The translations under genes were made by a program, and so were the position numbers. The notes under the pieces were generated by a model, which did no database searches, had not been told where the DNA came from, and worked only from the letters and a program-made list of their open reading frames with translations. From a plasmid, in sequence record NZ_LC532224.1: DNA of 64,000 bases; one strand, written 5' to 3'. Positions 1 through 64,000 of the stretch are shown here, piece after piece (within the stretch, counting starts at the first letter, position 1; every line of letters starts with the position of its first letter).

Positions 1-53
1 GAGTGTATTATGATTAAGTAAATCCTTATCAAAGAATTAGAAAGTGAGGTCGT

Positions 54-458
54 ATGTCTGAAGCACTCAAATCGTTAAACAATATTCGTACTCTTCGCGC
101 CCAGGGCCGCGAGCTGCCTTTAGAAGTACTTGAGGAAATCCTCGAAAAGCTTAATGTCATTGTTGATGAGCGTCGTCAGGAAGAATCATCCAAAGCTGCC
201 GAACTGCAAGCTCGTCAGGAGAAACTTGACGCCCTGCGTAAGTTAATGGAAGAAGATGGTATCAACCCGGAAGAGCTGCTTGGCTCATTCCAGGCCAAAT
301 CTACGGCTACCAAGAAAAGCCGTGAACCACGCCCGGCCAAATACTCATTTACTGATGAAAATGGCGAAACAAAAACGTGGACTGGACAGGGCCGTACCCC
401 CAAAGCTCTGGCAGAACAAATTGCAGCCGGTAAAAGTCTTGATGATTTCCTGATCTAA
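54..458 (+). CDS. hns: H-NS family nucleoid-associated DNA-binding protein (plasmid-borne paralog)
   Basis: The 134-aa protein begins [17 protein letters not shown]... and ends ...[20 protein letters not shown]...KSLDDFLI. This matches the canonical H-NS N-terminal oligomerisation region and C-terminal DNA-binding motif (TWTGQGRTP). A Shine-Dalgarno sequence (gtgagg) lies upstream. Confidence 0.9.
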
Positions 459-799
459 CTTTTGCCACCAGTTTTGATAGAGGCCACTTCGGTGGCCTTT
501 TCTCATACGGAATCAATTTCAGGTACAGAACATATGAAAAATTCAGAACCTAAGAGCTGTGATCCCTATGTGGACAGTTTGATTAGAAATGCAGATGCAA
601 AGGAAGCCAGGTCATTTCTCAAAATATTGAAGCCCTTACCATTCCTTATCGTTATCATCGCTGTATTCTTTTTTTGGGTATCGTTTTCCCGTTTATTATC
701 CCAGGTCGCGTAAAACCTTTTTAAAGACTCTTCTTTACCAGATATGCTCCCTCACCGGGATGGTTTCAACCTCTTCAGTTTCCCATATTGGCAAAACCT

Positions 800-1003
800 T
801 CAGGAAATAAGACGATACCCTCCACGCTTTCCATTAAAGCGGGATGACGACGCCCAGTTCTTACGACCAGACTCCACGTTTTCGATTAGGATGCCTTTGG
901 GCCCTTCTAACGAGGCCACCTCAACAACTCGCACTTTCCGGATCAGTCTTGGATCCACTTCTTCCCAGATCTGGCCAACTGTAATATCTTTTTGGGTTTG
1001 CAT
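800..1003 (-). CDS. small hypothetical protein (67 aa)
   Basis: An ORF with a plausible Shine-Dalgarno (gagag) upstream on the minus strand. No recognisable domain. Confidence 0.25.
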   Translation of the reverse strand: MQTQKDITVGQIWEEVDPRLIRKVRVVEVASLEGPKGILIENVESGRKNWASSSRFNGKRGGYRLIS

Positions 1004-1064
1004 TTAATCTCTCGCTGTCATTTAGTGAACAAGACTAATCCTCGCCGTGGTTCAGCTTATGGCT

Positions 1065-1922
1065 TTATTTACGCTGACGATCCTTAGCCTTAAATTTTTG
1101 CCATCGTATCCGAAGGTTTTCGATGTTAACCGGAACCTGCATGCGTGTCGTCTCTATCTCATTCCCATGCCATTTCAGGAGATCATCATCCAACTCCCGG
1201 GCCTCCCGGCTGAAGTAAATTTTCATAGTGTCAGGGTTTATGGCGCAATGGTCATTGTCGAACAGTGTATGGATATCACGGCGAAGTAAAATTCCGTTCG
1301 TTACGTCGGGAATGCCTTCTTCATGACGTGGCGTTAAGTGCGCGGCCTCAGTACGCCAGGGGGACCTTACGCCGGTGACAACACATCGCCCGTAGCAATT
1401 CAACCTAACATCCCGGGCGAAAGGACCTTGGTCAGGACTGGTGACAGAAGTACATTCCTGGCCCTCTTTGTAGATACGCTTCGGGAAGTCGATAGTGGTT
1501 TGAGCTGTTTGGGAAAGTGACACATACGTAACCCCTTTGTATCTCTTTATCCCACCATTAAAAGTGGTAGGAATCGAGCTGGTTATGGCCACCAGTTTCA
1601 CATCGCCCATTTCGACGATCTTAAGGCTCTTATTAGCGGCTACATGTAACTGGATGAATTTACCTACGTACACATCATGGTTCTCATCTTGTCTTTCAAC
1701 ACACAGAACGACATGGTCGAAGGTTCTCTTGTCAGAGATTACCCAGTTGCCGGTTTTCACACGGCCTGCTTCACTCACCCCTGCGGTAAGATCGGGTATG
1801 AGCGTCCCCTGCATGCCGTCAGTTCGAATTGAAAGAATTTCACCCGATAAACCCAGCTCTGCAAGCTCACTAATAAACGGTCTTTTCATCCGGCTTACCG
1901 GTTTTGGCTTCGTCATTTTCAT
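1065..1922 (-). CDS. HNH endonuclease with ~180-aa N-terminal domain of unknown function
   Basis: The C-terminal region CYGRCVVTG...AAHLTPRHEEG...NGILLRRDIHTLFDNDHCAI fits the HNH (HNH_2-type) nuclease motif, with Cys/His metal ligands, the catalytic His and a conserved Asn. The N-terminal ~150 aa is β-rich and could be a nucleic-acid-binding domain. Confidence 0.75.
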   Translation of the reverse strand: MKMTKPKPVSRMKRPFISELAELGLSGEILSIRTDGMQGTLIPDLTAGVSEAGRVKTGNWVISDKRTFDHVVLCVERQDENHDVYVGKFIQLHVAANKSLKIVEMGDVKLVAITSSIPTTFNGGIKRYKGVTYVSLSQTAQTTIDFPKRIYKEGQECTSVTSPDQGPFARDVRLNCYGRCVVTGVRSPWRTEAAHLTPRHEEGIPDVTNGILLRRDIHTLFDNDHCAINPDTMKIYFSREARELDDDLLKWHGNEIETTRMQVPVNIENLRIRWQKFKAKDRQRK

Positions 1923-1937
1923 CTTTGCTGTAACACC

Positions 1938-2246
1938 TCAGTACCCCATTGCTCGTTCCTGGCGGGACAGCCGTTCATCAGCAGCCTGAAGACGCTCATC
2001 ACGCCGCCGTGCTGCCAGAACCCGTCGTTCTGAAAAAGACATAGCCGCTACGTTTGGTACGCTGAGCTTACCGTCACCGGCACAAACGTCACAGCGAACA
2101 TCAAATGCTCCGGCAAAATACTTTTCACGCATTTCTGGCTCCCACTCAGCCATTTCTGATTGGGTGAATCCATTTTCAAAGGCCGGGTTTTCCATGGTCC
2201 CGTGGCCTTCGCACTGGTGACAGATTATGTACTTAAATTTGCGCAT
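1938..2246 (-). CDS. small zinc-ribbon protein (C-x2-C...C-x2-C), probably co-transcribed with the HNH endonuclease
   Basis: The 102-aa ORF contains CHQCEGHG...CDVCAGDG. Its stop lies 16 nt upstream of the HNH gene start on the same strand. Confidence 0.5.
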   Translation of the reverse strand: MRKFKYIICHQCEGHGTMENPAFENGFTQSEMAEWEPEMREKYFAGAFDVRCDVCAGDGKLSVPNVAAMSFSERRVLAARRRDERLQAADERLSRQERAMGY

Positions 2247-2794
2247 GTAACGCTCCTGTATATGATGGATGAACCACTCTCGTTCAGGGTTATGGCGAAA
2301 TGTTTATCGCCGCAGCGAGAGATTCAGTCTTGCTATCAATATTCCTGAAGGTTGTCCGCCTGATTTCAGGGAAAGCATTCATTCACTGGCCGGTTCTACC
2401 TTATTATTCATACAGATTAAAGTAGTTGTGCCTACTACTGCGGTCACCTTCCTTGACAAAGTAAGCAAAGTTTGAAAAATTTAACACCGACGAAAGGCCA
2501 TACCTTCGTTAGTGTGCGAAAGCCGCTTGCGAGCGACGGAATAGGTGAAAGCTTTAGTCAGGGTTAATTACCCTGTCTGCGGTGATGGGATGGCTCAGGC
2601 GTATATCATCACTCCTTCCAAAGTCCGTACACACTCTTTCAGCCTTTGCAGAAATGCAGGGGCTGTTTCATATCAGACAAGCGCAATGAAATTTTCAAAT
2701 GCTTTCCAGAAATTCAAAGGCCTTAAGCTTTATCTGTATCTTACGGTCCCCGCACGGAAAGTAACTTTCCTGAACAGGAACCGCCTTGCCAGCC

Positions 2795-3220
2795 TTAACT
2801 TTCTAAACGGTTAAAGTTACACCAGGCTGTAAATGGTGAAACAGTTTTTGAAGCCCATGAAACACCGCTGTCGGAAAGATAACTAGCCCCAAGACGTCTA
2901 ACTTCTTTTTGATGTAGAGCTAATTCTTTCGGATCGGCAATATCTTCCACCACGCTCATCATGGCAATCTGAACTCCGGGAGATGCCATTTTATAAGCTG
3001 TCGAGCTTGCAACTGAATTTTTCAGGATTGCCAATCTTTCTTTTTCTGGTCGCCCGTTGTCAGACGTATTCGCGTACGTTGTACCCGCAACTAACAATGG
3101 AAGACTGGCGTTGGCACAGAACTGCATAACGCGTTTTTGCTGGAGCTGTAATTCAGTGGCTGCAAATGCTTTACTGCATCCGAGGATCCCGATAATCATC
3201 ACTAATGCTGTTTTATACAT
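2795..3220 (-). CDS. putative lipoprotein / secreted protein
   Basis: The N-terminus MYKTALVMIIGILGCSKAFA resembles a signal peptide with a lipobox-like Cys. Confidence 0.5.
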   Translation of the reverse strand: MYKTALVMIIGILGCSKAFAATELQLQQKRVMQFCANASLPLLVAGTTYANTSDNGRPEKERLAILKNSVASSTAYKMASPGVQIAMMSVVEDIADPKELALHQKEVRRLGASYLSDSGVSWASKTVSPFTAWCNFNRLES

Positions 3221-3472
3221 AAAATTGAAACCGTCCTTATTGAACTTTAAATGTTGCGGTTAACACTGTGTGGAGATGTATGGACTGGATAATACCCACA
3301 TGCCTGCGCCTGCCAGTATACCGGCTCAGGTATTAAACCTAAGAGATCTGGTGCACCGGATTTTACCTTTTCATTTCGGTTTTATCTTGAGCCTGGCTCT
3401 TGAGTTTAAATTTAAAGGTATGGCGCATGCAGGTTTCACTGACGGGTTTTCACACATCCCGGCTGTAACCCA

Positions 3473-4288
3473 TCATTGTTCATGAGCCAGGCCCTGGTAT
3501 CCTGCCCAGCGTACGGCCAGCCGCTCTAAGTCCAGATCGTACACCAGCGGTGTGATTTTACGGCCTTCAAACAGCTCGCCCAGCTCAATGCCTGGCTTAA
3601 AATGAACGGTCAGGGTGGCCGGATCTATGCCCATAAGATCGGCATCAAACAGAGCATGCATTGTTGGAGTCATCAGGATGCCATTAGACGGATTGTACCG
3701 GGTTCCATGTTCAATGTGTGCCGCATCCAGGACACCGCCATTAACCCAACCGGTTACCGCACAACGGCCCGCGAAATTCTCGATGAGCAGAGCTTTAAAT
3801 TTACCCTGTGCCACGCCACTACGTTGCGTCACTACGCGCTCGCAGTGCTCACCCTGGATATCTACGTCAGGTTTCCGCTTTGGTTCGCTGGTGGCCGTCT
3901 CAGCTTGTTTTAGGGTGGAACGTGGATAGGCCAGGTTATATGCTGCGCCTGTGGTCATTTGCTCGATGACCGCAGGTGCATAACCTTCTGCTTCCAGCTT
4001 ACGATATGCAGCCCGGTAGTCTCTTTGGGTTTTCAGCGGGTATATCTTTCCGCCTTTACCATCGAAAGCGATAAACCAGAAATCGTCCGTGCCAGTTTCC
4101 AGATTTCTGCAACGTTTCAGATGCCATCCGCCTTCTCTCGCCCAGATGGTACGGTTATTTCTGGCATTCGTTTTGTCATAACCGTTCTCGTCAAGCCAGC
4201 TATCAAAGCTGGTCAGCCCCAGATCCTGAACCTCCAGAGAAGGCACTCGAATGACCTGCAAGGTATGGCGGGGTCTTGGCTCTCTCAT
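3473..4288 (-). CDS. HNH endonuclease (second copy, different N-terminal domain)
   Basis: AGRCAVTGW...AAHIEHGTRYNPSNGILMTPTMHALFDADLMGI shows the same HNH_2-type motif as the 1065-1922 gene. Confidence 0.75.
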   Translation of the reverse strand: MREPRPRHTLQVIRVPSLEVQDLGLTSFDSWLDENGYDKTNARNNRTIWAREGGWHLKRCRNLETGTDDFWFIAFDGKGGKIYPLKTQRDYRAAYRKLEAEGYAPAVIEQMTTGAAYNLAYPRSTLKQAETATSEPKRKPDVDIQGEHCERVVTQRSGVAQGKFKALLIENFAGRCAVTGWVNGGVLDAAHIEHGTRYNPSNGILMTPTMHALFDADLMGIDPATLTVHFKPGIELGELFEGRKITPLVYDLDLERLAVRWAGYQGLAHEQ

Positions 4289-4300
4289 CTTGATCTCTTC

Positions 4301-4711
4301 CTAGCGCTGGTCTGGGAAATACGGATATTGCGGGCCATATTCATAGTCATGCGGGCCTGGCTCAACTTCCCAGAATGGACGGCCGCTAATTGTCTTTGGA
4401 CCGCGCTCGTTTACGATGTCTTCTACATCCTGAATATTAAATGGCATCGTTGCCAGTAACAGCTGATCTTCGGGTGTCAGCGTCACAGTTGCACCGTCGA
4501 TACGGCTGTAAAGGTCGGCAAACTGTTTACCTGCACCGTGCAACCGGTGCTCCGCTACACTTCTGATTGCGTGTAAGTCCAGCTCCGCCGCTTCCATGCG
4601 ATCCACGTATAGTTTCATTTCTTTACGCAAAGCGCTCAGCTCACGGGCTTTAATAAACCCGCAGGCGTACCCACCCAGGGCGATAACTGCAATGATTGCT
4701 AAAATTGCCAT
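4301..4711 (-). CDS. membrane-anchored protein, immediately upstream of HNH endonuclease 2
   Basis: The N-terminal transmembrane helix MAILAIIAVIALGGYACGF is followed by a coiled-coil. There is a 12-nt gap to the HNH gene on the same strand. Confidence 0.5.
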   Translation of the reverse strand: MAILAIIAVIALGGYACGFIKARELSALRKEMKLYVDRMEAAELDLHAIRSVAEHRLHGAGKQFADLYSRIDGATVTLTPEDQLLLATMPFNIQDVEDIVNERGPKTISGRPFWEVEPGPHDYEYGPQYPYFPDQR

Positions 4712-4811
4712 TTTTTTCTCTCACGTGATTGCGGCCGTTACTCTAGTCTTAATGTGAAGTCTGGGAATTCGCTGGATGTTAAGTACGTTTTCATCCCCAG
4801 ACTGACAGATG

Positions 4812-5018
4812 CTAAGGCGCGATCCCAACACTCCATTTGTAAGTATCAGGCCCATCTTCTCCGCTGGTGGCATCTGCTACAATCTGTGCATAACGTTCTC
4901 CAGCAAGTTCTCTTACCATCTGATCCACGACCCATTGCAGATGATGCATTTCATCGGTTCCGCCGTAACGACAAGCCAACTCAATAGCCCGCTCTATTCT
5001 TTTTTGTTCTTCAGTCAT
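4812..5018 (-). CDS. small hypothetical protein (68 aa)
   Basis: ORF only. Confidence 0.3.
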   Translation of the reverse strand: MTEEQKRIERAIELACRYGGTDEMHHLQWVVDQMVRELAGERYAQIVADATSGEDGPDTYKWSVGIAP

Positions 5019-5078
5019 ACTGAATCCTCACGCTTACATCAGCTATTCTGAAAACATGCACACTATAAATTGCGGCTG

Positions 5079-6404
5079 TCATTTCTCAGCCAGGCGCCTG
5101 CATTGCTGCCTCATTCCATCAAAAATACTTTCCGCAAGCTGCTGGGGGAACTGGTCCGGAAGAAGCCCGCTAACACGTTCAATGACACCCGGGGTTCTGG
5201 CGATGATTTCCTCTATCATCGCCTCTGTCTGCTGTTTACTCAGGCCGGTTATCTCACCATGCCTGATCCAGTGGCGTCGTTGTATTCGATATATCTGGTA
5301 ATAGTTGCTACTGCCACGTACGGCCATCGCCAGTTTGCACTTCTGCCAGGATATCTGATTGTTCCCATGACCGATCACCGGCCATGCCGACAACACATCA
5401 TAGAGTGGTGTAAGGTGATAACGTCCCTGTGGCCCAATAGAAATACTGAAATTTTTAGCGTGGCCATCTGTTGCGGCCATCATCCAGAAAACTATCTGCG
5501 TCATAAAAAACTGCGCTTTGTCACGCTCAGCACGGTCTGAATTACTCAGAACTTCCATAATTTCCGATATACCTGGCCCGCCGTCCGCCTGATATTTTCG
5601 TAATGGCGAAATGCCCAGGGCCTGACACATATCCTCCTGGGGTAAACGAATGATCCATTGTCCGTTTCCTGACCATTTTCGGTCAAAACGTTCTACCACC
5701 AGCGCTTTCTGATCTTCAAAGTGAGCAATCTGCGTTCTTGCCACGGGGAGCCCGTACTGTTCGAGAAGTACCGAGCAGAGCCATTCATTTTCAACCGACG
5801 AGCGCATGTCGGCTTTCATGTTCCCCACAAGTCCGAGCGGTAGCTTGAATATATGCGTCGTTGGTGTATTACCCTCCGGCATACACCACCGATCTTCATG
5901 CCACAGTAGGGCTGTTTTCTCCTGAGCACCGGCAATAGATAAACGTAAGTCGTCGTTATCTTCTGGCCTGCCCGGTAGCAATGTCTCCGTGGTATTACGC
6001 AAAGTTGCCGCAATTTCTGATTCAGTAAGCGGGTGATACTTCACGGAATATAAATCTGTGGGTTCATCTCCGTCATGAAGCAGCTGTATCGCGCCCACGC
6101 AGTCTTTTCCCAGCTCCGTCAGAAGATCAAAAGGCTCCAGGCTATCGGCCTTGTAACGCATTGCCAGACGTCTGCGTATGCCTTCGCTGTCCGGGAGTAA
6201 ATTATCAAAATAGTCACGTACCACATTTCCACGCCAGACCTGGTTCCCGGGAGTAAAAGGAAGGGACAATGACAGCGGCCTTCCCTGTTCGTCTGCACTC
6301 CAGTCAGGAAGGTATTGTAAGCTGTCTACCCCTTTACTTTTTTCCCAGTATCCGACTTTGATTCCGTTCATCCAGATTGCCAGACGCTGCTGTTTCCGGC
6401 TCAT
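5079..6404 (-). CDS. hipA: HipA-family serine/threonine kinase toxin
   Basis: The 441-aa protein is collinear with E. coli HipA, including ...SLSLP..., FDNLLPDS, SIAGAQEKTAL, ATDGHAKNFS and RLPQEDMCQ. It overlaps the upstream hipB by ATGA. Confidence 0.9.
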   Translation of the reverse strand: MSRKQQRLAIWMNGIKVGYWEKSKGVDSLQYLPDWSADEQGRPLSLSLPFTPGNQVWRGNVVRDYFDNLLPDSEGIRRRLAMRYKADSLEPFDLLTELGKDCVGAIQLLHDGDEPTDLYSVKYHPLTESEIAATLRNTTETLLPGRPEDNDDLRLSIAGAQEKTALLWHEDRWCMPEGNTPTTHIFKLPLGLVGNMKADMRSSVENEWLCSVLLEQYGLPVARTQIAHFEDQKALVVERFDRKWSGNGQWIIRLPQEDMCQALGISPLRKYQADGGPGISEIMEVLSNSDRAERDKAQFFMTQIVFWMMAATDGHAKNFSISIGPQGRYHLTPLYDVLSAWPVIGHGNNQISWQKCKLAMAVRGSSNYYQIYRIQRRHWIRHGEITGLSKQQTEAMIEEIIARTPGVIERVSGLLPDQFPQQLAESIFDGMRQQCRRLAEK

Positions 6405-6408
6405 ATCG

Positions 6409-6705
6409 TTACCATTTCTCCTGTCGTGCAGGTGAGTTTGATTTAAGCATTTCTTCCGTCTGCTTCCCCTCTGAAGAGGCGGTTGTCGAGGAGAAGCTGA
6501 TTTTTACGCCCAGGATAGAAAACACCTTGAATAGCCGTTCAATGCTCGCACTGGCAGGGTTGGCTTCCAGACGTGAGTATGTCTGTTGAGTGACCCCTAA
6601 CCTTTCGGACAGGTCTTTTTGCGTCAGGCCATTCGCCTTGCGAAAACCAATGAGCAAGGGACGCAACTGGTTGAGCGTGTTTAACGGGTAATCATTATTG
6701 ATCAT
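6409..6705 (-). CDS. hipB: HipB-like XRE-family HTH antitoxin
   Basis: A 98-aa protein with an HTH (LTQKDLSERLGVTQQTYSRLE) positioned directly upstream of hipA. Confidence 0.85.
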   Translation of the reverse strand: MINNDYPLNTLNQLRPLLIGFRKANGLTQKDLSERLGVTQQTYSRLEANPASASIERLFKVFSILGVKISFSSTTASSEGKQTEEMLKSNSPARQEKW

Positions 6706-6758
6706 AAGCTGGCCTCAGTAGTTCCTCTGATACACCTTGTACGCTGTTTTCTAAACAT

Positions 6759-6830
6759 ACACCCTAAAAGCTGTAATATCAAATTAACAGCCTAAAAGCT
6801 GTTAAATAGAGAGTACAACCTTTAGGCTGT
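6759..6830. promoter_or_regulatory. three palindromic operator-like sites (ACAGCCTAAAAGCTGT-like) spaced 28 bp, upstream of hipB
   Basis: The three sites are 6759-6774 acaccctaaaagctgt, 6787-6802 acagcctaaaagctgt (a perfect palindrome) and 6815-6830 acaacctttaggctgt. Confidence 0.5.
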
Positions 6831-7102
6831 TACTAAGTGGCAGCATAAATCTTTATGAGGTTTGATATGAGAGAACTATCAATAATAAGCCGTTACGCTC
6901 GTACAGCATCCGGTAAGAGAGCTGACAGATCAGGATCATCGGTAAACGAGAAGCGGAGTATCTTATGGCCCTGTTGTGAGCTGTATAAATAACTACGAGC
7001 TACTCTCTGCCTCGGGGAGGAGGCAGAGAGAGTATTAAAAGCAAAGGCAGACATTTTTAGCAGCTGGTGGGCTATGGGGTTCCGGAGGTGCTCCGGTGAA
7101 TG

Positions 7103-8491
7103 TTACTTGACTGGCAAGTTTCCTGCTCTGATGGTCAATGCCTCGATGCTGTCTATATTGTTCTGAAGCCGTTCCAGTTCTGCCTTTTCAATACCGGCCC
7201 AAAGCTTTAAGTGTCGCTGATAAAGGGACCACTTGAGTGAGTGAAAACCATTCCAGGCCAACCCCATCCAGGAGGCGTAATTCGCATTGAGAATATTGCC
7301 GGTGATATACATTTTACCTGCGTTAACAGCACTGGAAGTTCCATAACCCAGGGCAAGCATCATCCGGAAGCGTGGATTTAGCCGCAACGGCATGGTATCC
7401 AGTAAGGTCTCCCCAAAAGCTCCTTTTCCCAGCGATACCTGTTTCGCCACATAGAAAACCCGCATCAAAACTTCCATTATGCTCATCGGAATACTTGTCA
7501 CGATAAACTGACGAAAGTCATACCCGTTGACATACATGTACTCTATTTGTTTGCCGAAGTTAGAACTCCCCACAGGGATCCCCTCAAGCATACGAAGTAG
7601 CCCCATAAAAGGAGCCGGTAACCCCATGCCACGGTTTCCTTTTGCTGAGGGGGCATTAACATCCGATGCCAGGTGTCCAAACATTCTGGCGATGAGCCTG
7701 AAAATATTGGTTTCGTCTGTAACGCCTTTACTGGAAGGATAAACCACGATCTGTCCATTCTGAACCACCGTACAGGTCCCGTTCAGCATATCCTTTATAC
7801 CGAAAATAATGCCCAGTACGGGATCGTGTGACAAAGCTCTTAAGCGGTGATTTGTGGGAGACAAAACGCCACCGGCCGCACCCACTAAATCGCTGCTGAT
7901 CGAACTGTCTGGTGCCCCTATAGGGAACAAATCTGAGAGTTTTGTACTCAGGTCCTCCGGCAAAATGGCATTGAAGGCTTTCTGCACCTGTTTATTGAAA
8001 ATACCATCCACTTCTGCCGTAAAGCTCACCGTAGGTTTTGGCGGGGCTCTGACGCAAAGTAAATCCAGCATGGATGCTATGAGCCCGCATCCGCAGGCAA
8101 TAGCATAATCCCAGGCGTCGAGTGCGTAGCGATCATTAAATTCTTTAATATGATTCTGGATCCGGGCATCTACAACAGCCAAGTCATCCGTGGAGAGTAT
8201 TGTGGCCAGTCCAATATCACTGCATACACGCTGGTTAGCCTCGCTATATATAGTCTTGAGACCAGTAGAATGCATGGCAGTATCTGAAGGGGTCATTTCT
8301 CGCAGATGATGTTCTTTAAGCGCCAGATGCTCCGCTTCATCAAGTTCAGTGCCGCTGATTAGCCCGGTCAACTGTGCCTTAAGGCTCTCTATATCACTGT
8401 TAATTGTCTCGTGAGCGTTCGCGATATCCTGACCACGGAGCTGAATATAACGGATGGCCCTGAACTCATCATCATAAGGAGACTGACTCAT
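7103..8491 (-). CDS. 462-aa protein of unknown function with N-terminal coiled-coil and multiple hydrophobic/amphipathic segments
   Basis: A long ORF with consistent coding character. It ends 5 nt after the upstream Gly-zipper gene. No catalytic motif recognised. Confidence 0.6.
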   Translation of the reverse strand: MSQSPYDDEFRAIRYIQLRGQDIANAHETINSDIESLKAQLTGLISGTELDEAEHLALKEHHLREMTPSDTAMHSTGLKTIYSEANQRVCSDIGLATILSTDDLAVVDARIQNHIKEFNDRYALDAWDYAIACGCGLIASMLDLLCVRAPPKPTVSFTAEVDGIFNKQVQKAFNAILPEDLSTKLSDLFPIGAPDSSISSDLVGAAGGVLSPTNHRLRALSHDPVLGIIFGIKDMLNGTCTVVQNGQIVVYPSSKGVTDETNIFRLIARMFGHLASDVNAPSAKGNRGMGLPAPFMGLLRMLEGIPVGSSNFGKQIEYMYVNGYDFRQFIVTSIPMSIMEVLMRVFYVAKQVSLGKGAFGETLLDTMPLRLNPRFRMMLALGYGTSSAVNAGKMYITGNILNANYASWMGLAWNGFHSLKWSLYQRHLKLWAGIEKAELERLQNNIDSIEALTIRAGNLPVK

Positions 8492-8495
8492 GTGT

Positions 8496-8993
8496 TTACC
8501 TCACCGCGACCAGGCTACCTTTTGGAGCTTTCTTAGTAAGCATGTCGATTGTTGCCTTGATGCCAGCAATTTCTGCCTTAAAATATTCCGCATTCGACAT
8601 CAACCTTTCCTGAACTTCGTAGAGCTTTTGGATGGCCTGACTAAGGGCGGCTGTCAGTTTCGCATTTTTTTTGTGTTTCACTATCGCGTACCCGCCAATC
8701 CCTAACACAGCTACAGGTGCGGCCAATACCGCAATGCCTGCAACCATACCGCCACCGACGATAGACCCTGCTGTAGCGAGCCCGGAGGTTATGCCTGCTG
8801 CTGACACTCCCGTTGTACCAAGCGTATAGAGAGCACCGAAGGAAGCCGCTGCGCCTACGCCTGACCCCGCCAAAGCTGCTGCGCCCTCAGTAATACCCGG
8901 GAACTTATTTTCAAGCGCCTGAAGAGCACTTGTAACTTCATCCATTGCCTTCTTGCGAATTTTTTCGAGCTCTTCAGTTTCGGTAGCGTCCAT
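8496..8993 (-). CDS. glycine-zipper membrane protein (start probably MDATETEEL at 8993; ORF extends to 9065)
   Basis: The central segment AAALAGSGVGAAASFGALYTLGTTGVSAAGITSGLATAGSIVGGGMVAGIAVLAAPVAVLGIGGYAIV is a Gly/Ala zipper transmembrane region flanked by amphipathic helices. Confidence 0.6.
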   Translation of the reverse strand: MDATETEELEKIRKKAMDEVTSALQALENKFPGITEGAAALAGSGVGAAASFGALYTLGTTGVSAAGITSGLATAGSIVGGGMVAGIAVLAAPVAVLGIGGYAIVKHKKNAKLTAALSQAIQKLYEVQERLMSNAEYFKAEIAGIKATIDMLTKKAPKGSLVAVR

Positions 8994-9195
8994 TACAGGC
9001 CTCGTATTCATAACTTGCTGTGTGATAGGTGAAAAAGAGCACCATAAAAGTGATGAAGAAATCATGACTTACTATTGTGGCACTTTCGAGTTCATGTTTG
9101 TCAGTTTCAATGCTGTTGCTGTTAGTAAGGGCAGACGCCATATCGGGCAGACCCAAAATAACTATCGTGCCAGCGTCATTTTGGAACTGACTTTG

Positions 9196-9852
9196 CTAAA
9201 AATCAGTAGCGGACTGAACAGACATGTGTGGATTTGAATCTGGGCAGGTTCCAGACATTATTCCAACCAGACTTCCAATGACAAAATGCTCGTCATTCTC
9301 GGAGACGACATAGGGTCCACCAGAGCAACCATCGGTGTTGAAATGTGCTATTACAAAGCGAGTTGTGAGATGTTGGGGAGAATGATTTGAGCAATTTAAA
9401 GGCCAAATGCCTGAAACTTCACCAGGGAATGTCGAAATTGTTGTCTCATTCATTGGATATCCGACACCCAATGTACCCATGCCAGCTGCGGGAGCCAGGA
9501 CCTTAAAGTAACTACTTACAGGCTGTTGTATTCCAGCTGGTAATACGATTTCTGCACTGTCAACAAACGGAATGCCGTCTTTAAAGTCTGCCCTGTCATT
9601 AGCCTCATTGAGAATGAAATCGACTAGAACAGGCTCTTCGTTCACCAGTCCTTGATGGTTAAGAAATTTGACGTAAAGTTTAAGTGTATTGCTGACGGGA
9701 TAAATTTTTCCAAGAGCATTGGTAACAACATGGGCTGCGGTGAGAATCTTTTGCTGCTGACCATTATCGAAACCAAACGCAGTTGCTTCGAGATGGCTAC
9801 TAAAATGAGGATCATTGCTTACATAGATTTTACAAACGTAGTTTTCAAACAT
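9196..9852 (-). CDS. S1 family (trypsin/chymotrypsin-like) serine protease
   Basis: TAAHVV (catalytic His) and DGCSGGP (GDSGGP-type catalytic Ser) are present, and the size and spacing fit a Trypsin_2 domain. Confidence 0.8.
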   Translation of the reverse strand: MFENYVCKIYVSNDPHFSSHLEATAFGFDNGQQQKILTAAHVVTNALGKIYPVSNTLKLYVKFLNHQGLVNEEPVLVDFILNEANDRADFKDGIPFVDSAEIVLPAGIQQPVSSYFKVLAPAAGMGTLGVGYPMNETTISTFPGEVSGIWPLNCSNHSPQHLTTRFVIAHFNTDGCSGGPYVVSENDEHFVIGSLVGIMSGTCPDSNPHMSVQSATDF

Positions 9853-10186
9853 TATTTCCTCCTTTTGCCGGTACCTAATCAGTTACACGGCTGCATGTTA
9901 TAAACAACTAAACTCGCTTCCTGATATTTGAGTTTGTATGTTTTGCCAGGCACCAGCTCACCTCTGAAACACGGTTAGTCTCCTCCATGACATGGTTATG
10001 GCGATGGTCAGAAACTGTTATCGACGAAAGGCTGGAATTCCTTTAATGGCATTATCCATTTCAAGTCGTATGTCCTGAACGGGAGCGTATATTTTTATGA
10101 TTCCAGATCTTAACCCTGAAACATTCCCCGTATCAAAACTGACCCGTTACAGATAAGTCACCACCGGTGCTGTCGATTAATTTAGT

Positions 10187-10443
10187 GAATTGCATGTCCT
10201 CATCCCATAAAGGGTAGGGCCTACCCCCGGCATCGAGCAAACCTGACCACCCTGCCCTTATTAAGACCCCACATGCGGCAATGGTGCCCTGTCCACGCCG
10301 CCCGCGAACTTTGAGGAAATGGGGAGAAAATAAAAAGAAAACAAAAAGTTATCGGCTGAAGTACCGGCGCAGATCGGGAATCAGGCGAAGCCTGACAGCA
10401 CGTTAGGGCCTGGCAGGGGGCTTGAGGGATGAGGACATGCAAT
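10187..10443. repeat. 19-bp perfect inverted repeats (gaattgcatgtcctcatccc / gggatgaggacatgcaatt) flanking a ~217-bp GC-rich segment; MITE-like
   Basis: Direct reading of both arms. The internal segment contains short palindromes (gggtagggcctacccc). Confidence 0.5.
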
Positions 10444-10510
10444 TGTGATAACCTTCCCGCCACGGGGTCGGTTAAATTCGTATCCTGCCGGTGCAATTCC
10501 AACGGCCGCG

Positions 10511-10942
10511 TTACCAGTTCGCCGGGTAGCATGGCCAGCAAAGCCAGGCATCGAGCACCCGGGTTTCACTGACGGCCGCTGCATAGACGCCGGTATCCGG
10601 GAAGAAATAAACCGGGGTGGCGTTGTTCAGCTGGTCGCCTTCATCGGCCAGAGCGCCGATCACCTCATGAGGCTTAAGCAGCATATCCGTTAAATATTCA
10701 TCCGGGTGGATGGCATTCAGCGATATGGCCATCTCCAGAAATTCATCCAGGGTATGGCGGGTACGATACCCCCGGAAAACCTCGTATGAAGGCGTGACGC
10801 ATTCACCATCCAGGGAACAGGCATCGTAACCGGCCAGCTGCTCTTCGGTGAGTCCGGAGGCATGCTTTGCCACAAGATTCGTAAATTGCTCTTTATCGTC
10901 CATCACAATCCTTACGCTGTAGGGGCCTGTTTGTGTTATCAC
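10511..10942 (-). CDS. hypothetical protein (143 aa; start possibly MDDKEQF)
   Basis: An ORF in a GC-rich patch. No recognised domain. Confidence 0.3.
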   Translation of the reverse strand: MITQTGPYSVRIVMDDKEQFTNLVAKHASGLTEEQLAGYDACSLDGECVTPSYEVFRGYRTRHTLDEFLEMAISLNAIHPDEYLTDMLLKPHEVIGALADEGDQLNNATPVYFFPDTGVYAAAVSETRVLDAWLCWPCYPANW

Positions 10943-11823
10943 TGCTTCCGGTTTTTACTTCGCACAACCCGGCAGGTATCCGGTCGCCCGGGCGTCCTTT
11001 GCGGTCTTGTTCGCCCTTCGCCTGAATTACGTCAAATCCCTTTCACTACCCGGCCGCAGGGTGACACCTCCCCTTTTCTCCGGAAGCGAAAGAGGAAGAA
11101 CAGTTTAACAGCCCGGATCCTCAATAATTTTCGCGTAACGGACTAAATAACCGGTTTATGCAGCTTCTGATAACCACAGACCGCGATAGAATAAAACGTC
11201 TGGTGAGGAACCGGAGTGTTATGTAAGCGGGGGGTTTAACTGGGTATCTGTGTAGTCCTATTTAGCCAGATATCCCGAATAAAAACCTCAACGATTAGGT
11301 AAACGAAATGGATGGATTCTGGTCGATGTTCTGTTTGTTTGTCGTGGTAGTTTCACTGCATAAAGCCCTTTCTGTAGCAGCAGCACGAGCAGACGCAGCA
11401 AAATTAAATATGCTTCTCAGAATGAGAAAGTTTAAAAAGTAGCTTTCAAGACATCTGAGAATTCTTTTAAATCCTCAGAGGAAGTTATATGTTTAGGCTA
11501 TTTGCAAACTAAGGTTGGAATTCCATCATTCTAGCCTTAGATCTTTGATCAAGTGAAGTTGCTCACTTGGTTGGATTTTACCGTTTCCTGACGGCTTTTC
11601 AGAAGCGAGGGCTGGTTGGAATGCCTTCCAGCTAGAAGTCTTGCAGATGCTCTCCGGGCATTAACTCATTGTCGAATCTGCACCAGTATCACTAGGTTGT
11701 TGAGCGGGCGATTAGCTTTTTCACTGAGCCGCTGTACACTCGACTGCTTCAAGAAGCACTACTTACCATTTGCCTGCCGTAAGGTCTGTTCTTAGCTGGA
11801 TTTTTTTGGGAGGATACGCAGTC

Positions 11824-12810
11824 ATGACAACTCAATCCAGCTCAATACAATACGCTTACGCGCTAGACGGCGAGGGCACCCTCACGCACATTGGCGCTGC
11901 CCTGCGCTCACATACTTACACCTGCCCAGGTTGTAAGAGCCCCCTGACCCCGGTAATGGGCGAGTTCAACGCTAAGCACTTTCGCCATTCGGAAGAATGC
12001 TGTGCCCTTGAAACCTATCTTCACAAGTGCGGCAAAGAAGCATTCTTCTATCGCTACCAACAAGCTCTCAGCCGTGAAATGCCTATTAGCCTTGAGCTGG
12101 AGCGCCGGGTTGCCTGTAATGGTTCTCGTTTAGCCTTGGTTAGAGACGAAGCACGTCAGTGCGTAAAATCCGTGCCTGCACGCTACAACTTGACTCAATT
12201 TTTCGATCAGGCAGAGCTGGAAAAACACGATAAGGTCACAGGGCTGCGACCAGACGTGATGTTGTATGATACGACTGGCGAAAGGCGTTGCTACGTAGAG
12301 ATTTGTGTCACACACCCCTGCTCTCAAGACAAGATCGAAGCCGGTATCCCGATTCTTGAGTTTAAGGTCCAATCTGCCTCTGATATTCAGATGTTGCTTA
12401 CCGGGGCCTACTCGATCAAGGAGAAGATCCTGAGAGTATTCAACTGGCTTCCCCCGTTTCAATCTGTGGACACCTGTAGCGGCGTCTGCTCAGTAGGTAA
12501 CGTGGATATGTCTGTCTGGAGTTTAAGTGGTTCCGGCCGACTCAACGAACAAACGATGCCGCTCGCTGAAGTGGATTTAACAATCAATTCTGACGTGAAC
12601 ACATGGCCTAGATCGTTAGGGGCCGCTGAGCTGGCTGATAACTTACGAGCTTTTATCCGTCACGCCGATCCTCATTCACTATTTCCCAACTGCATTATGT
12701 GCGAGCAAGCAGGCCGATGGGAGGATGGCTATCTGCAATGTCACAGTAAGGCAAAGATCGTTCCCTACACCGAGGCCCGTCAGTGCGCCAATTACAAGGT
12801 TAAGGCATGA
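11824..12810 (+). CDS. CoiA-like nuclease family protein (ORF from 11770; likely start MTTQSS at 11824)
   Basis: The N-terminal zinc-finger signature YTCPGCKSPL...HFRHSEE matches the C-x2-C...HFxH element of competence protein CoiA-like proteins. Its stop overlaps the helicase start (ATGA). Confidence 0.65.
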   Translation: MTTQSSSIQYAYALDGEGTLTHIGAALRSHTYTCPGCKSPLTPVMGEFNAKHFRHSEECCALETYLHKCGKEAFFYRYQQALSREMPISLELERRVACNGSRLALVRDEARQCVKSVPARYNLTQFFDQAELEKHDKVTGLRPDVMLYDTTGERRCYVEICVTHPCSQDKIEAGIPILEFKVQSASDIQMLLTGAYSIKEKILRVFNWLPPFQSVDTCSGVCSVGNVDMSVWSLSGSGRLNEQTMPLAEVDLTINSDVNTWPRSLGAAELADNLRAFIRHADPHSLFPNCIMCEQAGRWEDGYLQCHSKAKIVPYTEARQCANYKVKA

Positions 12811-14471
12811 CCAAAAGACTGACTTGGGAGCAGAAAAGTATTGTCAGCCATGACACCGGACATGCGTTGGTAAAAGCCGTACCTGGTAGCGGGAAAACAA
12901 CCACACTTGTAAAGCGCGTTGAGCGGCTGGTCAAGACGGGAACTGATCCTCGCTCCATTCTGATCCTGATGTACAACAAGTCGGCGCAGGTGAGCTTCAC
13001 GGAGAACTTGAAGACGGCACTGATGTCGAGCGTGATTCCAGAAATCCGCACGTTCCACAGCTTGGCCTTAAAGATTGTTGGTTACGGAGAACGCCAACAG
13101 ATAATCAAGAAGAAAGACCTCATTACTCCAAGCGACTACCGCTATGAGCAACTGGTAAAGCAAGCCTACCGCTATGGCTTTGACCATGAGGCGAATTATA
13201 TTGACCCCAATGAAATTGAAAACTTCGAGCTGTTTATTGCTCGCTGCCGGGCGGCGGCCGTAACTCCTGTTGATGCTGCCAATGATCCAACGTTCAGCAA
13301 CATCAAACGGGAGTTTATTCACGCCTATGGCCGCTATTGTGAGCTGCTGGAGGAAAACAGTCTGCGAACCTTTGATGACTGTTTGATTGAGGCTGTCGCA
13401 CTGTTGCGTAATGACAGCAGCCTTGGTGCCCACTTCAAGCACATCATTGTTGATGAATATCAGGACGTTAACCTGATACAGCATGACATGACCCGCTTGC
13501 TATCTAAGTCGGATACGTCGGTTATGGCTGTTGGTGATGTTAACCAGTGTATTTATGAGTGGCGTGGTGCTCGACCAGACTTTATCGGCGGACTGTTTGA
13601 AAGGCACTACCCGAATACGAAGGTGTTTCAACTGTCATGCACGTTCAGATTTGGCCATGAGCTTTCCTTGATGGCTAACTCGGTAATTCGGCGCAACTCT
13701 ACAAAGCTGACCAAGCTTTGTGTCAGTCATCCTAGCACCCCCAAAACAGAGGTCAGATTGCACTTTGATAACTGCCTATCCAAGGTGCTATCAAACCTCT
13801 CGGTGAGCAGTGGAACACAAGCCATATTGTCCCGCACTAAGGCGAACCTTGCTGAGGCGGAAATTGCTTTACGCCTGTGTGGGCTACCTTATCGCTACCT
13901 CAATGGTTCAAGCGCATTACACACCCGCACCGAAATCGGGATACTGGTAGTTGGCGTCTTGCTGTCTGTGTACGGCGATCTGCGGCTACTGGAAAACCAT
14001 CCCAACAAACAAGCGATTGTTTACGGCTTTCTGAAGGAGGCTGGTTTTAGATGGCAGAAAGGGCAATTCAAAGCGGCGCTCAGTGGATTGATGGCTCCGC
14101 ACGCCGACCTATGGTCTGCTCTAGGTCAGTTATTCGAGGGCGCACAATACCAAAAAGATCGGCTGGGCAGGCTCGCCACTATCTGCCAGAAAGACGGAGA
14201 GGAAACGCCTGCTATCGATGTGTTACGACGCCTGAGTATGGAGGGTTTCATTGATAGTGTTGGCTCTGAGGGTGTAACTCGCACTGGATCGAACGACCAG
14301 CAACGAGGGGTCGTGAGGATCGGGGAGCTACTTGACTCCAGTAAGATCGATTCCCGCACGTTTTTAAACCTTATCTTGAATCCAGGCGAGGCTGCTACTG
14401 ACTGCGATCCCTTCATCCTTTCCACACTGCATGGTTCCAAGGGGCTGGAGTGGGATAACGTAATACTGATC
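12807..14471 (+). pseudogene. UvrD/Rep-like SF1 helicase, N-terminal 555 codons, interrupted by transposon insertion
   Basis: Walker A AVPGSGKTTTL, motif II IIVDEYQDVN and ...HGSKGLEWDNVILI are present. The reading frame runs into the transposon terminal repeat at 14472 and terminates inside the insertion sequence. Confidence 0.85.
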
Positions 14472-14493
14472 GGGGTCGTCTCAGAAAACGGAA

Positions 14494-15820
14494 TCTATGG
14501 TCACTCCCGTTTTTGCAACACCGATTTTGACGACAAGTTGGCTTGCTTGAATCTATCCGGCGTCTGAATGGGATTTTATTCCCGCGCCTTGATGAGTTCC
14601 GCGCCTGATGAACCTCCAGAAAATATACGGCTTCAATGAGCCTTTCCGTTTTACAGGTTCCTCAACAGGCCGGTGGGCCGTTAGTATCATCAATATCAGT
14701 ATTCGCAAAACCAGATCAGTAATTCTTTAAACCGGTGTATTTCTGCCGTTATGCTACATAAGTTTGCTGTCGTGCCGTTAGGGCCCAGGCTATTCTGGCC
14801 AGCTTGTTTGCCAGAGCACAAGTGACGACAAAGTTGCTTTTCCGGCACAGTAAATCCCTGACCCAATCGGCCAATTTGCCAGACTGGTGTTCCAGTTTTT
14901 GTATGAATACCCTGGCACATTGAACCAACAAAGTTCGGATCTTTTTATTACCTCGCTTACTAATTCCCAGCAATGTCGTCCTACCTCCCGTGCTGTACTG
15001 CCGAGGTACAAGCCCTGTTGCCGCCGCAAAGTCACGGCTGCTGGCGTACTGCTTCCCGTCGCCAATCTCAGTTGAAATAGTACTCGCTGTCAGTGTTCCG
15101 ACGCAGGGAATGCTCAGCAAGCGCTGTCCAACCTCATCTTCGTCCAACTTTCGTTTCAACTGGGATTCCAAATCTTTAATCTGCTCAACAAGATAGTGAT
15201 AATGCTGTTGTAATTTCAGCAATAACTGGCTGAGGTAAAGAGGCAAACTATTATCCTCAAGAATGGTACTCAGTCGGCTAATAACGGCAGCTCCTCGGGG
15301 AACGCTAATGCCAAATTCCAGCAGAAAAGCATGCATTTGATTGGTTGTTTTTACCTTATCCTGAACCAGGGATTCACGGACACGATGCAGAGCCCGCATT
15401 GCCTGCTGAGATTCCGTTCTGGGCTGCACAAAACGCATAGACGGACGCGATGCAGCTTCACAAATAGCTTCGGCGTCGACAAAGTCGTTTTTATTGCTTT
15501 TAACGAACGGGCGGACAAATTGTGGTGATATCAGCTTTGGGGAATGCCCCAACTCTTCCAACTTGCGTGCCATAAAGTGAGAACCGCCACAGGCTTCCAT
15601 TGCGATGGTTGTAGCGGGGCATGTCGCCAAAAATTCGATCAACTTTGGCCGGGTAAATTTTTTACGGTAAACAGCCTTCCCGCGACGATCCTGGCAATGA
15701 ATATGGAAAGAGTTTTTACCCAGATCGATACCAATGAGCGCAATGTTTTCCATGATAGTTCTCCGAATGAAAGCCTGTCCTCAGCATAGTACCGGGAAGG
15801 AGGGAGTGACCATCTCATTA
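14494..15820 (-). mobile_element. IS4321/IS5075-like IS110-family insertion sequence, copy 1 (1327 bp), inserted in the transposon terminal repeat
   Basis: It sits between the 22-nt outer and 16-nt inner parts of the 38-bp repeat. Its ends are tctatggtcactccc... and ...gggagtgaccatctcatta. Confidence 0.85.
14749..15753 (-). CDS. IS110-family (IS1111 group) transposase
   Basis: The 334-aa protein begins MENIALIGIDLGKNSFH... and has the DEDD-type transposase layout. It is 100% identical to the protein encoded at 22067-23071. Confidence 0.9.
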   Translation of the reverse strand: MENIALIGIDLGKNSFHIHCQDRRGKAVYRKKFTRPKLIEFLATCPATTIAMEACGGSHFMARKLEELGHSPKLISPQFVRPFVKSNKNDFVDAEAICEAASRPSMRFVQPRTESQQAMRALHRVRESLVQDKVKTTNQMHAFLLEFGISVPRGAAVISRLSTILEDNSLPLYLSQLLLKLQQHYHYLVEQIKDLESQLKRKLDEDEVGQRLLSIPCVGTLTASTISTEIGDGKQYASSRDFAAATGLVPRQYSTGGRTTLLGISKRGNKKIRTLLVQCARVFIQKLEHQSGKLADWVRDLLCRKSNFVVTCALANKLARIAWALTARQQTYVA

Positions 15821-15831
15821 AATAAAGCACG

Positions 15832-16389
15832 CTAAGCGTGCGTGGAGGCTGGCACCCAGCGGTACAGCGTCGGAATGGACACGCCGAGGTTCTTGGCCAC
15901 GTCCTTGGGCGGCACCCCGCTGGCCAGCAGCTTCTTGGCCGACTCGATCTTGCTGTCGGTCATCTTCGGCTTGCGGCCGCCTTTGCGGCCGAGCTGCTTG
16001 GCGACTTCCAGCCCGGCGCGGGTGCGCTCGACGGTCAGCTCGCGCTCCATTTCGGCAAGGCTCGCCATGACGTGGAAGAAGAACCGCCCGGATGGTGTGC
16101 CGGTGTCGATGGAGTCGGTGAGGCTCCTGAACTGGACACCGTGCTTGTGCAGATCGCCGACCAGATCGACCAGTTGCTTGACCGACCGGCCCAGCCGGTC
16201 GAGCTTCCAGACGACCAAAGTATCGCCTTCGCGCAGCATTTCGAGCGTCTTGGCCAAGCCAGGCCGGTCTGCCCGCGTGCCACTCACCTTGTCCTCGAAG
16301 ACCTTTTTACATCCGGCCTTGCTCAAGGCTTCGCGTTGCAGCTCCAGGTTCTGATCCTGCGTCGAGACGCGCGCATAGCCAATCAACAT
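15832..16389 (-). CDS. tnpR: serine recombinase / resolvase TnpR
   Basis: The N-terminus MLIGYARVSTQDQNLELQ contains the catalytic Ser, and a C-terminal HTH is present. The stop falls inside the transposon terminal repeat. Confidence 0.9.
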   Translation of the reverse strand: MLIGYARVSTQDQNLELQREALSKAGCKKVFEDKVSGTRADRPGLAKTLEMLREGDTLVVWKLDRLGRSVKQLVDLVGDLHKHGVQFRSLTDSIDTGTPSGRFFFHVMASLAEMERELTVERTRAGLEVAKQLGRKGGRKPKMTDSKIESAKKLLASGVPPKDVAKNLGVSIPTLYRWVPASTHA

Positions 16390-16754
16390 GGCTTGTCTCG
16401 CGCCCGGTCGATGCGTTCCTGCATCGCCTGCATCACTTCTTCGTGGGTGTACGATCTGGCGTTGGCGTCGGTGGCTTGCCGCAGGGCTTCCTCAACCTCG
16501 CGCGTCATCCGCTCGTAATCCTCCGGCCACAGCGCTTGCTCCATGCGCAGCGACGCCTGACTCAGCAGGTGCAGCAGGCTGAACAGCCGCATGTCGTTGG
16601 TGGCGACGATGCGCTCCCGAATCTGCTCCTGAATAGCTTCGCTAGCCCGATGCGCTTGTGGTGTGGCAGTCCCCTCGTAGTCAGCGGGGAATTCCGCTTC
16701 CTCGGCAATCCTTGCCCAGGCGCTGGCCAGCGCCTCGATGGTTGACGTGCTCAT
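16383..16754 (-). CDS. hypothetical protein (probable start MSTSTIEAL)
   Basis: Its ORF overlaps the tnpR start and is ATGA-coupled to the upstream membrane gene. Confidence 0.4.
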   Translation of the reverse strand: MSTSTIEALASAWARIAEEAEFPADYEGTATPQAHRASEAIQEQIRERIVATNDMRLFSLLHLLSQASLRMEQALWPEDYERMTREVEEALRQATDANARSYTHEEVMQAMQERIDRARDKPC

Positions 16755-17263
16755 TTCCGCCGCTCCTGTGCTCTTTGGCGAATCAACCGGCCAAGGGGCC
16801 TCGACGCGAAAACCAGCAGCATCACGCCTATCGGATACCAGGTCGAGAAGACCACCAAGGCATCGAAGGCTGGCCGTCCGGTGTTGGTAGGCAGTACGGC
16901 GGTCACAGCCATCAACCCGCCGACCGTCCAGATGATGCGCCACACGTAGGGCATCACGCGGGGCACGTAGCCGTCATCGAAAGCGGTCTGGTAGTAGCGG
17001 CGCAGGCCGCGCTCGGCAAGCGCCTGGCGCTGCCGCTCCGACAGCGCATCCGTCCGGCCATACCAGCGCCGGAATGGTGGACAGCGCAGCAGCAAAGGGG
17101 TGAAGAGGATCATCACCGCCACGATCGCGACACCCCACGCCATGACGGCGCCGGCATCGGGCCGCTTGGCGTTCTCGATCACGGGCGCGAAGACGCCCGG
17201 AGCACCGATCATCCAGAACAGCGCAATGTGCTGATGGAAGGAGAGCTTCATTTGCTCATCCAC
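16751..17263 (-). CDS. integral membrane protein (4 predicted TM helices)
   Basis: Hydrophobic segments give the membrane call. The C-terminus is basic. Confidence 0.45.
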   Translation of the reverse strand: MDEQMKLSFHQHIALFWMIGAPGVFAPVIENAKRPDAGAVMAWGVAIVAVMILFTPLLLRCPPFRRWYGRTDALSERQRQALAERGLRRYYQTAFDDGYVPRVMPYVWRIIWTVGGLMAVTAVLPTNTGRPAFDALVVFSTWYPIGVMLLVFASRPLGRLIRQRAQERRK

Positions 17264-17574
17264 TTGCGCAGCAGGCGCTTTTTCAGGGAGGCGCGTTCTT
17301 GCGGGTTGCGTCCCTTGTGATTGGCGATGCGATCCGCCGTGGCGGCCTGGCGCTTGACGGGCCAGTAGGAGCGGCCATCCTTGCCCATCGACCAGACGCT
17401 GCTGGCCTGGTTTTCCAGCAGGGGCAGATGGGCGCTCAGGGCTTCGGGCGACGCGCTGGTCAGCGCCGTGCGCTCACGGGTGCGCCAGCGCTGATGCCAG
17501 AGCTTCTTGTTCTCGCGCTCGCTGCCGCAGGTCGTGTGCCCGACGATGGGTGTTTTGCGGCGGCTGCGGCTCAT
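17248..17574 (-). CDS. small basic hypothetical protein
   Basis: ORF overlapping the downstream gene; first gene of a three-gene set. Confidence 0.4.
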   Translation of the reverse strand: MSRSRRKTPIVGHTTCGSERENKKLWHQRWRTRERTALTSASPEALSAHLPLLENQASSVWSMGKDGRSYWPVKRQAATADRIANHKGRNPQERASLKKRLLRKWMSK

Positions 17575-17828
17575 AACGTAGTGGTCTCCAAGAACATTCA
17601 GGACTGATCCCAGGCGTCGATGGTCAAGACCTGATCGGCAGGACAGGCGGCTACGCGGTCGGGAACTGGATGGTGTTCAGTCTCATGCCGACCCCATTCG
17701 ATTGATCGCGTCGCTTGCGGCACGCTGCGACGCAAGGAGGTTTGCGACCTGGTTTAGCAGCCGTGTCCGCTGCATGTCTGTTACCTATCTCCCCGACCGC
17801 TCATTGGACCAACTCCAGAGATTGGGCT

Positions 17829-18185
17829 CTATCGCTCAGCCAATACGAAACCGGCATTGGCTGATGCCACAACCGAGACTAACACAAATGGCTCGGTACC
17901 TGTATTTCGCGCCCCGTGCACTTGGCCCGGTCTTGCCACGGCTATCTCACCTTCCCTGAGGGCACGAACAATCCCATTGCCCTGAAAGTAATCAGCCATT
18001 CCCGACAAAACAGTCCACGTGTCTTGGCCGTGAGGATGAATGTGAGCCGCAATTTCCTGCCCGGGATGGACATGCCAAACCACGATAATTGAGTCTCGGG
18101 TTTCAAGCACAACGGAACGAATAGGCTCGCCTTCGGACGGCTGAACATACTCGGCTACAGAAAATATTCTCGATTCAACAGTCAT
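17829..18185 (-). CDS. cupin-domain protein (start MTVESRIF with strong Shine-Dalgarno; long ORF to 18404 is spurious overlap)
   Basis: HVHPGQEIAAHIHPHGQ...VHGARN matches the two-His cupin motifs. Confidence 0.6.
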   Translation of the reverse strand: MTVESRIFSVAEYVQPSEGEPIRSVVLETRDSIIVVWHVHPGQEIAAHIHPHGQDTWTVLSGMADYFQGNGIVRALREGEIAVARPGQVHGARNTGTEPFVLVSVVASANAGFVLAER

Positions 18186-18576
18186 CGGAGATCCCTCTTT
18201 CACAGTTGTCGTTACGGTCTTCATCGTCGGCATCCTGACGCACGGCGGGCAATTGCTGGAGCAACGCCGGCAGCCATTCCTGTACCGTCTCCCACACCAC
18301 ATCGAGGTTGATGTCGAAATAGCCGTGAGCCATGCGATTACGCATATTGCGCATGCTGCGCCACGGCACGTCGGCATGCGCCTGGGTGAACTCGACGTAG
18401 CCATCCATCACCTTTGTGGCCGCCTCGCCGATGACGATCAGGCTCATGATGACGGCCTGCTGGGTGCGCTTGTCGGCCAAGAAGTCGTCCTTGGCCATCC
18501 CTTCCACGAAGCTGCGCGCATCGGTTGCGGCCTGCTGAATGTGGTCGAGGTAATCGGGCAGGCGGTTCTCGCTCAT
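18175..18576 (-). CDS. hepT: HepT-like (DUF86/HEPN) toxin
   Basis: RNRMAHGY fits the R-x4-6-H-x-Y HEPN motif. It is coupled to the upstream MNT gene. Confidence 0.8.
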   Translation of the reverse strand: MSENRLPDYLDHIQQAATDARSFVEGMAKDDFLADKRTQQAVIMSLIVIGEAATKVMDGYVEFTQAHADVPWRSMRNMRNRMAHGYFDINLDVVWETVQEWLPALLQQLPAVRQDADDEDRNDNCERGISDDC

Positions 18577-18869
18577 ATCGGTTGCGCCTCCGCGAGCACC
18601 TTGGCCCGGAACTTCGGCGGCAGGTCGCCGGGAGTCAGCAGATCGACGTCAACGCCGAGCAGCGATTTCAGTTCTTCTTCCAAATCGCCCAAGTCCAACA
18701 ACGTGGCACCGGGCAGCGCATCGACCAACAGGTCGAGGTCGCTGCCATCCCGGTCGGTGCCATGCAGCACCGAGCCGAAGACGCGCGGGTTCGCGGCGCG
18801 AAAGCGGCCTACCGCTTCACGCACTGCGCTTCGCTTCATGTCAAGCACAACAGACGGTCGCATGCGCAT
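18573..18869 (-). CDS. mnt: MNT-type nucleotidyltransferase antitoxin
   Basis: GSVLHGTDRDGSDLDLLV fits the GS-x(n)-DxD minimal nucleotidyltransferase motif. Confidence 0.8.
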   Translation of the reverse strand: MRMRPSVVLDMKRSAVREAVGRFRAANPRVFGSVLHGTDRDGSDLDLLVDALPGATLLDLGDLEEELKSLLGVDVDLLTPGDLPPKFRAKVLAEAQPI

Positions 18870-19021
18870 CCTTTCTTATCGAAACTCGTTGAGATGATAT
18901 GCAATCAAGAATAGAATTTCAAGAACTATTTTCGAGAATCGCAATGCCTTGATTCCCGTGCCGCGCCGGTTGCCTTGGCGGGCTTGTCACAAACCTACGT
19001 TTTCAAGAAGAAGGAAACCGC

Positions 19022-21988
19022 ATGCCCCGCCGTTCGATCCTCTCCGCCGCCGAGCGCGAAAGCCTGCTGGCGTTGCCGGACACCAAGGATGAGTTGATCC
19101 GTCACTACACGTTCAGCGAAAGCGACCTCTCCATCATCCGGCAGCGGCGCGGCCCGGCCAATCGGCTGGGCTTCGCGGTGCAGCTCTGCTACCTGCGCTT
19201 TCCCGGCGTCATCCTTGGCGCTGATGAGCCACCGTTCCCGCCATTGCTGAGACTGGTCGCCAACCAGCTCAAGGTCGGCATCGAAAGCTGGGACGAGTAC
19301 GGGCAGCGTGAGCAGACCCGACGCGAGCACCTGGTCGAGCTGCAAACGGTGTTCGGCTTCCAGCCGTTCACGATTGGCCACTACCGGCAGGCTGTCCAGT
19401 TGCTGACCGAGCTGGCCATGCAAACCGACAAGGGCATCGTGCTGGCCAGAGCCTTGATCGAGCACCTGCGGCGGCAGTCGGTCATTGTGCCCGCCCTCAA
19501 CGCCGTCGAGCGGGCGAGCGCCGAAGCGATTACCCGCGCCAACCGGCGTCTCTACGACGCCTTGGCTGAGCCGCTGACGGACGTGCATCGCCGTCGCCTC
19601 GACGATCTGCTCAAGCGCCGCGACAACGGCAAGACGACGTGGCTGGCCTGGCTGCGGCAATCCCCGGTCAAACCGAACTCGCGGCACATGCTGGAACACA
19701 TCGAACGCCTCAAGGCGTGGCAGGCGCTCGACCTGCCCTCCGGCATCGAGCGGCTGGTTCACCAGAACCGGCTGCTCAAGATCGCCCGCGAGGGCGGCCA
19801 GATGACGCCCGCCGACCTGGCGAAGTTCGAGCCGCAGCGGCGTTACGCGACCCTGGTGGCGCTCGCCATCGAGGGCATGGCCACCGTCACCGACGAAATC
19901 ATCGACCTGCATGACCGCATCCTGGGCAAGCTGTTCAATGCCGCCAAGAACAAGCATCAGCAGCAGTTCCAGGCATCCGGCAAGGCGATCAATGCCAAGG
20001 TGCGGCTGTTCGGGCGCATCGGCCAGGCGCTGATCGAGGCCAAGCAAGCGGGCCGCGATCCGTTCGCCGCCATCGAGGCCGTCATGTCCTGGGATGCTTT
20101 CGCCGAGAGCGTCACCGAAGCGCAGCGGCTCGCGCAACCCGAGGACTTCGATTTCCTGCACCGCATCGGCGAGAGCTACGCCACGCTGCGCCGCTACGCG
20201 CCGGAATTTCTCGACGTGCTCAAGTTGCGGGCCGCGCCCGCCGCCAAGGACGTACTCGACGCCATCGAGGTGCTGCGCAGCATGAACAGCGACAACGCCC
20301 GCAAGGTGCCCACCGACGCGCCGACCGAGTTCATCAAGCCGCGCTGGCAGAAGCTGGTGATGACCGACACCGGCATCGACCGGCGCTACTACGAACTGTG
20401 CGCGCTGTCGGAGCTGAAGAACGCGCTGCGCTCCGGCGACATCTGGGTGCAAGGCTCGCGCCAGTTCAAGGACTTCGAGGACTACCTGGTGCCGCCCGCG
20501 AAATTCGCCAGCCTCAAGCAGGCCAGCGAATTGCCGCTGGCCGTGGCCACCGATTGCGACCAGTACCTGCATGACCGGCTGACGCTGCTGGAAACGCAGC
20601 TCGCCACCGTCAACCGCATGGCGCTGGCCAACGAGCTGCCGGACGCCATCATCACGGAGTCGGGCCTGAAGATCACGCCGCTCGATGCGGCGGTGCCCGA
20701 TACCGCACAGGCCCTGATCGACCAGACGGCGATGATCCTACCGCACGTCAAGATCACCGAATTGCTGCTGGAGGTAGACGAATGGACGGGCTTCACCCGG
20801 CACTTCGCCCACCTGAAGTCAGGCGACCTGGCCAAGGACAAAAACCTGTTGCTGACCACGATCCTCGCCGACGCGATCAACCTGGGCCTGACCAAGATGG
20901 CGGAATCGTGCCCCGGCACGACCTACGCCAAGCTGGCCTGGCTGCAAGCCTGGCACATCCGCGACGAAACCTACGGGGCGGCACTGGCCGAGCTGGTCAA
21001 CGCGCAGTTCCGACATCCCTTCGCCGGGCATTGGGGCGACGGCACCACGTCATCGTCGGACGGCCAGAACTTCCGCACCGGCAGCAAGGCCGAGAGCACC
21101 GGCCACATCAATCCGAAATACGGCAGCAGCCCAGGGCGGACGTTCTACACCCATATCTCCGACCAGTACGCGCCGTTCCACACCAAGGTCGTGAACGTCG
21201 GCGTGCGCGACTCGACCTACGTGCTCGACGGCCTGCTGTATCACGAATCCGACCTGCGGATCGAGGAGCACTACACCGACACGGCAGGGTTCACGGACCA
21301 CGTCTTCGCGTTGATGCACCTGCTGGGCTTCCGCTTCGCCCCGCGCATTCGTGACCTGGGCGACACCAAGCTCTACATCCCGAAGGGCGATGCCACCTAC
21401 GAGGCGTTGAAACCGATGATCGGCGGCACGCTCAACATCAAGCACGTCCGCGCCCATTGGGATGAAATCCTGCGGATGGCCACCTCGATCAAGCAGGGCA
21501 CGGCGACGGCCTCGCTGATGCTCAGGAAGCTTGGCAGCTACCCGCGCCAGAACGGCCTGGCCGTCGCCCTGCGTGAGCTGGGACGCATCGAGCGCACACT
21601 GTTCATCCTGGACTGGCTGCAAAGCGTCGAGCTGCGCCGCCGCGTGCATGCCGGGCTGAACAAAGGCGAGGCGCGCAACGCGCTGGCCCGCGCCGTGTTC
21701 TTCAACCGCCTGGGGGAAATCCGCGACCGCAGCTTCGAGCAGCAGCGCTACCGGGCCAGCGGCCTCAACCTGGTGACGGCGGCCATCGTGCTATGGAACA
21801 CGGTCTATCTGGAGCGGGCCGCGAACGCCTTGCGTGGCCACGGTCAAGCCGTCGATGACGGCCTGTTGCAGTACCTGTCGCCGCTCGGCTGGGAGCACAT
21901 CAACCTGACCGGCGATTACCTCTGGCGCAGCAGCGCCAAGATCGGCGCGGGCAAGTTCAGGCCGCTACGGCCGCTGCAACCGGCTTAG
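19022..21988 (+). CDS. tnpA: Tn3-family transposase TnpA (Tn21/Tn1721-like)
   Basis: The 988-aa protein begins [20 protein letters not shown]..., which I recall as near-collinear with Tn21 TnpA. Its stop lies in the inner terminal repeat. Confidence 0.95.
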
Positions 21989-21999
21989 CGTGCTTTATT

Positions 22000-23325
22000 T
22001 AATGAGATGGTCACTCCCTCCTTCCCGGTACTATGCTGAGGACAGGCTTTCATTCGGAGAACTATCATGGAAAACATTGCGCTCATTGGTATCGATCTGG
22101 GTAAAAACTCTTTCCATATTCATTGCCAGGATCGTCGCGGGAAGGCTGTTTACCGTAAAAAATTTACCCGGCCAAAGTTGATCGAATTTTTGGCGACATG
22201 CCCCGCTACAACCATCGCAATGGAAGCCTGTGGCGGTTCTCACTTTATGGCACGCAAGTTGGAAGAGTTGGGGCATTCCCCAAAGCTGATATCACCACAA
22301 TTTGTCCGCCCGTTCGTTAAAAGCAATAAAAACGACTTTGTCGACGCCGAAGCTATTTGTGAAGCTGCATCGCGTCCGTCTATGCGTTTTGTGCAGCCCA
22401 GAACGGAATCTCAGCAGGCAATGCGGGCTCTGCATCGTGTCCGTGAATCCCTGGTTCAGGATAAGGTAAAAACAACCAATCAAATGCATGCTTTTCTGCT
22501 GGAATTTGGCATTAGCGTTCCCCGAGGAGCTGCCGTTATTAGCCGACTGAGTACCATTCTTGAGGATAATAGTTTGCCTCTTTACCTCAGCCAGTTATTG
22601 CTGAAATTACAACAGCATTATCACTATCTTGTTGAGCAGATTAAAGATTTGGAATCCCAGTTGAAACGAAAGTTGGACGAAGATGAGGTTGGACAGCGCT
22701 TGCTGAGCATTCCCTGCGTCGGAACACTGACAGCGAGTACTATTTCAACTGAGATTGGCGACGGGAAGCAGTACGCCAGCAGCCGTGACTTTGCGGCGGC
22801 AACAGGGCTTGTACCTCGGCAGTACAGCACGGGAGGTAGGACGACATTGCTGGGAATTAGTAAGCGAGGTAATAAAAAGATCCGAACTTTGTTGGTTCAA
22901 TGTGCCAGGGTATTCATACAAAAACTGGAACACCAGTCTGGCAAATTGGCCGATTGGGTCAGGGATTTACTGTGCCGGAAAAGCAACTTTGTCGTCACTT
23001 GTGCTCTGGCAAACAAGCTGGCCAGAATAGCCTGGGCCCTAACGGCACGACAGCAAACTTATGTAGCATAACGGCAGAAATACACCGGTTTAAAGAATTA
23101 CTGATCTGGTTTTGCGAATACTGATATTGATGATACTAACGGCCCACCGGCCTGTTGAGGAACCTGTAAAACGGAAAGGCTCATTGAAGCCGTATATTTT
23201 CTGGAGGTTCATCAGGCGCGGAACTCATCAAGGCGCGGGAATAAAATCCCATTCAGACGCCGGATAGATTCAAGCAAGCCAACTTGTCGTCAAAATCGGT
23301 GTTGCAAAAACGGGAGTGACCATAG
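22000..23325 (+). mobile_element. IS4321/IS5075-like IS110-family insertion sequence, copy 2, in the opposite transposon terminal repeat, inverted relative to copy 1
   Basis: Same end sequences and the same insertion point in the terminal repeat as copy 1. Confidence 0.85.
22067..23071 (+). CDS. IS110-family transposase (identical to 14749-15753)
   Basis: Identical 334-aa product. Confidence 0.9.
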   Translation: MENIALIGIDLGKNSFHIHCQDRRGKAVYRKKFTRPKLIEFLATCPATTIAMEACGGSHFMARKLEELGHSPKLISPQFVRPFVKSNKNDFVDAEAICEAASRPSMRFVQPRTESQQAMRALHRVRESLVQDKVKTTNQMHAFLLEFGISVPRGAAVISRLSTILEDNSLPLYLSQLLLKLQQHYHYLVEQIKDLESQLKRKLDEDEVGQRLLSIPCVGTLTASTISTEIGDGKQYASSRDFAAATGLVPRQYSTGGRTTLLGISKRGNKKIRTLLVQCARVFIQKLEHQSGKLADWVRDLLCRKSNFVVTCALANKLARIAWALTARQQTYVA

Positions 23326-23347
23326 ATTCCGTTTTCTGAGACGACCC

Positions 23348-23728
23348 CTGATCGGGCTGAATGAGCAGGAATTTCCTGGCGGCAAACCCGATGATGTTTA
23401 CAGCGTTCGCACATCGATGAACACCCCTCCGGCCGAAGAGGAAATCGAGGAGGAACGTCGGCTGTTTTATGTCGGTATCACTCGCACAAAACAGCAGCTA
23501 AATCTGGTGGTCCCTCTTGATGAAGGGCTTGCGCGGTGGCTCAAAAACCGCTGGGATAGCACCCCGAAGAAGTCACCGATAGCTACTCGCTTCGTCTATG
23601 AGGCTGGCTGGACTGCTTGTGCGGTTACCAGTGATGCGATCTATAACAGCACGGTAGAGAAACAGAAGGCTGACTTCAGCAAGTTTCACCAATGGTATCT
23701 AAGAGATCTTCAGCGGCTAAAAGTCTAG
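23348..23728 (+). pseudogene. UvrD-like helicase C-terminal remainder (motif VI RRLFYVGITRTK) displaced by transposon insertion
   Basis: The frame continues from ...WDNVILI (14471) across the TGATC duplication to GLNEQEFPGGKPDDVY...RRLFYVGITRTKQQL. Removing 14472-23347 plus one TGATC copy restores one ~690-aa helicase ORF. Confidence 0.8.
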
Positions 23729-23730
23729 GG

Positions 23731-23985
23731 CTACCGATACTTTTCGATTTCAGACAGGTGCTCGTTATCCAGATCAATTGTGGCTTTTCTTTCAGAAGCG
23801 AGCTTCTTCGCTCGCTTTGCATACTGAAGCCCCTTGGCTGGCTGCTCTCCGCGTAGGATCTGTTCAGCCTGCTTGCTCGTGCTGTGCCCCAGAAAGCGTT
23901 CGTACTGCTCGTCAGATACCTCAGTGCCGATCAGTCGTTCGATCCAGCCGCTTTTCGGCGGGTAACTTACGCCCAGCGCAAGCAA
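23731..23985 (-). CDS. small hypothetical ORF (possibly gene fragment)
   Basis: ORF only. Confidence 0.25.
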   Translation of the reverse strand: MLALGVSYPPKSGWIERLIGTEVSDEQYERFLGHSTSKQAEQILRGEQPAKGLQYAKRAKKLASERKATIDLDNEHLSEIEKYR

Positions 23986-24104
23986 CTGCCTTTTCTGTAC
24001 CCACTATTTCCGGCGCGGCCGGCTTCAATCAAGGCTTTGGTTAGAACTACAGCCATTTGGGGACTCTCATACACAAACCTGAACCATGCGGGTCTGATTG
24101 GCGG

Positions 24105-24358
24105 TCAAGATAGCAGCGCATCGAAATCAACACTGAACTCTGCTTCTAAGAACTCAATCGTGGCTGGTTGGCTATCGAGCGATGCTTCCCGTGTAGACTC
24201 CAGTGCGCACTCCAATCGACGCAGCAGAGTAAACGGCAAAATGATCTTGCCGAAGTCGGTATGCTTGAAATCCCCCCCCACAGGTCTTCCGCGTTCTTCC
24301 AAATGAAATCAGCTTGCGAAGCAGCCGAACCTACGAACTCTGCCATCTTGGCCTCCAA
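24105..24358 (-). pseudogene. frameshifted gene remnants (weak resemblance to N-terminus of an N6-adenine DNA methyltransferase)
   Basis: Two overlapping minus-strand ORF fragments in different frames (…[21 protein letters not shown]… and …[24 protein letters not shown]…). A homopolymer tract tcccccccc lies at 24283-24291. Very tentative. Confidence 0.25.
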
Positions 24359-24971
24359 CCAACTTTTGCACGAAACGGCACATCTTCCAAAAGAGGGTTG
24401 TCAACCAAGTTTTGCACAAAACGGACTTTGATCCATTTCTAACTAAAATCTACAATCCAACCTCAGATTGCAAATAGCCTATGTTTATTACAGATGGTAT
24501 GGTTCGTGTTTTTGTTTATTCGATGGCAACTGTACTCTTTCTGCCGCTTGGCTTGTTGAAAAGCACGTGGTGGTTTTCACCATTGTTTGCGATAGCTGCT
24601 ATTGATTACTTAATGTTTCTGCGTCGACAAGGCTAGTTGCTGAACCTCATACCTCAGAGCAATCTGTATGTTTTTTACACCACTGGTTAAAAGGTCAGGC
24701 TACGTTCCTGACGTTTTTTAAAAAACAGTTTTATGTTTGATGCGTTACTGGTCTGTCTGGTAACCCAGTGGTACATTACCATTATTAAGGCTGGCTGGCG
24801 GTGGTGCATCATGCTTAAACGACCCTCTCTGAGCGTACTTTCCGACAGTCCTGTGCACCGCACCACTTACCCGGCAGGCCTATGTCTTGGTTATTCTTCG
24901 TTGTACCTTTTTCTTCAGCTTTATCCCTGACATGTCTGTCTGAACAGTTCTAAGCAAACCGGAATGTTGTC

Positions 24972-25313
24972 ATGGCCAAAGTACAAGGGCTCTTTGTTGG
25001 ATACCGAAAATTCGCTGTTGATCGCGACTGGCTTCGTCAGCAGGAAGAACAACGTTATCGGGATCGCCAGCGACAATTTGATGAATGGTCCAGGAAATGG
25101 GTCACTGTAACCAGGCTCAAAGAGACTCGTTTATGGACTGACGGAGCCATCAGGCGATGGTTGGGTGAACCTCAGCAGCAGGGTAAATATAAAGTTTTCC
25201 CCGTTGAAGCGGTTTTGGCTGCTGAGAAGTTGAATGAGTTTCGGCTCTGGCTTAAACCCCGACTGGAAAAGAAACGTGCCCAGCACCACCACTTTTTAAT
25301 TCCATTTCTGTAA
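24972..25313 (+). CDS. hypothetical protein (113 aa, basic)
   Basis: ORF only. Confidence 0.4.
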   Translation: MAKVQGLFVGYRKFAVDRDWLRQQEEQRYRDRQRQFDEWSRKWVTVTRLKETRLWTDGAIRRWLGEPQQQGKYKVFPVEAVLAAEKLNEFRLWLKPRLEKKRAQHHHFLIPFL

Positions 25314-25404
25314 AGTAGAAACAACGGCAGTTCCGGCCGCATTCAAGGCTTCGGCATCTGGTCAGAAATAAAGCGCCATTTTTCAGTATAAGGGAGGTTA
25401 GATA

Positions 25405-25596
25405 GTGGAAGGTATTGAGACACTGAGTTTGCAGCTTGATGAGAATGAAACTATGGCCCTTGCTCAATTAGTTAAACGTCTGAACTGGAGCGATCTTCGT
25501 GGCTGTGCTGTGAGTGACGAAGAAGCCTGGGTAATGAAAAGCGCAATTGAAAAATTACAACAGGCGTTAAGGGAAGAAGGTTATGCGCCTCGATGA
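25405..25596 (+). CDS. small hypothetical protein (63 aa)
   Basis: An ORF with Shine-Dalgarno aggga ggt upstream. Confidence 0.4.
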   Translation: MEGIETLSLQLDENETMALAQLVKRLNWSDLRGCAVSDEEAWVMKSAIEKLQQALREEGYAPR

Positions 25597-25836
25597 GGCT
25601 GGCTTCGTTCTTTATTCCGATAACAAATTTGCTTAAGGACTAACTATGAGCCAGCACTGGTATGAGGTGAAAAGCAATCAGGGAATTGTTCAGGTGATTG
25701 TTGGGAGAAGATATTAATGTAATGCGTTTCTGCATTACATCAAGCAGATTAGCTTTTTCTGGTCAAAATAGACGATGTGATTTTTCTTTAGCCGAAGTCC
25801 ATCCGCTCCCCACGCAACCGGTAAAGGTTCGCAGGT

Positions 25837-26292
25837 TTAATAAAGATAGGTTTCGTATCTCCCTAAGGGTGGGATAGGTAAACTCATAATGGCATCTGTG
25901 TTTACTATGTAAGTATTCGGGTAAAATTCATCTAATACAGTAAAGTTTAGTTTCTTACAAAAGCTTAATAAATATGGGTTTTTCACGTCTTCTATTACAA
26001 CATCGCACCAGGGATTCGATTCACAGCAAAGCTTCAGAAAAGACTTAAACCATCCCTTGTTTTGTATTTCTTCCGGAAGCCGTACCACATGTATGGTCAG
26101 ACAATCTCCATGATAACGATTAGTACTTTGTCTAAGCCCTACAACAATCCCCTTTTCTTGAATCTGTACACCTGCCTGATGCTCTTTCATGTCGGGCGTA
26201 TAGTGCCTTGCTCTGTTTAACCAGGCCACCAGCTGCTGAGCCGTACTTGGTGATTCTTCAGCTATCCATTTCAGGTACTTGATGCGGTCCAT
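25837..26292 (-). CDS. hypothetical protein (151 aa)
   Basis: ORF only. Confidence 0.4.
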   Translation of the reverse strand: MDRIKYLKWIAEESPSTAQQLVAWLNRARHYTPDMKEHQAGVQIQEKGIVVGLRQSTNRYHGDCLTIHVVRLPEEIQNKGWFKSFLKLCCESNPWCDVVIEDVKNPYLLSFCKKLNFTVLDEFYPNTYIVNTDAIMSLPIPPLGRYETYLY

Positions 26293-26382
26293 ATGCGCCT
26301 CCCTGTACGATTTCCAATGAACAAAGGCTCTACAGTATTAAGCTGCTGTAGAGCTCATTCAACCAAGCTCAAACTGTGCGTA

Positions 26383-27624
26383 TTAAAGGATGCCTAACCT
26401 TTTTGTTTCATCGATCCACGGTCTGAATTCTTCCAGTAGATTATCATATAACTTTTCATCGCTAATCGAACCGAAATCATCCATGGCAAAGAAGTGGGTG
26501 TTATCAACCCGGCGGTCAGTAAAGTCATCCAGATTTTTGAGGATACCGTAGCTTGAACCACCCAGGCCGACAAACTTCCAGAAGATGGGGTAGTTGGCAG
26601 AACGCCGGATTGCATCTTTAATCGCCCGGGTCTTGCTGATCCCGCCATCGGTAATAAATACAACATACACCGGGATTTTCGAGTCCTTAAAGTAGTCGAC
26701 TATTTCTTCCATCACAGGAGGCTCGTTGTTTGTCCCTCCGAGGCCCGGCAGGTTCTCCCAGGCTGAACGCTTTCCAGCCCCGCGAATGGACTGAATATAT
26801 GTGTCCAGGTTGTCCAGTGTGACGTTTGGATACTTCTTATGCTTCTCTCCAAATCCCCAGACATCCATTTCACCGTCGTCGTCGAACTGGGCGGCAAGAA
26901 CGGCGATGCGGTCCAGCACAGACTGAACGTTACCCTTACTGAACTGGCCACTCATTGAGCCGGATGCGTCAAGTACAAATGCAACCGCTGCCTCAAGGGT
27001 GTCCAGTTTATTTTTAGTAAGACTGACCGAGGCTTTTTTAGCGAGGCTTACAAGGCGCGGAGATCTGGTTTCCAGTTTCTTTTCCAGACTGATACGAGCA
27101 GGCTTTGCTGGCTGCGGAGCTGGCTGTGCGACATCAACGCCATAGCTAATGGCCAGAGGCTCAAGACCACCGTTGAAACCCTGCCCGAGCGCACGAAGCT
27201 TCCAGGCGCCATTGTGCCGATATACTTCACCCAGGATAATTGCTTTCTCACTGCGGCCCTGAGTCTCAGCCTGGAACTCAGCGATTCCTTGAGCCTGCAT
27301 GCTCAACGAACTGAGCCCACTGATGGTATCTTCACCATCAATGACAACTGTGATTGCAATTTTACTGATGTTCGCAGGAACACGATCCAGTGCTATCTCA
27401 ATGCTGGACTGCTGAGAACCGGTAACGAGCTTTACTGCCCCTTCAGGAGAAGACAGATTATTGTAAAAGATAAAGTCAGAATCGCCGCTGACCTTTCCCT
27501 GAGCATTAAGCAGGAACAGGCAGGTATCGGGTTCGCCTTTAAAGCCGGATTTGGTAGGGTACTGAAGATTCAGCCTGATCGCAGATTGCTGAAGTGGTAT
27601 GTTTTGTCCGGATTGTAGATTCAC
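26383..27624 (-). CDS. terF: TerF: TerD-domain + C-terminal vWA-domain protein
   Basis: The N-terminal TerD fold ([29 protein letters not shown]) is followed by a vWA/MIDAS (VLDASGSM...ITDGG). It is the last gene after terE. Confidence 0.8.
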
Positions 27625-28010
27625 ATTAACTCTCCTGATTTTTGATTATTTTAAAGCGCAGCGTTTATATAGGTTCCCCTGGCTTAGTTCAGGACGCTGG
27701 ATTTCTGGTGAGGCGTATATATGGTGTGACACCATATTTCATCACGTTGAAGTTTCTATACCTGTTGAATTGGAATTTCCATTGGTCGGGTATTTTATCT
27801 TCCAGAACCCGTGCCTTCATAAGTCGCAAACGTAACATATATCAGAGGGGCATGCTGTTGATATAAGGCACGGAATACAGGCTTTAACCAGCAACCAGAG
27901 AAAAATCCGTTTCCTGCCTTTAAAAGGCTCACGTCAGAATTAACATCTCTCTGCTTTCTGAGATTCCCGAACCCTTTCTGCCCCCCCCCTCCTGATAGCG
28001 GATCGCAACC

Positions 28011-28035
28011 AAAAAAAACCCCGGCATTGCCGGGG
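28011..28035 (-). terminator. rho-independent terminator downstream of terE
   Basis: On the minus strand the hairpin ccccggcaatgccgggg is followed by a T8 run. Confidence 0.6.
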
Positions 28036-28052
28036 TATGATTCAGCGTTATT

Positions 28053-28628
28053 TTAGATGTTAACGCCGTGCTGGGAGGCAAGAGCCGCCAGGCCACCGGC
28101 AAAGCCCTGACCGACAGCTTTAAACTTCCACTCAGCGCCATGACGATACAGTTCACCGAAGACCATAGCGGTTTCGGTTGAGGCATCTTCAGACAGATCG
28201 AAACGGGCAATTTCCGTGCCGTTGTCGTTGTTGTAAACGCGCATGAAGCTGTTGCTCACCATGCCGAAGTTTTGTTTACGCGCTTCTGCATCATAGATGG
28301 TAACGGCAAACACCAGTTTTTTGATATCTGCTGAGACTTTGGTCAGATCGATTTTGACCTGCTCATCGTCGCCGTCGCCTTCACCGGTACGGTTGTCGCC
28401 CTGGTGCTCTACCGCGCCATCAGGGCTGGTTTTGTTATTGAAGAAAATGAAATGCGCATCTGACAACACTTTACCGTCTTCGCCTACTGCGAACACGGAA
28501 GCGTCCAGGTCAAAACCCTGACCATCGGTTACACGGGCATCCCAGCCTAGGCCAACCATAGCAACATTCATGGTTGGTGCTTCTTTGGTCAGAGATACAT
28601 TGCCGCCTTTTACGAGAGAAACTGCCAT
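28053..28628 (-). CDS. terE: TerE (TerD family)
   Basis: [15 protein letters not shown]...[13 protein letters not shown]...[19 protein letters not shown]. The start is at the internal Met of the listed ORF. Confidence 0.9.
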
Positions 28629-28696
28629 TTTTAGCTCCTGCAAACAGTTGAATGAGGGCTGCATTAACAGCCCCGGGTAGAAAAGTTACTTTTTGA

Positions 28697-29275
28697 TCAG
28701 GACGCGTTAATGCCGTACTGAGCACATACAGATGCCAGACCACCAGCATAACCCTGACCTACTGCGCGGAATTTCCACTCACCATTGTGGCGATACAGCT
28801 CGCCGAACAGCATGGCAGTCTCAGTGGACGCATCTTCGGTCAGATCGTAGCGAGCAACTTCAGTCTGGTTATCGTCATTAACCAGACGAATAAACGCACC
28901 GGATACCTGACCAAAGCTCTGGCGACGAGCCTGAGCATCGTGGATGGTCACAACGAAGATGATCTTGTCAACTTCAGACGGGACGGCGTCCAGTTTAATT
29001 TTCAGCGATTCATCATCACCATCGCCCTCACCGGTGCGGTTATCGCCGGTGTGCGTTACGGAACCGTCGGATGACGTCAGGTTGTTATAGAAGATGAAAT
29101 CTGAATCGCCGCGCACTTTGCCGTTTGAGGCCAGCAGGAATGCTGAAGCATCCAGGTCAAAGTCCTGACCGTCTGTTGAACGCGCATCCCAGCCAAGGCC
29201 CACCAGGACGTTTTTCATTGACGGAGCTGCTTTACTTAGGGAGACGTTCCCGCCTTTGGAAAGAGAAACACTCAT
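28697..29275 (-). CDS. terD: TerD
   Basis: [15 protein letters not shown]...[13 protein letters not shown]...; a TerD-family protein 192 aa long. Confidence 0.9.
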
Positions 29276-29323
29276 AAAATAACCTCTTCGATTAGTAATT
29301 GTTCAGGTTAACACTTAAGGGGA

Positions 29324-30364
29324 TTAACTCCCCTTTTCCTCAGATTCAGGTTTGCCCGGGAACATGACGCTTGCGAGAATGCCCAGCGCCAGTACACCCA
29401 GTACAACATACAGGCTGGTTGTTGCCGCGATGCTGTAACCATGATGCCAGATGTGATCGGTCGCATTCAGGCCGAGTTTTGCCGCGATGAAGAACAGCAG
29501 CACGATAACGGCCTTCTCCAGATGAACCAGGTACTGTTTCAGTGCCTCAAGGACAAAGTACAGAGTACGCAGGCCCAGGATAGCAAACATCATGGCACTA
29601 TAGACGATAAGCGGTTCACGACTGACGGCAATGATTGCCGGTACCGAGTCAAACGCGAACATTACGTCCGAGAGTTCAACCACAGCCACACACAGGAACA
29701 GCGGGGTCGCATACAGCGCCGCTTTTTTACCACGGCCAATGGTGACATCGCTGTTTTCTGGTTTCGCCAGTTCAGCATCCACTTCCTTCTGGTTAAGCAG
29801 GAAGGCATGCCCTCTGAGCTTCGGCCAGATAGGGAAGAAGCGTTTAACCATGCGGTAAGCCAGATGCTGGGAGTAATCCTCAATTTCATCATCGTCATCA
29901 CCGCTTTTAAGCATCATGACCGCTGTCCAGGCAACGATAATAGCGAAGACAACTTCAACATACGGCCCCAGACTCAGCAGGCTCGTACCGATGGCGACAA
30001 AGATGCCCCTGAAGACAATGGCACCAATGATCCCCCAGTAGAGAACACGGTGGCGATAACGATCCGGAACGGCGAACCAGGAGAAGATGGCCATCATGAC
30101 GAACAGGTTATCGACCGACAGCACTTTCTCCAGCGCATAACCCGTGACAAACAGACTGGCAACCTCAGCACCGTGGTGGATATAGAGGAAACCGGCAAAT
30201 GCCATCGCAACCACAACCCAGAATACGGACCAGAGCGCCGCACTCTTCAGCGAAATAGGCTTGTCATCACGGTGCATAAACAGGTCAATAAAGATGGCAC
30301 CGACTGAAAGCGCAATAAAAACAATGACCGTTTCAGTCGGGAAGCCGATGTGTGTGGAAACCAT
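29324..30364 (-). CDS. terC: TerC integral membrane protein
   Basis: A 346-aa polytopic membrane protein in the terB-terC-terD position. Confidence 0.9.
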   Translation of the reverse strand: MVSTHIGFPTETVIVFIALSVGAIFIDLFMHRDDKPISLKSAALWSVFWVVVAMAFAGFLYIHHGAEVASLFVTGYALEKVLSVDNLFVMMAIFSWFAVPDRYRHRVLYWGIIGAIVFRGIFVAIGTSLLSLGPYVEVVFAIIVAWTAVMMLKSGDDDDEIEDYSQHLAYRMVKRFFPIWPKLRGHAFLLNQKEVDAELAKPENSDVTIGRGKKAALYATPLFLCVAVVELSDVMFAFDSVPAIIAVSREPLIVYSAMMFAILGLRTLYFVLEALKQYLVHLEKAVIVLLFFIAAKLGLNATDHIWHHGYSIAATTSLYVVLGVLALGILASVMFPGKPESEEKGS

Positions 30365-30386
30365 ATTTTACCCTTAGGGATGTGGA

Positions 30387-30842
30387 TCAGAGGCCAAATT
30401 CAGCCGGGTCGAAGCCCAACGCGATAGCGATCTCGCGGGAGGCCAGTTTCTCGTCCTGATCGAAGTTACCGTCACTTTTCGCAACGGCAATACCAACACG
30501 TAAGGCCAGCTGAGCGGCCTCAGGCTGATCTTTCAGCGCCAGGATGTATTTCATGGTTTCGCCCTTGCCGATTTCAACATCGAAATCGAAGCTTGAAACC
30601 AGTTTATTGAAGAACTCAATCACCTCATTGGTATCGAAGACCTTCAGCTCTTCTGAAGAGCGCAGAAAGCCCATCATTTTCTGCTTTTCTTCCGAACTTA
30701 CGCCGTCACTCGATACGGCAATACGGGCACATACAGCAACGGTGCCCTGCATGAATTTTTTGTTTTTGAAACGGCCAACCTGGCGGGTCAGTTCGTCACG
30801 GCCTGAGTTAATGGCACCTTTAACTTTGTCGAAAAAGCTCAT
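30387..30842 (-). CDS. terB: TerB (start MSFFDKV; upstream extension of ORF overlaps terA)
   Basis: The TerB fold signature and its size support the call. Confidence 0.85.
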   Translation of the reverse strand: MSFFDKVKGAINSGRDELTRQVGRFKNKKFMQGTVAVCARIAVSSDGVSSEEKQKMMGFLRSSEELKVFDTNEVIEFFNKLVSSFDFDVEIGKGETMKYILALKDQPEAAQLALRVGIAVAKSDGNFDQDEKLASREIAIALGFDPAEFGL

Positions 30843-30864
30843 ACCTGTTTCCTTTGTTGCTGTG

Positions 30865-32022
30865 TTATTTAGAACCGGCGCTCCAGCGAAATCCCCAGCC
30901 AAATGCCCGGTCCATTTCGTCCTGGCCTTTGAAGTACTGGTTAATTCGCTCGACTTTAATTGCGCCGTTTTCGTTTACGAGTCTGGCAATGGCGCACAAT
31001 GTGCGACGGTTTTCACCTTCGGTCAGGCGGGTCTCAATGGGCGGTTGATCCGGCACATGAATGGTGACCACACCATCAGTCTTGTCCCAGCTGGGAACAC
31101 CTTCATAAATAAAGGCGTAAATCAGCACTTCGCGGATATGCTTCCATTCACGTCCATTGATATGCAGCCACTCGCCGTCTGATACATCACCCGTCCGGTC
31201 ATCGCCCTTGAGCTGAACATACGGTTCATCGCGATAATCACCGAATGCATTACCGAGCGCCTGAATGACCGATTTATACCCGTCCTGAAGCTCAACAAAG
31301 GCCCCCAGATCCAGGTCGATTCCTTTGGAGCCGAACATGCCTGCAAAGCCTGATTTGCCGCTGCCCCGGTGCCAGTTCAGGTTGATCCGGATTTCACCGA
31401 AGTTATCCCGTTTGGTCAGGCTGATTGCAGGCTTCTCTTTTGTCAGCGATACCTTGCTCAGGCTGATTTTTGTCTCAACTGGCGGAGGGGTTACAACCGG
31501 AGGAGTCGGGGCTGCGGGAGCCGGTTCGTCGGCAATATTTACGCCGAAATGCTCTGCCAGCGGTTTAAGTCCACCGTTGAACCCCTGCGCAACGAAGCGG
31601 AATTTCCAGTCATTATTACGACGGTAAAATTCACCCAGAATTAAGGCTGCTTCCTGACGGCCGCTCAGTTCGACACTGCCGCTAACCAGGCCGGTAGCCC
31701 CTTGCTCCACGTCGATGGAAAGATTACGAAGACCGGACACCGTCTGCCCACCGTCACAGGTCACGGTGAACGCAATTTTCTGGACATCAGGTTTCAGCCG
31801 GTTGAGCGCGACAGTAAAGGTTGAGTACTGGCCTTCACTGACCAGGCTGACGGTACCATCATCGTTACGTGGCTGACCATAAAACACCATGTCCGCATCA
31901 CCCTGCACCTTCCCGTCGGCATACAGGCGAAACGCCGAAGCATCCACCTGGCCGCCCGAGGTGATCCGGACCCGCAACTCCTGGGCTGGAACGGGGGCAT
32001 TGCCCCCCGGCGTCAGGTTCAT
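30865..32022 (-). CDS. terA: TerA (tandem TerD-like domains)
   Basis: The 385-aa protein has a TerD-like C-terminal domain (GEFYRRNNDWKFRFVAQGF). Confidence 0.85.
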   Translation of the reverse strand: MNLTPGGNAPVPAQELRVRITSGGQVDASAFRLYADGKVQGDADMVFYGQPRNDDGTVSLVSEGQYSTFTVALNRLKPDVQKIAFTVTCDGGQTVSGLRNLSIDVEQGATGLVSGSVELSGRQEAALILGEFYRRNNDWKFRFVAQGFNGGLKPLAEHFGVNIADEPAPAAPTPPVVTPPPVETKISLSKVSLTKEKPAISLTKRDNFGEIRINLNWHRGSGKSGFAGMFGSKGIDLDLGAFVELQDGYKSVIQALGNAFGDYRDEPYVQLKGDDRTGDVSDGEWLHINGREWKHIREVLIYAFIYEGVPSWDKTDGVVTIHVPDQPPIETRLTEGENRRTLCAIARLVNENGAIKVERINQYFKGQDEMDRAFGWGFRWSAGSK

Positions 32023-32603
32023 TAGCGAATAACCGCTGAAACGATATCGGAGTGCATATCGTCAATTGTGCGGCCGCGACAGGCATGGCCAAGGGCGGTA
32101 AAGTCCCAGTTGCCGTTATTACGGCGCAGCGAAGAAATAACGATCCCGGTATGTGAGCCCTGCTCAGTCAGCTTGTAGCGAGCCAGCTCTTTGCCGGTTT
32201 GATCGACAACGCGGCAGAACGCGTTTTCGACGTCATTGAACGACTGACCACGGAAGCTGTTTACCGTAAACGCCAGGTATTCAACGTTTGCAGGCAGTCG
32301 GGAGAGGTTGACATTAATCACCTCATCGTCACCGTCACCTTCACCGGTCAGGTTATCGCCACTGTGCACAACAGCGCCGCAGGTGGATTCCAGTTTGCGG
32401 AACCAGATGGTGTCAATTGTTTTACCGGTGCTGTCCATTAATACGCAGCCAGCATCGAGATCGATTGAGTCGTTGCCTCCAAACAATCCTCCAAGAAGAC
32501 CTTTTTTCTTAACCGGATCCCAACCGAGACCGAAATGAAGCTGGCTTAATGCAGATGATTCTTTGCTGAGTGATACCGTCTGGTTCTTAACTAATGAAAC
32601 CAT
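32022..32603 (-). CDS. terZ: TerZ (TerD family)
   Basis: MVSLVKNQTVSLSK...[13 protein letters not shown]. It is the first gene of the operon. Confidence 0.85.
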   Translation of the reverse strand: MVSLVKNQTVSLSKESSALSQLHFGLGWDPVKKKGLLGGLFGGNDSIDLDAGCVLMDSTGKTIDTIWFRKLESTCGAVVHSGDNLTGEGDGDDEVINVNLSRLPANVEYLAFTVNSFRGQSFNDVENAFCRVVDQTGKELARYKLTEQGSHTGIVISSLRRNNGNWDFTALGHACRGRTIDDMHSDIVSAVIR

Positions 32604-32923
32604 GTTTTATTCCTTAAAATGGTAATGACCGAGACAATCAAAGGTATATTTAGTAACTGACGAAGAAAATCATATCATGATGAAGTTCTCTGACAAGGGA
32701 AATTTTGGTAGTTTTCTGTAAAAACACAAAAAGAAATCCTTTTCAGGGTGTTAATTTTCTAAGTTTAATTTAAATATCAATGTGTTATCAGGAATCCAAA
32801 AAACCTGACGCACTCCATAACCACAGGAGTTATAAATCATATTATGATTGACATGTAGCTTAGACACTCATAGACTCACTTCTCAATCATAAATTTGCAT
32901 GGCGTTCCGGATAATTAAAAAAA
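32604..32923. promoter_or_regulatory. AT-rich divergent promoter region between terZ operon and the biosynthetic operon
   Basis: A 320-bp AT-rich spacer between divergent operons, with -10/-35-like hexamers (ttgaca at 32851). Confidence 0.4.
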
Positions 32924-33982
32924 ATGAACAAGAAAATTTGGTTTATGGAAGGTTTATCCTCCCAGCGAGATATTATTCAGGGGGTAAAATCATTTGCAAA
33001 AAAAAATAATTTTGCCATTACCGTTTTTGCCTCCCACCGTAACGAAAGAAATGAAATCCTTTCCGTTGCCGACTATTCTTTGACTGAACCTGAAGATCCT
33101 CAAAAACGTCTTCAGTTTATCCAGGAAACCATTCAGTCCTACGGCATCCACCATATTCATACTGGCCGTAACAGCCAGTGGTTTGAAGAACACCGTTCAG
33201 CCATTGAATCGACCGGTGCCACCCTTACTACCGGTGCAACGGGCGTCGACTGGTTAACTCTGGCTGACGAAAAAGTTACTTTTGCTCAGTTTATGGAGCA
33301 AAAGGGTCTCCCGGTCGTACCATCCTGGCGGGTGAATACGCTGGCAGAATTAAAAACACACCTCGCGGCCCCGCCGTTCACTGACAGCCCGGTATGCGTG
33401 AAGCCGGTGACGGGTATCTATGGCATGGGATTCTGGCGCTTTGATGACAGTGCTTCGCCTATGGCCGTCTTTAATCATCCCGAACATCGTCTGGTCAGTC
33501 CGCAACAGTATATTGCAGCAGCATCAGCTGCTGAGTCGTTTAAACCCCTTGTTTTGATGCCGTACCTGCCAGGCCCGGAATTTTCCGTCGATATCCTCGC
33601 GGATAAGGGCGAAATACTCGCAGCCGTGGGACGCCGTAAGGAAGGGGTTATCCAGTATCTGGTAAACGAAGGAAGCGCCTGGGAACTGGCGTGTGACTGC
33701 GCCAGGGTTATGAAGGCCGACGGGCTGGTGAATGTTCAGACGCGAAACGATGTGAATGGCAACCCGGTGCTGCTTGAAACCAACATGCGTCCGTCAGGGG
33801 GGGTGGGTTATACCCTTCACAGCGGGGTGAACCTTCCTGGGTTATTTGCTGCCTTTAAGCTCGGTCTGATGTCTGAAGATATGGTGCGCCAGAGCGCTAA
33901 AAACACCTTTTCTCCGGTTGCGGTGAGATCCATTACGGATGTAATTGCATACCCGGAATCACTCTCTAACCTTCTGAATTAA
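32924..33982 (+). CDS. ATP-grasp family ligase (ter-associated biosynthetic module)
   Basis: The ATP-grasp architecture is visible, with lid and Mg-binding region (...LETNMRPSGG...) at the C-terminus. Confidence 0.75.
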   Translation: MNKKIWFMEGLSSQRDIIQGVKSFAKKNNFAITVFASHRNERNEILSVADYSLTEPEDPQKRLQFIQETIQSYGIHHIHTGRNSQWFEEHRSAIESTGATLTTGATGVDWLTLADEKVTFAQFMEQKGLPVVPSWRVNTLAELKTHLAAPPFTDSPVCVKPVTGIYGMGFWRFDDSASPMAVFNHPEHRLVSPQQYIAAASAAESFKPLVLMPYLPGPEFSVDILADKGEILAAVGRRKEGVIQYLVNEGSAWELACDCARVMKADGLVNVQTRNDVNGNPVLLETNMRPSGGVGYTLHSGVNLPGLFAAFKLGLMSEDMVRQSAKNTFSPVAVRSITDVIAYPESLSNLLN

Positions 33983-33991
33983 GGCGTATTT

Positions 33992-35134
33992 ATGTCTGAT
34001 ATCCTCGAAGATATGATTTATCGCCGTACCCTCTCATGCGGTACGATTCAGGTAACCCGCGACCAGGGTGAAGTTTCGCTCGATGACCTGTTTGACATCG
34101 CTGAAAGACGTAACCCGAAACGCGCCTTTCTGTTTGTCAGCAAAGTACTCGGCAGGCACATTCCCGTGCCACCCTCAGTCATGCGGCAGGCCTACAGACA
34201 GCTTGCCAGCCAGTTCCCCTCGACACTGACAGGACCCGTACTGTTTATCGGTATGGCTGAAACCGCCGTTGGGCTTGGGGCCGGTGTATTTGATGAAGTG
34301 CGCCACCAGCATCCTGAATCTGTCTATCTGACCTCTACCCGTCACCCGGTTGATGGCACGTTGCTTTGCGAGTTCAAGGAAGAACACAGCCACGCCACCG
34401 ATCATCTGATCTATCTGCCAGATGATGAAGAGAAAAGACGTCGTGTTACCAACGCACGAACGCTGGTTTTGATTGATGACGAGGCAACCACCGGTAATAC
34501 CTTTATTAACCTGCTTTCAGCCCTGCGTAATACCGGCAAGCTTCAACATATTGAACAGGTTATAGCCGTTACGCTTACCGACTGGAGTGGCAAAGCCTTG
34601 TCCGAGCGCAGCACCTTACCAGTCACTTCGGTTTCTCTTGTAAGCGGTAAGTGGGGATGGACCCCATTACCTGATGCACCTGTCCCGGACATGCCGAAAG
34701 TCAACGTAACTTCACGAGGAGAATGGGACATCCAGGGAAAACAGTCCTGGGGCCGACTGGGGATGCTCGCACCTGCGGCCGATCTCGGCCATGAGGTCTC
34801 CGTCCACAAGGGGGAACGTATTCTGGTTCTCGGGACCGGGGAATTCGTCTGGGAGCCGTTCCTGCTTGCTGAACGGCTCGAAGCTGCCGGAGCACAGGCA
34901 TTTTATGGATCGACCACCCGCTCCCCTATCGCCGTTGGTTATGCCATTGAGTCCGCCATTTCCTTTACGGATAACTACGGGCTGGGCATCCCCAATTTTG
35001 TCTATAACGTCGCCCACCAGCAGTTTGACCGCATTCTTGTGTGTACTGAGACACCCGCAGAAAGTATTGACACGCAGCTTCTTAAAGCGCTGGCTGAGGT
35101 TGCGGCCGTCGTGGAGATTGTTACCTATGAATAA
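33992..35134 (+). CDS. phosphoribosyltransferase (PRTase)-type protein
   Basis: RTLVLIDDEATTGNTF is a PRPP-binding-loop-like motif. Confidence 0.7.
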   Translation: MSDILEDMIYRRTLSCGTIQVTRDQGEVSLDDLFDIAERRNPKRAFLFVSKVLGRHIPVPPSVMRQAYRQLASQFPSTLTGPVLFIGMAETAVGLGAGVFDEVRHQHPESVYLTSTRHPVDGTLLCEFKEEHSHATDHLIYLPDDEEKRRRVTNARTLVLIDDEATTGNTFINLLSALRNTGKLQHIEQVIAVTLTDWSGKALSERSTLPVTSVSLVSGKWGWTPLPDAPVPDMPKVNVTSRGEWDIQGKQSWGRLGMLAPAADLGHEVSVHKGERILVLGTGEFVWEPFLLAERLEAAGAQAFYGSTTRSPIAVGYAIESAISFTDNYGLGIPNFVYNVAHQQFDRILVCTETPAESIDTQLLKALAEVAAVVEIVTYE

Positions 35135-35900
35135 ACCCGTTGTTCTGAGCGACCTTGACGACACGCTCTTTCAGACCCGTCGTAAAATGGTGGACGAGCT
35201 GGCCCTGGAGCCATTCCGTACCGGTGCCGTTGATCGCACCCTGAATCCACGAAGCTTTATGACGGAAGAACAGTCCATGTTGGTGGACTGGCTCCTGGAG
35301 CAGGCTGAACTCATACCCGTTACCGCACGGGGAACTGAAGAAATCAGCCGCGTACGGATCCCTTTCCACTCCTGGGCAATCACCACTCACGGGGCCGTCA
35401 TTCTCACGCCAGAAGGCAAACCCGACGAGGAGTGGAAGGCCCATATGCTCGGCCAGCTGGCTCCCTATCAGGAAAAGCTGACATCGATGCAGCGTCTGAT
35501 CACTGAAATGATGGACGCAAAAGGGATCAATGCCTGGGCAAGGCTGAACTTCGAATACGGTGAAACGGCGGTTTATATGGTGATGAAGCACCGCGACAGC
35601 ACCCGCCTTGACGAGCTCAATGCCATTGCAGATGAGATAGAAACGGTGTTTCCGACCGAGGGCTTCTACATCCACCGCAACAGTAATAACGTGGCCTGGC
35701 TTCCCACCGCGGTTGAGAAAGGGCTGGCAGTCAGATGGCTTCTTGAAAAACTTCGGGCTGAACGCGGAGTCTTCCCCGTAATTGGTCTGGGCGACAGCCT
35801 GAGCGATCATCGTTTTATGAAACTGTGCAGCTGGTTTGGCATCCCGCGTCAGAGTCAGTTTGCAGATGCCATTTCACAGCGAATTTTTGGAGAAAATTAA
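35127..35900 (+). CDS. HAD-superfamily phosphatase (true start ATG 35127; upstream ORF extension spurious)
   Basis: The N-terminus MNKPVVLSDLDDTLF carries HAD motif I DxDxT. The start overlaps the PRTase stop. Confidence 0.75.
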   Translation: MNKPVVLSDLDDTLFQTRRKMVDELALEPFRTGAVDRTLNPRSFMTEEQSMLVDWLLEQAELIPVTARGTEEISRVRIPFHSWAITTHGAVILTPEGKPDEEWKAHMLGQLAPYQEKLTSMQRLITEMMDAKGINAWARLNFEYGETAVYMVMKHRDSTRLDELNAIADEIETVFPTEGFYIHRNSNNVAWLPTAVEKGLAVRWLLEKLRAERGVFPVIGLGDSLSDHRFMKLCSWFGIPRQSQFADAISQRIFGEN

Positions 35901-35901
35901 A

Positions 35902-36981
35902 ATGCAGCCACATGACACATTTACCGGCTCATACCAGCCCGGTGACGTGGAATTTCTGCTAAAGCCGGTAGTCATTGAGATGACGCCGGTTGAGCAAAAA
36001 GAAGAGCTGATTCAGTCAGGGAAGAAACATTATTCGGACATGCTCAGTCAGGAGCCAGCGCCAACACAATGGCATCTTGATTTGTTTCACCGGGCGCTGG
36101 ATCGGGGCGCAGAGAGACTTGCAAAAGAAGTCACACAGCTCGCTATTGCTCTGGCCGAACGCTTCGGTGATGAGCCCATTGTACTGGCCAGTCTCGTCAG
36201 AGCTGGCGTGCCGCTCGGCGTTATGCTGCACCAGGCCCTGCGTGACATGGGGAAAACCTCATGGCATTACGGTATCAGCATTATCCGGGATCGTGGAATT
36301 GACGGTGCAGCCCTCGACGTCATTGAAGAGCGCCATGGTACCAGCGGTATTGTCTTTGTTGACGGATGGACAGGTAAAGGCGCAATTACCGGAGAGCTTG
36401 TACGCGCACTGAAAGATCGCCCGGGCTATCCTGAGCAGCCGCGACTGGTTGTCCTGGCCGATCCCTGTGGCTGCTCCTGGCTTGCAGCCAGTGATGATGA
36501 CTGGCTCATTCCTTTTGGCATCATGGGTGCGCCGGTATCAGGCCTGATCTCCCGGTCAGTATGGTCCTCTGAAGGATTACATGGGTGCATGGTTTGCGAG
36601 CATCTCAGTGAATTCGAATGCAGCCGGATGCTTGTCGATACCGTCGCCCATTTCCGTAAGAAGTTAACCCCGTCATCCCTCGCTACCCTGAGCTGGAATA
36701 TGGAGTCAGCCCGGGTCTTATGGCAGACAAGTCGCGACGTTATCGCGTTCCTGGCCGATGAATTTAAAGTGGACAGCGTCAATCGTATTAAACCCGGTAT
36801 TGCTGAAGCAACCCGGGCTGTATTACGTCGGGTACCGGACCATGTATTTGTGCGTTCTATTGACGACCCGGACGTTGCCTTGCTTGTAGGGCTTGCTCGT
36901 GAAAAGGGAATAGTTGTTACAGAAATGGGGGGAACCCTCGGCCAGTATCGGGCTGTAACCATTATCAAGAAGGTACTCTGA
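35902..36981 (+). CDS. PRTase-like protein 2 (start MQPHDTF)
   Basis: IVFVDGWTGKGAITG resembles a PRTase nucleotide-binding loop. Confidence 0.5.
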   Translation: MQPHDTFTGSYQPGDVEFLLKPVVIEMTPVEQKEELIQSGKKHYSDMLSQEPAPTQWHLDLFHRALDRGAERLAKEVTQLAIALAERFGDEPIVLASLVRAGVPLGVMLHQALRDMGKTSWHYGISIIRDRGIDGAALDVIEERHGTSGIVFVDGWTGKGAITGELVRALKDRPGYPEQPRLVVLADPCGCSWLAASDDDWLIPFGIMGAPVSGLISRSVWSSEGLHGCMVCEHLSEFECSRMLVDTVAHFRKKLTPSSLATLSWNMESARVLWQTSRDVIAFLADEFKVDSVNRIKPGIAEATRAVLRRVPDHVFVRSIDDPDVALLVGLAREKGIVVTEMGGTLGQYRAVTIIKKVL

Positions 36982-37937
36982 TGAAAAATCGTCTTTCTCC
37001 CTGGAATCTGGGAGCCACGCTATACATGCCTGCAACACGGGAAGATATTGCTGATGCCGTCCTGCACGGGAAAATCCCGGGTTTGCGCTCTCTGGTGATT
37101 TGCCTGGAGGATGCTGTCAGTGAAGCAGACATCCCCATCGCCCTCAAAAATCTGGAGCACCTGCTGCACGAGCTCAGTAACAGCATGCGTAGCCTGGGTA
37201 AAAATGACTGGCCTCTGGTGTTCATTCGCCCTCGGCATGCCGAAATGGGCAGATGGTTAAAAGCGCATTATGATCTTTCCGCTGTCGATGGGTTTGTGTT
37301 GCCGAAATTTACCCTCAGTTCGTTAGCTGAATGGTGGGATATCATGGGCGGGACTCACCTGTGCATGATGCCAACGCTGGAAACAGAAGACGTCTTTGAC
37401 GTGGTTCAGATGCGCGAGCTGGCCACTCGCCTGGTGGAACATCCCTGCCACGACCGCATTATTGCGCTTCGAATCGGCGGCAACGATCTTATGAACGTTG
37501 TGTCGCTTCGCCGCCCCCGGGACCTGACGCTGTATGACAGCCCGATGGGCTACGTCATCAAAATGCTCGTTTCAGTCTTCGGCCCGCGTGATTTTGCCCT
37601 GACCGCGCCCGTATGTGAGCATATTGACGATCATGCCGTTATGGCCAGAGAGCTGGCTCTTGATATGGCACATGGGCTTGTTGGGAAAACGGCCATTCAC
37701 CCGGGTCAGATAGAGGTCATTCAAAACGCGCTGATGGTCACTCAGGGTGAGTATTCTGACGCTCTGCGGATCCTGAACTCTACCCAGGCCGTGTTTAAGT
37801 CGCAGGGAGCAATGTGTGAACCCGCCACACATCGCCGCTGGGCGGCTGGCATTCTGGACAGAGCTCGTTTTTATGGGTTACAGAACGAGCAAAGCGCTGA
37901 TGGAATCAGATTACTTACCGTGACCCAGCATCATTAA
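36981..37937 (+). CDS. HpcH/HpaI aldolase / citrate lyase β (CitE)-like TIM-barrel enzyme
   Basis: The size and conserved blocks (...LCLEDAV..., ...RIGGNDL...) fit this family. Confidence 0.7.
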   Translation: MKNRLSPWNLGATLYMPATREDIADAVLHGKIPGLRSLVICLEDAVSEADIPIALKNLEHLLHELSNSMRSLGKNDWPLVFIRPRHAEMGRWLKAHYDLSAVDGFVLPKFTLSSLAEWWDIMGGTHLCMMPTLETEDVFDVVQMRELATRLVEHPCHDRIIALRIGGNDLMNVVSLRRPRDLTLYDSPMGYVIKMLVSVFGPRDFALTAPVCEHIDDHAVMARELALDMAHGLVGKTAIHPGQIEVIQNALMVTQGEYSDALRILNSTQAVFKSQGAMCEPATHRRWAAGILDRARFYGLQNEQSADGIRLLTVTQHH

Positions 37938-37947
37938 GGAAATCATA

Positions 37948-39156
37948 ATGGGGTTCAGGTTCAGAAAGTCGATCAACATTATTCCTGGCGTTCGCCTCAA
38001 CCTGAGTAACGGTGCACCGAGCCTGAGTGTCGGGCCGAGAGGTGCTTCCGTTTCTTTTGGTAGCCGGGGGACCTATGCCAATCTGGGCTTGCCCGGTACC
38101 GGGCTGAGTTACCGTACCCGGCTTGACCGGGCCGCGCGTTCCGGAGGTGGAAACCGGACGGCAACCGACCCGGGGCTCAGACAGGCGCTTGAGCAGGAAG
38201 CCGCTGAACTCATGTCAGCGGTAACCGCAATCCGTAATATTCACGAGCTGACGCCGGATCCAAAAACAGGCATCAGCTGGGCAGAGCTGGAAGCAGTATA
38301 CCTGCATAACAGAACGTCGCCTTTTCAGGTTCCGGCACCGGTGCGTCCAGAAAAGCCAGACTACCTTGCATTGCCGGAAAAGCCTGCCGAGAGCGAAGGC
38401 ATTAGTTTTCTGGGTAAATGGTTTGAATCGGAATCAGCTAAAGCTGAGCGCCACGCCGAAAATCTTCGCCGGTGGCAGCAGGAGCTGATTGATGTGGAGC
38501 GTGAGAATACCCTTCGACAGCACCGGTACCAGCAACAACGGACGGCCTGGGCCGAACAGTATGCAAACTGGAAGTTTGAAGCAGAAGAACATGAAAAACG
38601 GCTCGCCACGGCTCAGGCAGATGCCCGGCAGCAGTTCCGGACAGACGCCGCGTTTTTCGAATCATACCTGGCGGGTGTGCTGGCAGAAACTGAATGGCCG
38701 CGTGAAACGATTGTTGCATTTGAAGTAAAGCCGGAGCTATCAGCAGTCCTGCTGGACGTTGATTTAGCTGAGATTGAAGATTTCCCTGATAAGATTTACG
38801 GCGTTAATGCCCGGGGCACGGAGCTGACGGAAAAAGCCATGACGCAAAAAGCCGTACGCGAAAACTATGCCCGCCACGTCCATGGCTGCTTGTTCCGCCT
38901 GGTCGGTATCGTTTTACATACGCTACCTTTCGACAACGTGATTGTGTCAGGCTTTACGCAACGGGTCAGTAAGCGGACCGGCTATCTGGAGGATGAGTAT
39001 ATCCTGTCCTGCAAATGCACTCGCAGCCAGATGTCGTCAGTAAATTTTGCAGGCATAGAACACATTGATCCGGTTGAAGCGTTAGGCGATCACCCGGTTA
39101 TTCGAAAGATGAGCAGTACCTTCATTTTTCAGCCTATTGAACCACTAACCCTTTAA
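37948..39156 (+). CDS. DUF4236-domain protein
   Basis: The N-terminus MGFRFRKSINIIPGVRLNLS...LGLPGTGLSYR is characteristic of this family. Confidence 0.6.
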   Translation: MGFRFRKSINIIPGVRLNLSNGAPSLSVGPRGASVSFGSRGTYANLGLPGTGLSYRTRLDRAARSGGGNRTATDPGLRQALEQEAAELMSAVTAIRNIHELTPDPKTGISWAELEAVYLHNRTSPFQVPAPVRPEKPDYLALPEKPAESEGISFLGKWFESESAKAERHAENLRRWQQELIDVERENTLRQHRYQQQRTAWAEQYANWKFEAEEHEKRLATAQADARQQFRTDAAFFESYLAGVLAETEWPRETIVAFEVKPELSAVLLDVDLAEIEDFPDKIYGVNARGTELTEKAMTQKAVRENYARHVHGCLFRLVGIVLHTLPFDNVIVSGFTQRVSKRTGYLEDEYILSCKCTRSQMSSVNFAGIEHIDPVEALGDHPVIRKMSSTFIFQPIEPLTL

Positions 39157-39173
39157 GCAGGCTAAATCTTACG

Positions 39174-39641
39174 ATGCAATTAAATACCAGACAGGCCCGG
39201 ATTTTTAAGCTTGCCAACTTACTGGGCACCGGCAAGCCCGTTTCCGCTGCCGACATTATAACCAGTCTGGAATGCTCAGAGCCGACATTAACCCGGGCCC
39301 TCAAAGAGCTACGCGAGTCATATTCTGCGGAGATCAAATACAGCAAGGCAGGTCATTCCTACCATCTCGTTAATCCGGGCCAGCTGGATAAAAAGACCCT
39401 TCGCCGGATGAATGAAGCGCTCGCACAGAATGCTGAACTGAAAACCGGTGAGTCTACAGGGAAGGTCGTACTCGATAAGGATAAAAAAACAGCCGTGTCC
39501 TTATCGCTACGCATGCGGATCTTAAGAAAAATTGACCGTCTGGCTGCGCTGAGTGGCTCGACCCGAAGTGAAGCGGTAGAGAAGCTGGCTCTGCACTCCG
39601 TTGACGAACTGATAAAAGAATACAGCGCTAAAAAGTCCTGA
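39174..39641 (+). CDS. terW: TerW-like winged-helix transcriptional regulator
   Basis: A 155-aa protein with an HTH (ITSLECSEPTLTRALKELR) placed between the biosynthetic module and the terY cluster. Confidence 0.55.
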   Translation: MQLNTRQARIFKLANLLGTGKPVSAADIITSLECSEPTLTRALKELRESYSAEIKYSKAGHSYHLVNPGQLDKKTLRRMNEALAQNAELKTGESTGKVVLDKDKKTAVSLSLRMRILRKIDRLAALSGSTRSEAVEKLALHSVDELIKEYSAKKS

Positions 39642-39655
39642 CGCTAAATCTCAGA

Positions 39656-39684
39656 CCGGGGTGAAAACCCCGGTTTTGTCATAT
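39656..39684 (+). terminator. rho-independent terminator after terW
   Basis: The hairpin ccggggtgaaaaccccgg is followed by ttttgtcatatttt. Confidence 0.55.
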
Positions 39685-40103
39685 TTTACCTCTGTATTGG
39701 CGTGACGTAGTTTTGATCTATTCTCCTCCCGCAATGCCAGCAGCGCCTTACTGACTACAAAACCTGGTGTCTTGACATCCTCTTGTGCTACACATCAATC
39801 TTTGGGCGTTTTACACTCCATTCATGCAGATCTGTGATGTATGATGAATTTCATACATAAGACAGTTTATTTGTCCGAGTTTTTTCAGAAATCTTATATT
39901 CCAGTCCGGTCTGAATTATTTTTCTGTTGATAAGAGGCCATTCACATGTCGGTAATTCTATGGTGGTTAACTTATTTCTTTAATGCCGCTTCTGAGTATT
40001 TAATCTCCACCCGACAGATGTCGTGCCGTTTTATCAAATCAACAAACCCTGGCCTCTTCCTGAAACTACTCTCCTCTTCCGATCTCTTAAGAAGGAATTA
40101 CAT

Positions 40104-40742
40104 TTGAGACGCTTACCCGTATATCTGCTACTCGACACGTCCGGCTCTATGCACGGAGAGCCTATCGAAGCGGTTAAAAATGGCGTTCAGACGCTGCTTA
40201 CCACGCTGAAACAGGATCCGTATGCACTCGAAACGGCTCACGTGTCAGTGATCACCTTTGATTCTTCAGCCCGACAGGCAGTCCCCCTGACAGACCTCCT
40301 GAGTTTCCAGATGCCAGCACTAACAGCCAGCGGCACCACGTCTCTTGGCGAAGCGCTTTCCCTCACGGCCAGCTCCATTGCCAAAGAAGTACAGAAAACG
40401 ACGGCTGACACTAAAGGTGACTGGCGTCCCCTTGTATTCCTGATGACGGATGGAAGTCCGAATGATGACTGGCGTAAAGGCCTGAATGACTTTAAAGCGG
40501 CCAGAACCGGCGTTGTTGTGGCATGTGCAGCCGGGCATGATGCCGATACCAGCGTCCTCAAAGAAATCACTGAAATCGTGGTTCAGCTCGATACAGCTGA
40601 CAGTTCGACGATTAAAGCTTTCTTTAAATGGGTCAGTGCGAGCATTTCGGTAGGCAGTCAGAAAGTGGAGTCCAGCAAAAAAGAAGTGATCGGTCTTGAA
40701 GACCTGCCACCGCCGCCGCCAGAAGTAAATGTGGTCTTATAA
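40104..40742 (+). CDS. terY: TerY-like vWA-domain protein 1 (TTG start with GAAGGA Shine-Dalgarno; listed ORF from 40023)
   Basis: LRRLPVYLLLDTSGSM...TDG is the MIDAS motif. The C-terminus ends PPPPPEVNVVL. Confidence 0.75.
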   Translation: MRRLPVYLLLDTSGSMHGEPIEAVKNGVQTLLTTLKQDPYALETAHVSVITFDSSARQAVPLTDLLSFQMPALTASGTTSLGEALSLTASSIAKEVQKTTADTKGDWRPLVFLMTDGSPNDDWRKGLNDFKAARTGVVVACAAGHDADTSVLKEITEIVVQLDTADSSTIKAFFKWVSASISVGSQKVESSKKEVIGLEDLPPPPPEVNVVL

Positions 40743-40764
40743 TTTTATTGATTAAGGGGATATC

Positions 40765-41406
40765 ATGTCTGTCAGTCTGAGCAAAGGCCAGGGCGTAAGC
40801 CTGAAAAAAAATGAATACGATCTCTCGTCCGTTACTATCGGCCTCGGTTGGGATATTAATGAGGAAAAGAAAGGTTTTCTCGGCGGGATCTTTGGTAAAA
40901 AAGAAGAAGAATACGACCTTGATGTGATCGCTTTCCTGTGTAATTCAGCCGGAAAGGTGACCGATCTCGGCAATGTGGAAAATGGTAAACCAACGCTTGT
41001 GAATGGCGATATCATCTTTTTCAACAGCCTTCGCCATAAGTCAGGCAATATCTGGCTGACGGGCGATAACCGAACCGGAGCCGGTGACGGTGACGATGAG
41101 CAAATTATTGTGCGCCTGAATTCCCTTGACGCTCAGTACGAGAAAATTGTGTTCATCGTTCAGATCTACAATGGTGAAAAGCTCCAGCAGCACTTTGGTA
41201 AAGTTCAGAATGCCTTCATCCGGGCAGTAGATGCCCGTAATATTGAAATGGCACGATTCGATCTTTCTGGCGGACCCGCCTTCGCCAGCCAGCGCTCCAT
41301 GGTCTTTGCCGAGCTGATACGCGAGGCTACAGGCTGGAAACTCAGGGCAATTGGTGAGCCTTCAGAATCAGATTCGTTTGTCTCGCACCTGAGGAATTAC
41401 ATGTGA
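40765..41406 (+). CDS. terX: TerX (TerD family)
   Basis: [15 protein letters not shown]...GDNRTGAGDGDDE. Confidence 0.8.
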   Translation: MSVSLSKGQGVSLKKNEYDLSSVTIGLGWDINEEKKGFLGGIFGKKEEEYDLDVIAFLCNSAGKVTDLGNVENGKPTLVNGDIIFFNSLRHKSGNIWLTGDNRTGAGDGDDEQIIVRLNSLDAQYEKIVFIVQIYNGEKLQQHFGKVQNAFIRAVDARNIEMARFDLSGGPAFASQRSMVFAELIREATGWKLRAIGEPSESDSFVSHLRNYM

Positions 41407-42044
41407 TGCGCCGCCTGCCTGTTTACCTTGTTATCGACACATCCGGCTCGATGCGCGGTGAGTCAATCCATTCCGTTAACGTTGGAATTCAGGCGATGCT
41501 TAGCGCTCTTCGCCAGGATCCCTACGCCCTCGAAAGCGTTCATATCTCCATTATCACCTATGACAATGAGGCGCGTGAGTTCATTCCTCTCACGCCGCTG
41601 GAAGACTTCCAGTTTTCTGACATCGTTGTGCCAAGCGCAGGCGGGACGTTCACCGGTGCTGCCCTTGAATGTCTGATGCAGTGTGTTGAACGGGATGTAC
41701 GTCGCTCAGATGGTGATACCAAAGGAGACTGGCGTCCTCTGGTATTCCTGATGACTGATGGAACCCCTTCTGATGCCCTGGCGTACGGTGAAGCGGTAAA
41801 AGCGATTCGCGGCCGGGGATTCGGATCCATCATTGCCTGCGCCGTTGGTCCTAAAGCAGGCCATGAGCACTTAAAACAGCTCACCGATAAGGTTGTGTCT
41901 CTGGAGACGCTAGATTCAACCGCGTTTGCAGGTTTCTTTAAATGGGTATCGGCCAGCGTGTCTTCCGGCAGCACAAGCGCGGGGATTAATAACGGAACTG
42001 ATACCCTTCCCCCTCCTCCACCAGAAATCCAGCTGGTGCTCTGA
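41403..42044 (+). CDS. terY: TerY-like vWA-domain protein 2
   Basis: MRRLPVYLVIDTSGSM is present. It overlaps the terX stop. Confidence 0.75.
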   Translation: MMRRLPVYLVIDTSGSMRGESIHSVNVGIQAMLSALRQDPYALESVHISIITYDNEAREFIPLTPLEDFQFSDIVVPSAGGTFTGAALECLMQCVERDVRRSDGDTKGDWRPLVFLMTDGTPSDALAYGEAVKAIRGRGFGSIIACAVGPKAGHEHLKQLTDKVVSLETLDSTAFAGFFKWVSASVSSGSTSAGINNGTDTLPPPPPEIQLVL

Positions 42045-42128
42045 CAGACAGAAAGGTGCTGTTTCCGGGCAGCACCTTTCTGTACAGCAACGTTTTCTGC
42101 TGGCCGTACCAGCCGTACGAGGAAAATT

Positions 42129-43169
42129 ATGAGACGCCTTCCCGTGTTTTTTGTCCTGGACTGTTCAGAGTCCATGATTGGTGAAAACCTGAAAAAAATG
42201 ACTGATGGTCTGCAAATGATCGTCGGAGATTTAAGAAAGGATCCACACGCACTTGAAACAGCCTGGGTCTCGGTAATCGCATTTGCCGGTGTAGCCCGTA
42301 CGATTGTACCTCTTCACGAAATTGCCTCGTTCTACCCTCCCCGCCTTCCCGTTGGCGGCGGTACGAGCCTTGGAGCTGCATTGCGTGAGCTGACCGTGCA
42401 AATTGATACCCAGGTCAGAAAAACCACTCATGAGGCTAAAGGCGACTGGAAACCCGTCGTGTATCTCCTTACCGACGGACGTCCGACTGACGACACAACC
42501 GCAGAAGTGAAGCGCTGGAAGGATCACTACGCGAGTAAAGTGAATCTCATTGCCGTTGGCCTGGGGCCGTCAGCGGACCTGAATATCCTGCGGCAACTGA
42601 CAGAGAATGTCATGCTGTTCACCGAATCTCAGGAAGGGGACTTTACCCGCTTCATCAAATGGATCACGGCCTCGGTTACGGCGCACAGCCGCAGCGTCGG
42701 GGACGACAAACAACCTGAGCTCAGCCAGACTGAATACATAGTCCGGCTGGCCAAGGACGAGCCAGTAAAAGCGTACGACGAAAACTGCGTTACGCTTACC
42801 GGCCGTTGCAGCAAGACCCGTCGTCCGTACCTGATGAAGTATGAACGGCCACCAGCAAGGGTTTCCGGGCTCGATTTCAGTCTGAACCTGAACAGCTTTA
42901 ATATTGCCGGATGCTATCCCATCGATGAGGACTATTTTGCGTGGTCAGATGCCACCGCTACCGGTTTGCAGGTAAATACCAGCGAACTGCATGGCGTACC
43001 GGGTTGCCCCCACTGCGGTAATGCCAGTGCGTTTGCCCTGTGCTCATGCGGAAAGTTGCTGTGTATTGACGGCCCGGATGACGTGATCTGCCCGTGGTGT
43101 GAAACAGGCCTGTCATTCAGCAATGATGGCGGAAACACTAACTTCGACGTAAACAGAGGGAGAGGTTGA
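42129..43169 (+). CDS. terY: TerY-like vWA-domain protein 3 with C-terminal Cys-rich zinc-ribbon
   Basis: MRRLPVFFVLDCSESM is at the N-terminus. The C-terminal region CPHCGN...CSCGKLLC...CPWCE supplies the zinc-ribbon. Confidence 0.75.
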   Translation: MRRLPVFFVLDCSESMIGENLKKMTDGLQMIVGDLRKDPHALETAWVSVIAFAGVARTIVPLHEIASFYPPRLPVGGGTSLGAALRELTVQIDTQVRKTTHEAKGDWKPVVYLLTDGRPTDDTTAEVKRWKDHYASKVNLIAVGLGPSADLNILRQLTENVMLFTESQEGDFTRFIKWITASVTAHSRSVGDDKQPELSQTEYIVRLAKDEPVKAYDENCVTLTGRCSKTRRPYLMKYERPPARVSGLDFSLNLNSFNIAGCYPIDEDYFAWSDATATGLQVNTSELHGVPGCPHCGNASAFALCSCGKLLCIDGPDDVICPWCETGLSFSNDGGNTNFDVNRGRG

Positions 43170-44806
43170 TGTCGCAAAATGCTTTACTTGAAGAGAAGAT
43201 TATCCGCTTAGTTCTGTCTGAGCTGGGCCACCCTGTTGAAGGTGAGCGGCTTTTACTTCTATCGCAGGACCCATCCCTTACCGAAGAAATTATGCGGCTT
43301 AAAGAGCGGATTGAGAGCCTTGCACAGGGTTTATCTGCGCGGGTTAGCGAAGGTGATAACGACGCAGAGATTGCCGCCTCGTCAGCATCCAGTCTTTCCG
43401 ATCAGCAACAAACGGTCGTAAGTGTTGCTGATAACCCGGGCATTGACGCTACCGATACATCAGCACTGCAACCCCTGCCAGAAAATGAGCCTCATCCTCC
43501 GTTCTGGAAGCTGATGCCTTATTACGAATTTGATAAACCAGCACAGAGGGAAGACGAAAACCTGTCTTCCCTGGTATTAAAACCCGGGCAGATACCGACA
43601 GGCCAGCAGCGGGCCAGCTTAGCTGTGCCACCTGCCGTTCCCCCGAGAGCTAAAATAACGATCCCCAACGCCCGCGCAGGCGAACGTTTCTCTTCGCCGG
43701 TTGCTATCGTTCTGGGTGAGGGCCAGCAGGCTACTGTCAGGGACGTTGTCTTTCCCCGGAACATTGGCCTGTCTTTTGACAAAGAACAGGAGTTGCTGAC
43801 AGGTACTCCCACCGAAAGCGGCGATATAGAGCTTTCAGTAATCTGGTCATGCACGTCGCACGACGAATGTGAAACAAAACAGCTATTTATAATCAATCCC
43901 GATCCGAGAAGCCTGTGGAAGGTGGTAGAGCCACCAGCAGACGCTCCCTACCCTAAGTCCCATCTGGACGCTGCTGGCCTGGTCAGGGGTGATATACGTA
44001 TTGCTGCCGCCAGTCGCCGGGGACGCTCTCATGAGCATGCCGGAAGCTTCAGAGATGACGACTTCTACATCAACCACTGCCAGGAAACAGGATGGTCTGT
44101 CATGCTGGTCGCAGACGGAGCCGGTAGTGCGGTAAATTCCCGGGAAGGCTCCCGGATTGCAGTCAAAACGGCTGGCGATTACCTTTTAAATCAGCTCAGT
44201 GGTGTGAAAGGCGTCCATTTAAAGCAGCACATCACGGCGTGGGAAGGGAGCGATCAGCAGGCAACAATAAACGCCATGCTTCATCATTTTAAACAGGCAG
44301 CTACGCTCGCGGTCAACAGTATCCAGAACGAAGCCATTTGTGCAGAACAACCTGTGAAATCCTATTCAACAACCCTTCTGGCAACTGTAGCGCTACGAAC
44401 TGATAACGAGCTGTTTGCGACTGCATTCTGGCTTGGTGATGGTGCGATAGGTGCATACAGCCCTTCCGGTAAAGTCAGGATACTGGGAAATCCCGATAGC
44501 GGAGAATACGCAGGACAAACCCGTTTCCTTGACCAGAGCATTATCGCAGACCCCTCGTTTAGCGGCCGCATCAGCGTGGGTAAATGGAATGATGTATCTC
44601 ACTTGATCCTCATGACAGACGGCGTCTCAGACCCTCTGTTTGAGACGGATAATGGGCTTCGCAGTGACGAAAAATGGACCCGTCTCGTTGATGAGCTCAA
44701 CCCTGTCCTTACAGACGCCAGTATTGCGCCTGAGAGGTTAGGCGACTGGCTTAACTTTTTCTCCACAGGGAACCATGATGACCGCACTATTGCGGTGTTG
44801 TGGTAA
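43166..44806 (+). CDS. PP2C-family Ser/Thr protein phosphatase (ter-associated)
   Basis: The C-terminal blocks ...VADGAGS..., ...LILMTDGVSD... fit the PP2C metal-binding motifs. It overlaps the terY3 stop. Confidence 0.7.
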   Translation: MMSQNALLEEKIIRLVLSELGHPVEGERLLLLSQDPSLTEEIMRLKERIESLAQGLSARVSEGDNDAEIAASSASSLSDQQQTVVSVADNPGIDATDTSALQPLPENEPHPPFWKLMPYYEFDKPAQREDENLSSLVLKPGQIPTGQQRASLAVPPAVPPRAKITIPNARAGERFSSPVAIVLGEGQQATVRDVVFPRNIGLSFDKEQELLTGTPTESGDIELSVIWSCTSHDECETKQLFIINPDPRSLWKVVEPPADAPYPKSHLDAAGLVRGDIRIAAASRRGRSHEHAGSFRDDDFYINHCQETGWSVMLVADGAGSAVNSREGSRIAVKTAGDYLLNQLSGVKGVHLKQHITAWEGSDQQATINAMLHHFKQAATLAVNSIQNEAICAEQPVKSYSTTLLATVALRTDNELFATAFWLGDGAIGAYSPSGKVRILGNPDSGEYAGQTRFLDQSIIADPSFSGRISVGKWNDVSHLILMTDGVSDPLFETDNGLRSDEKWTRLVDELNPVLTDASIAPERLGDWLNFFSTGNHDDRTIAVLW

Positions 44807-44831
44807 GGGATACGCTTTTTCGGTGATCAAT

Positions 44832-46331
44832 ATGGCAAATATCGTTACGTGCAAAACAAAGGACGGCGAAACAGTCCAGTATGTTGACGAGGTAATTGGT
44901 TCGGGCTCGATGAAGGATGTTTACTTTTCGCCTGATAAATCATACGTCGTCGCTTTTTATCATAAACCGCAGAACGAGCAGGCCCGGGATCGGATTGATA
45001 TGATCACCGGACGCTACAGGCAAAACATTTTTGGCCAGTCCGGAGGTGAATACTGGAAGGACCTGTTTTGCTGGCCGACCCATGTTGTTGAGCATGGGCA
45101 TAAAATCGGCATCGTGGTTCCAACCTACAAAAGCTACTTTTTCTTTAAATACGGCTCTAAAAACGATGATTTTCTTGGCATAAAAGGTCGTGAAAAGGAA
45201 GGCAAATGGTTTGCCAGCGCCAGCAACCAGAACAAATTTCTCGACCCACGTGAACGAGGCAATACGCTTACCTATCTCAAGGTCTGTCTGCTGCTGACAA
45301 GAGCCGTCAGAAGGATGCATGCGGCAGGTCTCTGTCACAGCGATCTAAGCTATAAAAACGTGCTTATCGATCCAGAAATGGGACATGCCTGCATCATTGA
45401 CGTAGACGGCCTGGTTGTCCCTGGAAAGTATCCTCCCGACGTGGTGGGCACCCCGGATTTTATCGCTCCGGAAGTGGTGAAAACCAGTCATCTTTCCAAA
45501 GAGGATCCGAACCGCGTATTGCCAAGCATTACTACTGACCGTCATGCGCTGTCGGTGCTTATCTACATGTATCTGTTCTTCCGTCATCCGCTACGTGGCG
45601 GAAAAATACATGACATGTCGGATGAAGTACGTGATGAGACCTTATCTATGGGTGAGAAGGCACTCTTCATTGAACATCCGACAGACAAAAGCAATGCAGT
45701 CAAAGTCAGTCAGCTATCGTCCTTTTCACTGCCCTGGGCTGACCCGGAGAAAATTCCTTACACCATCATGGGCCCTTATCTGACACCTTTGTTTGAGCGC
45801 GCCTTTATAGATGGCTTACACGATGCCACTAAACGCCCGACCGCCGATGAGTGGGAAAGCGCCCTGGTTAAAACAGTCGATCTGATACAGCCCTGCCAGA
45901 ACAAGGCGTGTGAACAGAAATGGTACGTTTTCTCGGGTAAGACAAAGCCGGTTTGTCCCTACTGCGGTACGCCATACAAGGGTAAATTACCGGTTCTAAA
46001 TTTATATTCTTCCCGAAAGGAAGGCAGTTATCGTCCTGACGACCACCGGTTGATGGTGTGGAGCGGGCAGTCAATCTATGCGTGGCATGTGAATCGCCTC
46101 ATTGCGCCAAATGAGCGTACAACCGATTTGCAAAGGAAACGAGTTGGGTATTTTGTTTTCCATAACGATCAGTGGTGGTTAGTAAATGAAGGCATAAATG
46201 GGCTTATGTCATTACCGGATAAACGACAGATTGCCATTGGGGAAAAAATTGAACTGACGAATAACGCTCAGTTTGTTCTGTCAAAGGAGGAAGGCGGCAG
46301 GCTGGTCGTCGTTCAGTTAGTAGAAAACTAA
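44832..46331 (+). CDS. Ser/Thr protein kinase with C-terminal zinc-ribbon (start MANIVTCK)
   Basis: LCHSDLSYKNVLID is an HxD catalytic-loop-like motif and IIDVDG is DFG-like. CPYCGT forms the zinc-ribbon. Confidence 0.7.
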   Translation: MANIVTCKTKDGETVQYVDEVIGSGSMKDVYFSPDKSYVVAFYHKPQNEQARDRIDMITGRYRQNIFGQSGGEYWKDLFCWPTHVVEHGHKIGIVVPTYKSYFFFKYGSKNDDFLGIKGREKEGKWFASASNQNKFLDPRERGNTLTYLKVCLLLTRAVRRMHAAGLCHSDLSYKNVLIDPEMGHACIIDVDGLVVPGKYPPDVVGTPDFIAPEVVKTSHLSKEDPNRVLPSITTDRHALSVLIYMYLFFRHPLRGGKIHDMSDEVRDETLSMGEKALFIEHPTDKSNAVKVSQLSSFSLPWADPEKIPYTIMGPYLTPLFERAFIDGLHDATKRPTADEWESALVKTVDLIQPCQNKACEQKWYVFSGKTKPVCPYCGTPYKGKLPVLNLYSSRKEGSYRPDDHRLMVWSGQSIYAWHVNRLIAPNERTTDLQRKRVGYFVFHNDQWWLVNEGINGLMSLPDKRQIAIGEKIELTNNAQFVLSKEEGGRLVVVQLVEN

Positions 46332-46496
46332 CGGACGCCCATAACGACTAAAACGTTCTGGCAGCATACTGAACCTGTTTAATGAATCACTATATTAAGC
46401 TGTGTCAAATTTAAGCTGCCAGAAAAACTGACTGTCTGTGCCGGATATGCGGTACACCTCCTGCGGCAAGGGTTTAATGCGCAAAGCCCAATTTAT

Positions 46497-47579
46497 TTAT
46501 AAGAGTGAATAGTTTTGTGGCTCTACCCTGCCGCTCTCCTTTCCTGTGTCATGGTTTTTAACATCTGAAATACTGACATTGTTAAGCCGGTGATTGTATA
46601 AGGCGATGCGGACAATCTCATGAAGATATTCAAGTTCGTTTTGTGTCAAGGACTGGCCTTCCTGGGTTTTTGAAATCATTTCCTGCCAGCAGATCAGTCT
46701 TTCGTAACTGACATGTTCGCTGTTTTCCAGGCAGTGCAACCTGAAATAGCGAAGGAACAAAGGAAATTCATCGGTCTGAGCGATGTCATAAGCCCGAACC
46801 GTTAACCGACACAGACATACAATCGTATCCTGCTGTAACCTGACTAACGCGTTATGACTGCCCGGAAGGATATCAGGCAATTTCATCTTACAGTCAGCAA
46901 GGCGCTGAAGAAGAGGCCCTTCCTCTGAAGGCTCCCGTCCCCGATACTCCTGAAGAGGTTCAGATTCAAGTTCATGCATTAATGGATGATATAGCCATTC
47001 CCGGGAACTGGTCTCATCAATGATCAGGCTTTCAATGCACTCACTGTATGTTGTTTTACGTCGCCCGAGCTGCACCTGACTGATTTCATATTCAATATCT
47101 GGAAGATCGATACGCAATGCGGCAACTCTTTCGGAAGGATGAAGGTGGTCAAAGGTTAACTTCGCAGAAATGCTACGATCCCTGTCCAGAAAGACGGCCA
47201 CACATAAATCATTAACCTTTACGAACAGATCAGCTGTGCCTCCGAACATACTGCCGCTTCCAATAACCTCATTCAGTGAAACCGGCCCACCATCGTCGCC
47301 AGCGAGAAGATTTGGGAAACCAAGAACCTGGTGCTCGTTGATGACTTCAATAATTTTTCCCCGGATGGCTTCCATCAGACCATCACAGTCACCGGCTACA
47401 GCAGTACTGTGTGAGAAATGCCAAAGCTTGACCTCCCCCTGCTTTGCTAACAGATCAGTTTTGCAAGCGGGGCAGATGCAGTTACAGTCGATACCCCGGC
47501 TGACCTCTGTAATATCTAAAAAGAGTCCTGATTCTCTCTGGAGTCCAAATGGAATACCAAATGTGTAACTCTTACGCAT
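46497..47579 (-). CDS. CoiA-like nuclease family protein, second copy (start MRKSYTFG)
   Basis: DCNCICPACKTDLLAKQGEVKLWHFSHS is the same C-x2-C...HFxH N-terminal element as the 11824-12810 gene. Confidence 0.6.
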   Translation of the reverse strand: MRKSYTFGIPFGLQRESGLFLDITEVSRGIDCNCICPACKTDLLAKQGEVKLWHFSHSTAVAGDCDGLMEAIRGKIIEVINEHQVLGFPNLLAGDDGGPVSLNEVIGSGSMFGGTADLFVKVNDLCVAVFLDRDRSISAKLTFDHLHPSERVAALRIDLPDIEYEISQVQLGRRKTTYSECIESLIIDETSSREWLYHPLMHELESEPLQEYRGREPSEEGPLLQRLADCKMKLPDILPGSHNALVRLQQDTIVCLCRLTVRAYDIAQTDEFPLFLRYFRLHCLENSEHVSYERLICWQEMISKTQEGQSLTQNELEYLHEIVRIALYNHRLNNVSISDVKNHDTGKESGRVEPQNYSLL

Positions 47580-47939
47580 GGCTGCACCCCGTTTTTGATA
47601 ATTATTCAAACTATATCCGAAATAACGGAGGAGGATTTCTGTAAAACGAATTAAAAGAAATGATTTTTTAGTTTTCCAGATTAATGTTTGACAAGAATCA
47701 AATGAGAGCCTTACAAATATGGAGAGAGAAGTTTAGGTAAAGTAACTTTTATCACAACTTCTAAAATTAAGGAGAATATCGGATGTATTTAGCAGTGGGC
47801 TTGGCTTATGATTAAAGTCTTTCTCCGAACTTAATAAGAAAGTTAAAAAGACAGGCTATTACAGTGCCTTTAGCCCCGAAAGGGGCATAAACTATTTTCA
47901 AATCCAGACACAGTCTTTTTGTTGTGCCAATATCAATAA

Positions 47940-48158
47940 TTACTCGCGAACAAAGGTCCACACACTCGCAGGAACTTTGTCATATAACTTTTTCATTGTC
48001 AGTTCAGCTTTACGATGATCATAAGCACCAGAAATTTCAAGAGAGGCGACACCCGAGTTTTTTTCACATAACCTTTCAAATACTTTTTCGAGCGTTTCGA
48101 ACGAACTACACTTACGGAATTTCATTAAATAAGACTGCTTTGTGTCAGACATAATCAA
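47940..48158 (-). CDS. hha: Hha/YmoA-family H-NS co-regulator
   Basis: The 72-aa protein ...YLMKFRKCSSFETLEKVFE...DHRKAELTMKKLYDKVPASVWTFVR is collinear with E. coli Hha. Confidence 0.85.
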   Translation of the reverse strand: MIMSDTKQSYLMKFRKCSSFETLEKVFERLCEKNSGVASLEISGAYDHRKAELTMKKLYDKVPASVWTFVRE

Positions 48159-48312
48159 CCTTCTTTAGACAGGCCTCAACTGGCCAGGGATAATCTTAAT
48201 ATCATTTTTCACTTAAGCCTAACGATTTCACAACCTTTTTCGTTGTTTCCACCCTGTTCATAACCAGGTACATGAGTGCTAAAATGACTGTAAATAAAAC
48301 CAGTGTATCCCG

Positions 48313-49497
48313 GTGAGCAGGATGAAGAATCAATCAGTGATCAGACAGTTTTCGGAAAGCGAATTGCATCAGCAGCTGGAAACGTTCGGCAACCATGATA
48401 AACAGCTTTCACGCTTGATCCGTTACTTTTCCCATCTGAGATACAACACAGCTAAAACCTATCTGCACTGGCTACGAGTATGGAACGAATGGTATCAGGC
48501 GAATGCCCGGTTGCATACAGACTGGCCAGTAAGTTCGCTCCCCGTGTCTGAGGAAGCTCTGCTGGCGTTTATGGGGCATCTTGAAGGCAAATTGTCACGA
48601 AGCAGCATAAACAGCTGTCTTCAGGCCTTAAACAGTATCCATAAAAAAGGGCTTAACCTGCCCGGGATTATTACGTCTGAAGCATGGTACATGCTGGAAG
48701 CCTTAAAACAATCGGAAGCCCGGAAGCGAAAGACGACTAAACAGGCAACTCCCTTTCTTATTGGCGATCTCAAGGCTCTGATAAAGTTACGCAGTACTAC
48801 AAACTCAGTTCGTAAGCTTCGTGACCTGTGCCTGATCTGGACAGGCTTTGAAACACTGCTCCGTTCATCCGAAATTCGCCGTATACGTCTGAAAGATCTG
48901 TCTCTGGATAGTATGACCGGTGAATTTAACCTGACGGTATACCGTACAAAAACGAACATCAGTACACTTCTTACCTACCGGCTGACACGTCAGTTAACTA
49001 ACTGCCTCTTGAGATTGATGAACCTTGTGAAAATGGATCAGCACAGTCATCCGGATGAATACCTTTTCCAGGCCGTAAATTTCCATGATACAGGCTATAT
49101 GCCACCCGGCTGGAAGCTTCGGAGTAAAGGGAATGAGCTATCTGAGCTTCTTAAACGGCATAACCTGCCCTACCGTGCTAAACAAAGTCTTCTGAACGAT
49201 GAAGATGAGGAAGACACTGTGGACGATGCCGGTATGCTCAGCAAAAATTCCCTTTTACGGGCATTTAAAGAAATGTGGAATGAGCTTTATCCAAATGAGA
49301 CTAAAACCCGTTACTGGACAGGGCACAGCGTTCGTGTAGGCGGTGCGATACAGCTGGATATTGAAGGTTACTCGCTACCACAGATTATGGAAATGGGGAA
49401 CTGGTCGAATGAAGAAATGGTTATGCGCTACATTCGCAATATTGAAGCTGGTAAAAAAGCCATGATCAAGCTTATGCGAAATGCCTTTGATGAATAG
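48313..49497 (+). CDS. tyrosine site-specific recombinase (integrase/resolvase family)
   Basis: The C-terminal catalytic region ...GHSVRVGGA...MVMRYI carries the HxxR...Y signature. Confidence 0.8.
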   Translation: MSRMKNQSVIRQFSESELHQQLETFGNHDKQLSRLIRYFSHLRYNTAKTYLHWLRVWNEWYQANARLHTDWPVSSLPVSEEALLAFMGHLEGKLSRSSINSCLQALNSIHKKGLNLPGIITSEAWYMLEALKQSEARKRKTTKQATPFLIGDLKALIKLRSTTNSVRKLRDLCLIWTGFETLLRSSEIRRIRLKDLSLDSMTGEFNLTVYRTKTNISTLLTYRLTRQLTNCLLRLMNLVKMDQHSHPDEYLFQAVNFHDTGYMPPGWKLRSKGNELSELLKRHNLPYRAKQSLLNDEDEEDTVDDAGMLSKNSLLRAFKEMWNELYPNETKTRYWTGHSVRVGGAIQLDIEGYSLPQIMEMGNWSNEEMVMRYIRNIEAGKKAMIKLMRNAFDE

Positions 49498-49518
49498 CGC
49501 CCTCACGGGCGCATAACT

Positions 49519-49869
49519 TTATTTTTTCTTGAACGGGTTAAGTCTGGTGAGATTAGAGAGTGCCCCTCCCGGAGGCAAAATTCCCGTCCTTTTATATTTG
49601 TACACGCCATTTAATTTCATTGTCTGGATTCCAAGATTAATAAGCGTGACAAGTTTAAGGGTATACAGGAGTGTAAATTGGGGAGCAACCTGAATAAAAA
49701 CTAATAACAAGCCTGCACACATTACACGTAGCCATGCCGCGTACTCCATGCTCAGCGGACGCTTGAAATAGAATCTTTCGAGCAAATCAACTGTCTTATT
49801 ACTGATCCACGCCGCCGCCACTGAGAGTAACAACACGATGCACACCATAATGCCCAGTTCCATTTTCAC
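49519..49869 (-). CDS. small membrane protein
   Basis: Three hydrophobic helices. Confidence 0.4.
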   Translation of the reverse strand: MKMELGIMVCIVLLLSVAAAWISNKTVDLLERFYFKRPLSMEYAAWLRVMCAGLLLVFIQVAPQFTLLYTLKLVTLINLGIQTMKLNGVYKYKRTGILPPGGALSNLTRLNPFKKK

Positions 49870-50704
49870 TCCCTTCTCTTTTAGTCTGTTTAAGTTGAGG
49901 CTTAGCCACAGTAGTTTTGTTTTTTGCTTTTTTCTTAGGTTTGGTATGGTGAAACAGAAAACAATCCACCATTACCCAACCATTTTTATATCGAGCCACC
50001 AGCATCTTCTGGCTGGGGTAATGAGCATGAAACAGCATTTTCACGTCCATGGTGCCCATCAACGACTGTTTGCGCTTTAGCTCATCCTCAGCCATCTGAA
50101 ATTCTTGTAAGAATTCTGAAGACAGACGCTGACGCAGAATTCTTATGGCACTGGAGTTTTCATCATTCTTTGCCAGGTGCCCGAAGCGTACAAGTGCCTT
50201 GTGGGTTATCTGGATGGGTCCCAGATGAGAGCTGAGCTGTTCGTACTGCCAGAAGTAGGTCAAATCCACCTTAACCCAGCTGATGCTGTCCAGCAGAGCC
50301 TCGTTCATGATGGTTCCGGACATAGGTACCATTGTCAGCCTGGCCAGACGCATATGTATGTAGTCCGTAAGCAACCTCAGCGACTCAGGAACGTTTTTAT
50401 TGAGTAGGAGATGCTGAAGCACCGGGGTTGCGGTCTGCCAACACAGATTGCGCCCGTCAGGCAGGAAAGCAAACTTTTGATCGTCAGGCGCAGAGTTCGA
50501 AGCGTTTTCCTTACGAAGCAAAAAATAATGGCCGCACAGCAGCTCTGCTCTTACCTGGTCCTCGTCAGGGTCATGTCGGGCTTTACTTAGATCAACGGTT
50601 AGCACAACGCGGTTAATCGCATCAGCGTGATATTTTTTTACCCAGACGCAGACACGATAGAGACGCTCATCGATTTTCTGGCTGGCTGTGGAAATCCATT
50701 GCAT
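49799..50704 (-). CDS. hypothetical protein with Lys-rich C-terminal tail (3' end overlaps next ORF; true stop uncertain)
   Basis: ORF only. Confidence 0.4.
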   Translation of the reverse strand: MQWISTASQKIDERLYRVCVWVKKYHADAINRVVLTVDLSKARHDPDEDQVRAELLCGHYFLLRKENASNSAPDDQKFAFLPDGRNLCWQTATPVLQHLLLNKNVPESLRLLTDYIHMRLARLTMVPMSGTIMNEALLDSISWVKVDLTYFWQYEQLSSHLGPIQITHKALVRFGHLAKNDENSSAIRILRQRLSSEFLQEFQMAEDELKRKQSLMGTMDVKMLFHAHYPSQKMLVARYKNGWVMVDCFLFHHTKPKKKAKNKTTVAKPQLKQTKREGSENGTGHYGVHRVVTLSGGGVDQ

Positions 50705-50713
50705 TGTTGTTCC

Positions 50714-51709
50714 TTAATTTTCGGGGCTGACAATGAAAATGCCCAGCTCAGCCCCCGGCACGAGTTCTGTATATTTCAGGCTCAGCTTCCGTTGGTTGGA
50801 CGGACCCTGGCTGTTTTCAGGAGCCCAGTCAGAGAGCGTTTTTAATTGAGGTATGTTGCCTGCTGCGAAAATGGGCAAGGATGCTTTTACTACTGAATAA
50901 TCAGTCTCAGCATATTTATTCCCGTTTCGTTCCTGCCCTTCAGGCCTAAATGCAAAAATGTGAGCAATCGGAACAGGGAAAGAGTTAGTTCGACAAAGGC
51001 GATAAGATTCGCCCTGCTTCAGTGGGTGAAATTCAAGACGGTGTAAAGCCTTATCGATATTAGACACGACATTCAAATTGGTAGTTGCTACATTTTTTAC
51101 TTCTGAGGCTCTCCTGCGCTCCAACAAACTCACAAGTTGCTCTGCTGTTTTAACTTCCTGGTTTCGGTTTAGCCGCCATGAAAAAGTAACTTTTTTAAGC
51201 TGGGACTTGATGAAAAGGATATTTCTTGTTGAGTGCATAGCGACAAGGCCCGGGAGCTTCTTGTGCACTTTATCAAAACGGACATTCTTTTTATTATCGA
51301 TACGCCTCATTGCCGCAGCAAAATCATTTTTTGCTTCGTTTATAGAAGTGATCAAGCTTTCGAGAAGATCTGCTCTTTCGGGGACAATGATTAGACCCGG
51401 GTATTTAGTGGTTACTTTGGTGGAATCATGACTTAATGACTCTATGTCATCCACACAGATGTCAGTAAGTGCCTGAATAATTTCCTCAACCGAAGCATCG
51501 TCTTTAATACTAACCCTGATGGGTTTAACCTGCTTCAAGCGCTCTTCTGTTCTAGATACGGTGGAGACAGTCATCAGGTTTGCCATCATCGGGGGGGTGT
51601 TCGAAAGAAAACACTTGAGCGAGTCGATGCGTTCCAGAATCTGGTCACGAAAATAGGGCAAATCGTCATAACTCATACGTTTCTCCAGGCTCATGTTATT
51701 TCCAATCAA
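50714..51709 (-). CDS. hypothetical protein (331 aa)
   Basis: ORF only. Confidence 0.45.
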   Translation of the reverse strand: MIGNNMSLEKRMSYDDLPYFRDQILERIDSLKCFLSNTPPMMANLMTVSTVSRTEERLKQVKPIRVSIKDDASVEEIIQALTDICVDDIESLSHDSTKVTTKYPGLIIVPERADLLESLITSINEAKNDFAAAMRRIDNKKNVRFDKVHKKLPGLVAMHSTRNILFIKSQLKKVTFSWRLNRNQEVKTAEQLVSLLERRRASEVKNVATTNLNVVSNIDKALHRLEFHPLKQGESYRLCRTNSFPVPIAHIFAFRPEGQERNGNKYAETDYSVVKASLPIFAAGNIPQLKTLSDWAPENSQGPSNQRKLSLKYTELVPGAELGIFIVSPEN

Positions 51710-51766
51710 TTTTGCTGCCCAGGCTGACCTTGCAGAACATAAATGTCATGTAAACCTCTAAAGAAG

Positions 51767-52213
51767 TCATTTTGAAACAGCTTTCACAGCATGCGATTTA
51801 TGTTCGATAGGGCTCATGAACAAAGGATGATAATGGAGACGCCATGGATAGTGGATAGTCTTACCCACCTGGGTGATCCGATTGAGGCGAAAACGACCAT
51901 TTATACAGTCAACTGACCAAAGCCCGGGAGAAACTAACCTCTTCCAGCGGTAAAAAGAGAAACCTGCAACACAGAGGTCATGCTCCAGGAAATGTTGAGT
52001 TTCGACGACGCGAACTTTTATCAAAAACCCCAGCATTGGCGAAAACCAGATCAACAACCATGTTGGCGGCAGGATGACTTTGTTCAGGAGATGATCTGTC
52101 ATAAGCAAGGCAGATAACATCAGAAAACTGATAGTCAACCACAGGGCCATCCAACCGGCCCATACGCGGCTCTGACAGGGTTTCCATTCGAGAAGAAAAA
52201 GTTTTTTATGCAT
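51767..52213 (-). CDS. membrane protein (148 aa)
   Basis: Hydrophobic N-terminal half. Confidence 0.4.
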   Translation of the reverse strand: MHKKLFLLEWKPCQSRVWAGWMALWLTISFLMLSALLMTDHLLNKVILPPTWLLIWFSPMLGFLIKVRVVETQHFLEHDLCVAGFSFYRWKRLVSPGLWSVDCINGRFRLNRITQVGKTIHYPWRLHYHPLFMSPIEHKSHAVKAVSK

Positions 52214-52229
52214 TCTGCCCCGCCTAATT

Positions 52230-52766
52230 TTAATGTATTGCCGAAGTATGCTGCATCATGATGGTGGTGCGGGGAAAGATTTCAAACTTCCACAATTCTG
52301 AAGCCGTGTTCCAACCATGAAAGATCCCGTCTCCACAGCGAGTGTTAAAAGCAAGAATTTCATCCCTGACCTGGTAAGCGAGCACTTCTGGCATATCAAT
52401 AAACTCAGGTAAGGAAAGAAGAATTCCATGGATAACTTCTCCGGTTAACTTACTCATAACCTCTTCCTCAGACAGGGCAGCGTCCGGGAACAAACACAAC
52501 GGAAGTGAAAAACAACATAGGTCAAGACCAATAGCAGCCCTTCCTGCGTCGTAGCCTTCTTCATTAACGACAAAACGAAAGAATTTTTCTGTCTCACCCC
52601 GTAATGATGACGGTCCTTCAGACGGAACTTCAATACCACTGAAGACTTTATCGGTCCAGTTGGTAAAAGGACTGGTGAAAACCCAACAAATTAAGGATAA
52701 CGCCAGCTCTTCCTTAAACATACGTTCAGTGCCGGTAGTTCTGGAAAGTTGCTTTTGAGTACTCAT
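52230..52766 (-). CDS. hypothetical protein (178 aa)
   Basis: ORF only. Confidence 0.4.
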   Translation of the reverse strand: MSTQKQLSRTTGTERMFKEELALSLICWVFTSPFTNWTDKVFSGIEVPSEGPSSLRGETEKFFRFVVNEEGYDAGRAAIGLDLCCFSLPLCLFPDAALSEEEVMSKLTGEVIHGILLSLPEFIDMPEVLAYQVRDEILAFNTRCGDGIFHGWNTASELWKFEIFPRTTIMMQHTSAIH

Positions 52767-52839
52767 GTTTTACCTGTTGCATGAAATTATTGATGTTATA
52801 TAAACACAACCGGCATTTTATCTAATAGGTTTGAAAACA

Positions 52840-53097
52840 CTAAAAATCGCAAATGCTGGTACCTTTCTGTTTTAAGAGATTTTCAAGGTAAAGTGAGGCT
52901 AGATCAATTGGCTGGTTCTCTTCAAGACAGGCTCGCACAAGATCTTCAATAGAGACCGAATCAACCCCCCTTCCCTGTAAAATTTCTTTAGCAGATGCCA
53001 GCGTTTTATGAACGCTTCGACTTAGTTGTAATCTGACTTGTGTGCGGGTATCAAAAAGACAATCTTCTGTGACACTTTGTGAAACGGTTCTACTCAT
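52840..53097 (-). CDS. small hypothetical protein (85 aa)
   Basis: ORF only. Confidence 0.35.
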   Translation of the reverse strand: MSRTVSQSVTEDCLFDTRTQVRLQLSRSVHKTLASAKEILQGRGVDSVSIEDLVRACLEENQPIDLASLYLENLLKQKGTSICDF

Positions 53098-53104
53098 TGA
53101 AAAA

Positions 53105-53695
53105 TCACTCCATTTCTGGGATCGAATGAAAATTAACAGCTATAGATGTATCAGGTTTCCCATTTTCTACGATACTCAACCACGTACGCGCTGAGATTTG
53201 TTGTTCACAGACGAGTATGTAACCTGTTCCCTGTTGATGATGTAGCTCAAGAGCTTTTAGGATAGGCTCTGAATGAGGTCCGAGAGCATCACGCGTGTGA
53301 ATAAGCGTTTGCTCTGGCAATACGTTGCTAAGCATAGACAGCAGAACATTACGCTCATCCTCATTATCCGACAAAACAAGAATTATACGAAAACCCGTTT
53401 TTATACGAAATCTGATTTCTGAAACTAACTTTCTTAATCTTAATTTATATATGACCAGGCGGAATCGAGTCATCAGTAAAGAGACCACTGTGAAGATAAC
53501 GATTACTGCGCCATATTTTGACCTGTAGAACCACCAGTTAAGGCCTCCAGCAACTATCAGGATTAACATTAAAATTAAACTCCCATAGAAAAAAAGTGCT
53601 GGGTAGCGAGTTGTCTTTCCTTCAATTAGTGCTGAGGCAAATATCAAAATGGATATTCCGTAAATTACCCAGTCAAAAATACTTTCTCCAATCAT
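53105..53695 (-). CDS. membrane-anchored protein with ~110-aa cytoplasmic α/β domain
   Basis: Three transmembrane helices are followed by RIILVLSDNEDE...GYILVCEQ, a Rossmann-like strand pattern. Confidence 0.45.
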   Translation of the reverse strand: MIGESIFDWVIYGISILIFASALIEGKTTRYPALFFYGSLILMLILIVAGGLNWWFYRSKYGAVIVIFTVVSLLMTRFRLVIYKLRLRKLVSEIRFRIKTGFRIILVLSDNEDERNVLLSMLSNVLPEQTLIHTRDALGPHSEPILKALELHHQQGTGYILVCEQQISARTWLSIVENGKPDTSIAVNFHSIPEME

Positions 53696-53739
53696 TCTTT
53701 AGTGAACATCCTTAAAAGTGGAAATGTAGGTTTATGGGT

Positions 53740-54045
53740 TTATGCATTTTCCTGATGGCCTTGACAACCAAGGATTTCACAGAAATTGTCACAGTGTGAA
53801 GCTGTAACAAAGCGCTCTCCACGTTCGAATCGCTCAACCAAATCCTTTCTTACTTCACTTCCAGGTTTCTGGAAGATGTACTCAAGCTGGAGATCCTCGG
53901 CCGTTGAAAGTAGTCGTTCTATGCTGAAATCAACATGGTAAAAGCAAAACTGATTATCAACCGGGGGAAAGTTGCTTTTGGTACTGTTCTCGTTTTTGGA
54001 TTTTAGTTCATTCATGAGCTCTCCTTGGTTGAGAACAGTATACAA
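53740..54045 (-). CDS. small hypothetical protein with C-terminal Cys/His cluster
   Basis: ORF only; ASHCDNFCEILGCQGH lies at the C-terminus. Confidence 0.35.
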   Translation of the reverse strand: MYTVLNQGELMNELKSKNENSTKSNFPPVDNQFCFYHVDFSIERLLSTAEDLQLEYIFQKPGSEVRKDLVERFERGERFVTASHCDNFCEILGCQGHQENA

Positions 54046-54278
54046 ATCTCTTTAGGGATTTTTTTTCGTTAATAGCACTTTTTTGAGTTTAAAGAGTATG
54101 TTCATACCAGAGCATTAGAGGCTACGAAAAGGATAATGGAATTAGAAAGATAGATTTTAAGTGGTGATGTAAGGTGGGATAGGTAGAAGAGGAGTAGACG
54201 CTTGTAAGCGAGGCAAAAAAAAGGCACGGAAACCGTGCCATAAGAGTATGTGAGAAAAAATCAAAATCAGGGAAAGAA

Positions 54279-55241
54279 TCAAGCAGCTTGTGAAACTGAA
54301 TCTCCAACTGCAAGATTTAAATTTCTTAGGTTATCGAAAACTTCAGATACTAAGTCATTACGGTCGTGGATTTTAATCCGCCCACCGGTTAACTCTGAAA
54401 CATAAACGGTATGGCAGAGGTCAGTAACCACTTCGCCGTATTCATCAACGACTTCCAAAGATGCAATCATCGGAATATAAGAAGCCGCAGCATAGCTCTC
54501 ATAAATACTTATTATGGAGTCATTGTTGCGTCGAGAAATTACCCTACCAGAAGGTAAAGCCTCATCTTCCATATAGCAATCAGATAGGTCCTCACAGAAG
54601 TCATTTTCTTTAAGTGAAATATTAAGGGTCAATTCACTGTTGATAGAGCGTGAATAAGAATATTCACTCAGTTTATAGCAAGCCAAACTTATATCACTAA
54701 AAGTTTCATAAGCTTTATAGAGGCTCGATGTTATAGACTCAGATACAAATGTTATTAGTCCAATAAAATGAGTATCCCAGAACTGTTGCAAAGCAAAACG
54801 GGCAATCATAACCTGACCATCAACCTGCATCAGTCTGTTATATTCATCCCGGTCATAACCTTTCGACTGAGAAACATCATTAGACATGCTAAGAACTTCA
54901 CTACAAACATCATCATATTCAAAACGGCTAGTTGCAAAGTGTTTTCCTGAAATCTCAAGGTACTGACCAGAGACTGCGTCAAACACCTCAAGAAAGTAAC
55001 AGAGTCGAGATTTTAAAGATTCTCTGTTTAAAGCTTCTATTTCATTCTCAGAGATACTATCGACATATAAATCAACAGCATTCTTGAGTTCAATAGCTTT
55101 GATATTACAGGTAAAAGAAAGCTCGTCACTTTGACAATGGCAAACACTTAATACTATATCCGCCTCATCAAAATCTATGCCAAGATAGCTCAGAACTGCT
55201 CGGACATAGTTTTTATCATCAGATGAATGTGTCATATACAC
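54279..55241 (-). CDS. paralog family member A (320 aa), unknown function
   Basis: It aligns with the next gene, e.g. LMQVDGQVMIARFALQQFWDTHF against YLDKMKVDGKVLVAKFALKQFFHSDF. A Shine-Dalgarno gaggtagtgtatATG lies upstream. Confidence 0.6.
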   Translation of the reverse strand: MYMTHSSDDKNYVRAVLSYLGIDFDEADIVLSVCHCQSDELSFTCNIKAIELKNAVDLYVDSISENEIEALNRESLKSRLCYFLEVFDAVSGQYLEISGKHFATSRFEYDDVCSEVLSMSNDVSQSKGYDRDEYNRLMQVDGQVMIARFALQQFWDTHFIGLITFVSESITSSLYKAYETFSDISLACYKLSEYSYSRSINSELTLNISLKENDFCEDLSDCYMEDEALPSGRVISRRNNDSIISIYESYAAASYIPMIASLEVVDEYGEVVTDLCHTVYVSELTGGRIKIHDRNDLVSEVFDNLRNLNLAVGDSVSQAA

Positions 55242-55406
55242 TACCTCAAATTTGAGAGGAAGTGCCCCAGAAGGGAAGCGACTTCCCCACTGGGTTAGAT
55301 AAAAGTTTGGTTAAGCTAAAAGAAGATGCCAGCGACAGATTTTACATTGTCATAGACAAGTGTCTTCAGCCAACCAAAGTTACTTTTTTGGACTGAAGCA
55401 AAAGGA

Positions 55407-56345
55407 TCATTGAGACGCGTTACGAAAATCGTCAAAAGCTTCAGTTATTAGTAATGTGCGATCAGTTACTCTGTATCGGTCATTACTTTCGAGAGATACG
55501 TAAGTTGAATGCGAAGAATCACAGACAACACGCCCTCTTTTATTGATCAATCTTACTTCCATCATCACCGGCACATTGATAATTGAAGCAACATCGGTAT
55601 AGAGGGATATGAGGGCATCATTGTCACAATATAACGCCCCGTTCCCATCAAATGTATCGTTAAACTTAATATATATATCTGGCATATTTGCCGGATAATC
55701 ATCAGTATTGAAATCAATGCATAACTTTAAGTCATCATTAATACGGCGATTAATCTTATGCTGCCCAACACGTACAAAGCCATGTTCAACAGCTTTGATA
55801 ATCCTTAAAGTTTCATTAAGACAATCTGTAATTCTTTTCTCGACAAATGAGATAAAGTCACCAAAGTCGGAATGAAAAAACTGTTTAAGTGCAAATTTCG
55901 CAACTAACACTTTCCCATCCACCTTCATTTTATCGAGATAAAGATTTCTTATAGCATCAGTAGAAGAATTAGCTTTAGATAACTCTTCACAGTCATTAAT
56001 AATCATTGAAACAATATCAATAACTTTAACTGGGCTTAAAGTATTACTATATCCGCGAATATCAAACGTAAAAAATCCGAAATTCTTAAATACTCCAAGA
56101 AAATAAATTATTTTTTGTTTCAAAAGAATAGAATCGGAGTAAGATGCGTTGTGCTTTATTAGTTCAGATATGTAGAGATCCAACATACAATTTAAATTAT
56201 CGATATCTACATCGTAATCAAAGGTTACTTTGTCGAACGAAGTATCAGATAATTGAACGGTTATATCGTCAGCGGGAACATTAAGGCCTAAATTTTGATA
56301 AAGAAAGGCACTAACAAATTCCACGTGGTCAGATTCTTTAAACAT
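55407..56345 (-). CDS. paralog family member B (312 aa)
   Basis: A clear paralog of A, also with matching C-terminal motif HS/TxYVS...FD(D/N)(F/L)RN. Confidence 0.6.
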   Translation of the reverse strand: MFKESDHVEFVSAFLYQNLGLNVPADDITVQLSDTSFDKVTFDYDVDIDNLNCMLDLYISELIKHNASYSDSILLKQKIIYFLGVFKNFGFFTFDIRGYSNTLSPVKVIDIVSMIINDCEELSKANSSTDAIRNLYLDKMKVDGKVLVAKFALKQFFHSDFGDFISFVEKRITDCLNETLRIIKAVEHGFVRVGQHKINRRINDDLKLCIDFNTDDYPANMPDIYIKFNDTFDGNGALYCDNDALISLYTDVASIINVPVMMEVRLINKRGRVVCDSSHSTYVSLESNDRYRVTDRTLLITEAFDDFRNASQ

Positions 56346-56411
56346 TTACACTACCTCATGACTAAAAAGGAAGTGCTTCCCACCGGGAAGCAAGTTCCCG
56401 GATGGGTTAGA

Positions 56412-57332
56412 TTAATTATAAAAGAGTTCTTCAGAAGGTACATGCATTTCTGGTTTGAACTGTTTTAAGGAGTTGTTTATAGCTTTTCGATATAACCCTG
56501 AAGAGTGTGGCTTAAACATTTGATATTCCGTAACGAGCAGAGGAGACGTAAAGCATCCTAAGTTCACTAGTGAAATATTTGATGTTTCTTCACAAACATC
56601 TAATTCAGCGTATATCCGCCTCTTCATTACCCTGCCTGCTAAATAGCGACGAACATGATTTATAAACTTGTCCGCATCTGATATAGAATTAACTATATAA
56701 TCAGATGTGACTATCTGATTAGATACAGTTTCAGGTATAGCTTCGGCTATTATTTTTACGTTCATTTCATAATCAACACTATGGAAGCAAGCAAGAATTT
56801 GTGGCTTCGCGCTTTCTAAAATCTTTTCAAGAACAGAAAAAATCAGAGAGAACTCGTTTAAAATTCGCTTTTGTATAAGTCCATGTAGATGTTTTATGAA
56901 AGGAGAACCGTGTTCAACAAGGCCTAGTATAAGATCCTTAGAGGCCAAATCTGAGCGGTAATAAACGTATTCTAGATTATCCCGGTTAAATCCTTTGATA
57001 AGCAAATCAGGCTGCTCTGAGACCAGTCGTAAATGAGTTGAAGCTATAGAAACTTCAAAACGAAAGTTCGCGAGATTTACAGGGCCTGCTTTTAATGTAG
57101 CCGCTTCGGAAAAATAAATGAAAAGAGGATGCAAATCATCGTTACCACAGTAAAGATGGTCTGCGCCCTTAAGATATTTCACCAAATGAGGTAGAAAAGA
57201 TATTACTGGAATATCAGCCACAAATCGAATATGCCGAAATGGTTTTGAATCCAAATATATATTTTCCACTACAGCGCCAACAAAACCCATTTTAACAAGA
57301 ATAGATTCAACTAACTTTTGTATCGCATTCAT
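56412..57332 (-). CDS. tandem ~300-aa gene C (possible distant paralog)
   Basis: Same size, strand and AT-rich codon usage as A and B, with an identical upstream hairpin+Shine-Dalgarno cassette. Confidence 0.5.
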   Translation of the reverse strand: MNAIQKLVESILVKMGFVGAVVENIYLDSKPFRHIRFVADIPVISFLPHLVKYLKGADHLYCGNDDLHPLFIYFSEAATLKAGPVNLANFRFEVSIASTHLRLVSEQPDLLIKGFNRDNLEYVYYRSDLASKDLILGLVEHGSPFIKHLHGLIQKRILNEFSLIFSVLEKILESAKPQILACFHSVDYEMNVKIIAEAIPETVSNQIVTSDYIVNSISDADKFINHVRRYLAGRVMKRRIYAELDVCEETSNISLVNLGCFTSPLLVTEYQMFKPHSSGLYRKAINNSLKQFKPEMHVPSEELFYN

Positions 57333-57400
57333 TTAAATACCCTCTTAATAGAGGGATTTCTCCCAAAGGGAGAAATCCCTATGGGAGAAAATAATTTTAA

Positions 57401-58390
57401 TTAATAATTGTAGCGAAGCGCATGTTCTTTTTCACTAAGATGGTTTTCATATTCCGACTTACCAGAACTTAAACACTCTTTGAAAAAGACCTTTGAAAAA
57501 TTCTTCAAGTCACTTCGGTTGTTAATTTCTTTGTCAGACATCAACTTAGCTGAGTGTGAGGTATCCACAGGCCCCAACCACCATTCATATTTAATATAAA
57601 CACAATTGGTTTTTGTATGTCCATTTAGAAATCGTTTTGCATTTCTAAGTATTTTTCTACAACCGTTAAGGTCTGAAAGTAAGATATCTGGAGCAATGAG
57701 CTCTTCCAGAATATGACCAGGTAAGCCTTTCCTAAAAAGCTCAACATCGTAACTACAATACCAGTCACGATAATTAAAAGCTTTAATAAGTCTTTCAGGT
57801 GTATCCAAAGATATCTTATTCAGGATTTTTAATGCAAAGCATACAGCATCTTTTAACAACTCGTGCACCTCAACATTGATAAATGAGAAAAACGAGCTTA
57901 ATTCTTTCTCTAAGGAATTATACAACTTACCGTAAATATCCTGAGAAAAAAGATACTGCAATCTTTCTTTATTATAAGTGCAATTCGAAATTGAATAGAC
58001 TTCTCCTCTTTCGATTTTGCACCCTTCCCTTAAAACTATAGGAAACCTCAAATGGTTAACAATGAAAGAATGATTCTTTCTTTGCTTCAAAGCATCTAAT
58101 TGAAATTTCGTAATTTCCTCCAGATTTGCATCTTCAAAACCTGGAAAGGGAATATCACAGAAACAAGAACTATATGCTTTTGCTGATTCATACATAAACT
58201 CCAGTGAAACATCAGCATCAAAAGACATACCAGAGAACATGCCCTGCCCATTGTCTAAAAATGTAATGTTTTTAACCTGTATTTTTTTATGTTGAACAAC
58301 CAAAAAGGCATTAATGATTTTTTCGATAATTTTCATGTGATCCTCTCTCAATAAAAAAGGGATCACTCCCATATGGGGTGTGATCCCCAC
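57401..58390 (-). CDS. tandem ~330-aa gene D (possible distant paralog)
   Basis: Same array position and cassette structure as C. Confidence 0.5.
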   Translation of the reverse strand: MGITPHMGVIPFLLREDHMKIIEKIINAFLVVQHKKIQVKNITFLDNGQGMFSGMSFDADVSLEFMYESAKAYSSCFCDIPFPGFEDANLEEITKFQLDALKQRKNHSFIVNHLRFPIVLREGCKIERGEVYSISNCTYNKERLQYLFSQDIYGKLYNSLEKELSSFFSFINVEVHELLKDAVCFALKILNKISLDTPERLIKAFNYRDWYCSYDVELFRKGLPGHILEELIAPDILLSDLNGCRKILRNAKRFLNGHTKTNCVYIKYEWWLGPVDTSHSAKLMSDKEINNRSDLKNFSKVFFKECLSSGKSEYENHLSEKEHALRYNY

Positions 58391-58405
58391 ATGGGTATAA
58401 TTTAA

Positions 58406-59284
58406 TTAAAAATCTGTAAGACCTAAATCTTTATTTCTACCACAAACTGTAGAAGATATAAGACGTTTTACTCGCTTTCGAGCACTTCGGCCTGACGTAT
58501 CTTTCAAGTACATCGGTAATGACAATGATGAGATTTGATTACTTCGCTTATGATGGCAGACTATATAGCCCTGCCTCCACCCCGAACGCACAAACTCACG
58601 GATGCGGTTAATATATGCCGAAGCTTGAGATTTTGTACTTATCGATTCAGAACACTTTAAGTTCTGTTCGATAGAGTAAAGCTCAGCCGCCATTAATTTC
58701 ACCTCATACAGGTCATCCCCATAACTTATAGTTTTCAACAGCTCTTCCTTTTCCCGAATGAAAAATACTTGCTGCATTCCAAGGATCAGGTCATAGGCCT
58801 CTCGAAAGAGGTCGATAAGCTTATTACGAACATAAATCATAAACTCCTCAAAGTGCTGAAGCCAGAAATAAGCCGCATTACTTATTTGTGAATTGTGAGA
58901 ACAAACAAGCCCTTTAGCAAGCTCGACCTCTTCCTCCCGAAAAGTAAAGTTACTTTTCTTAAACCGACTTTGTTCAAAAATGCTTTGATGCATTTCTATC
59001 CATACAGAAACAAAACCGAGGGATTCAAATTCTTCGTTTAACAAATGTAAACTTTCGAAGATTTTCTGAATTTCGATCCCGATGTCATATGACAGTGGAC
59101 ATTCTTTTATAGAATAAACATAACCGGGTAGGAAGTGAGATAAATGCTCAGTTCGCAAATATAAACTGAATTTAAGTTCTGTCAGTGGTTGTTTCAAAGA
59201 TAATTTAGATGATTCGCTTATATTTACTGGTTCAACACCATTTCTAATCAAAATAGCTTTTACCAGGTCCGTAGCTAACTTCAT
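58406..59284 (-). CDS. tandem ~290-aa gene E (possible distant paralog)
   Basis: Same array position and cassette structure as C. Confidence 0.5.
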   Translation of the reverse strand: MKLATDLVKAILIRNGVEPVNISESSKLSLKQPLTELKFSLYLRTEHLSHFLPGYVYSIKECPLSYDIGIEIQKIFESLHLLNEEFESLGFVSVWIEMHQSIFEQSRFKKSNFTFREEEVELAKGLVCSHNSQISNAAYFWLQHFEEFMIYVRNKLIDLFREAYDLILGMQQVFFIREKEELLKTISYGDDLYEVKLMAAELYSIEQNLKCSESISTKSQASAYINRIREFVRSGWRQGYIVCHHKRSNQISSLSLPMYLKDTSGRSARKRVKRLISSTVCGRNKDLGLTDF

Positions 59285-59362
59285 ACAGCCTCCAGTCGTT
59301 ATTGAGGCCTCCCTGATGCAGGTTGGCCATCAGGGAAAATATGTAAATCAATTAGCAACCAA

Positions 59363-59884
59363 TCAGACCGTTGCCATTACATTGTCAATGTATCTGACAA
59401 GGGATGGGCGGTCGTCCTGTAAGGCAAAACGGCGAAGGTCATCAAGATTATACGCAGGAAGATAATCAGCGTAACCTCGAATACGAAGGTCCTCAACCAC
59501 AACTTTTATATACTCAAATCGTCCAAGATTTCCTTTTAATGGGGGTTTTCCTGGACTAGACAGCATATCGTCTGCTTGCTCCCATGTGATTTCTTTAGCT
59601 TCACCACTATGTAGATCAAGATGGACATATATGAATGACTTATAATCTCCACGGCAACGAAGATAATATTTCGGATAGAAATATTTGTCACAACGCAACA
59701 AACACGTTCCTGAAGGACGAACTACGTACAACAGGTTTCTGTCATTTTCTAATATGCCATGTTTCAAAATCGTTATATCTATCTCATTATCATGCAGCAA
59801 ATAGCATGACGATGGTTCATTGACGATGCGCGATTTTATAACAGCAGCAAATTTATTAAAAACTTCGTTAGTTTGAAAATTCAT
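59363..59884 (-). CDS. hypothetical protein (173 aa), first gene of the tandem array operon
   Basis: ORF only. Confidence 0.45.
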   Translation of the reverse strand: MNFQTNEVFNKFAAVIKSRIVNEPSSCYLLHDNEIDITILKHGILENDRNLLYVVRPSGTCLLRCDKYFYPKYYLRCRGDYKSFIYVHLDLHSGEAKEITWEQADDMLSSPGKPPLKGNLGRFEYIKVVVEDLRIRGYADYLPAYNLDDLRRFALQDDRPSLVRYIDNVMATV

Positions 59885-60123
59885 TAAAATGCTCTCCGAT
59901 GTAAAACGACGAGCATCACCATAACGGTAATACTCCCGTTATGGGTTTTAATAGTTTATGGAATAACCATGTCATACAACCGACCATAGCCAGTAGTACC
60001 GCACATTTATTTAACTGAGCAAGCATCTCAGCCGTGAAAAGACCTTAAAGGCAGGTAATTATCACGAAGGAAAGCGGTTATCTTATCAATACAATTTAAA
60101 AAATAATATTGATAAGATAACCC

Positions 60124-60141
60124 CCCCCGCAAAATGCGGGG
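60124..60141 (-). terminator. GC hairpin terminator after primase-like gene, adjacent to a 16-bp AT-rich perfect inverted repeat (60076-60122)
   Basis: The hairpin cccccgcaaaatgcggggg is followed on the minus strand by T-rich sequence. Confidence 0.5.
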
Positions 60142-60153
60142 GAGTTATCGTTG

Positions 60154-61386
60154 TTACAGCTGATTAAGACATTCAGGAGCCCAGTGAATCGGGAATCCAT
60201 CCTGCCCTGTTAACTGGAGAACATCGTTCCAGTCGATACCCTTTTTCCCATCAGGAATATCTTGTGCTGGTTCGAAGACTTCAATTGTCAGCTTTGATGC
60301 GGGATATCGTTTAGCCAAAAACTCAACCATGCGGCTTTGAAGTCGCTGAGCAGCTTCGATACCGGCACGAGTGCCTTGTGAGTTAGCAATATCCTTATCC
60401 GCCCAGATATAAAAGTTTATATATTTTACATCCGGCGGAGGCAGTAAAAAATCAGGAACAGTAACGTTTTCAAGGCACCATGCGGAGCTGGCTGCCCAGC
60501 ATGGTGTTGAAGTCGCTTCTACAACAGAAAGCGCATTCTCGATCCCTTCAGCCACTCCCAGTGTCCAGGTCGAACTACCTGAATCATAGTGAGGGTCAAA
60601 CAACTGAATTGAGCCACCTGTCATATCGGCAGGAGGCTTCATCATCAGCTTTGGATTTTCTACAGGTGCCTTATCACCGTTTTTGTCTACGTATGTTCTA
60701 TGGATAGTCAGAGGCCGACCTCGGGTGTCACGATAGATTGCAATCATTCCCGGATAGATAATCGATTTCTGCTTATCTTTATCCCAATAGTAGATCCGGT
60801 TATTAAAGCCTAAATCCTTTGGTAAGTGACTCAGTAAGCGGGAGATCCCACGATTACGGAGGTACAAAGCAACAGGAGTATTAGGCTTTATTTCACCGGT
60901 ATAGTGATACATCACATCAAGTTTTCGCATTCGCTTTGCCACTTCCTCTCGGTCAAGAGTTTCTGTGGCACGAACTGCTGATTTATAGCGTCGTTCATTT
61001 TCAATGTCGGCGTCAGTTAACGGAGCATGCAGATCCATCCCGAAAAAATCTGAGAGAATCTTTTTGCAAGTCTGCGTTTTACTTAATTCATAATATTTCG
61101 CCAGAACATCAATTCCGTCGCAAAACTCATTTACCGGAAAGTCATTATGGATCGCACATCCGGTATAAAGGTCTTTTTGCCGGAAACGAAACTTCGATTT
61201 CCCTGCGCCAGTAAACGGGCAAGGAACCTGGCTCGGGGCTTTTGCACAAGCGTCTTTGAAAGCAGGTATTCTTTCGAATATATACTTCCAGCCAGACACT
61301 TCAGCAATTCGAGCATGAACGAGTTTAATAAAGTGTTCAGATACTTCCTGTGGTTTACGACGAAGAGCCGGGGATGCATAAGTCAT
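60154..61386 (-). CDS. DNA primase-like protein (zinc-finger + Toprim)
   Basis: CPFTGAGKSKFRF resembles a primase CHC2-type zinc-binding element. ...IWADKDIANSQGTRAGIEAA... resembles a Toprim DxD region. The start is at the internal Met, which has a Shine-Dalgarno. Confidence 0.6.
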   Translation of the reverse strand: MTYASPALRRKPQEVSEHFIKLVHARIAEVSGWKYIFERIPAFKDACAKAPSQVPCPFTGAGKSKFRFRQKDLYTGCAIHNDFPVNEFCDGIDVLAKYYELSKTQTCKKILSDFFGMDLHAPLTDADIENERRYKSAVRATETLDREEVAKRMRKLDVMYHYTGEIKPNTPVALYLRNRGISRLLSHLPKDLGFNNRIYYWDKDKQKSIIYPGMIAIYRDTRGRPLTIHRTYVDKNGDKAPVENPKLMMKPPADMTGGSIQLFDPHYDSGSSTWTLGVAEGIENALSVVEATSTPCWAASSAWCLENVTVPDFLLPPPDVKYINFYIWADKDIANSQGTRAGIEAAQRLQSRMVEFLAKRYPASKLTIEVFEPAQDIPDGKKGIDWNDVLQLTGQDGFPIHWAPECLNQL

Positions 61387-61467
61387 GATGATCTCTCTTA
61401 TCTGGCATTGTGAGTTTCTCAATGCCTTCTGCGGTGCAGAAGACAGGGAGAAACCCACAACGCAGAA

Positions 61468-61487
61468 TTTAAGAAAGAGGGCCCGGG
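61468..61487 (-). terminator. hairpin terminator (gagggcccccgggccctc + T-rich) after the 73-aa gene
   Basis: A perfect 8-bp GC stem. Confidence 0.5.
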
Positions 61488-61499
61488 GGCCCTCAACAT

Positions 61500-61721
61500 T
61501 TATGCTTCAGTCGTGAAGCCATTATTCTCAAGACGCTGTATGTAGTTATCTACAAGTAACGCAGCCTGCTGGCTATTACCCTCCGCTATAGTGACTTCGC
61601 GGAAGATTCTTTCCTGAGGGCTATCATTGCTTATAACTTCACCAACACGTCCGAAAATACGGACTTTATGCATCGCACCGACTTTTTCATGTTCTACACG
61701 GTAAGTTTTTATCTGAGTCAT
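61500..61721 (-). CDS. small hypothetical protein (73 aa)
   Basis: ORF between two terminator-like hairpins. Confidence 0.4.
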   Translation of the reverse strand: MTQIKTYRVEHEKVGAMHKVRIFGRVGEVISNDSPQERIFREVTIAEGNSQQAALLVDNYIQRLENNGFTTEA

Positions 61722-61793
61722 ATTTTGCTCCTTATTCCTTCATGGAGCAAAAAGACCCACCGGGGCCTTTTTGCCCCGATTGGGTAGAGTTTA

Positions 61794-63800
61794 TTAAGAA
61801 AGTATTTGATGAACTAGCTTACTGACTTCAATAGACAATAAAGAAGTATCATCAACTGTTACGAAAGTGTCCGTTTCAAAACCAATTATTTCATCAGTCT
61901 TAATACCAACACCAACGATTTCTATTCCATTACATTTAGCCTTTTCCATAACTTCGACGATAGTAAATTCCGATTTATTCGGATAACCATCAGTTATAAG
62001 AAAAATTATTTTCCTATCGAATTGGCTGTCAAGTAACAGATCAACAGCTGCCATTAAAGCAGATCCCGTAGGGGTATAATAACCCTTACATCCAAGAGTG
62101 AATTTCGATAGAGATTCCTCAACGCTTTGATCAAACGTTTTGATAATCTCAAATTCACTTTCCTTGAAGGGAAAAACTATATTGGAGACATGCATTTTTG
62201 ACAAACTTTCAGCGGCCATCGATAAAGCAAGATCTGACTTAATGGCATGAATATATCTTTCATCATTAGCCATTGACGCTGAAATATCACGAACTAATAC
62301 GAGGCCAACATGCCCTCTATTTTTAGATTCGCTTTGAGCTCTGAAGACATCACGAACTCCCATTTGTGACAGAATTAATCGATTTCCATCGAAGGTAATT
62401 CCACGCTCATGAGTTTTGTTTCGGCCACGCATTTTAACCTGCTGTAAAACAGACAAGTCGCTACCGATTGAATGACTCAGAGACAAAGCCTCATTGTAAA
62501 CATTCAAATCGATAAGGAGATCAGGGATATCCCATTCAGAAGCACCGAATTCGGCTTTCACGTCATCGGATACTTTTGATGCAATACCTTCAATCTCTTT
62601 AGCCAAAGCATCGTGATAATCTTCGCTATCCTCATCACTGCTAAGAAAGGCATCCAACAAATCTGCCAGTATCTCCCATTGAGCCGATGAAAAGTTACTT
62701 TCATCTTCAACGTTAGTCGAACTGGCTTCATCTGATTCACTCTCGGAAGGGTTAATCGCATCAGTATCGTCTTCAATAATGTTATCACCCGTGGGATTGC
62801 CACCGGTGGGTTCATTATTTCCCTCGTTATCTTCAGCAAGTTCTGAAGGCTCAGAACATCCCTCTTGAGCAAGATCAGCGTTATCGGAAGTATCTGCCTG
62901 ACCTTCACTATCGTCCTCAGAATCATCCTCACGACTATCAGTCGACGTAAGCGATTTATCTTCTGATTCGGTATCGGTATCGGTCTCGGATTCATCATAT
63001 GCCTCCTGCTCCTCCTGCTCTGTCTGCTGCTGTTGTTCCTTTGCCTCATCCCGCAGTCTCTCTAAAAGAGCCAGGGTCTTACGAGCAAGGGATTCACAGC
63101 CCTGAGTATTTTCACAACCAAGAGCATCATGAAAAATTTCCTCAACATCAGAAATTACTGGAGAAAGTATCTTTTGGGCATAGTCAAAAAACGGATCGAG
63201 GGTTTCTTTGTGACCTACCTGCTGAAGGACTTTTACTCGCAATGAGTTAAGCAGATACCACTCAATAAATAGGACAGGATTTTCCGGACGAGAAGATATA
63301 TCAGGAGTCATCCTTCCGGCTTTAACCATCAGTGCGTAAGTGGCTGCAAGCCGCCGCTTTGCATCCGGATAATCGTTACCAACCTTCTCTTCCATCTGTA
63401 CATCATCGAACAGATTTATAAGCCCGGTAAGACGTTTTGCCCTGCTATAAGCTTTACGTTTCTCAGCGAGGCTCTCAAACTCTGCATTCATTCCGTCATC
63501 GAAGCGTGTAAACCCTTCAGATGACATGAGAACACTATTAAAGGCGTCACTGTAAACCTCACTGACGGTATAGCGACCATGACCAGCTTCATGACAGGTA
63601 AAACCTTCAATCAGACTGACAAAGTCATCATCGCTATAATCGCCGTTTGGTAAAACACAAACTTTATTGACAGGATCAAAATACGGTCCTTTGGTATTGT
63701 CGTCTATTACAACTCTTACATCGCCTAAGCCGCTAATGACTTTTGCTATATTCTGTAAACGCTTAATATGGCGCGGCGATGATTTAAGATCTAATTTCAT
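61794..63800 (-). CDS. CobT-like protein: N-terminal domain, long acidic Asp/Glu/Ser-rich linker, C-terminal vWA domain
   Basis: The C-terminal MIDAS (VLVRDISASM...ITDGYP) and a ~150-aa acidic low-complexity region match the cobaltochelatase CobT-like architecture common on plasmids and phages. Confidence 0.7.
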   Translation of the reverse strand: MKLDLKSSPRHIKRLQNIAKVISGLGDVRVVIDDNTKGPYFDPVNKVCVLPNGDYSDDDFVSLIEGFTCHEAGHGRYTVSEVYSDAFNSVLMSSEGFTRFDDGMNAEFESLAEKRKAYSRAKRLTGLINLFDDVQMEEKVGNDYPDAKRRLAATYALMVKAGRMTPDISSRPENPVLFIEWYLLNSLRVKVLQQVGHKETLDPFFDYAQKILSPVISDVEEIFHDALGCENTQGCESLARKTLALLERLRDEAKEQQQQTEQEEQEAYDESETDTDTESEDKSLTSTDSREDDSEDDSEGQADTSDNADLAQEGCSEPSELAEDNEGNNEPTGGNPTGDNIIEDDTDAINPSESESDEASSTNVEDESNFSSAQWEILADLLDAFLSSDEDSEDYHDALAKEIEGIASKVSDDVKAEFGASEWDIPDLLIDLNVYNEALSLSHSIGSDLSVLQQVKMRGRNKTHERGITFDGNRLILSQMGVRDVFRAQSESKNRGHVGLVLVRDISASMANDERYIHAIKSDLALSMAAESLSKMHVSNIVFPFKESEFEIIKTFDQSVEESLSKFTLGCKGYYTPTGSALMAAVDLLLDSQFDRKIIFLITDGYPNKSEFTIVEVMEKAKCNGIEIVGVGIKTDEIIGFETDTFVTVDDTSLLSIEVSKLVHQILS

Positions 63801-63878
63801 AGAATACCTCTTTATAAAAAAGGGGTACTCACCCAGATGGTGAAGTACCCATCTGGGGTTTTTAATAAAGCAAACAGT

Positions 63879-64000
63879 TACCAGCCTTTGAGCTCGATAT
63901 CAAAACCATTTTCAGCATTGTCTTCCTGTTGCGAAACTGATTTCTCAGGTTCAGCTACAGAATCAGTGTTTGAAAACGTGCTGTTTTTTATATCGTTCTC
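63879..64000 (-). CDS. 3' end of a gene continuing beyond the window (C-terminus ...DIELKGW)
   Basis: The open frame runs off the window edge. No identification possible. Confidence 0.3.

Follow-up and report, generated by a model that had tools for sequence, protein, structure and literature searches.

What do three co-oriented genes lying beside hipBA on a plasmid encode, and do they act as one system? The question is raised by positions 7,103 to 9,852 of the 64,000-nucleotide stretch of plasmid DNA (sequence record NZ_LC532224.1) that we analysed and hereafter call the window. A sequence-only reading had described a trypsin-like protease, a Gly/Ala-zipper membrane protein and a large protein, and had proposed for them a protease-licensed membrane-disrupting toxin or defence module by analogy with bacterial gasdermin-protease pairs. 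The gene layout that it gave was borne out, as an ORF check of the window confirmed all three reading frames on the minus strand at the coordinates below, with hipBA adjoining them at 5079-6705. The locus comprises the following features.

7103..8491, minus strand: bnzB-like gene, 462 aa; codes for the large protein conserved in the Bunzi family
8496..8993, minus strand: short bnzA-like gene, 165 aa (full ORF 9065..8496, 189 aa)
8994..9177, minus strand: conserved leader 5' of the short bnzA, present with or without the protease cassette
9196..9852, minus strand: protease gene, 218 aa; a stand-alone trypsin-fold (PA clan, S1-like) serine protease
9178..10189, no strand assigned: protease cassette of ~1.0 kb, made up of the protease ORF and ~340 nt upstream of it; an indel and allele-replacement block

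The gap between the protease stop and the start of the 165-aa protein measures 202 nt, close to the ~200 nt described earlier, and depends on a likely start at Met25 (position 8993) that agrees with RefSeq, with the starts of homologues and with a GAGG Shine-Dalgarno sequence 6 nt upstream. Downstream, only 4 nt separate the stop of the 165-aa protein from the ATG of the 462-aa protein, which is immediately preceded by GGTGAGG, an arrangement consistent with translational coupling of the short bnzA and bnzB.

The large protein and its short membrane partner

The earlier statement that none of the three proteins matches a known family did not hold for the last two genes, which correspond to a Bunzi-family pair. 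The 462-aa protein matched the BnzB profile in PADLOC (E=2.9e-53, 180 bits, profile positions 96-487 of 504), and BnzB of the validated Bunzi operon (BnzA/BnzB; Ligilactobacillus animalis DSM 20602; Millman et al. 2022) aligned to it with 30% identity over 253 aa (BLASTP, E=1e-31). By sequence it is thus a BnzB homologue, sharing with Bunzi BnzB the motifs NHRLRxLxHDP, GHLxSD, GLPAPF and GYDFR. Pfam returned no match for this protein, and searches of NCBIfam and PHROGs returned none for any of the three. Among 1.84 billion representatives, the family of the 462-aa protein numbers about 1,159 clusters when grouped at 50% identity (E<=1e-3), and its invariant polar residues (H215, R216, H222, D223, D234, H273, D277, D325, E340 and R344) include a His/Asp/Arg cluster that could mark BnzB as an enzymatic effector instead of a membrane-lytic one. 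An AF2 model of the protein was confident (pLDDT 88.9, pTM 0.77) and mostly helical with one beta-hairpin; the fold search that the sequence-only reading had suggested, run with this model against the PDB, found no significant structural relative. BnzB combines a confident model and an invariant residue cluster with the lack of any solved structural relative, one of the points that give the locus its wider interest.

The 165-aa protein has the Gly/Ala-zipper character noted previously, with an architecture of an N-terminal helix, a Gly/Ala-zipper membrane region, a basic patch and a C-terminal coiled coil. Its ~70-residue membrane region consists of 49% Gly+Ala, contains 21 small-xxx-small motifs and reaches a hydropathy (KD19) maximum of 2.25, and is followed by KHKKNAK and then an amphipathic helix. 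A PADLOC match to BnzA (E=4.2e-6) was confined to profile positions 301-414 of 544, and hhalign comparison of the short-partner family with TerB-BnzA gave a probability of 98.9% (E=4e-17) with the C-terminal third aligned, the motif G(V/L)SAAGITSGLA being shared with the BnzA membrane region. Judged from these alignments, the protein corresponds only to the transmembrane/Gly-zipper and coiled-coil part of BnzA. Pfam detected no TerB domain in it at E<=1, only sub-threshold coiled-coil noise, whereas TerB does match in the long partners of cyanobacteria, Chloroflexi and Rubrobacter; the N-terminal lipid-binding domain of BnzA is also absent, with ~30 residues preceding the membrane region as against ~330 in validated BnzA. 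Pairwise BLASTP of the 165-aa protein against L. animalis and E. coli BnzA was not significant, a null result attributable to the low-complexity region and to supplement sequences cut at ~400 aa, so that profile-profile comparison was needed.

Evaluating related loci revealed how far this pairing extends. BnzB was present in 76 of 79 such loci, and a partner lay directly upstream of it in 63 by gene calling (44 short and 19 long) or in 66 of the 76 by cluster membership, mostly at gaps of -35 to +27 nt. The BnzA-like/BnzB pair stands back to back across many phyla, with short pairs in dozens of chromosomal contexts, and canonical TerB-BnzA/BnzB pairs turned up within the same homologue set. 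Around the pair no third gene recurs, no other neighbour family being found in more than 6 loci. Comparative evidence of this kind identifies the conserved unit as two genes and not three, and window positions 7103-8993 as a two-gene, TerB-less Bunzi-family module. The pair occurs without the protease in nearly all lineages, including two loci (L093 and L094) within the same >=87% clade, and the protease is therefore not obligatory for the family. A comparison of the membrane protein between loci with and without the protease brought out no distinguishing feature, as its clade-specific 7-residue C-terminal tail KGSLVAVR is found in both.

The protease cassette and its linkage to the pair

The S1-type protease with an intact His/Ser signature was confirmed by a Pfam Trypsin match (PF00089; 27.1 bits vs a gathering cut-off of 20.6) and by a triad of H41, D98 (the presumed catalytic Asp) and S177, the last within GCSGGP, that is invariant in 22 family sequences. 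A profile search of the PDB gave only weak matches (E~2e-3), to kallikrein and factor XI, with which its GxSGGP region can be aligned, and a PDB search with the single sequence gave no match. The protein is a bare 218-aa domain with neither a sensor domain nor a hydrophobic N-terminal segment, and is predicted to be cytoplasmic. Its family is small (24 clusters), and all members with a named source belong to Enterobacterales or Vibrio. Its most variable positions cluster at residues 101-160 and 201-210, take in the 4 residues just ahead of GCSGGP, and lie mainly around the substrate-binding half. Protease dN/dS was 0.20-0.48 (0.30-0.48 where dS was unsaturated) as against 0.04-0.25 for the pair, and amino-acid change ran 5–7 times faster in the protease than in the pair; the elevated ratio (0.3-0.5) is also compatible with relaxed constraint.

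Is this protease part of the module at all? One could suppose a Bunzi-family pair beside a functionally unrelated protease, that is, an independent single-gene cassette with a defence or other function of its own that hitch-hikes in defence islands, and much of the locus comparison can be read in this way. The protease and the region upstream of it form a discrete indel and replacement block that is missing or exchanged in backbones otherwise nearly identical: L093 has a mere 85 nt where the window has 10189-9178, between homologous flanks, and homology to protease-less loci restarts at window 9177 (L093) and 9094 (L094), with no protease remnant left in such loci (tblastn E>1). The pair, for its part, retains the conserved leader at 8994..9177, which probably provides a promoter and RBS belonging to the pair itself. 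The sigma-70-like sequence that scored best here (TTGTCA-16-AATAAT with TG, 10 of 12, at 9284-9257) lies inside the 3' end of the protease gene, in a scan for promoters and terminators that was not above chance overall. Divergence is likewise discordant, since in L090 a block at ~10200-9100 is 54-71% identical to the window between flanks of 92-100%, and identity is ~99% for the pair but 54% for the protease; the histories of protease and pair are decoupled both there and in L104. Finally, the pair occurs without the protease in the two same-clade loci and in every other clade, and the protease is found without the pair in Citrobacter, Serratia, Pantoea, Vibrio and one metagenome contig. The pair-less Vibrio protease adjoins Gabija-like and Mrr genes.

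Against mere hitch-hiking, no fewer than 6 distinct and unrelated flanking contexts contain the trio as a compact block of 2.8 kb, with constant order and orientation, a spacing of ~190-200 nt in the annotation of 4 of the 5 loci measured, and boundaries that hug the three genes, as homology begins 8-60 nt before the protease ATG and stops within about 20 nt of the bnzB stop. Synonymous divergence between the window and L095, L089 and L101 is similar for all three genes (dS 0.55-0.72), which argues for co-inheritance of the trio. Moreover, wherever a protease of >=54% identity has sufficient sequence downstream of it, the pair is there too, with the exception of L085 (61%), and even where the allele has been replaced (L090) the protease keeps its position. 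An unrelated protease strikes us as unlikely, although it is a serious contender. The earlier view of a dedicated trio thus survives in part, in that the three genes do co-occur in several other genomes, but the conserved unit has two genes and protease and pair are each found apart. Taken together, the comparisons suggest that the protease is a facultative, exchangeable accessory of an enterobacterial clade and not a core component.

A possible mechanism and the plasmid setting

The reading that we favour, tentatively and at a little under an even chance, is a two-gene Bunzi-family module without TerB and lipid-binding domains, joined by a facultative protease accessory that tunes or triggers it. 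Under this proposal the short BnzA would sit in the inner membrane and hold BnzB there through helix-helix (coiled-coil) contacts, and phage-induced membrane perturbation would switch the complex on; host-membrane integrity or energisation would then be lost and the infection would abort, a membrane-disruption step suggested by the Gly-zipper and hydrophobic features. The protease might tune or trigger the pair: it could cut BnzA-short or BnzB, for instance, or sense a protein of the phage, a coupling for which the evidence is purely genomic. A bolder version, which we offer as speculation and think improbable on balance, has the hypervariable protease of the enterobacterial clade taking over from the lost TerB/lipid-binding sensor, such that a phage-derived cue, recognised by way of the fast-evolving substrate-binding half, would lead it to cleave BnzA-short or BnzB and free a membrane effector of unseen fold, with alleles swapped between plasmids as specificity cassettes.

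Quite improbable, in our judgement, is an obligate system of three genes whose protease would cleave, and so license, a latent pore-forming toxin (the gasdermin/Pepco/EACC1 logic), the Gly-zipper protein serving as effector or immunity. The compact, co-inherited unit and the intact catalytic triad would suit it, as would the concentration of protease variability around the substrate-binding half, which is expected in an arms race, and protease-gated membrane effectors have experimental precedent (10.1101/2025.11.14.688446). Yet in L093, in L094 and in nearly all lineages the pair does without a protease, protease and pair lack phylogenetic congruence, and the protease has no sensor domain. The gasdermin analogy drawn earlier also fails at the level of the proteins themselves: Pfam and PADLOC gave no match in the three proteins to gasdermin, Pepco, EACC1, MBL or alpha/beta-hydrolase effector families, and BnzB, predicted to be almost all-helical and without a match among solved structures, contains no recognised autoinhibitory beta-domain.

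The setting of the locus bears on whether it serves defence at all. Nearly all IncHI2 backbones, that of R478 among them, carry it, and plasmid records number 466 with the protease and 495 with BnzB (about 469 of these enterobacterial). The same backbone stretch holds hipBA, HNH nucleases and a nuclease/UvrD-helicase pair, and the neighbours of trio or pair loci include GmrSD, Eco29kI R-M, ICE variable regions and hipBA. We consider it very likely that the locus is an accessory module of the defence type that includes a membrane component, as had been suggested from the sequence. A non-defence role, either as a membrane-stress or plasmid-fitness module working with the ter cluster (TerB in trans) or as an IncHI addiction or entry-exclusion factor, is the least probable reading of all: it could draw on the loss of exactly the TerB domain from short BnzA in a window with a full ter cluster and a stand-alone TerB (30387-30842), on near-universality on the IncHI2 backbone and on the lack of a demonstrated anti-phage phenotype for any short Bunzi, but around the short pairs, which span many phyla, no Ter gene recurs within +/-8 kb, trio and pair also occupy ICE and island positions beside GmrSD and R-M systems, and a validated defence operon encodes a homologue of BnzB.

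The preferred reading, a two-gene module with an accessory protease, has consequences beyond this plasmid. One clade appears to have recruited an exchangeable, fast-evolving protease, and that clade rides the IncHI2 backbone of R478 and of about 470 sequenced plasmids by which mcr, carbapenemase and ESBL genes are disseminated. Phages, therapeutic ones included, may fare differently on hosts carrying IncHI2 plasmids.

Comparison with known systems

Among the systems that we compared, Eleos (LeoA/LeoBC) resembles the locus in that the short BnzA module weakly matches the C-terminal membrane region of LeoBC in PADLOC (E=2.7e-4; long BnzA to 2e-6). It differs in its dynamin GTPase domain, which was not found in the three proteins, and what similarity there is stays within a low-complexity membrane region. 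The literature places Shango and other TerB-containing defence systems (SngA; DinB of Dionysus) together with Bunzi as putative membrane-surveillance systems, whereas this locus lacks their defining TerB domain and has no ATPase or helicase partners.

Protease-gated death effectors (gasdermin, Pepco/Trypco, EACC1, MBL; Evans et al. 2025 preprint) share with the locus a trypsin-fold protease beside membrane-associated proteins in defence-type loci, and here too adjacency is kept within one clade. The locus shows no sequence or fold similarity to any of these effectors, however, and the protease has no fused sensor, is dispensable in most of the family and is incongruent with the pair, while protease-effector co-evolution has been reported for characterised modules (10.1101/2025.11.14.688446).

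The closest counterpart is Bunzi itself, as seen in the BnzB motifs, the partner immediately upstream on the same strand, the Gly-zipper SAAGITSGLA region with its C-terminal coiled coil, and a two-gene cassette placed in mobile and defence contexts. The differences lie in a BnzA that has 165 aa where the validated one has 546 aa, in the missing N-terminal lipid-binding domain and TerB domain, the latter being the feature stressed by the original description of Bunzi, and in the trypsin-like protease cassette upstream in the enterobacterial clade. Within the table of Millman et al. 2022, the TerB-containing L. animalis operon is the sole Bunzi operon marked verified and an E. coli candidate is marked 'x'; a lactococcal Bunzi failed to protect against the phages with which it was challenged (PMC11381338), automated tools call Bunzi in Aeromonas trota and on Salmonella IncHI1 plasmids (PMC11206119, PMC11305592), and the Bunzi literature that we found reports no test of a short, TerB-less form. 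Our comparisons show that the family's conserved core is the BnzA glycine-zipper/coiled-coil module together with BnzB, with TerB dispensable in many lineages, and the locus described here offers a minimal, E. coli-native system for dissecting Bunzi.

The Bunzi-type pair and its synteny across phyla

The three co-oriented genes described by the sequence-only reading were found as open reading frames in the window:

9852..9196, minus strand: trypsin-like protease, 218 aa
9065..8496, minus strand: Gly-zipper membrane protein, with a likely start at Met25 (8993) giving 165 aa
8491..7103, minus strand: large bnzB-like protein, 462 aa

Met25 is the likely true start of the membrane-protein gene, being the RefSeq start, agreeing with the starts of homologues and having GAGG 6 nt upstream. 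The gap from the protease gene to this start measures 202 nt, as expected from the roughly 200 nt first estimated, and the membrane-protein stop lies 4 nt from the ATG of the 462-aa gene, a spacing that together with an upstream GGTGAGG suggests translational coupling. The descriptions of the first two proteins were also borne out. The protease passed Pfam Trypsin (27.1 bits, cut-off 20.6), with H41, D98 and S177 (GCSGGP) invariant in 22 family members, and the membrane protein carries a Gly/Ala-zipper stretch of about 70 residues (49% Gly+Ala, 21 small-xxx-small motifs) followed by KHKKNAK and an amphipathic C-terminal helix.

The claim that none of the three proteins matches a nameable family did not survive, as the 462-aa protein matches PADLOC BnzB (E=2.9e-53), a component of the two-gene anti-phage system Bunzi, and is 30% identical over 253 residues (E=1e-31) to BnzB from the validated operon of Ligilactobacillus animalis DSM 20602, as given in the supplementary data of 10.1101/2022.05.11.491447. 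The membrane protein matched PADLOC BnzA weakly (E=4.2e-6) and only at profile positions 301-414 of 544, and pairwise BLASTP against BnzA gave no significant match. In hhalign, a profile built from 14 short partners matched one built from 12 long BnzA proteins over the latter's C-terminal third (probability 98.9%, E=4e-17), and the motif G(V/L)SAAGITSGLA is common to both. Pfam TerB is present in the long partners (cyanobacteria, Chloroflexi, Rubrobacter; PADLOC BnzA 127-155 bits), and Pfam found no TerB domain in the window's membrane protein, which has about 30 residues before its membrane region where validated BnzA has about 330. In sequence terms, the BnzB match, the BnzA C-terminal match and the absence of TerB demonstrate homology to BnzA and BnzB with loss of TerB, making the last two genes a TerB-less Bunzi pair that defence-annotation tools probably already recognise.

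Residues 215-344 of BnzB hold an invariant polar cluster (H215, R216, H222, D223, D234, H273, D277, D325, E340, R344), kept from Proteobacteria to cyanobacteria, a pattern suggestive of an active site or a metal-binding one in a protein whose fold has no known relative.

Scanning a single genome from each species, we obtained 79 loci, among which ORF calling and clustering placed the BnzB family in 76 and, in 66, a BnzA-like partner encoded upstream in the same orientation. Gene calling gave 44 short partners (≤215 aa) and 19 long ones, a ratio biased because the scan patterns derived from the window's own clade, and most partner-BnzB gaps measured -35 to +27 nt. Of the 13 loci without a called partner, three have one by BLAST and others are IS-disrupted or at contig ends, and no other neighbour family occurred in more than 6 of the 79 loci. 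This recurrence of BnzB with its partner and no third family indicates that the conserved unit is two genes, seen across Proteobacteria, Desulfovibrionaceae, Synergistaceae, Campylobacter, Latescibacterota, Binatia, Clostridia, Actinobacteria and cyanobacteria. A HMMER census among 1.84 billion representatives counted 1,159 BnzB clusters at 50% identity (E≤1e-3), or 266 at E≤1e-30.

Variant arrangements were also seen. Between short BnzA and BnzB, loci of Clostridia and Actinobacteria (L037, L042, L053, L054, L057, also L050 and L055) carry a small gene at about 7430-7950 of each locus, encoding 100-118 aa with one hydrophobic helix and then a charged coiled coil, which may define a three-gene Bunzi sub-variant. 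BnzB ORFs of 593 aa (L067, 7272-9053) and 624 aa (L072, 7179-9053), with no separate upstream partner called, may be cyanobacterial BnzA-BnzB fusions. At about 6709-7949 in L002 and L003 (Pseudocitrobacter, Citrobacter), two minus-strand ORFs of 295 and 117 aa resembling an inserted element split off or replace short bnzA and the bnzB 5' end is truncated, so some module copies have been inactivated.

A facultative protease cassette

The expectation that the trio would be syntenic elsewhere held in several different settings but not throughout, as the pair without protease and the protease alone also occur. The 165-aa and 461/462-aa genes follow protease homologues of 54-99% identity in several settings, and trio loci reached from either end were:

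L081: Klebsiella island (protease side)
L083: Yersinia ICE, beside GmrSD (protease side)
L089: integrase and umuDC region (protease side)
L090: diverged Citrobacter plasmid (protease side)
L098-L102, L104, L105: metagenomic contigs (protease side)
L095-L097: adjoining a large helicase (BnzB side)

Homology to the window in trio loci sets in 8-60 nt ahead of the protease ATG and is lost no more than about 20 nt from the bnzB stop, so the three genes travel together in a compact block of about 2.8 kb. The protease family forms 24 clusters at 90% identity, its source-named members all being Enterobacterales or Vibrio, and the genome scan revealed the protease beside the pair only in IncHI2-derived loci. 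PLSDB holds the protease in 466 records and BnzB in 495, about 469 of them enterobacterial and the remainder for the most part canonical Bunzi of Lactococcus and Lactiplantibacillus. Solitary proteases (51-61% identity) occur in Citrobacter, Serratia, Pantoea, Vibrio and one metagenome contig, the Vibrio one adjoining Gabija-like and Mrr genes. Two loci of the window's ≥87% BnzB clade lack the protease, namely L093, a related ter/hipA/H-NS plasmid backbone, and L094, an island with Eco29kI R-M and GmrSD, and a search of both revealed no protease remnant.

In L093, 85 nt stand in place of window 10189-9178; in L090 the same block is 54-71% identical between flanks of 92-100%. All forms, with and without protease, keep about 100-185 nt ahead of the membrane-protein start, probably a leader and promoter belonging to the pair itself. 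Pairwise Nei-Gojobori dS (window versus L095, L089 and L101) was 0.55-0.72 and alike for the three genes, which argues for co-inheritance of the trio, and protease dN was 5-7 times higher than the pair's. The ω values were 0.20-0.48 for the protease (0.30-0.48 where dS was unsaturated), 0.04-0.15 for the membrane protein and 0.10-0.25 for BnzB. Against L090 and L104, protease dS of 1.0-1.7 far exceeded pair dS of 0.05-0.17, pointing to allele replacement. Protease variability centred on residues 101-160 and 201-210, including the four residues before GCSGGP, with catalytic motifs invariant.

Taken at the level of gene comparison, the indel and replacement, rate and occurrence data establish the protease as a facultative, exchangeable, fast-evolving cassette co-inherited with a two-gene core, to which it is strongly linked within one lineage. 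That the protease is unrelated to this Bunzi core would accommodate the solitary proteases and replaced alleles and sits less well with co-inheritance of the trio, and we hold it to be rather unlikely. An obligate three-gene toxin licensed by the protease would account for the compact unit, and is made improbable by the protease-free pairs.

Plasmid backbone and neighbouring genes

The window DNA corresponds, at 99-100% identity, to backbone sequence shared by large conjugative IncHI2/IncHI2A plasmids; it matches 474 PLSDB records (445 of the 474 at ≥99% identity), the majority of them from Enterobacter, Salmonella, Klebsiella, Escherichia and Citrobacter. Matching plasmids include pK29 and NC_005211 (Serratia marcescens, 274,762 bp), which we take to be R478, and the Salmonella Senftenberg plasmid NZ_CP029037 is collinear with the window at 100% identity. 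Annotation of the surrounding genes bore out the hipBA noticed earlier, alongside two HNH_2 nucleases and a CoiA_N-like protein with a UvrD/GajB-like helicase, which are typical accessory or defence genes.

The HNH_2 endonuclease genes lie at 1065-1922 and 3473-4288, and an apparent H-NS-like gene at 54-458, going by a translation read by eye and the H-NS annotation at the equivalent L093 position. At 11770-14567, a 346-aa CoiA_N-like gene overlaps the helicase gene by 4 nt, and the two could be a two-gene nuclease and helicase defence candidate. An IS4321-flanked Tn3-family (ISPa38) element (listed span 14749-23071) interrupts the helicase at about 14567, leaving a C-terminal remnant as ORF 23417-23728; in pK29 the pair is uninterrupted. 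The transposon holds a DUF86 and nucleotidyltransferase pair (HepT/MNT-like toxin-antitoxin) at about 18175-18863. A 130-aa RefSeq gene at 10511-10942, without a match in Pfam, PADLOC or PHROG, stands ahead of the module in backbones of IncHI type, as it does in the unrelated island L094, and might be loosely linked to the pair. L092 (Vibrio parahaemolyticus, protease alone) and L083 lie directly downstream of ICE TraG-D_C and DtrJ-like genes and also border Gabija-like OLD/UvrD plus Mrr, or GmrSD; these sites and L094 look like defence hotspots of mobile elements.

A complete ter cluster (terZ, terC, terD homologues, several TerD-family genes, terW, VWA/TerY-type genes) occupies roughly 26-46 kb of the window, about 20 kb from the trio, and a stand-alone TerB at 30387-30842 lies about 21 kb from a Bunzi pair without exactly that domain. 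A non-defence role, ter-linked or in plasmid fitness, fits this setting, and with no recurring Ter gene found around short pairs elsewhere we give it the least credence.

Proposed mechanism and comparison with known systems

The locus combines a Bunzi pair that lacks TerB with a facultative protease cassette. The original observation stands, and its interpretation as a protease-licensed membrane toxin or defence module is supported in part. Short BnzA would insert in the inner membrane via its Gly-zipper region and engage BnzB by helix-helix contacts, and an infection-associated perturbation would switch on the complex, with membrane integrity or energisation lost and infection aborted. In the enterobacterial clade, the protease would most likely modulate or trigger the pair, as a cleaving activator or a phage-protein sensor. 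We favour this combination of a Bunzi-type membrane mechanism with a modulating or triggering protease, tentatively. Novelty seems to lie in the domain-minimal core, in the protease cassette and the way it evolves, and in a BnzB without structural relative.

L006, from Aeromonas enteropelogenes, of which A. trota is presumably a synonym, has a short partner and a BnzB at 58% identity. Automated annotation calls Bunzi in A. trota (PMC11206119) and on Salmonella IncHI1 plasmids (PMC11305592), at loci that may differ from L006 and the window's, respectively. Our literature search found no paper tying Bunzi to a serine protease or IncHI2. Protease-gated effector systems have proteases fused to sensors, and in the MBL clade the proteases are congruent in phylogeny with their effectors (10.1101/2025.11.14.688446), whereas the window's protease has neither sensor fusion nor effector congruence, which speaks against the protease-effector logic drawn from gasdermin-protease pairs. 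Among Bunzi systems, the L. animalis operon is the only one marked verified, an E. coli operon whose BnzA has 555 aa being marked 'x' (10.1101/2022.05.11.491447), and a lactococcal Bunzi failed to protect against the phages tried (PMC11381338). Later papers restate, with no mechanism added, the 'membrane surveillance' proposed for Bunzi in the preprint of Millman et al. 2022, where BnzB is joined by a TerB protein that carries a lipid-interacting domain as well as two transmembrane helices (10.1101/2022.05.11.491447).

Follow-up and report, generated by a model that had tools for sequence, protein, structure and literature searches.

A CoiA-type nuclease gene paired with a UvrD-like helicase gene on IncHI2 plasmids is a candidate two-gene defence module

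Among the described systems that are closest to the locus analysed here, Gabija consists of two genes, for a nuclease and a UvrD-like SF1 helicase, with the nuclease gene first, and is found in defence islands; its nuclease, GajA, is an OLD-family ATPase-TOPRIM enzyme. Hachiman likewise comprises two genes, without a methyltransferase, for a PD-(D/E)xK-type nuclease (HamA, DUF1837) and an SF2 DEAD/DEAH helicase (HamB), and in Nhi, nuclease and SF1 helicase activities are joined for defence. Outside these systems, the PD-(D/E)XK nuclease CoiA, which has a C2H2 zinc finger at its N-terminus, resolves D-loops in synergy with a helicase (bioRxiv 10.1101/2024.02.06.579203); CoiA is confined to Bacillota, its place in other bacteria being taken by YraN/ComM (bioRxiv 10.1101/2024.02.06.579203). 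The N-terminal domain of CoiA is also represented in PD-lambda-4, a validated two-gene anti-phage system that consists of an NTPase and a CoiA_N-domain protein (Vassallo et al. 2022; PMC9519451).

The window, a 64,000-nucleotide stretch of plasmid DNA (NZ_LC532224.1), contains a gene for a predicted nuclease with a CoiA-type zinc finger (gene A) that is directly followed by a gene for a UvrD-like helicase (gene B). We consider the chances to be slightly better than even that positions 11824-14471 and 23354-23728 represent a two-gene operon that is self-contained, moves horizontally and most likely serves to defend the host or the plasmid against invading DNA (phages or other mobile elements); genomic association points to the pair as a candidate in this respect. 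The original prediction of a candidate nuclease-helicase defence module gains support from the search of defence profiles, the recurrence of the pair and the reconstruction of gene B, all of which came out in its favour. The features of the operon, all on the plus strand, are:

11496..11823, plus strand: non-coding leader 5' of the pair, delimited by the similarity boundary in pO111_1-type plasmids
11824..12810, plus strand: gene A, 328 aa, predicted nuclease in three parts
11902-12000, plus strand: CoiA_N-type C2H2 zinc finger of A, about residues 27-59
12004-12366, plus strand: PD-(D/E)xK core of A, about residues 61-181
12460-12807, plus strand: Cys-rich C-terminal domain of A, about residues 213-328
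12807..12810, plus strand: overlap of the A stop and the B start (ATGA), read directly in the sequence
12807..14471, plus strand: 5' part of gene B, codons 1-555, with the Q motif and motifs I-V
23354..23728, plus strand: 3' part of gene B, codons 556-679 and stop, with motif VI (RRLFYVGITRTK)

The open reading frame of gene A spans 11770-12810 when read from a TTG; all orthologues share the ATG start at 11824, and the start of the pair at 11450 that had been proposed is not borne out. The ATGA in which the stop of A and the start of B overlap, also part of that proposal, is present. This 4-nt overlap is found in 14 of the 17 orthologous loci (the other three overlaps are 1, 16 and 47 nt long, the last of these following a frameshift in A), and loci L033 and L034 likewise have an ATGA junction, suggesting that A and B are translationally coupled. 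Upstream of A, the similarity of E. coli pO111_1-type plasmids to the window begins at query position 497, which corresponds to about 11496 of the window; the leader thus delimited travels with the pair and presumably holds its promoter. A promoter and terminator scan gave no convincing promoter-like site on the plus strand upstream of the ATG of A, and no RNA family was detected when the operon and the sequence upstream of it were scanned against Rfam. The only genes conserved across loci are A and B; a third component was rejected, as neither the convergent 84-aa ORF that follows B (23731-23985) nor the upstream ORFs are conserved elsewhere.

The CoiA-type zinc element that had been read from the sequence of A is indeed present, as C34-P-G-C37 ... 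H52-F-R-H55, and the four cysteine and histidine residues are conserved among the family members. The Pfam CoiA_N profile (PF25164) scores the A protein of the window at 24.0 bits, slightly below the gathering score of 26.3, and matches 25 of the 25 close and 60 of the 62 distant members of the family (best E 7.7e-14). The fold of A is that of the PD-(D/E)xK nucleases, with the catalytic Asp in beta-2 and the Glu in beta-3, both acidic residues being invariant. The CoiA nuclease domain PF06054 had no match among 25 members at E <= 1 or among 62 at E <= 0.01; the term 'CoiA-like' describes A only in its zinc finger at the N-terminus and its overall PD-(D/E)xK architecture. A sequence search against all PDB chains produced chance-level matches only (E >= 0.3), a Foldseek search against the PDB gave no significant match, and the few low-TM matches that Foldseek returned from viral structures are too weak to be informative, one of them being to a phage 'competence protein' (E 4e-5). 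The nuclease superfamily of A comprises 3,259 clusters at 50% identity, almost all of them uncharacterised. Relatives of A with 21-35% identity occur as solo genes in all seven contexts examined, and three of these contexts look like housekeeping ones, namely beside a gene of the isocitrate dehydrogenase family (L024), between AIRS-domain and tsaE genes (L028) and near a mutS-like gene (L031); thus, the fold of A is not specific to defence.

In the window, gene B is split by a transposon, the features of which are:

14467..14471, no strand: left copy of the target-site duplication TGATC
14472..23348, no strand: Tn21-family transposon, 8,877 bp
15832-16389, minus strand: tnpR of the transposon
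19022-21988, plus strand: tnpA of the transposon
23349..23353, no strand: right copy of the target-site duplication TGATC

The interruption of gene B had been recognised correctly, with its end placed at 23347; the insertion actually covers 14472-23348. The terminal 60 bp of the transposon are perfect inverted repeats beginning GGGGTCGTCTCAGAAAACGG. An IS4321/IS5075-type element lies within each 38-bp terminal repeat, the inner halves of the repeats being located at 15821-15837 and 21986-22002, and the cargo includes a nucleotidyltransferase/DUF86 pair. An identical insertion is annotated in NZ_CP040888.1.

The proposed reconstruction, with the transposon and one TGATC deleted, gives a continuous helicase: joining 14471 to 23354 restores an uninterrupted ORF of 2,040 nt and 679 aa, the product of which is 100% identical (tblastn) to that of the intact gene of plasmid R478 (NC_005211.1, 83.8-87.2 kb), annotated as WP_000166877.1. 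In its intact form, B belongs to the SF1A UvrD-like superfamily, with the Q motif, motifs I, Ia and II-VI and the 1A/1B/2A/2B fold all present, and shows highly significant similarity to the Pfam families UvrD-helicase (E 5.6e-45) and UvrD_C (1.1e-19). Domains 1A and 1B are encoded by the 5' part of the gene, as is the helical 2B-like insert; the C-terminal helical extension (residues 612-676) is conserved (W..WDS.P..ATRFVYE.G). The SF1/UvrD motifs singled out in the original prediction are in place, GSGKTT and DEYQD in B as it stands and VGITRTK after repair. All SF1 motifs are invariant in the 17 orthologues, and the motif residues likewise in 38 homologues; in the 3' part the invariant residues are R590, R591, Y594, V595, T598 and R599, and the C-terminal motif is invariant as well. 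The AlphaFold model of intact B has a pLDDT of 86.4 and a pTM of 0.87, with confident helices at 612-676.

The best matches of B among solved structures and NCBIfam models are UvrD, PcrA and Rep, which is what could be expected of an ordinary housekeeping operon for a DNA-repair helicase (UvrD, Rep, PcrA or helicase IV) that is carried by a plasmid by chance. However, the scores of B against the NCBIfam models for UvrD, Rep, PcrA and helicase IV (172.9, 168.3, 159.8 and 143.8 bits) are far below the curated cut-offs (911, 951, 965 and 543); the pair occurs patchily and on mobile elements; and B, unlike housekeeping UvrD, comes with a nuclease partner of its own. Such an operon, the outcome that would have counted against the original prediction, is effectively refuted, and we regard it as extremely improbable.

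Neither A nor B was placed in a described system by the profiles of PADLOC 2.0.0 (2023), a library that includes models for PD-lambda-4: B showed generic UvrD matches only, and A only a weak match to the N-terminal part of DruB. We found no description of the pair in the published literature on CoiA, UvrD, antiphage systems and the RefSeq accessions of the pair. As far as such comparisons go, the A+B pair matches no described system, which agrees with the original remark that a CoiA-like partner is not known from a described system.

The resemblance to Gabija lies in the gene order and the helicase. The best PADLOC matches of B are GajB models (up to 4.5e-52), a generic SF1A signal, with the DRT helicase model RTasHel (6e-51) and PcrA/Rep (1e-50) alongside. 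Solved GajB chains align with B only at residues 207-291 (motif II-III; E ~5e-11, compared to 1e-34 for UvrD) and are about 495 aa long, in contrast to the 679 aa of B with its full helical insert and C-terminal extension. The nuclease A is a zinc-finger PD-(D/E)xK protein, unlike GajA, for which no PADLOC match was obtained in A at E <= 0.1. Hachiman shares with the pair the nuclease type, the two-gene layout and the lack of a methyltransferase but employs an SF2 helicase whereas B belongs to SF1, and the HamA and HamB models of PADLOC matched neither A nor B. Nhi is a single polypeptide whereas the pair consists of two separate, co-evolving genes; no Nhi model is among the 25 best PADLOC matches of B. 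The similarity to DruB of type I Druantia extends over the zinc finger and the first helix, where residues 13-85 of A align with profile positions 4-79 at E 6e-4, and 16 of the 62 family members show it, but it comprises only about 73 of the 504 profile positions; the partners DruA, DruC, DruD and DruE are all missing beside the pair. At E <= 0.1, the PADLOC matches of A were limited to two DruB models.

A and CoiA have in common the N-terminal C2H2 zinc finger (CoiA_N), the PD-(D/E)xK core, in which Asp and Glu are conserved, and, after it, a long C-terminal region. CoiA works with the RadA helicase whereas the operon of A itself encodes the partner, an SF1 UvrD-like helicase; furthermore, A differs from CoiA in its Cys-rich C-terminal domain and the lack of a PF06054 match, and is found on mobile elements of Gammaproteobacteria with no link to competence genes whereas CoiA is a nuclease of the competence regulon of Bacillota (bioRxiv 10.1101/2024.02.06.579203). 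In PD-lambda-4, as in the pair, an NTPase is combined with a protein that has a CoiA-type zinc-finger domain at its start; the NTPase of PD-lambda-4 is a STAND/AAA-like ATPase whereas B is an SF1 helicase. By analogy, this combination of an NTPase and a CoiA_N-domain protein lends the defence interpretation a precedent.

On whether such pairs recur as conserved neighbours, the answer is clear: A and B are adjacent in all 22 loci examined, down to 29% identity for A and 34% for B, and the stop of A and the start of B nearly always overlap. In the search anchored on A, B is immediately downstream in 17 of 17 loci (A identity 48-98%) from Aeromonas, Pseudomonas, Marinobacter, Motilimonas, Zhongshania, Paraneptunicella and Fluctibacter, and among helicase-anchored loci from other genera the pair is present in five of five. 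Homologues of B at 48, 43, 36 and 34% identity each have a CoiA_N nuclease directly upstream; the next helicase outward (32% identity, 762 aa) is a UvrD in a housekeeping context without the nuclease. Pairing by chance is excluded, and A and B are obligate neighbours across deep divergence. Both genes evolve under purifying selection, with dN/dS of 0.10-0.31 for A and for B, and diverge in step (r = 0.98 for the pairwise distances over 153 pairs).

The hosts include many marine and enteric bacteria, within the Gammaproteobacteria and their plasmids, and the pair is distributed patchily among plasmids, transposons and islands. The protein-level matches on plasmids comprise 787 records with at least 95% identity, 3 with 80-90% and 7 with less than 60%; because the identities cluster in this way, IncHI1 plasmids lack the pair, and a core function in the IncH backbone was rejected on this ground. 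A tblastn search against 50,697 phage genomes detected no homologue of the pair and a scan of IMG/VR no viral relative, so a phage origin was rejected as well.

Defence genes are encoded within about 6 kb of the pair in L004, L007, L015, L016/17, L033, L034, L035 and the window; the sample consists of about 16 distinct contexts, and these are raw presences. The neighbours include a type I restriction-modification system and Zorya (L033), an integrase and a type II restriction-modification system of the MvaI/BcnI kind (L035), a methyltransferase and an HNH protein (L034), a class II pAgo (6.9e-287) and TniQ (L015), an ORC/CDC6-like protein, a calcineurin-like phosphoesterase and a Dam methyltransferase (L016/17), a HamB-like (Hachiman-like) helicase (L004) and SoFic (L007), along with the mobile-element markers TraC, TraY, resolvase, transposase, split comM and UmuC. 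In the window, a match to BnzB of Bunzi (3e-53) lies 3.3 kb upstream of the pair, hipBA is nearby and a ter/TerY-P cluster is downstream; the surroundings thus fit the defence island that had been suggested, with mobile elements and known defence genes on the flanks. In Aeromonas, a HamB-like gene adjoins the pair as a separate system.

The same contexts bear on the possibility that the pair assists mobile elements in recombination or repair, in which case a structure-specific nuclease and a dedicated helicase would process D-loops, forks and branched intermediates, in parallel with CoiA/RadA and YraN/ComM of natural transformation, and would aid recombination, repair and resolution of plasmids and islands rather than attack foreign DNA. 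Mechanistically, this fits equally well, CoiA being a helicase-aided recombination enzyme (bioRxiv 10.1101/2024.02.06.579203) with the same domain order as A; some of the solo relatives of A reside in housekeeping contexts, and UmuC genes flank two of the loci. Nevertheless, none of the 62 family members matches PF06054, CoiA is restricted to Bacillota with YraN/ComM in other bacteria (bioRxiv 10.1101/2024.02.06.579203), and the patchy, mobile pair is found among restriction-modification, Zorya and pAgo genes, not competence or recombination genes; moreover, the IncHI1 relatives lack the pair, and it is often disrupted with conjugative typing retained. We consider such a role unlikely.

In situ, the B ORF runs into the end of the transposon and stops at 14567, yielding a truncated 586-aa product that is annotated as WP_031942310.1 in other plasmids; the insertion deprives this copy of B of motif VI and the C-terminal extension. 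Judging by its sequence, the pair in this window is inactivated, either dead or crippled. The same disruption affects roughly a quarter of the pair-bearing IncHI2 plasmids, which are still typed as conjugative, so the pair is dispensable to the plasmid; extrapolation from a spread sample gives roughly 190 other plasmids with an intact A and a broken B. Frequent disruption is neutral with regard to defence, yet shows that there is no strong selection to keep the pair.

These plasmids are particularly relevant to a Hachiman-type mechanism of abortive infection or addiction, whereby B would restrain a toxic, non-specific A and free it upon infection or DNA damage, resulting in cell death; on a plasmid, the pair could double as a post-segregational killer. 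The tight stoichiometric coupling of A and B, the two-gene layout of nuclease and helicase without a methyltransferase and the toxin-antitoxin genes (hipBA) nearby are all compatible with this mechanism, for which the well-established HamA/HamB of Hachiman provide an analogy. However, intact A persists together with B lacking motif VI and the C-terminal extension in the window and, by extrapolation, on the other disrupted plasmids, and solo relatives of A are common. A lethal A without its partner is not expected on these plasmids because they persist with a broken B, unless the 586-aa B still restrains it. Abortive infection of this type appears distinctly improbable to us.

Under the preferred interpretation, defence against invading DNA, A and B would be produced together through translational coupling and would act as a complex. 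B is predicted to be a UvrD/PcrA/Rep-type SF1A motor that translocates along DNA and unwinds it at the expense of ATP, and A a metal-dependent PD-(D/E)xK endonuclease in which the C2H2 zinc finger would bind DNA and the Cys-rich C-terminal domain probably binds metal; A would cleave single-stranded or branched DNA exposed by the motor. There is no linked methyltransferase, and therefore invaders would have to be told apart by the structure or the ends of their DNA, or by a cue of infection. We infer the formation of the A-B complex, the polarity of the helicase, the substrate of the nuclease, the target and the phenotype. A more specific scenario, to which we assign somewhat less than even chances, is an unnamed form of anti-phage or anti-plasmid immunity, in which the dedicated UvrD-like motor loads a CoiA-type structure-specific nuclease, the four-cysteine C-terminal domain of which might hold zinc or an Fe-S cluster, onto intermediates that arise when the invader replicates or recombines; under this scenario, a recombination-resolvase module would have been recruited for immunity on more than 800 sequenced IncHI2 multidrug-resistance plasmids.

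If the pair is protective against phages or plasmids, it would add a distinct chemistry, that of a CoiA-type zinc-finger PD-(D/E)xK enzyme, to the helicase-nuclease class of immunity, and would link immunity to the machinery that resolves recombination intermediates. The intact pair is present on hundreds of IncHI2 resistance plasmids from Enterobacter, Salmonella, E. coli and Klebsiella, whereas in a large IncHI2 sub-lineage, the window included, it is broken at the same site. Should the pair prove to be a novel immune system, IncHI2 plasmids could shape the range of phages and plasmids that their hosts accept, and a comparison of the intact and broken plasmids offers phage therapy and plasmid ecology a ready natural experiment.

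The CoiA-like nuclease gene (gene A) and the downstream UvrD-like helicase gene (gene B) lie in an IncHI2 conjugative plasmid backbone, in the following arrangement:

11824-12810, + strand, gene A, conserved ATG to stop (328 aa)
12807-12810, + strand, ATGA overlap of the gene A stop and the gene B ATG, seen in the sequence
12807-14471, + strand, 5' part of gene B, its reading frame running into the transposon terminal repeat (GGGGTCGTCTCAGAAAACGG...)
14472-23348, transposon insertion, 8,877 bp, perfect terminal inverted repeats
14467-14471 and 23349-23353, TGATC duplication flanking the transposon

The stop/start overlap is as described in the original prediction, which also held that deletion of 14472-23347 and one TGATC would restore the helicase; the repair works, with the right boundary one base further, at 23348. 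Fusion of 14471 to 23354 yields a 2,040-nt ORF encoding a continuous 679-aa helicase, and A and repaired B are 100% identical (tblastn) to the intact genes of Serratia marcescens R478 (NC_005211.1), annotated as WP_000211823.1 and WP_000166877.1, respectively. The entire 11000-14471 stretch is 100% identical in R478 and in hundreds of plasmids from Enterobacter, Salmonella, Escherichia and Klebsiella. In the window, the transposon breaks B after codon 555, removing motif VI and the C-terminal extension and leaving a 586-aa truncated protein; this copy is predicted to be non-functional as a pair.

Gene B is covered by the Pfam domains UvrD-helicase (5.6e-45) and UvrD_C (1.1e-19), the nearest solved structures are UvrD, PcrA and Rep, and the predicted structure is confident (pLDDT 86.4, pTM 0.87), and in it residues ~375-525 form a helical insert and residues 612-676 a conserved helical extension at the C-terminus. 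The full set of SF1/UvrD motifs recognized previously, with motif VI recovered upon repair, is borne out: neither the Q motif nor any of motifs I-VI varies among 17 orthologues or among 38 homologues with as little as 33% identity. B is no housekeeping orthologue, as it scores far under every NCBIfam equivalog cut-off; nor is the pair a housekeeping operon, and a housekeeping role is effectively excluded.

The sole Pfam domain found in A is the CoiA N-terminal zinc finger (CoiA_N; 24.0 bits versus a gathering score of 26.3), which is matched by 25 of 25 close and 60 of 62 distant homologues (best E 7.7e-14); the Pfam CoiA nuclease domain PF06054 is matched neither by A nor by its searched homologues. 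The proposed CoiA likeness thus extends to the zinc finger and the overall PD-(D/E)xK architecture and not to the Pfam nuclease domain. Across 62 family members (22-52% identity to A), H55, E63, H67, K71, C113, E133, D144, E159, K170, E179, C222, C290, C293, C306 and C321 are invariant, and C34, C37, H52 and C60 nearly so. Judging from sequence and secondary structure, A would comprise three elements: a C2H2 zinc site (C34, C37, H52, H55); a PD-(D/E)xK active site built from one face of the first helix (E63, H67, K71), two consecutive strands (D144, E159) and the helix that comes after them (K170); and, within the C-terminal domain, a further putative metal site (C290-x2-C293 ... C306 ... C321).

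Scanning one genome per species, we found 19 loci; in the 17 where the A homologue is full-length (48-98% identity), a B homologue (53-98%) always lies directly downstream; the hosts are Aeromonas, Pseudomonas, Marinobacter, Motilimonas, Zhongshania, Paraneptunicella, Fluctibacter, a Pseudohongiellaceae MAG and one mis-binned MAG. The pair thus recurs as conserved neighbours, a point that the original prediction had left to be checked, and does so also in a helicase-anchored search, where B homologues with 48, 43, 36 and 34% identity each have a CoiA_N nuclease directly upstream (40, 37, 29 and 33% identical to A, respectively). The next most distant helicase, a 762-aa protein with 32% identity, has no nuclease neighbour; the genes around it encode pyruvate dehydrogenase and ABC transporters. 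Stop and start overlap as ATGA in 14 of the 17 loci, the other three having overlaps of 1, 16 or 47 nt, and clustering of every flanking ORF revealed no third conserved gene. The dN/dS ratios are 0.10-0.31 for A and B alike. The pairwise distances of A and B are tightly correlated (r = 0.98, 153 pairs); therefore, the two genes are co-inherited without partner exchange.

Comparison with the defence profiles of PADLOC 2.0.0, as suggested at the outset, produced only generic UvrD-type matches for B (GajB, 4.5e-52; DRT-associated helicase, 6e-51) and, for A, a sole weak match to DruB over the first ~75 positions (E 6e-4), which is present in 16 of the 62 family members; A did not match any PADLOC model of PD-lambda-4B. 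No description of a CoiA-like nuclease paired with UvrD was found in the literature searched, and among validated defence proteins we found a CoiA-type domain only in PD-lambda-4B (Vassallo et al. 2022; PMC9519451), the partner of which is a STAND-like ATPase. CoiA itself is described as a D-loop resolvase of PD-(D/E)XK type that carries a C2H2 finger at its N-terminus, is partnered by the RadA helicase and is confined to Bacillota (bioRxiv 10.1101/2024.02.06.579203). A recombination or repair accessory following this CoiA/RadA pattern is the main rival interpretation, and we consider it unlikely. We favour, with modest confidence, the reading that the two genes form a mobile defence module, its SF1A motor (B) laying DNA bare for the zinc-finger PD-(D/E)xK nuclease (A). 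The anatomy, folds, catalytic residues, linkage, selection and context of the pair are established, and we infer complex formation, substrates, trigger and phenotype. The likeness to Gabija noted originally holds in outline, as a proposed nuclease-helicase logic, and not as family membership; the pair would resemble both Gabija and Hachiman in broad working, yet it is a member of neither family.

Around the paired loci, markers of mobile elements (TraC, TraY, resolvase, TniQ, integrases, transposase, split comM, UmuC) occur together with known defence genes; the neighbours at individual loci (L numbers) include:

L033, type I restriction-modification and Zorya
L035, MvaI/BcnI restriction-modification
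L034, methyltransferase and HNH gene
L015, class II pAgo (6.9e-287)
L016/17 (sister contigs, same slot), ORC/CDC6-like protein, calcineurin-like phosphoesterase, Dam methyltransferase
L004, HamB-like helicase
L007, SoFic

Between L015 and L016/L017 (Zhongshania and Pseudohongiellaceae contigs), the contents of an island slot ~1-6 kb upstream of the pair differ, whereas a 405-aa upstream gene and the pair itself are constant and a TniQ gene is close by; it looks as if a Tn7-like element had exchanged its cargo. Phage homologues were absent from 50,697 phage genomes, and none were confirmed in IMG/VR. The surroundings in the window include:

5079-6705, - strand, hipA (441 aa) and hipB-like HTH (98 aa) toxin-antitoxin pair
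7103-8491, - strand, 462-aa protein with a PADLOC match to BnzB of Bunzi (E 3e-53)
8496-9065, - strand, 189-aa membrane protein preceding the BnzB-like gene
~24100-24360, - strand, remnant of a type I restriction-modification M subunit (HsdM), just downstream of the pair
24000-48900, tellurite-resistance (ter) cluster: TerD-family genes, three VWA (TerY-type) genes, PP2C phosphatase, kinase

The 189-aa protein has no BnzA match at E <= 1e-6. The two genes at 7103-9065, which lie 3.3 kb away from the pair, probably make up a Bunzi-like defence system. In gene content the ter cluster corresponds to the TerY-P triad, and the pair therefore sits between two defence-associated plasmid blocks. The HsdM remnant, annotated in sister plasmids as a frameshifted N-terminal fragment, may be a vestige of an older defence gene at the site. 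Beyond hipBA, in the upstream direction, there are two genes for HNH endonucleases (1065-1922 and 3473-4288), and the low G+C of 53000-60000 (0.34-0.40 versus ~0.50 in the rest of the window) suggests a separately acquired block.

The transposon belongs to the Tn21 family:

15832-16389, tnpR
19022-21988, tnpA
18175-18869, - strand, nucleotidyltransferase (98 aa) and DUF86/HEPN protein (133 aa) cargo, 4-nt overlap
14749-15753 and 22067-23071, IS4321/IS5075-type transposase ORFs
14472-14493 and 23327-23348, outer halves of the terminal repeats
15821-15837 and 21986-22002, inner halves of the terminal repeats

The cargo is a typical MNT-HEPN toxin-antitoxin pair, adjoined by a cupin gene. Each 38-bp terminal repeat is split by an IS4321/IS5075-type element of the IS110 family; occupation of the two ends presumably prevents the transposon from moving.

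The DNA of the pair is present in 820 plasmid records. Among 60 evenly spaced records in which its state was assessed, 14 are split at precisely the insertion site of the window and three retain only a 3' remnant. In other plasmids, ISSen4 and ISEc33, the two elements placed within the coding DNA of the pair (IS positions are approximate), interrupt the genes, and IS256, IS903B and IS100 break up the wider 11000-14471 stretch, of which the upstream leader is a part. An IS3-family element is also among those interrupting this 3.5-kb stretch in the IncHI2 matches (H1-H11, H46, H89). The occurrence of different IS elements in different plasmids, along with the Tn21-family insertion, points to repeated independent hits on 11000-14471. 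Protein-level plasmid matches show at least 95% identity in 787 records, 80-90% in three and < 60% in seven, a distribution which means that IncHI1 plasmids lack the pair. The pair is accessory, outside the replication/transfer core. A Hachiman-style design, in which the helicase would hold back a toxic nuclease, is quite improbable given the many plasmids with an intact nuclease next to a truncated helicase and the abundance of solo nuclease relatives.

At E <= 1e-3, a profile search with A retrieved 3,259 clusters (50% identity), 319 of them at E <= 1e-30; most are full-length proteins of 320-360 aa. In the Paludibacteraceae MAG loci L020 and L021, Bacteroidota nuclease relatives of 534-544 aa without a helicase neighbour have ~130 additional residues at the N-terminus and differ in their C-terminal part; one adjoins a 585-aa protein that, going only by its sequence, we take as DUF262/GmrSD-like. 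Seven full-length A relatives (21-35% identity) and two longer Bacteroidota proteins are encoded by solo genes, some in defence or mobile settings (GmrSD and HEPN; Bpu10I restriction-modification; transposases) and others among housekeeping genes. The helicase-linked clade thus forms one branch within a large, uncharacterised nuclease superfamily.

What the first reader, a model, noticed from the sequence alone, without database searches (positions are those of the whole stretch)
54279..59884. Tandem array of five divergent ~300-aa paralogs of unknown function
Five co-oriented genes of near-equal length lie head-to-tail in strongly AT-rich DNA. A and B are clearly homologous in their central and C-terminal blocks. 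C, D and E share size, composition and genomic grammar but have diverged almost beyond recognition. This is the pattern of rapidly evolving multigene families such as anti-defence/anti-restriction islands, exclusion proteins or effector-immunity arrays. No known domain is recognisable. Low GC on an hns/hha-encoding plasmid suggests they are H-NS-silenced until transfer or stress.
Basis: partly seen in the sequence, partly recalled or inferred. Interest (0 to 1): 0.72.

Follow-up and report, generated by a model that had tools for sequence, protein, structure and literature searches.

The report
IncHI plasmid five-paralog transfer-linked gene array
Five neighbouring genes on an IncHI2 resistance plasmid are ancient copies of one plasmid-specific protein with no recognisable relatives; in the related plasmid R27 their counterparts are switched on together with the conjugation machinery, but what they do is still unknown.

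Summary
The window is an R478-type IncHI2 plasmid. Positions 54279-59884 (minus strand) carry six co-oriented genes, F-E-D-C-B-A, in the most AT-rich stretch of the window (36.4% GC against 48.6%). Five of them (292-318 aa) form one superfamily. A~B and C~D are clear, and E links the two clades by profile comparison. AlphaFold models of A and D have the same order of secondary-structure elements. F (173 aa) is unrelated.

The family has no Pfam, NCBIfam, PHROG, PADLOC or PDB relative and no whole-fold match. It was found only in IncHI-type backbones, always at this locus and in this order, with 2, 4 or 5 copies.

It is not rapidly evolving: dN/dS is 0.16-0.23, like the neighbouring genes. It is not in the leading region: in R27 it lies about 58 kb from mobI/oriT, downstream of Tra2.

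In R27 microarrays the orthologues are silent in wild type. In an htdA mutant they rise 38-115-fold, at 25 °C only, like the transfer genes.

Insertion sequences (IS) interrupt A or E in circulating plasmids, so the genes are accessory.

Best reading (about 0.4): non-enzymatic binding proteins made alongside transfer. An anti-defence role is untested.

The parts
59885..60153 (-). Conserved structured leader between the toprim gene and F. It holds a GC hairpin (60122-60144), a 47-nt AT-rich palindrome (60076-60122), a hairpin CTGAG..CTCAG (60013-60034), a hairpin CCATAACGG-GAGTATTA-CCGTTATGG (59919-59944) and an invariant stem GATGCTC/GAGAGCAT (59889-59917) that pairs the F ribosome-binding site.
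   Evidence: This is the best-conserved DNA of the locus: 82.5% identity IncHI2 vs IncHI1 (coding 65-77%) and 70% vs distant L015 (coding 59-64%). Fold z-score is -8.2. Nine pairs show compensatory changes. The 59919-59944 hairpin matches the first hairpin of Rfam RF03070 below threshold. Its 16-nt core is exact in all 12 IncHI-type loci that hold this region. In metagenomes the full hairpin occurs only upstream of F.
59363..59884 (-). Gene F, 173 aa. First gene of the unit and not a member of the paralog family.
   Evidence: No hhalign or BLAST link to A-E. No family hit. Always precedes the array. 69% identical to the IncHI1 orthologue.
58406..59284 (-). Paralog E, 292 aa, pI 8.2. The member that bridges the two clades.
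   Evidence: hhalign CD-E prob 97.9%, E 4e-13 over 263 columns; AB-E 89.6%, E 1.9e-6. Interrupted by ISSen4 or IS903B in natural IncHI2 plasmids.
57401..58336 (-). Paralog D, 311 aa. The longest ORF runs to 58390, but the conserved start is the ATG at 58336.
   Evidence: C-D hhalign 99%, E 2e-18. AF2 model pLDDT 77.8, pTM 0.73. Absent from the 4-copy arrays.
56412..57332 (-). Paralog C, 306 aa.
56374..56415 (-). Hairpin-containing 31-nt repeat copy between C and B (GGGAA..TTCCC). Its terminator-like hairpin lies at 56374-56392.
   Evidence: Direct repeat D1, 81% identical to the copy upstream of A, spacing 1112 nt. Terminator-like hit.
55407..56345 (-). Paralog B, 312 aa, pI 4.8.
   Evidence: 27% identical to A over 309 aa, E 2e-37. 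hhalign 100%.
55233..55303 (-). Second copy of the 31-nt hairpin repeat (55273-55303), plus the ribosome-binding-site and start block shared with B (55233-55248). Together they are a remnant of the ~1.11-kb A/B duplication unit.
   Evidence: Repeat families D1 and D11, spacing 1110-1112 nt.
54279..55235 (-). Paralog A, 318 aa, strongly acidic (pI 4.3, net charge -30).
   Evidence: AF2 model pLDDT 88.4, pTM 0.82. Acidic in all orthologues, pI 4.3-4.7. Split by IS2 in R27.
54223..54239 (-). Canonical intrinsic terminator after A (GGCACGG-TTT-CCGTGCC followed by T8). Marks the end of the unit.
   Evidence: It coincides with the switch in R27 from HtdA-repressed genes (R0193-R0210) to constitutively expressed genes (R0184-R0192).

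Best explanation
F-E-D-C-B-A is a conserved accessory transcription unit of the IncHI plasmid backbone. Its five ~300-aa genes encode one IncHI-restricted protein superfamily with two clades, E/D/C and B/A. The family grew by serial tandem duplication from a two-gene core, one gene of each clade.

The proteins are soluble and cytoplasmic. Each is built of two alpha/beta domains joined by a ~45-residue helix. No polar residue is conserved across the superfamily, so they most likely act by binding partners rather than by catalysis.

The unit lies on the same strand downstream of the Tra2 genes and of the AAA_5-DUF3150-VWA-toprim block, and it belongs to the transfer regulon. It is silent in ordinary growth and switched on with the tra genes when HtdA repression is lifted at the permissive temperature.

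Shown: the paralogy, the architecture, the restricted distribution, purifying selection, co-regulation in R27, and tolerance of loss of single members.

Inferred: the proteins are transfer-coupled binding factors (inhibitors or adaptors) made when the plasmid prepares to transfer. The paralogs would have specialised on different host or plasmid partners to help the plasmid cope with donor or new-host physiology, possibly including counter-defence. They would be accessory rather than required for mating itself.
For: Identity and distribution:
- IncHI2 identity and more than 1100 near-identical plasmids.
- The same array in IncHI1 pHCM1/R27, a Pantoea IncHI1B plasmid, Lelliottia and more distant plasmids.
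- Fixed order, with 2, 4 or 5 copies.

Homology and structure:
- A-B 5e-67, C-D 2e-18, CD-E 4e-13, AB-E 1.9e-6, AB-CD 8e-5, all collinear. Cross-clade BLAST hits among representatives.
- AF2 models of A (pLDDT 88) and D (78) have the same element order. Secondary-structure agreement is 71% against 37±7% in shifted controls.
- Across 19 superfamily sequences only M1 and Y55 are invariant and A10 and L12 nearly so. No TM segment.
- A profile search of 1.84 billion representatives gave 63 hits, all 321 aa or shorter, with no domain fusions.

Selection:
- dN/dS 0.16-0.23.

Regulation:
- In R27, R0198-R0203 give 9-129 units in wild type and 2740-6669 units in the htdA mutant at 25 °C (38-115-fold). 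They remain off at 37 °C, like upstream R0204-R0210. Downstream R0184-R0192 are constitutive (PMC7366339).
- A terminator after A and a conserved leader before F delimit the unit.

Dispensability of single members:
- IS2 in A in conjugative R27.
- ISSen4 and IS903B in E.
- E truncated in L010.
- Array decayed in Photorhabdus.
Against: - No partner, activity or phenotype is known.
- The R-number-to-gene mapping in R27 is my own count from three anchors (hha = R0182, insD = R0195, and the '9-gene cluster R0204-R0002'). It is not an annotation I could read.
- The htdA mutation derepresses 139 of 181 expressed R27 genes, so co-regulation is not specific, although the fold change here is among the largest.
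- The expression data come from IncHI1, not from the IncHI2 plasmid of the window.
- The A and D models were predicted from the same joint alignment, so their agreement is not independent evidence.
- Lack of conserved polar residues across very divergent paralogs does not exclude clade-specific active sites. The A/B clade keeps Y57, Y132, R196 and N199 invariant, with D291 nearly so.
- AFDB could not be searched.
Confidence: 0.4

Rival explanations
1. The array would be a leading-region-type anti-defence island: the genes enter the recipient early, are expressed from the incoming DNA (possibly single-stranded), and each paralog blocks a different restriction, CRISPR or other defence system.
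For: - A co-oriented array of divergent paralogs of unknown function on a conjugative plasmid.
- A is as acidic (pI 4.3) as DNA-mimic anti-restriction proteins.
- The hairpin-rich conserved leader includes a hairpin like the first hairpin of RF03070. That motif is suspected, from my own recollection of its description, to act as single-stranded nucleic acid.
Against: - In R27 the array is about 58 kb, roughly 58 genes, from mobI and the relaxase, next to which oriT lies. That is outside the first ~30 ORFs where enrichment was reported (PMC11541004).
- A typical leading-region gene set (hok, DUF905, many small ORFs) lies on the other side of Tra1 at 89-98 kb.
- The genes are expressed in donors under the tra regulon.
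- There is no long Frpo-like hairpin, only short ones.
- No known anti-defence gene is in or next to the array.
- Evolution is slow and syntenic, not mosaic.
Confidence: 0.15
2. The proteins are secretion chaperones or adaptors, or are themselves cargo, of the H-type conjugative T4SS. They would escort or accompany proteins, for example the adjacent toprim/DUF7146 primase-like protein, that are transferred to the recipient with the DNA.
For: - Donor expression with the tra genes.
- Position directly after a toprim gene and downstream of Tra2.
- At least one member of each clade is always present, which would fit a heteromer.
Against: - The proteins are more than twice the size of such chaperones.
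- R27 with A disrupted still conjugates.
- No interaction or translocation data exist.
Confidence: 0.15
3. The proteins are accessory factors of plasmid DNA replication, priming or termination. They would work with the neighbouring toprim protein and the Tus-like terminus-binding protein.
For: The array is embedded between a toprim/DUF7146 gene and a Ter (Tus-like) gene in every locus. Its leader is conserved and immediately follows the toprim gene.
Against: - The Tus-side genes R0184-R0192 are constitutive, whereas the array is silent in wild type. A replication function would be needed in vegetative growth.
- Members are lost or interrupted in stably maintained plasmids.
- There is no nucleic-acid-binding or nucleotide-binding motif.
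Confidence: 0.1
4. The array is a set of orphan immunity proteins that protect the host from contact-dependent (Rhs, CDI or T6SS) toxins.
Against: - No toxin gene or toxin fragment is adjacent.
- The proteins are 2-3 times larger than typical immunity proteins.
- The array is conserved and syntenic rather than strain-variable.
- It is silent unless transfer is derepressed.
- TriX is not among D's 60 listed hits.
Confidence: 0.05

Closest known systems
Anti-defence islands in plasmid leading regions (Samuel et al. 2024, PMC11541004)
   Same: A co-oriented cluster of uncharacterised genes on a conjugative plasmid. Expression is tied to transfer. One member is very acidic. A structured, conserved non-coding element lies upstream.
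   Different: - The array is about 58 kb from mobI/oriT in R27, downstream of Tra2.
- It is donor-expressed under HtdA/TrhRY control.
- It contains no ardA, klcA, psiB, ssb or methylase genes.
- It has no long Frpo-type hairpin.
- It is conserved and syntenic rather than mosaic.
- Its genes are ~300 aa paralogs of one family.
Class I type III secretion chaperones (CesT/SycT/ExsC-like fold) and related small alpha/beta binders (Rhs immunity TriX, AcrIF24, T7 Gp1.2)
   Different: Only 58-75 of ~310 residues align. There is no sequence similarity, no T3SS or toxin context, and a two-domain architecture with a 45-residue connecting helix that matched nothing in PDB or BFVD.
ArdA/Ocr-type DNA-mimic anti-restriction proteins
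   Same: Paralog A has pI 4.3 and net charge -30 in all orthologues, and it is encoded on a conjugative plasmid.
   Different: No Pfam ArdA hit and no structural hit. The other four paralogs are neutral to basic. The position is not oriT-proximal.
The co-induced block upstream of the array on IncHI plasmids (three uncharacterised genes, then AAA_5, DUF3150, VWA and toprim/DUF7146; my count R0002-R0204 in R27)
   Same: Same strand, same regulon (derepressed 19-53-fold in the htdA mutant at 25 °C) and same 'function unknown' status. The array is its direct downstream continuation.
   Different: Four of the upstream genes (AAA_5, DUF3150, VWA, toprim/DUF7146) carry recognisable Pfam domains. The array family was detected only in IncHI-type backbones. 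The array has its own conserved leader.

Membership tests
Leading-region anti-defence island | Located within roughly the first 30 ORFs on the leading side of oriT | tested here: not met
   In R27, mobI and the relaxase lie at 103.9-108.1 kb and the array at 166-173 kb, with about 58 annotated genes between them. oriT is next to mobI according to PMC10838148. This was not checked directly on the IncHI2 plasmid of the window.
Leading-region anti-defence island | Contains or neighbours known anti-defence or SOS-inhibition genes (ardA, klcA, psiB, ssb, orphan methylases) | tested here: not met
   No such Pfam, NCBIfam or PADLOC hits in the array or in 10 flanking genes.
Leading-region anti-defence island | Frpo/ssi-type single-strand promoter upstream, with genes on the transferred strand | tested here: inconclusive
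   The leader folds far better than shuffled sequence (z -8.2), but as several short hairpins and not one long Frpo-like stem. The identity of the transferred strand is not testable here.
Class I T3SS chaperone fold (CesT/SycT-like) | Compact ~130-aa alpha-beta-beta-beta-alpha-beta-beta-alpha dimer, encoded next to its effector | tested here: inconclusive
ArdA/Ocr DNA mimics | Highly acidic surface mimicking DNA, with the ArdA or Ocr fold | tested here: not met
Polymorphic-toxin immunity proteins (TriX-like) | Small protein encoded immediately downstream of its toxin, with fold similarity | tested here: not met
Any curated protein family (Pfam-A, NCBIfam, PHROGs, PADLOC) or solved structure | Score above the family threshold, or a significant sequence or fold match | tested here: not met
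Rfam RF03070 ssNA-helicase motif (for the leader hairpin at 59919-59944) | Score at or above the gathering threshold of 41.5 bits over the 49-nt model | tested here: not met
   23.4 bits, model positions 3-29 only, E 0.013. The stem and the loop AGUAUUA match the consensus. The distant L015 gave no hit. There is no gathering-level hit anywhere in the window, L001 or L013.

The most novel reading that the evidence does not exclude
The array would encode a previously unrecognised fold family of establishment or counter-defence proteins. Unlike leading-region genes, these would be pre-made in the donor under the transfer regulon and act in, or be delivered through the H-type T4SS to, the new host. 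Each paralog would have specialised on a different host target. The conserved hairpin-rich leader would act as a transfer-coupled switch, in RNA or in single-stranded DNA.
Probability: 0.15. Interest if true: 0.8.

Novelty: new variant of a known kind. Interest (0 to 1): 0.5.

Why it matters
IncHI1 and IncHI2 plasmids are major carriers of multidrug resistance. The family was found in about 1400 plasmids of the PLSDB plasmid collection, from Salmonella, E. coli, Enterobacter and Klebsiella.

About 6 kb of their conserved backbone encodes a lineage-specific protein family with no recognisable relatives or fold, and in R27 it is switched on together with conjugation. Finding what these proteins bind could reveal how these large, temperature-sensitive plasmids cope with transfer or with new hosts. 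It would also add a new fold family to plasmid biology.

The finding also shows that transfer-linked 'dark' gene arrays exist outside the oriT-proximal leading region. It comes with a clear experimental handle: derepressed htdA mutants at 25 °C.

Tried and rejected
- Family scans of all six proteins and of 19 family members (Pfam, NCBIfam, PHROGs, PADLOC) gave only isolated chance-level hits. The phrog_10163 lead (E 0.0057, similar length) was matched by 1 of 19 members and was dropped.
- PDB sequence profile searches found nothing.
- The word-indexed homolog search worked poorly for E (3 hits) and for the mixed alignment (14 hits).
- The search for related loci failed. The alignment was too divergent, and the distant members P0063 and P0057 were not found in genome or metagenome collections. 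The look-up of encoding contigs gave their context instead.
- Internal duplication between the N- and C-terminal domains was not detectable by hhalign. The only 'hit' came from my overlapping cut points.
- F as a truncated paralog was rejected.
- Further paralogs among the other ~300-aa hypothetical genes of the block were rejected.
- No sigma-70 consensus promoter was found in the leader.
- No Rfam family reached threshold.
- The metagenome scan for the 16-nt hairpin core returned mostly chance 16-mers. Only 9 of 119 matches had the full hairpin, and all 9 were IncHI leaders upstream of F.
- Literature searches for the R27 gene numbers and for DUF3150 found nothing on function. The IncHI2 evolution paper gave no information specific to the array.
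Full report
**What the window is.** Positions 54000-60000 are 99-100% identical to more than 1100 PLSDB plasmids. These come from Escherichia, Salmonella, Enterobacter, Klebsiella, Citrobacter and Serratia and are typed IncHI2A / MOBH / MPF_F; the group includes R478. All genes of the region are annotated 'hypothetical protein'.

**The observation.** Six minus-strand ORFs fill 54279-59884. In transcription order they are:
- F: 59363-59884, 173 aa
- E: 58406-59284, 292 aa
- D: 57401-58336, 311 aa
- C: 56412-57332, 306 aa
- B: 55407-56345, 312 aa
- A: 54279-55235, 318 aa

The starts of A and D follow the orthologues and RefSeq rather than the longest ORF. The stretch has 36.4% GC against 48.6% for the window and is essentially its most AT-rich 5.6 kb. 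Its coordinates also contain F, which is unrelated to the others.

**Are the five homologous?**
- A and B align over their whole length: 27% identity, E 2e-37.
- C and D are linked through their orthologues. IncHI1 D against IncHI2 C gives 7e-8, and Lelliottia C against D gives 22% identity over 264 aa.
- I built subfamily alignments from orthologues and from the representatives found. Profile-profile comparison then gave:

| Pair | Probability | E-value | Extent |
|---|---|---|---|
| A-B | 100% | 5e-67 | – |
| C-D | 99% | 2e-18 | – |
| CD-E | 97.9% | 4e-13 | 263 columns |
| AB-E | 89.6% | 1.9e-6 | – |
| AB-CD | 60.5% | 8e-5 | 248 collinear columns |

- Direct BLAST among representatives also crosses the clades. 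An A-like and an E-like member match at 2e-5, and C-like and E-like members at 9e-5 and 5.5e-4.
- AlphaFold models of A (pLDDT 88.4, pTM 0.82) and D (77.8, 0.73) have the same order of elements. That order is helix, two strands, helix; helix, two strands, helices; a ~45-residue helix; then a strand-rich C-terminal domain ending in a long helix.
- Read through the sequence alignment, the two secondary-structure strings agree at 71% of positions, against 37±7% for circularly shifted controls. Both models came from one joint alignment, so this supports the homology but is not independent evidence.
- Subfamily HMMs hit only these five ORFs in the window and its flank.

Conclusion: there is one superfamily with two clades, E/D/C and B/A.

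**What the proteins look like.**
- No family library or PDB sequence search gives a meaningful hit.
- Foldseek against viral models finds nothing.
- The whole architecture is therefore unmatched in the libraries I could search. AFDB was unavailable.
- Across 19 superfamily sequences only M1 and one tyrosine are invariant. The A/B clade keeps a few tyrosine, arginine and asparagine positions. Nothing resembles a catalytic motif.
- There are no hydrophobic segments. A is strongly acidic in every orthologue (pI 4.3-4.7). The others range from pI 4.8 to 8.5.

**Distribution and history.**
- A profile of the superfamily searched against 1.84 billion representative proteins found 63 hits. All are 321 aa or shorter. 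About 24 are full-length clusters, each assignable to one clade, and none is fused to another domain.
- Every locus whose flanks were recovered has the same context. That context is trhI, three unknown genes, AAA_5, DUF3150, VWA, a small gene, toprim/DUF7146, then [F E (D) C B A], five small genes, a Tus-like gene, an unknown gene, an integrase and hha.
- The order never changes, but the copy number does (the 5.5-kb contig by gene sizes only):
  - 2 copies in a distant plasmid (L015), one E/C-like and one A-like;
  - 4 copies (E, C, B, A) in Lelliottia and L011, and apparently in a 5.5-kb ENA metagenome contig;
  - 5 copies in IncHI1, IncHI2, L012 and L013;
  - only fragments in a Photorhabdus plasmid.
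- A 31-nt hairpin-containing repeat and a shared ribosome-binding-site block lie upstream of both A and B, 1110-1112 nt apart. They are a DNA remnant of the duplication unit.

**Rate of evolution.**
- Against a plasmid 81-89% identical in these proteins (L010), dN/dS is 0.16-0.23 for A-E. The sampled neighbours give 0.10-0.35.
- Between IncHI2 and IncHI1 the array proteins are 47-64% identical. This is the low end of the local range of 51-81%.
- These are old, constrained genes. They are somewhat faster than the neighbours but are not a hypervariable island.

**Regulation.**
- A published R27 (IncHI1) microarray lists R0198-R0203 as not expressed or barely expressed in wild type at 25 and 37 °C (9-129 units). 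In the htdA (derepressed) mutant they are raised 38-115-fold at 25 °C only (PMC7366339).
- By my count these numbers correspond to the A 5' fragment, B, C, D, E and F. The count runs from hha = R0182, insD = R0195 and the paper's '9-gene cluster R0204-R0002', and it closes consistently from both sides. It remains an inference.
- The upstream genes R0204-R0210 behave the same way (19-53-fold). The downstream genes R0184-R0192 are constitutive. That boundary coincides with a canonical terminator just after A at 54223-54239.
H-NS binding itself was not shown, and htdA loss derepresses most R27 genes.

**Position relative to oriT.** In R27, mobI and the MOBH relaxase lie at 103.9-108.1 kb. oriT is reported to be next to mobI (PMC10838148). 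The array lies at 166-173 kb. The leading-region idea is therefore not supported for R27. A hok/DUF905 region rich in small ORFs at 89-98 kb looks more like a classical leading region.

**Dispensability of single members.**
- In R27 gene A is split by IS2 (residues 1-186 and 182-318), and R27 conjugates.
- In clinical IncHI2 plasmids E is interrupted by ISSen4 or by IS903B. One search lists further records in which the 6-kb match is split by an insertion sequence (IS5, ISEc33, other IS3-family elements); I did not locate those insertions.
- E is truncated in L010.
- The array is therefore accessory.

**Conserved leader (noticed in passing).**
- The 269 nt between the toprim gene and F are the best-conserved DNA of the locus. 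Identity is 82.5% between IncHI2 and IncHI1, against 65-77% for coding DNA. It is 70% against L015, where adjacent coding DNA is 59-64% identical.
- The region folds into a series of hairpins (z -8.2), and nine base pairs show compensatory changes.
- One hairpin (59919-59944) matches the first hairpin of Rfam's ssNA-helicase motif in both stem and loop, at 23.4 bits against a gathering score of 41.5.
- Its 16-nt core is exact in all 12 IncHI-type loci that hold this region. In metagenomes the full hairpin occurs only upstream of F.
- An invariant stem pairs the F ribosome-binding site.

**Interpretation.**
- Best supported is a conserved accessory unit, co-regulated with transfer, that encodes non-enzymatic binding proteins which have sub-specialised after duplication.
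- Whether they counter host defences, serve the T4SS as adaptors or cargo, or modulate donor physiology cannot be decided with sequence tools.
- I give the general reading about 0.4. The recipient-expressed leading-region version and the T4SS chaperone/cargo version get about 0.15 each, a replication-accessory role 0.1 and an immunity array 0.05.

Noticed in passing
window 59885-60153 (minus strand): The intergenic leader before F is more conserved than any coding DNA of the locus. It is hairpin-rich with compensatory changes. It includes a 47-nt AT-rich palindrome and an invariant stem that pairs the F ribosome-binding site.
   Followed up: partly
window 59919-59944 (minus strand): The hairpin CCATAACGG-GAGTATTA-CCGTTATGG matches the first hairpin of Rfam RF03070 (ssNA-helicase) in stem and loop, but below threshold (23.4 against 41.5 bits). 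Its core is exact in all IncHI-type loci examined, and in metagenomes the full hairpin is found only upstream of F.
   Followed up: partly
window 55273-55303 and 56385-56415; 55233-55248 and 56343-56358: A 31-nt direct repeat with a GGGAAG/CTTCCC hairpin, plus a shared ribosome-binding-site and start block, lies upstream of both A and B, 1110-1112 nt apart. This is a DNA-level remnant of the tandem duplication and possibly an intercistronic RNA element.
   Followed up: partly
L009 41241-43530 (R27 166.2-168.5 kb); L017 4707-6810; L018 4884-6651: Independent insertion-sequence hits inside the array in circulating plasmids: IS2 in A (R27), ISSen4 in E (Enterobacter hormaechei IncHI2 plasmids) and IS903B in E (Citrobacter koseri). 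The AT-rich array seems to be an IS target, and loss of single members is tolerated.
   Followed up: partly
window 60154-63800 and L001 18155-26836: The block upstream of the array holds three unknown genes, AAA_5, a small gene, DUF3150, VWA, a small gene and toprim/DUF7146. It is co-oriented with trhI and is derepressed 19-53-fold with the tra genes in R27 htdA mutants. Its function is also unknown.
   Followed up: partly
L016 1196-10113 (R27 89-98 kb): A run of many small co-oriented hypothetical ORFs with a hok toxin and a DUF905 gene lies beside Tra1 (relaxase, mobI). It looks like the classical leading region of IncHI1.
   Followed up: no
L015 8486-10867; L007 8812-10552: A distant IncHI-like plasmid (GCA_025961195.1, host not identified, no PLSDB relative) has a minimal two-gene array, one member of each clade. 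A Photorhabdus plasmid keeps the backbone but only fragments of B and A.
   Followed up: partly
window 49799-54015: The downstream small genes (91, 196, 85, 178 and 148 aa, two of them annotated as membrane proteins in a related plasmid) and a 301-aa gene next to the Tus-like gene have no Pfam hit. In R27 they are constitutively expressed, unlike the array.
   Followed up: partly
window 16000-22000: A block of 58-66% GC stands out from the ~48% window average. It is probably an acquired accessory insertion.
   Followed up: no
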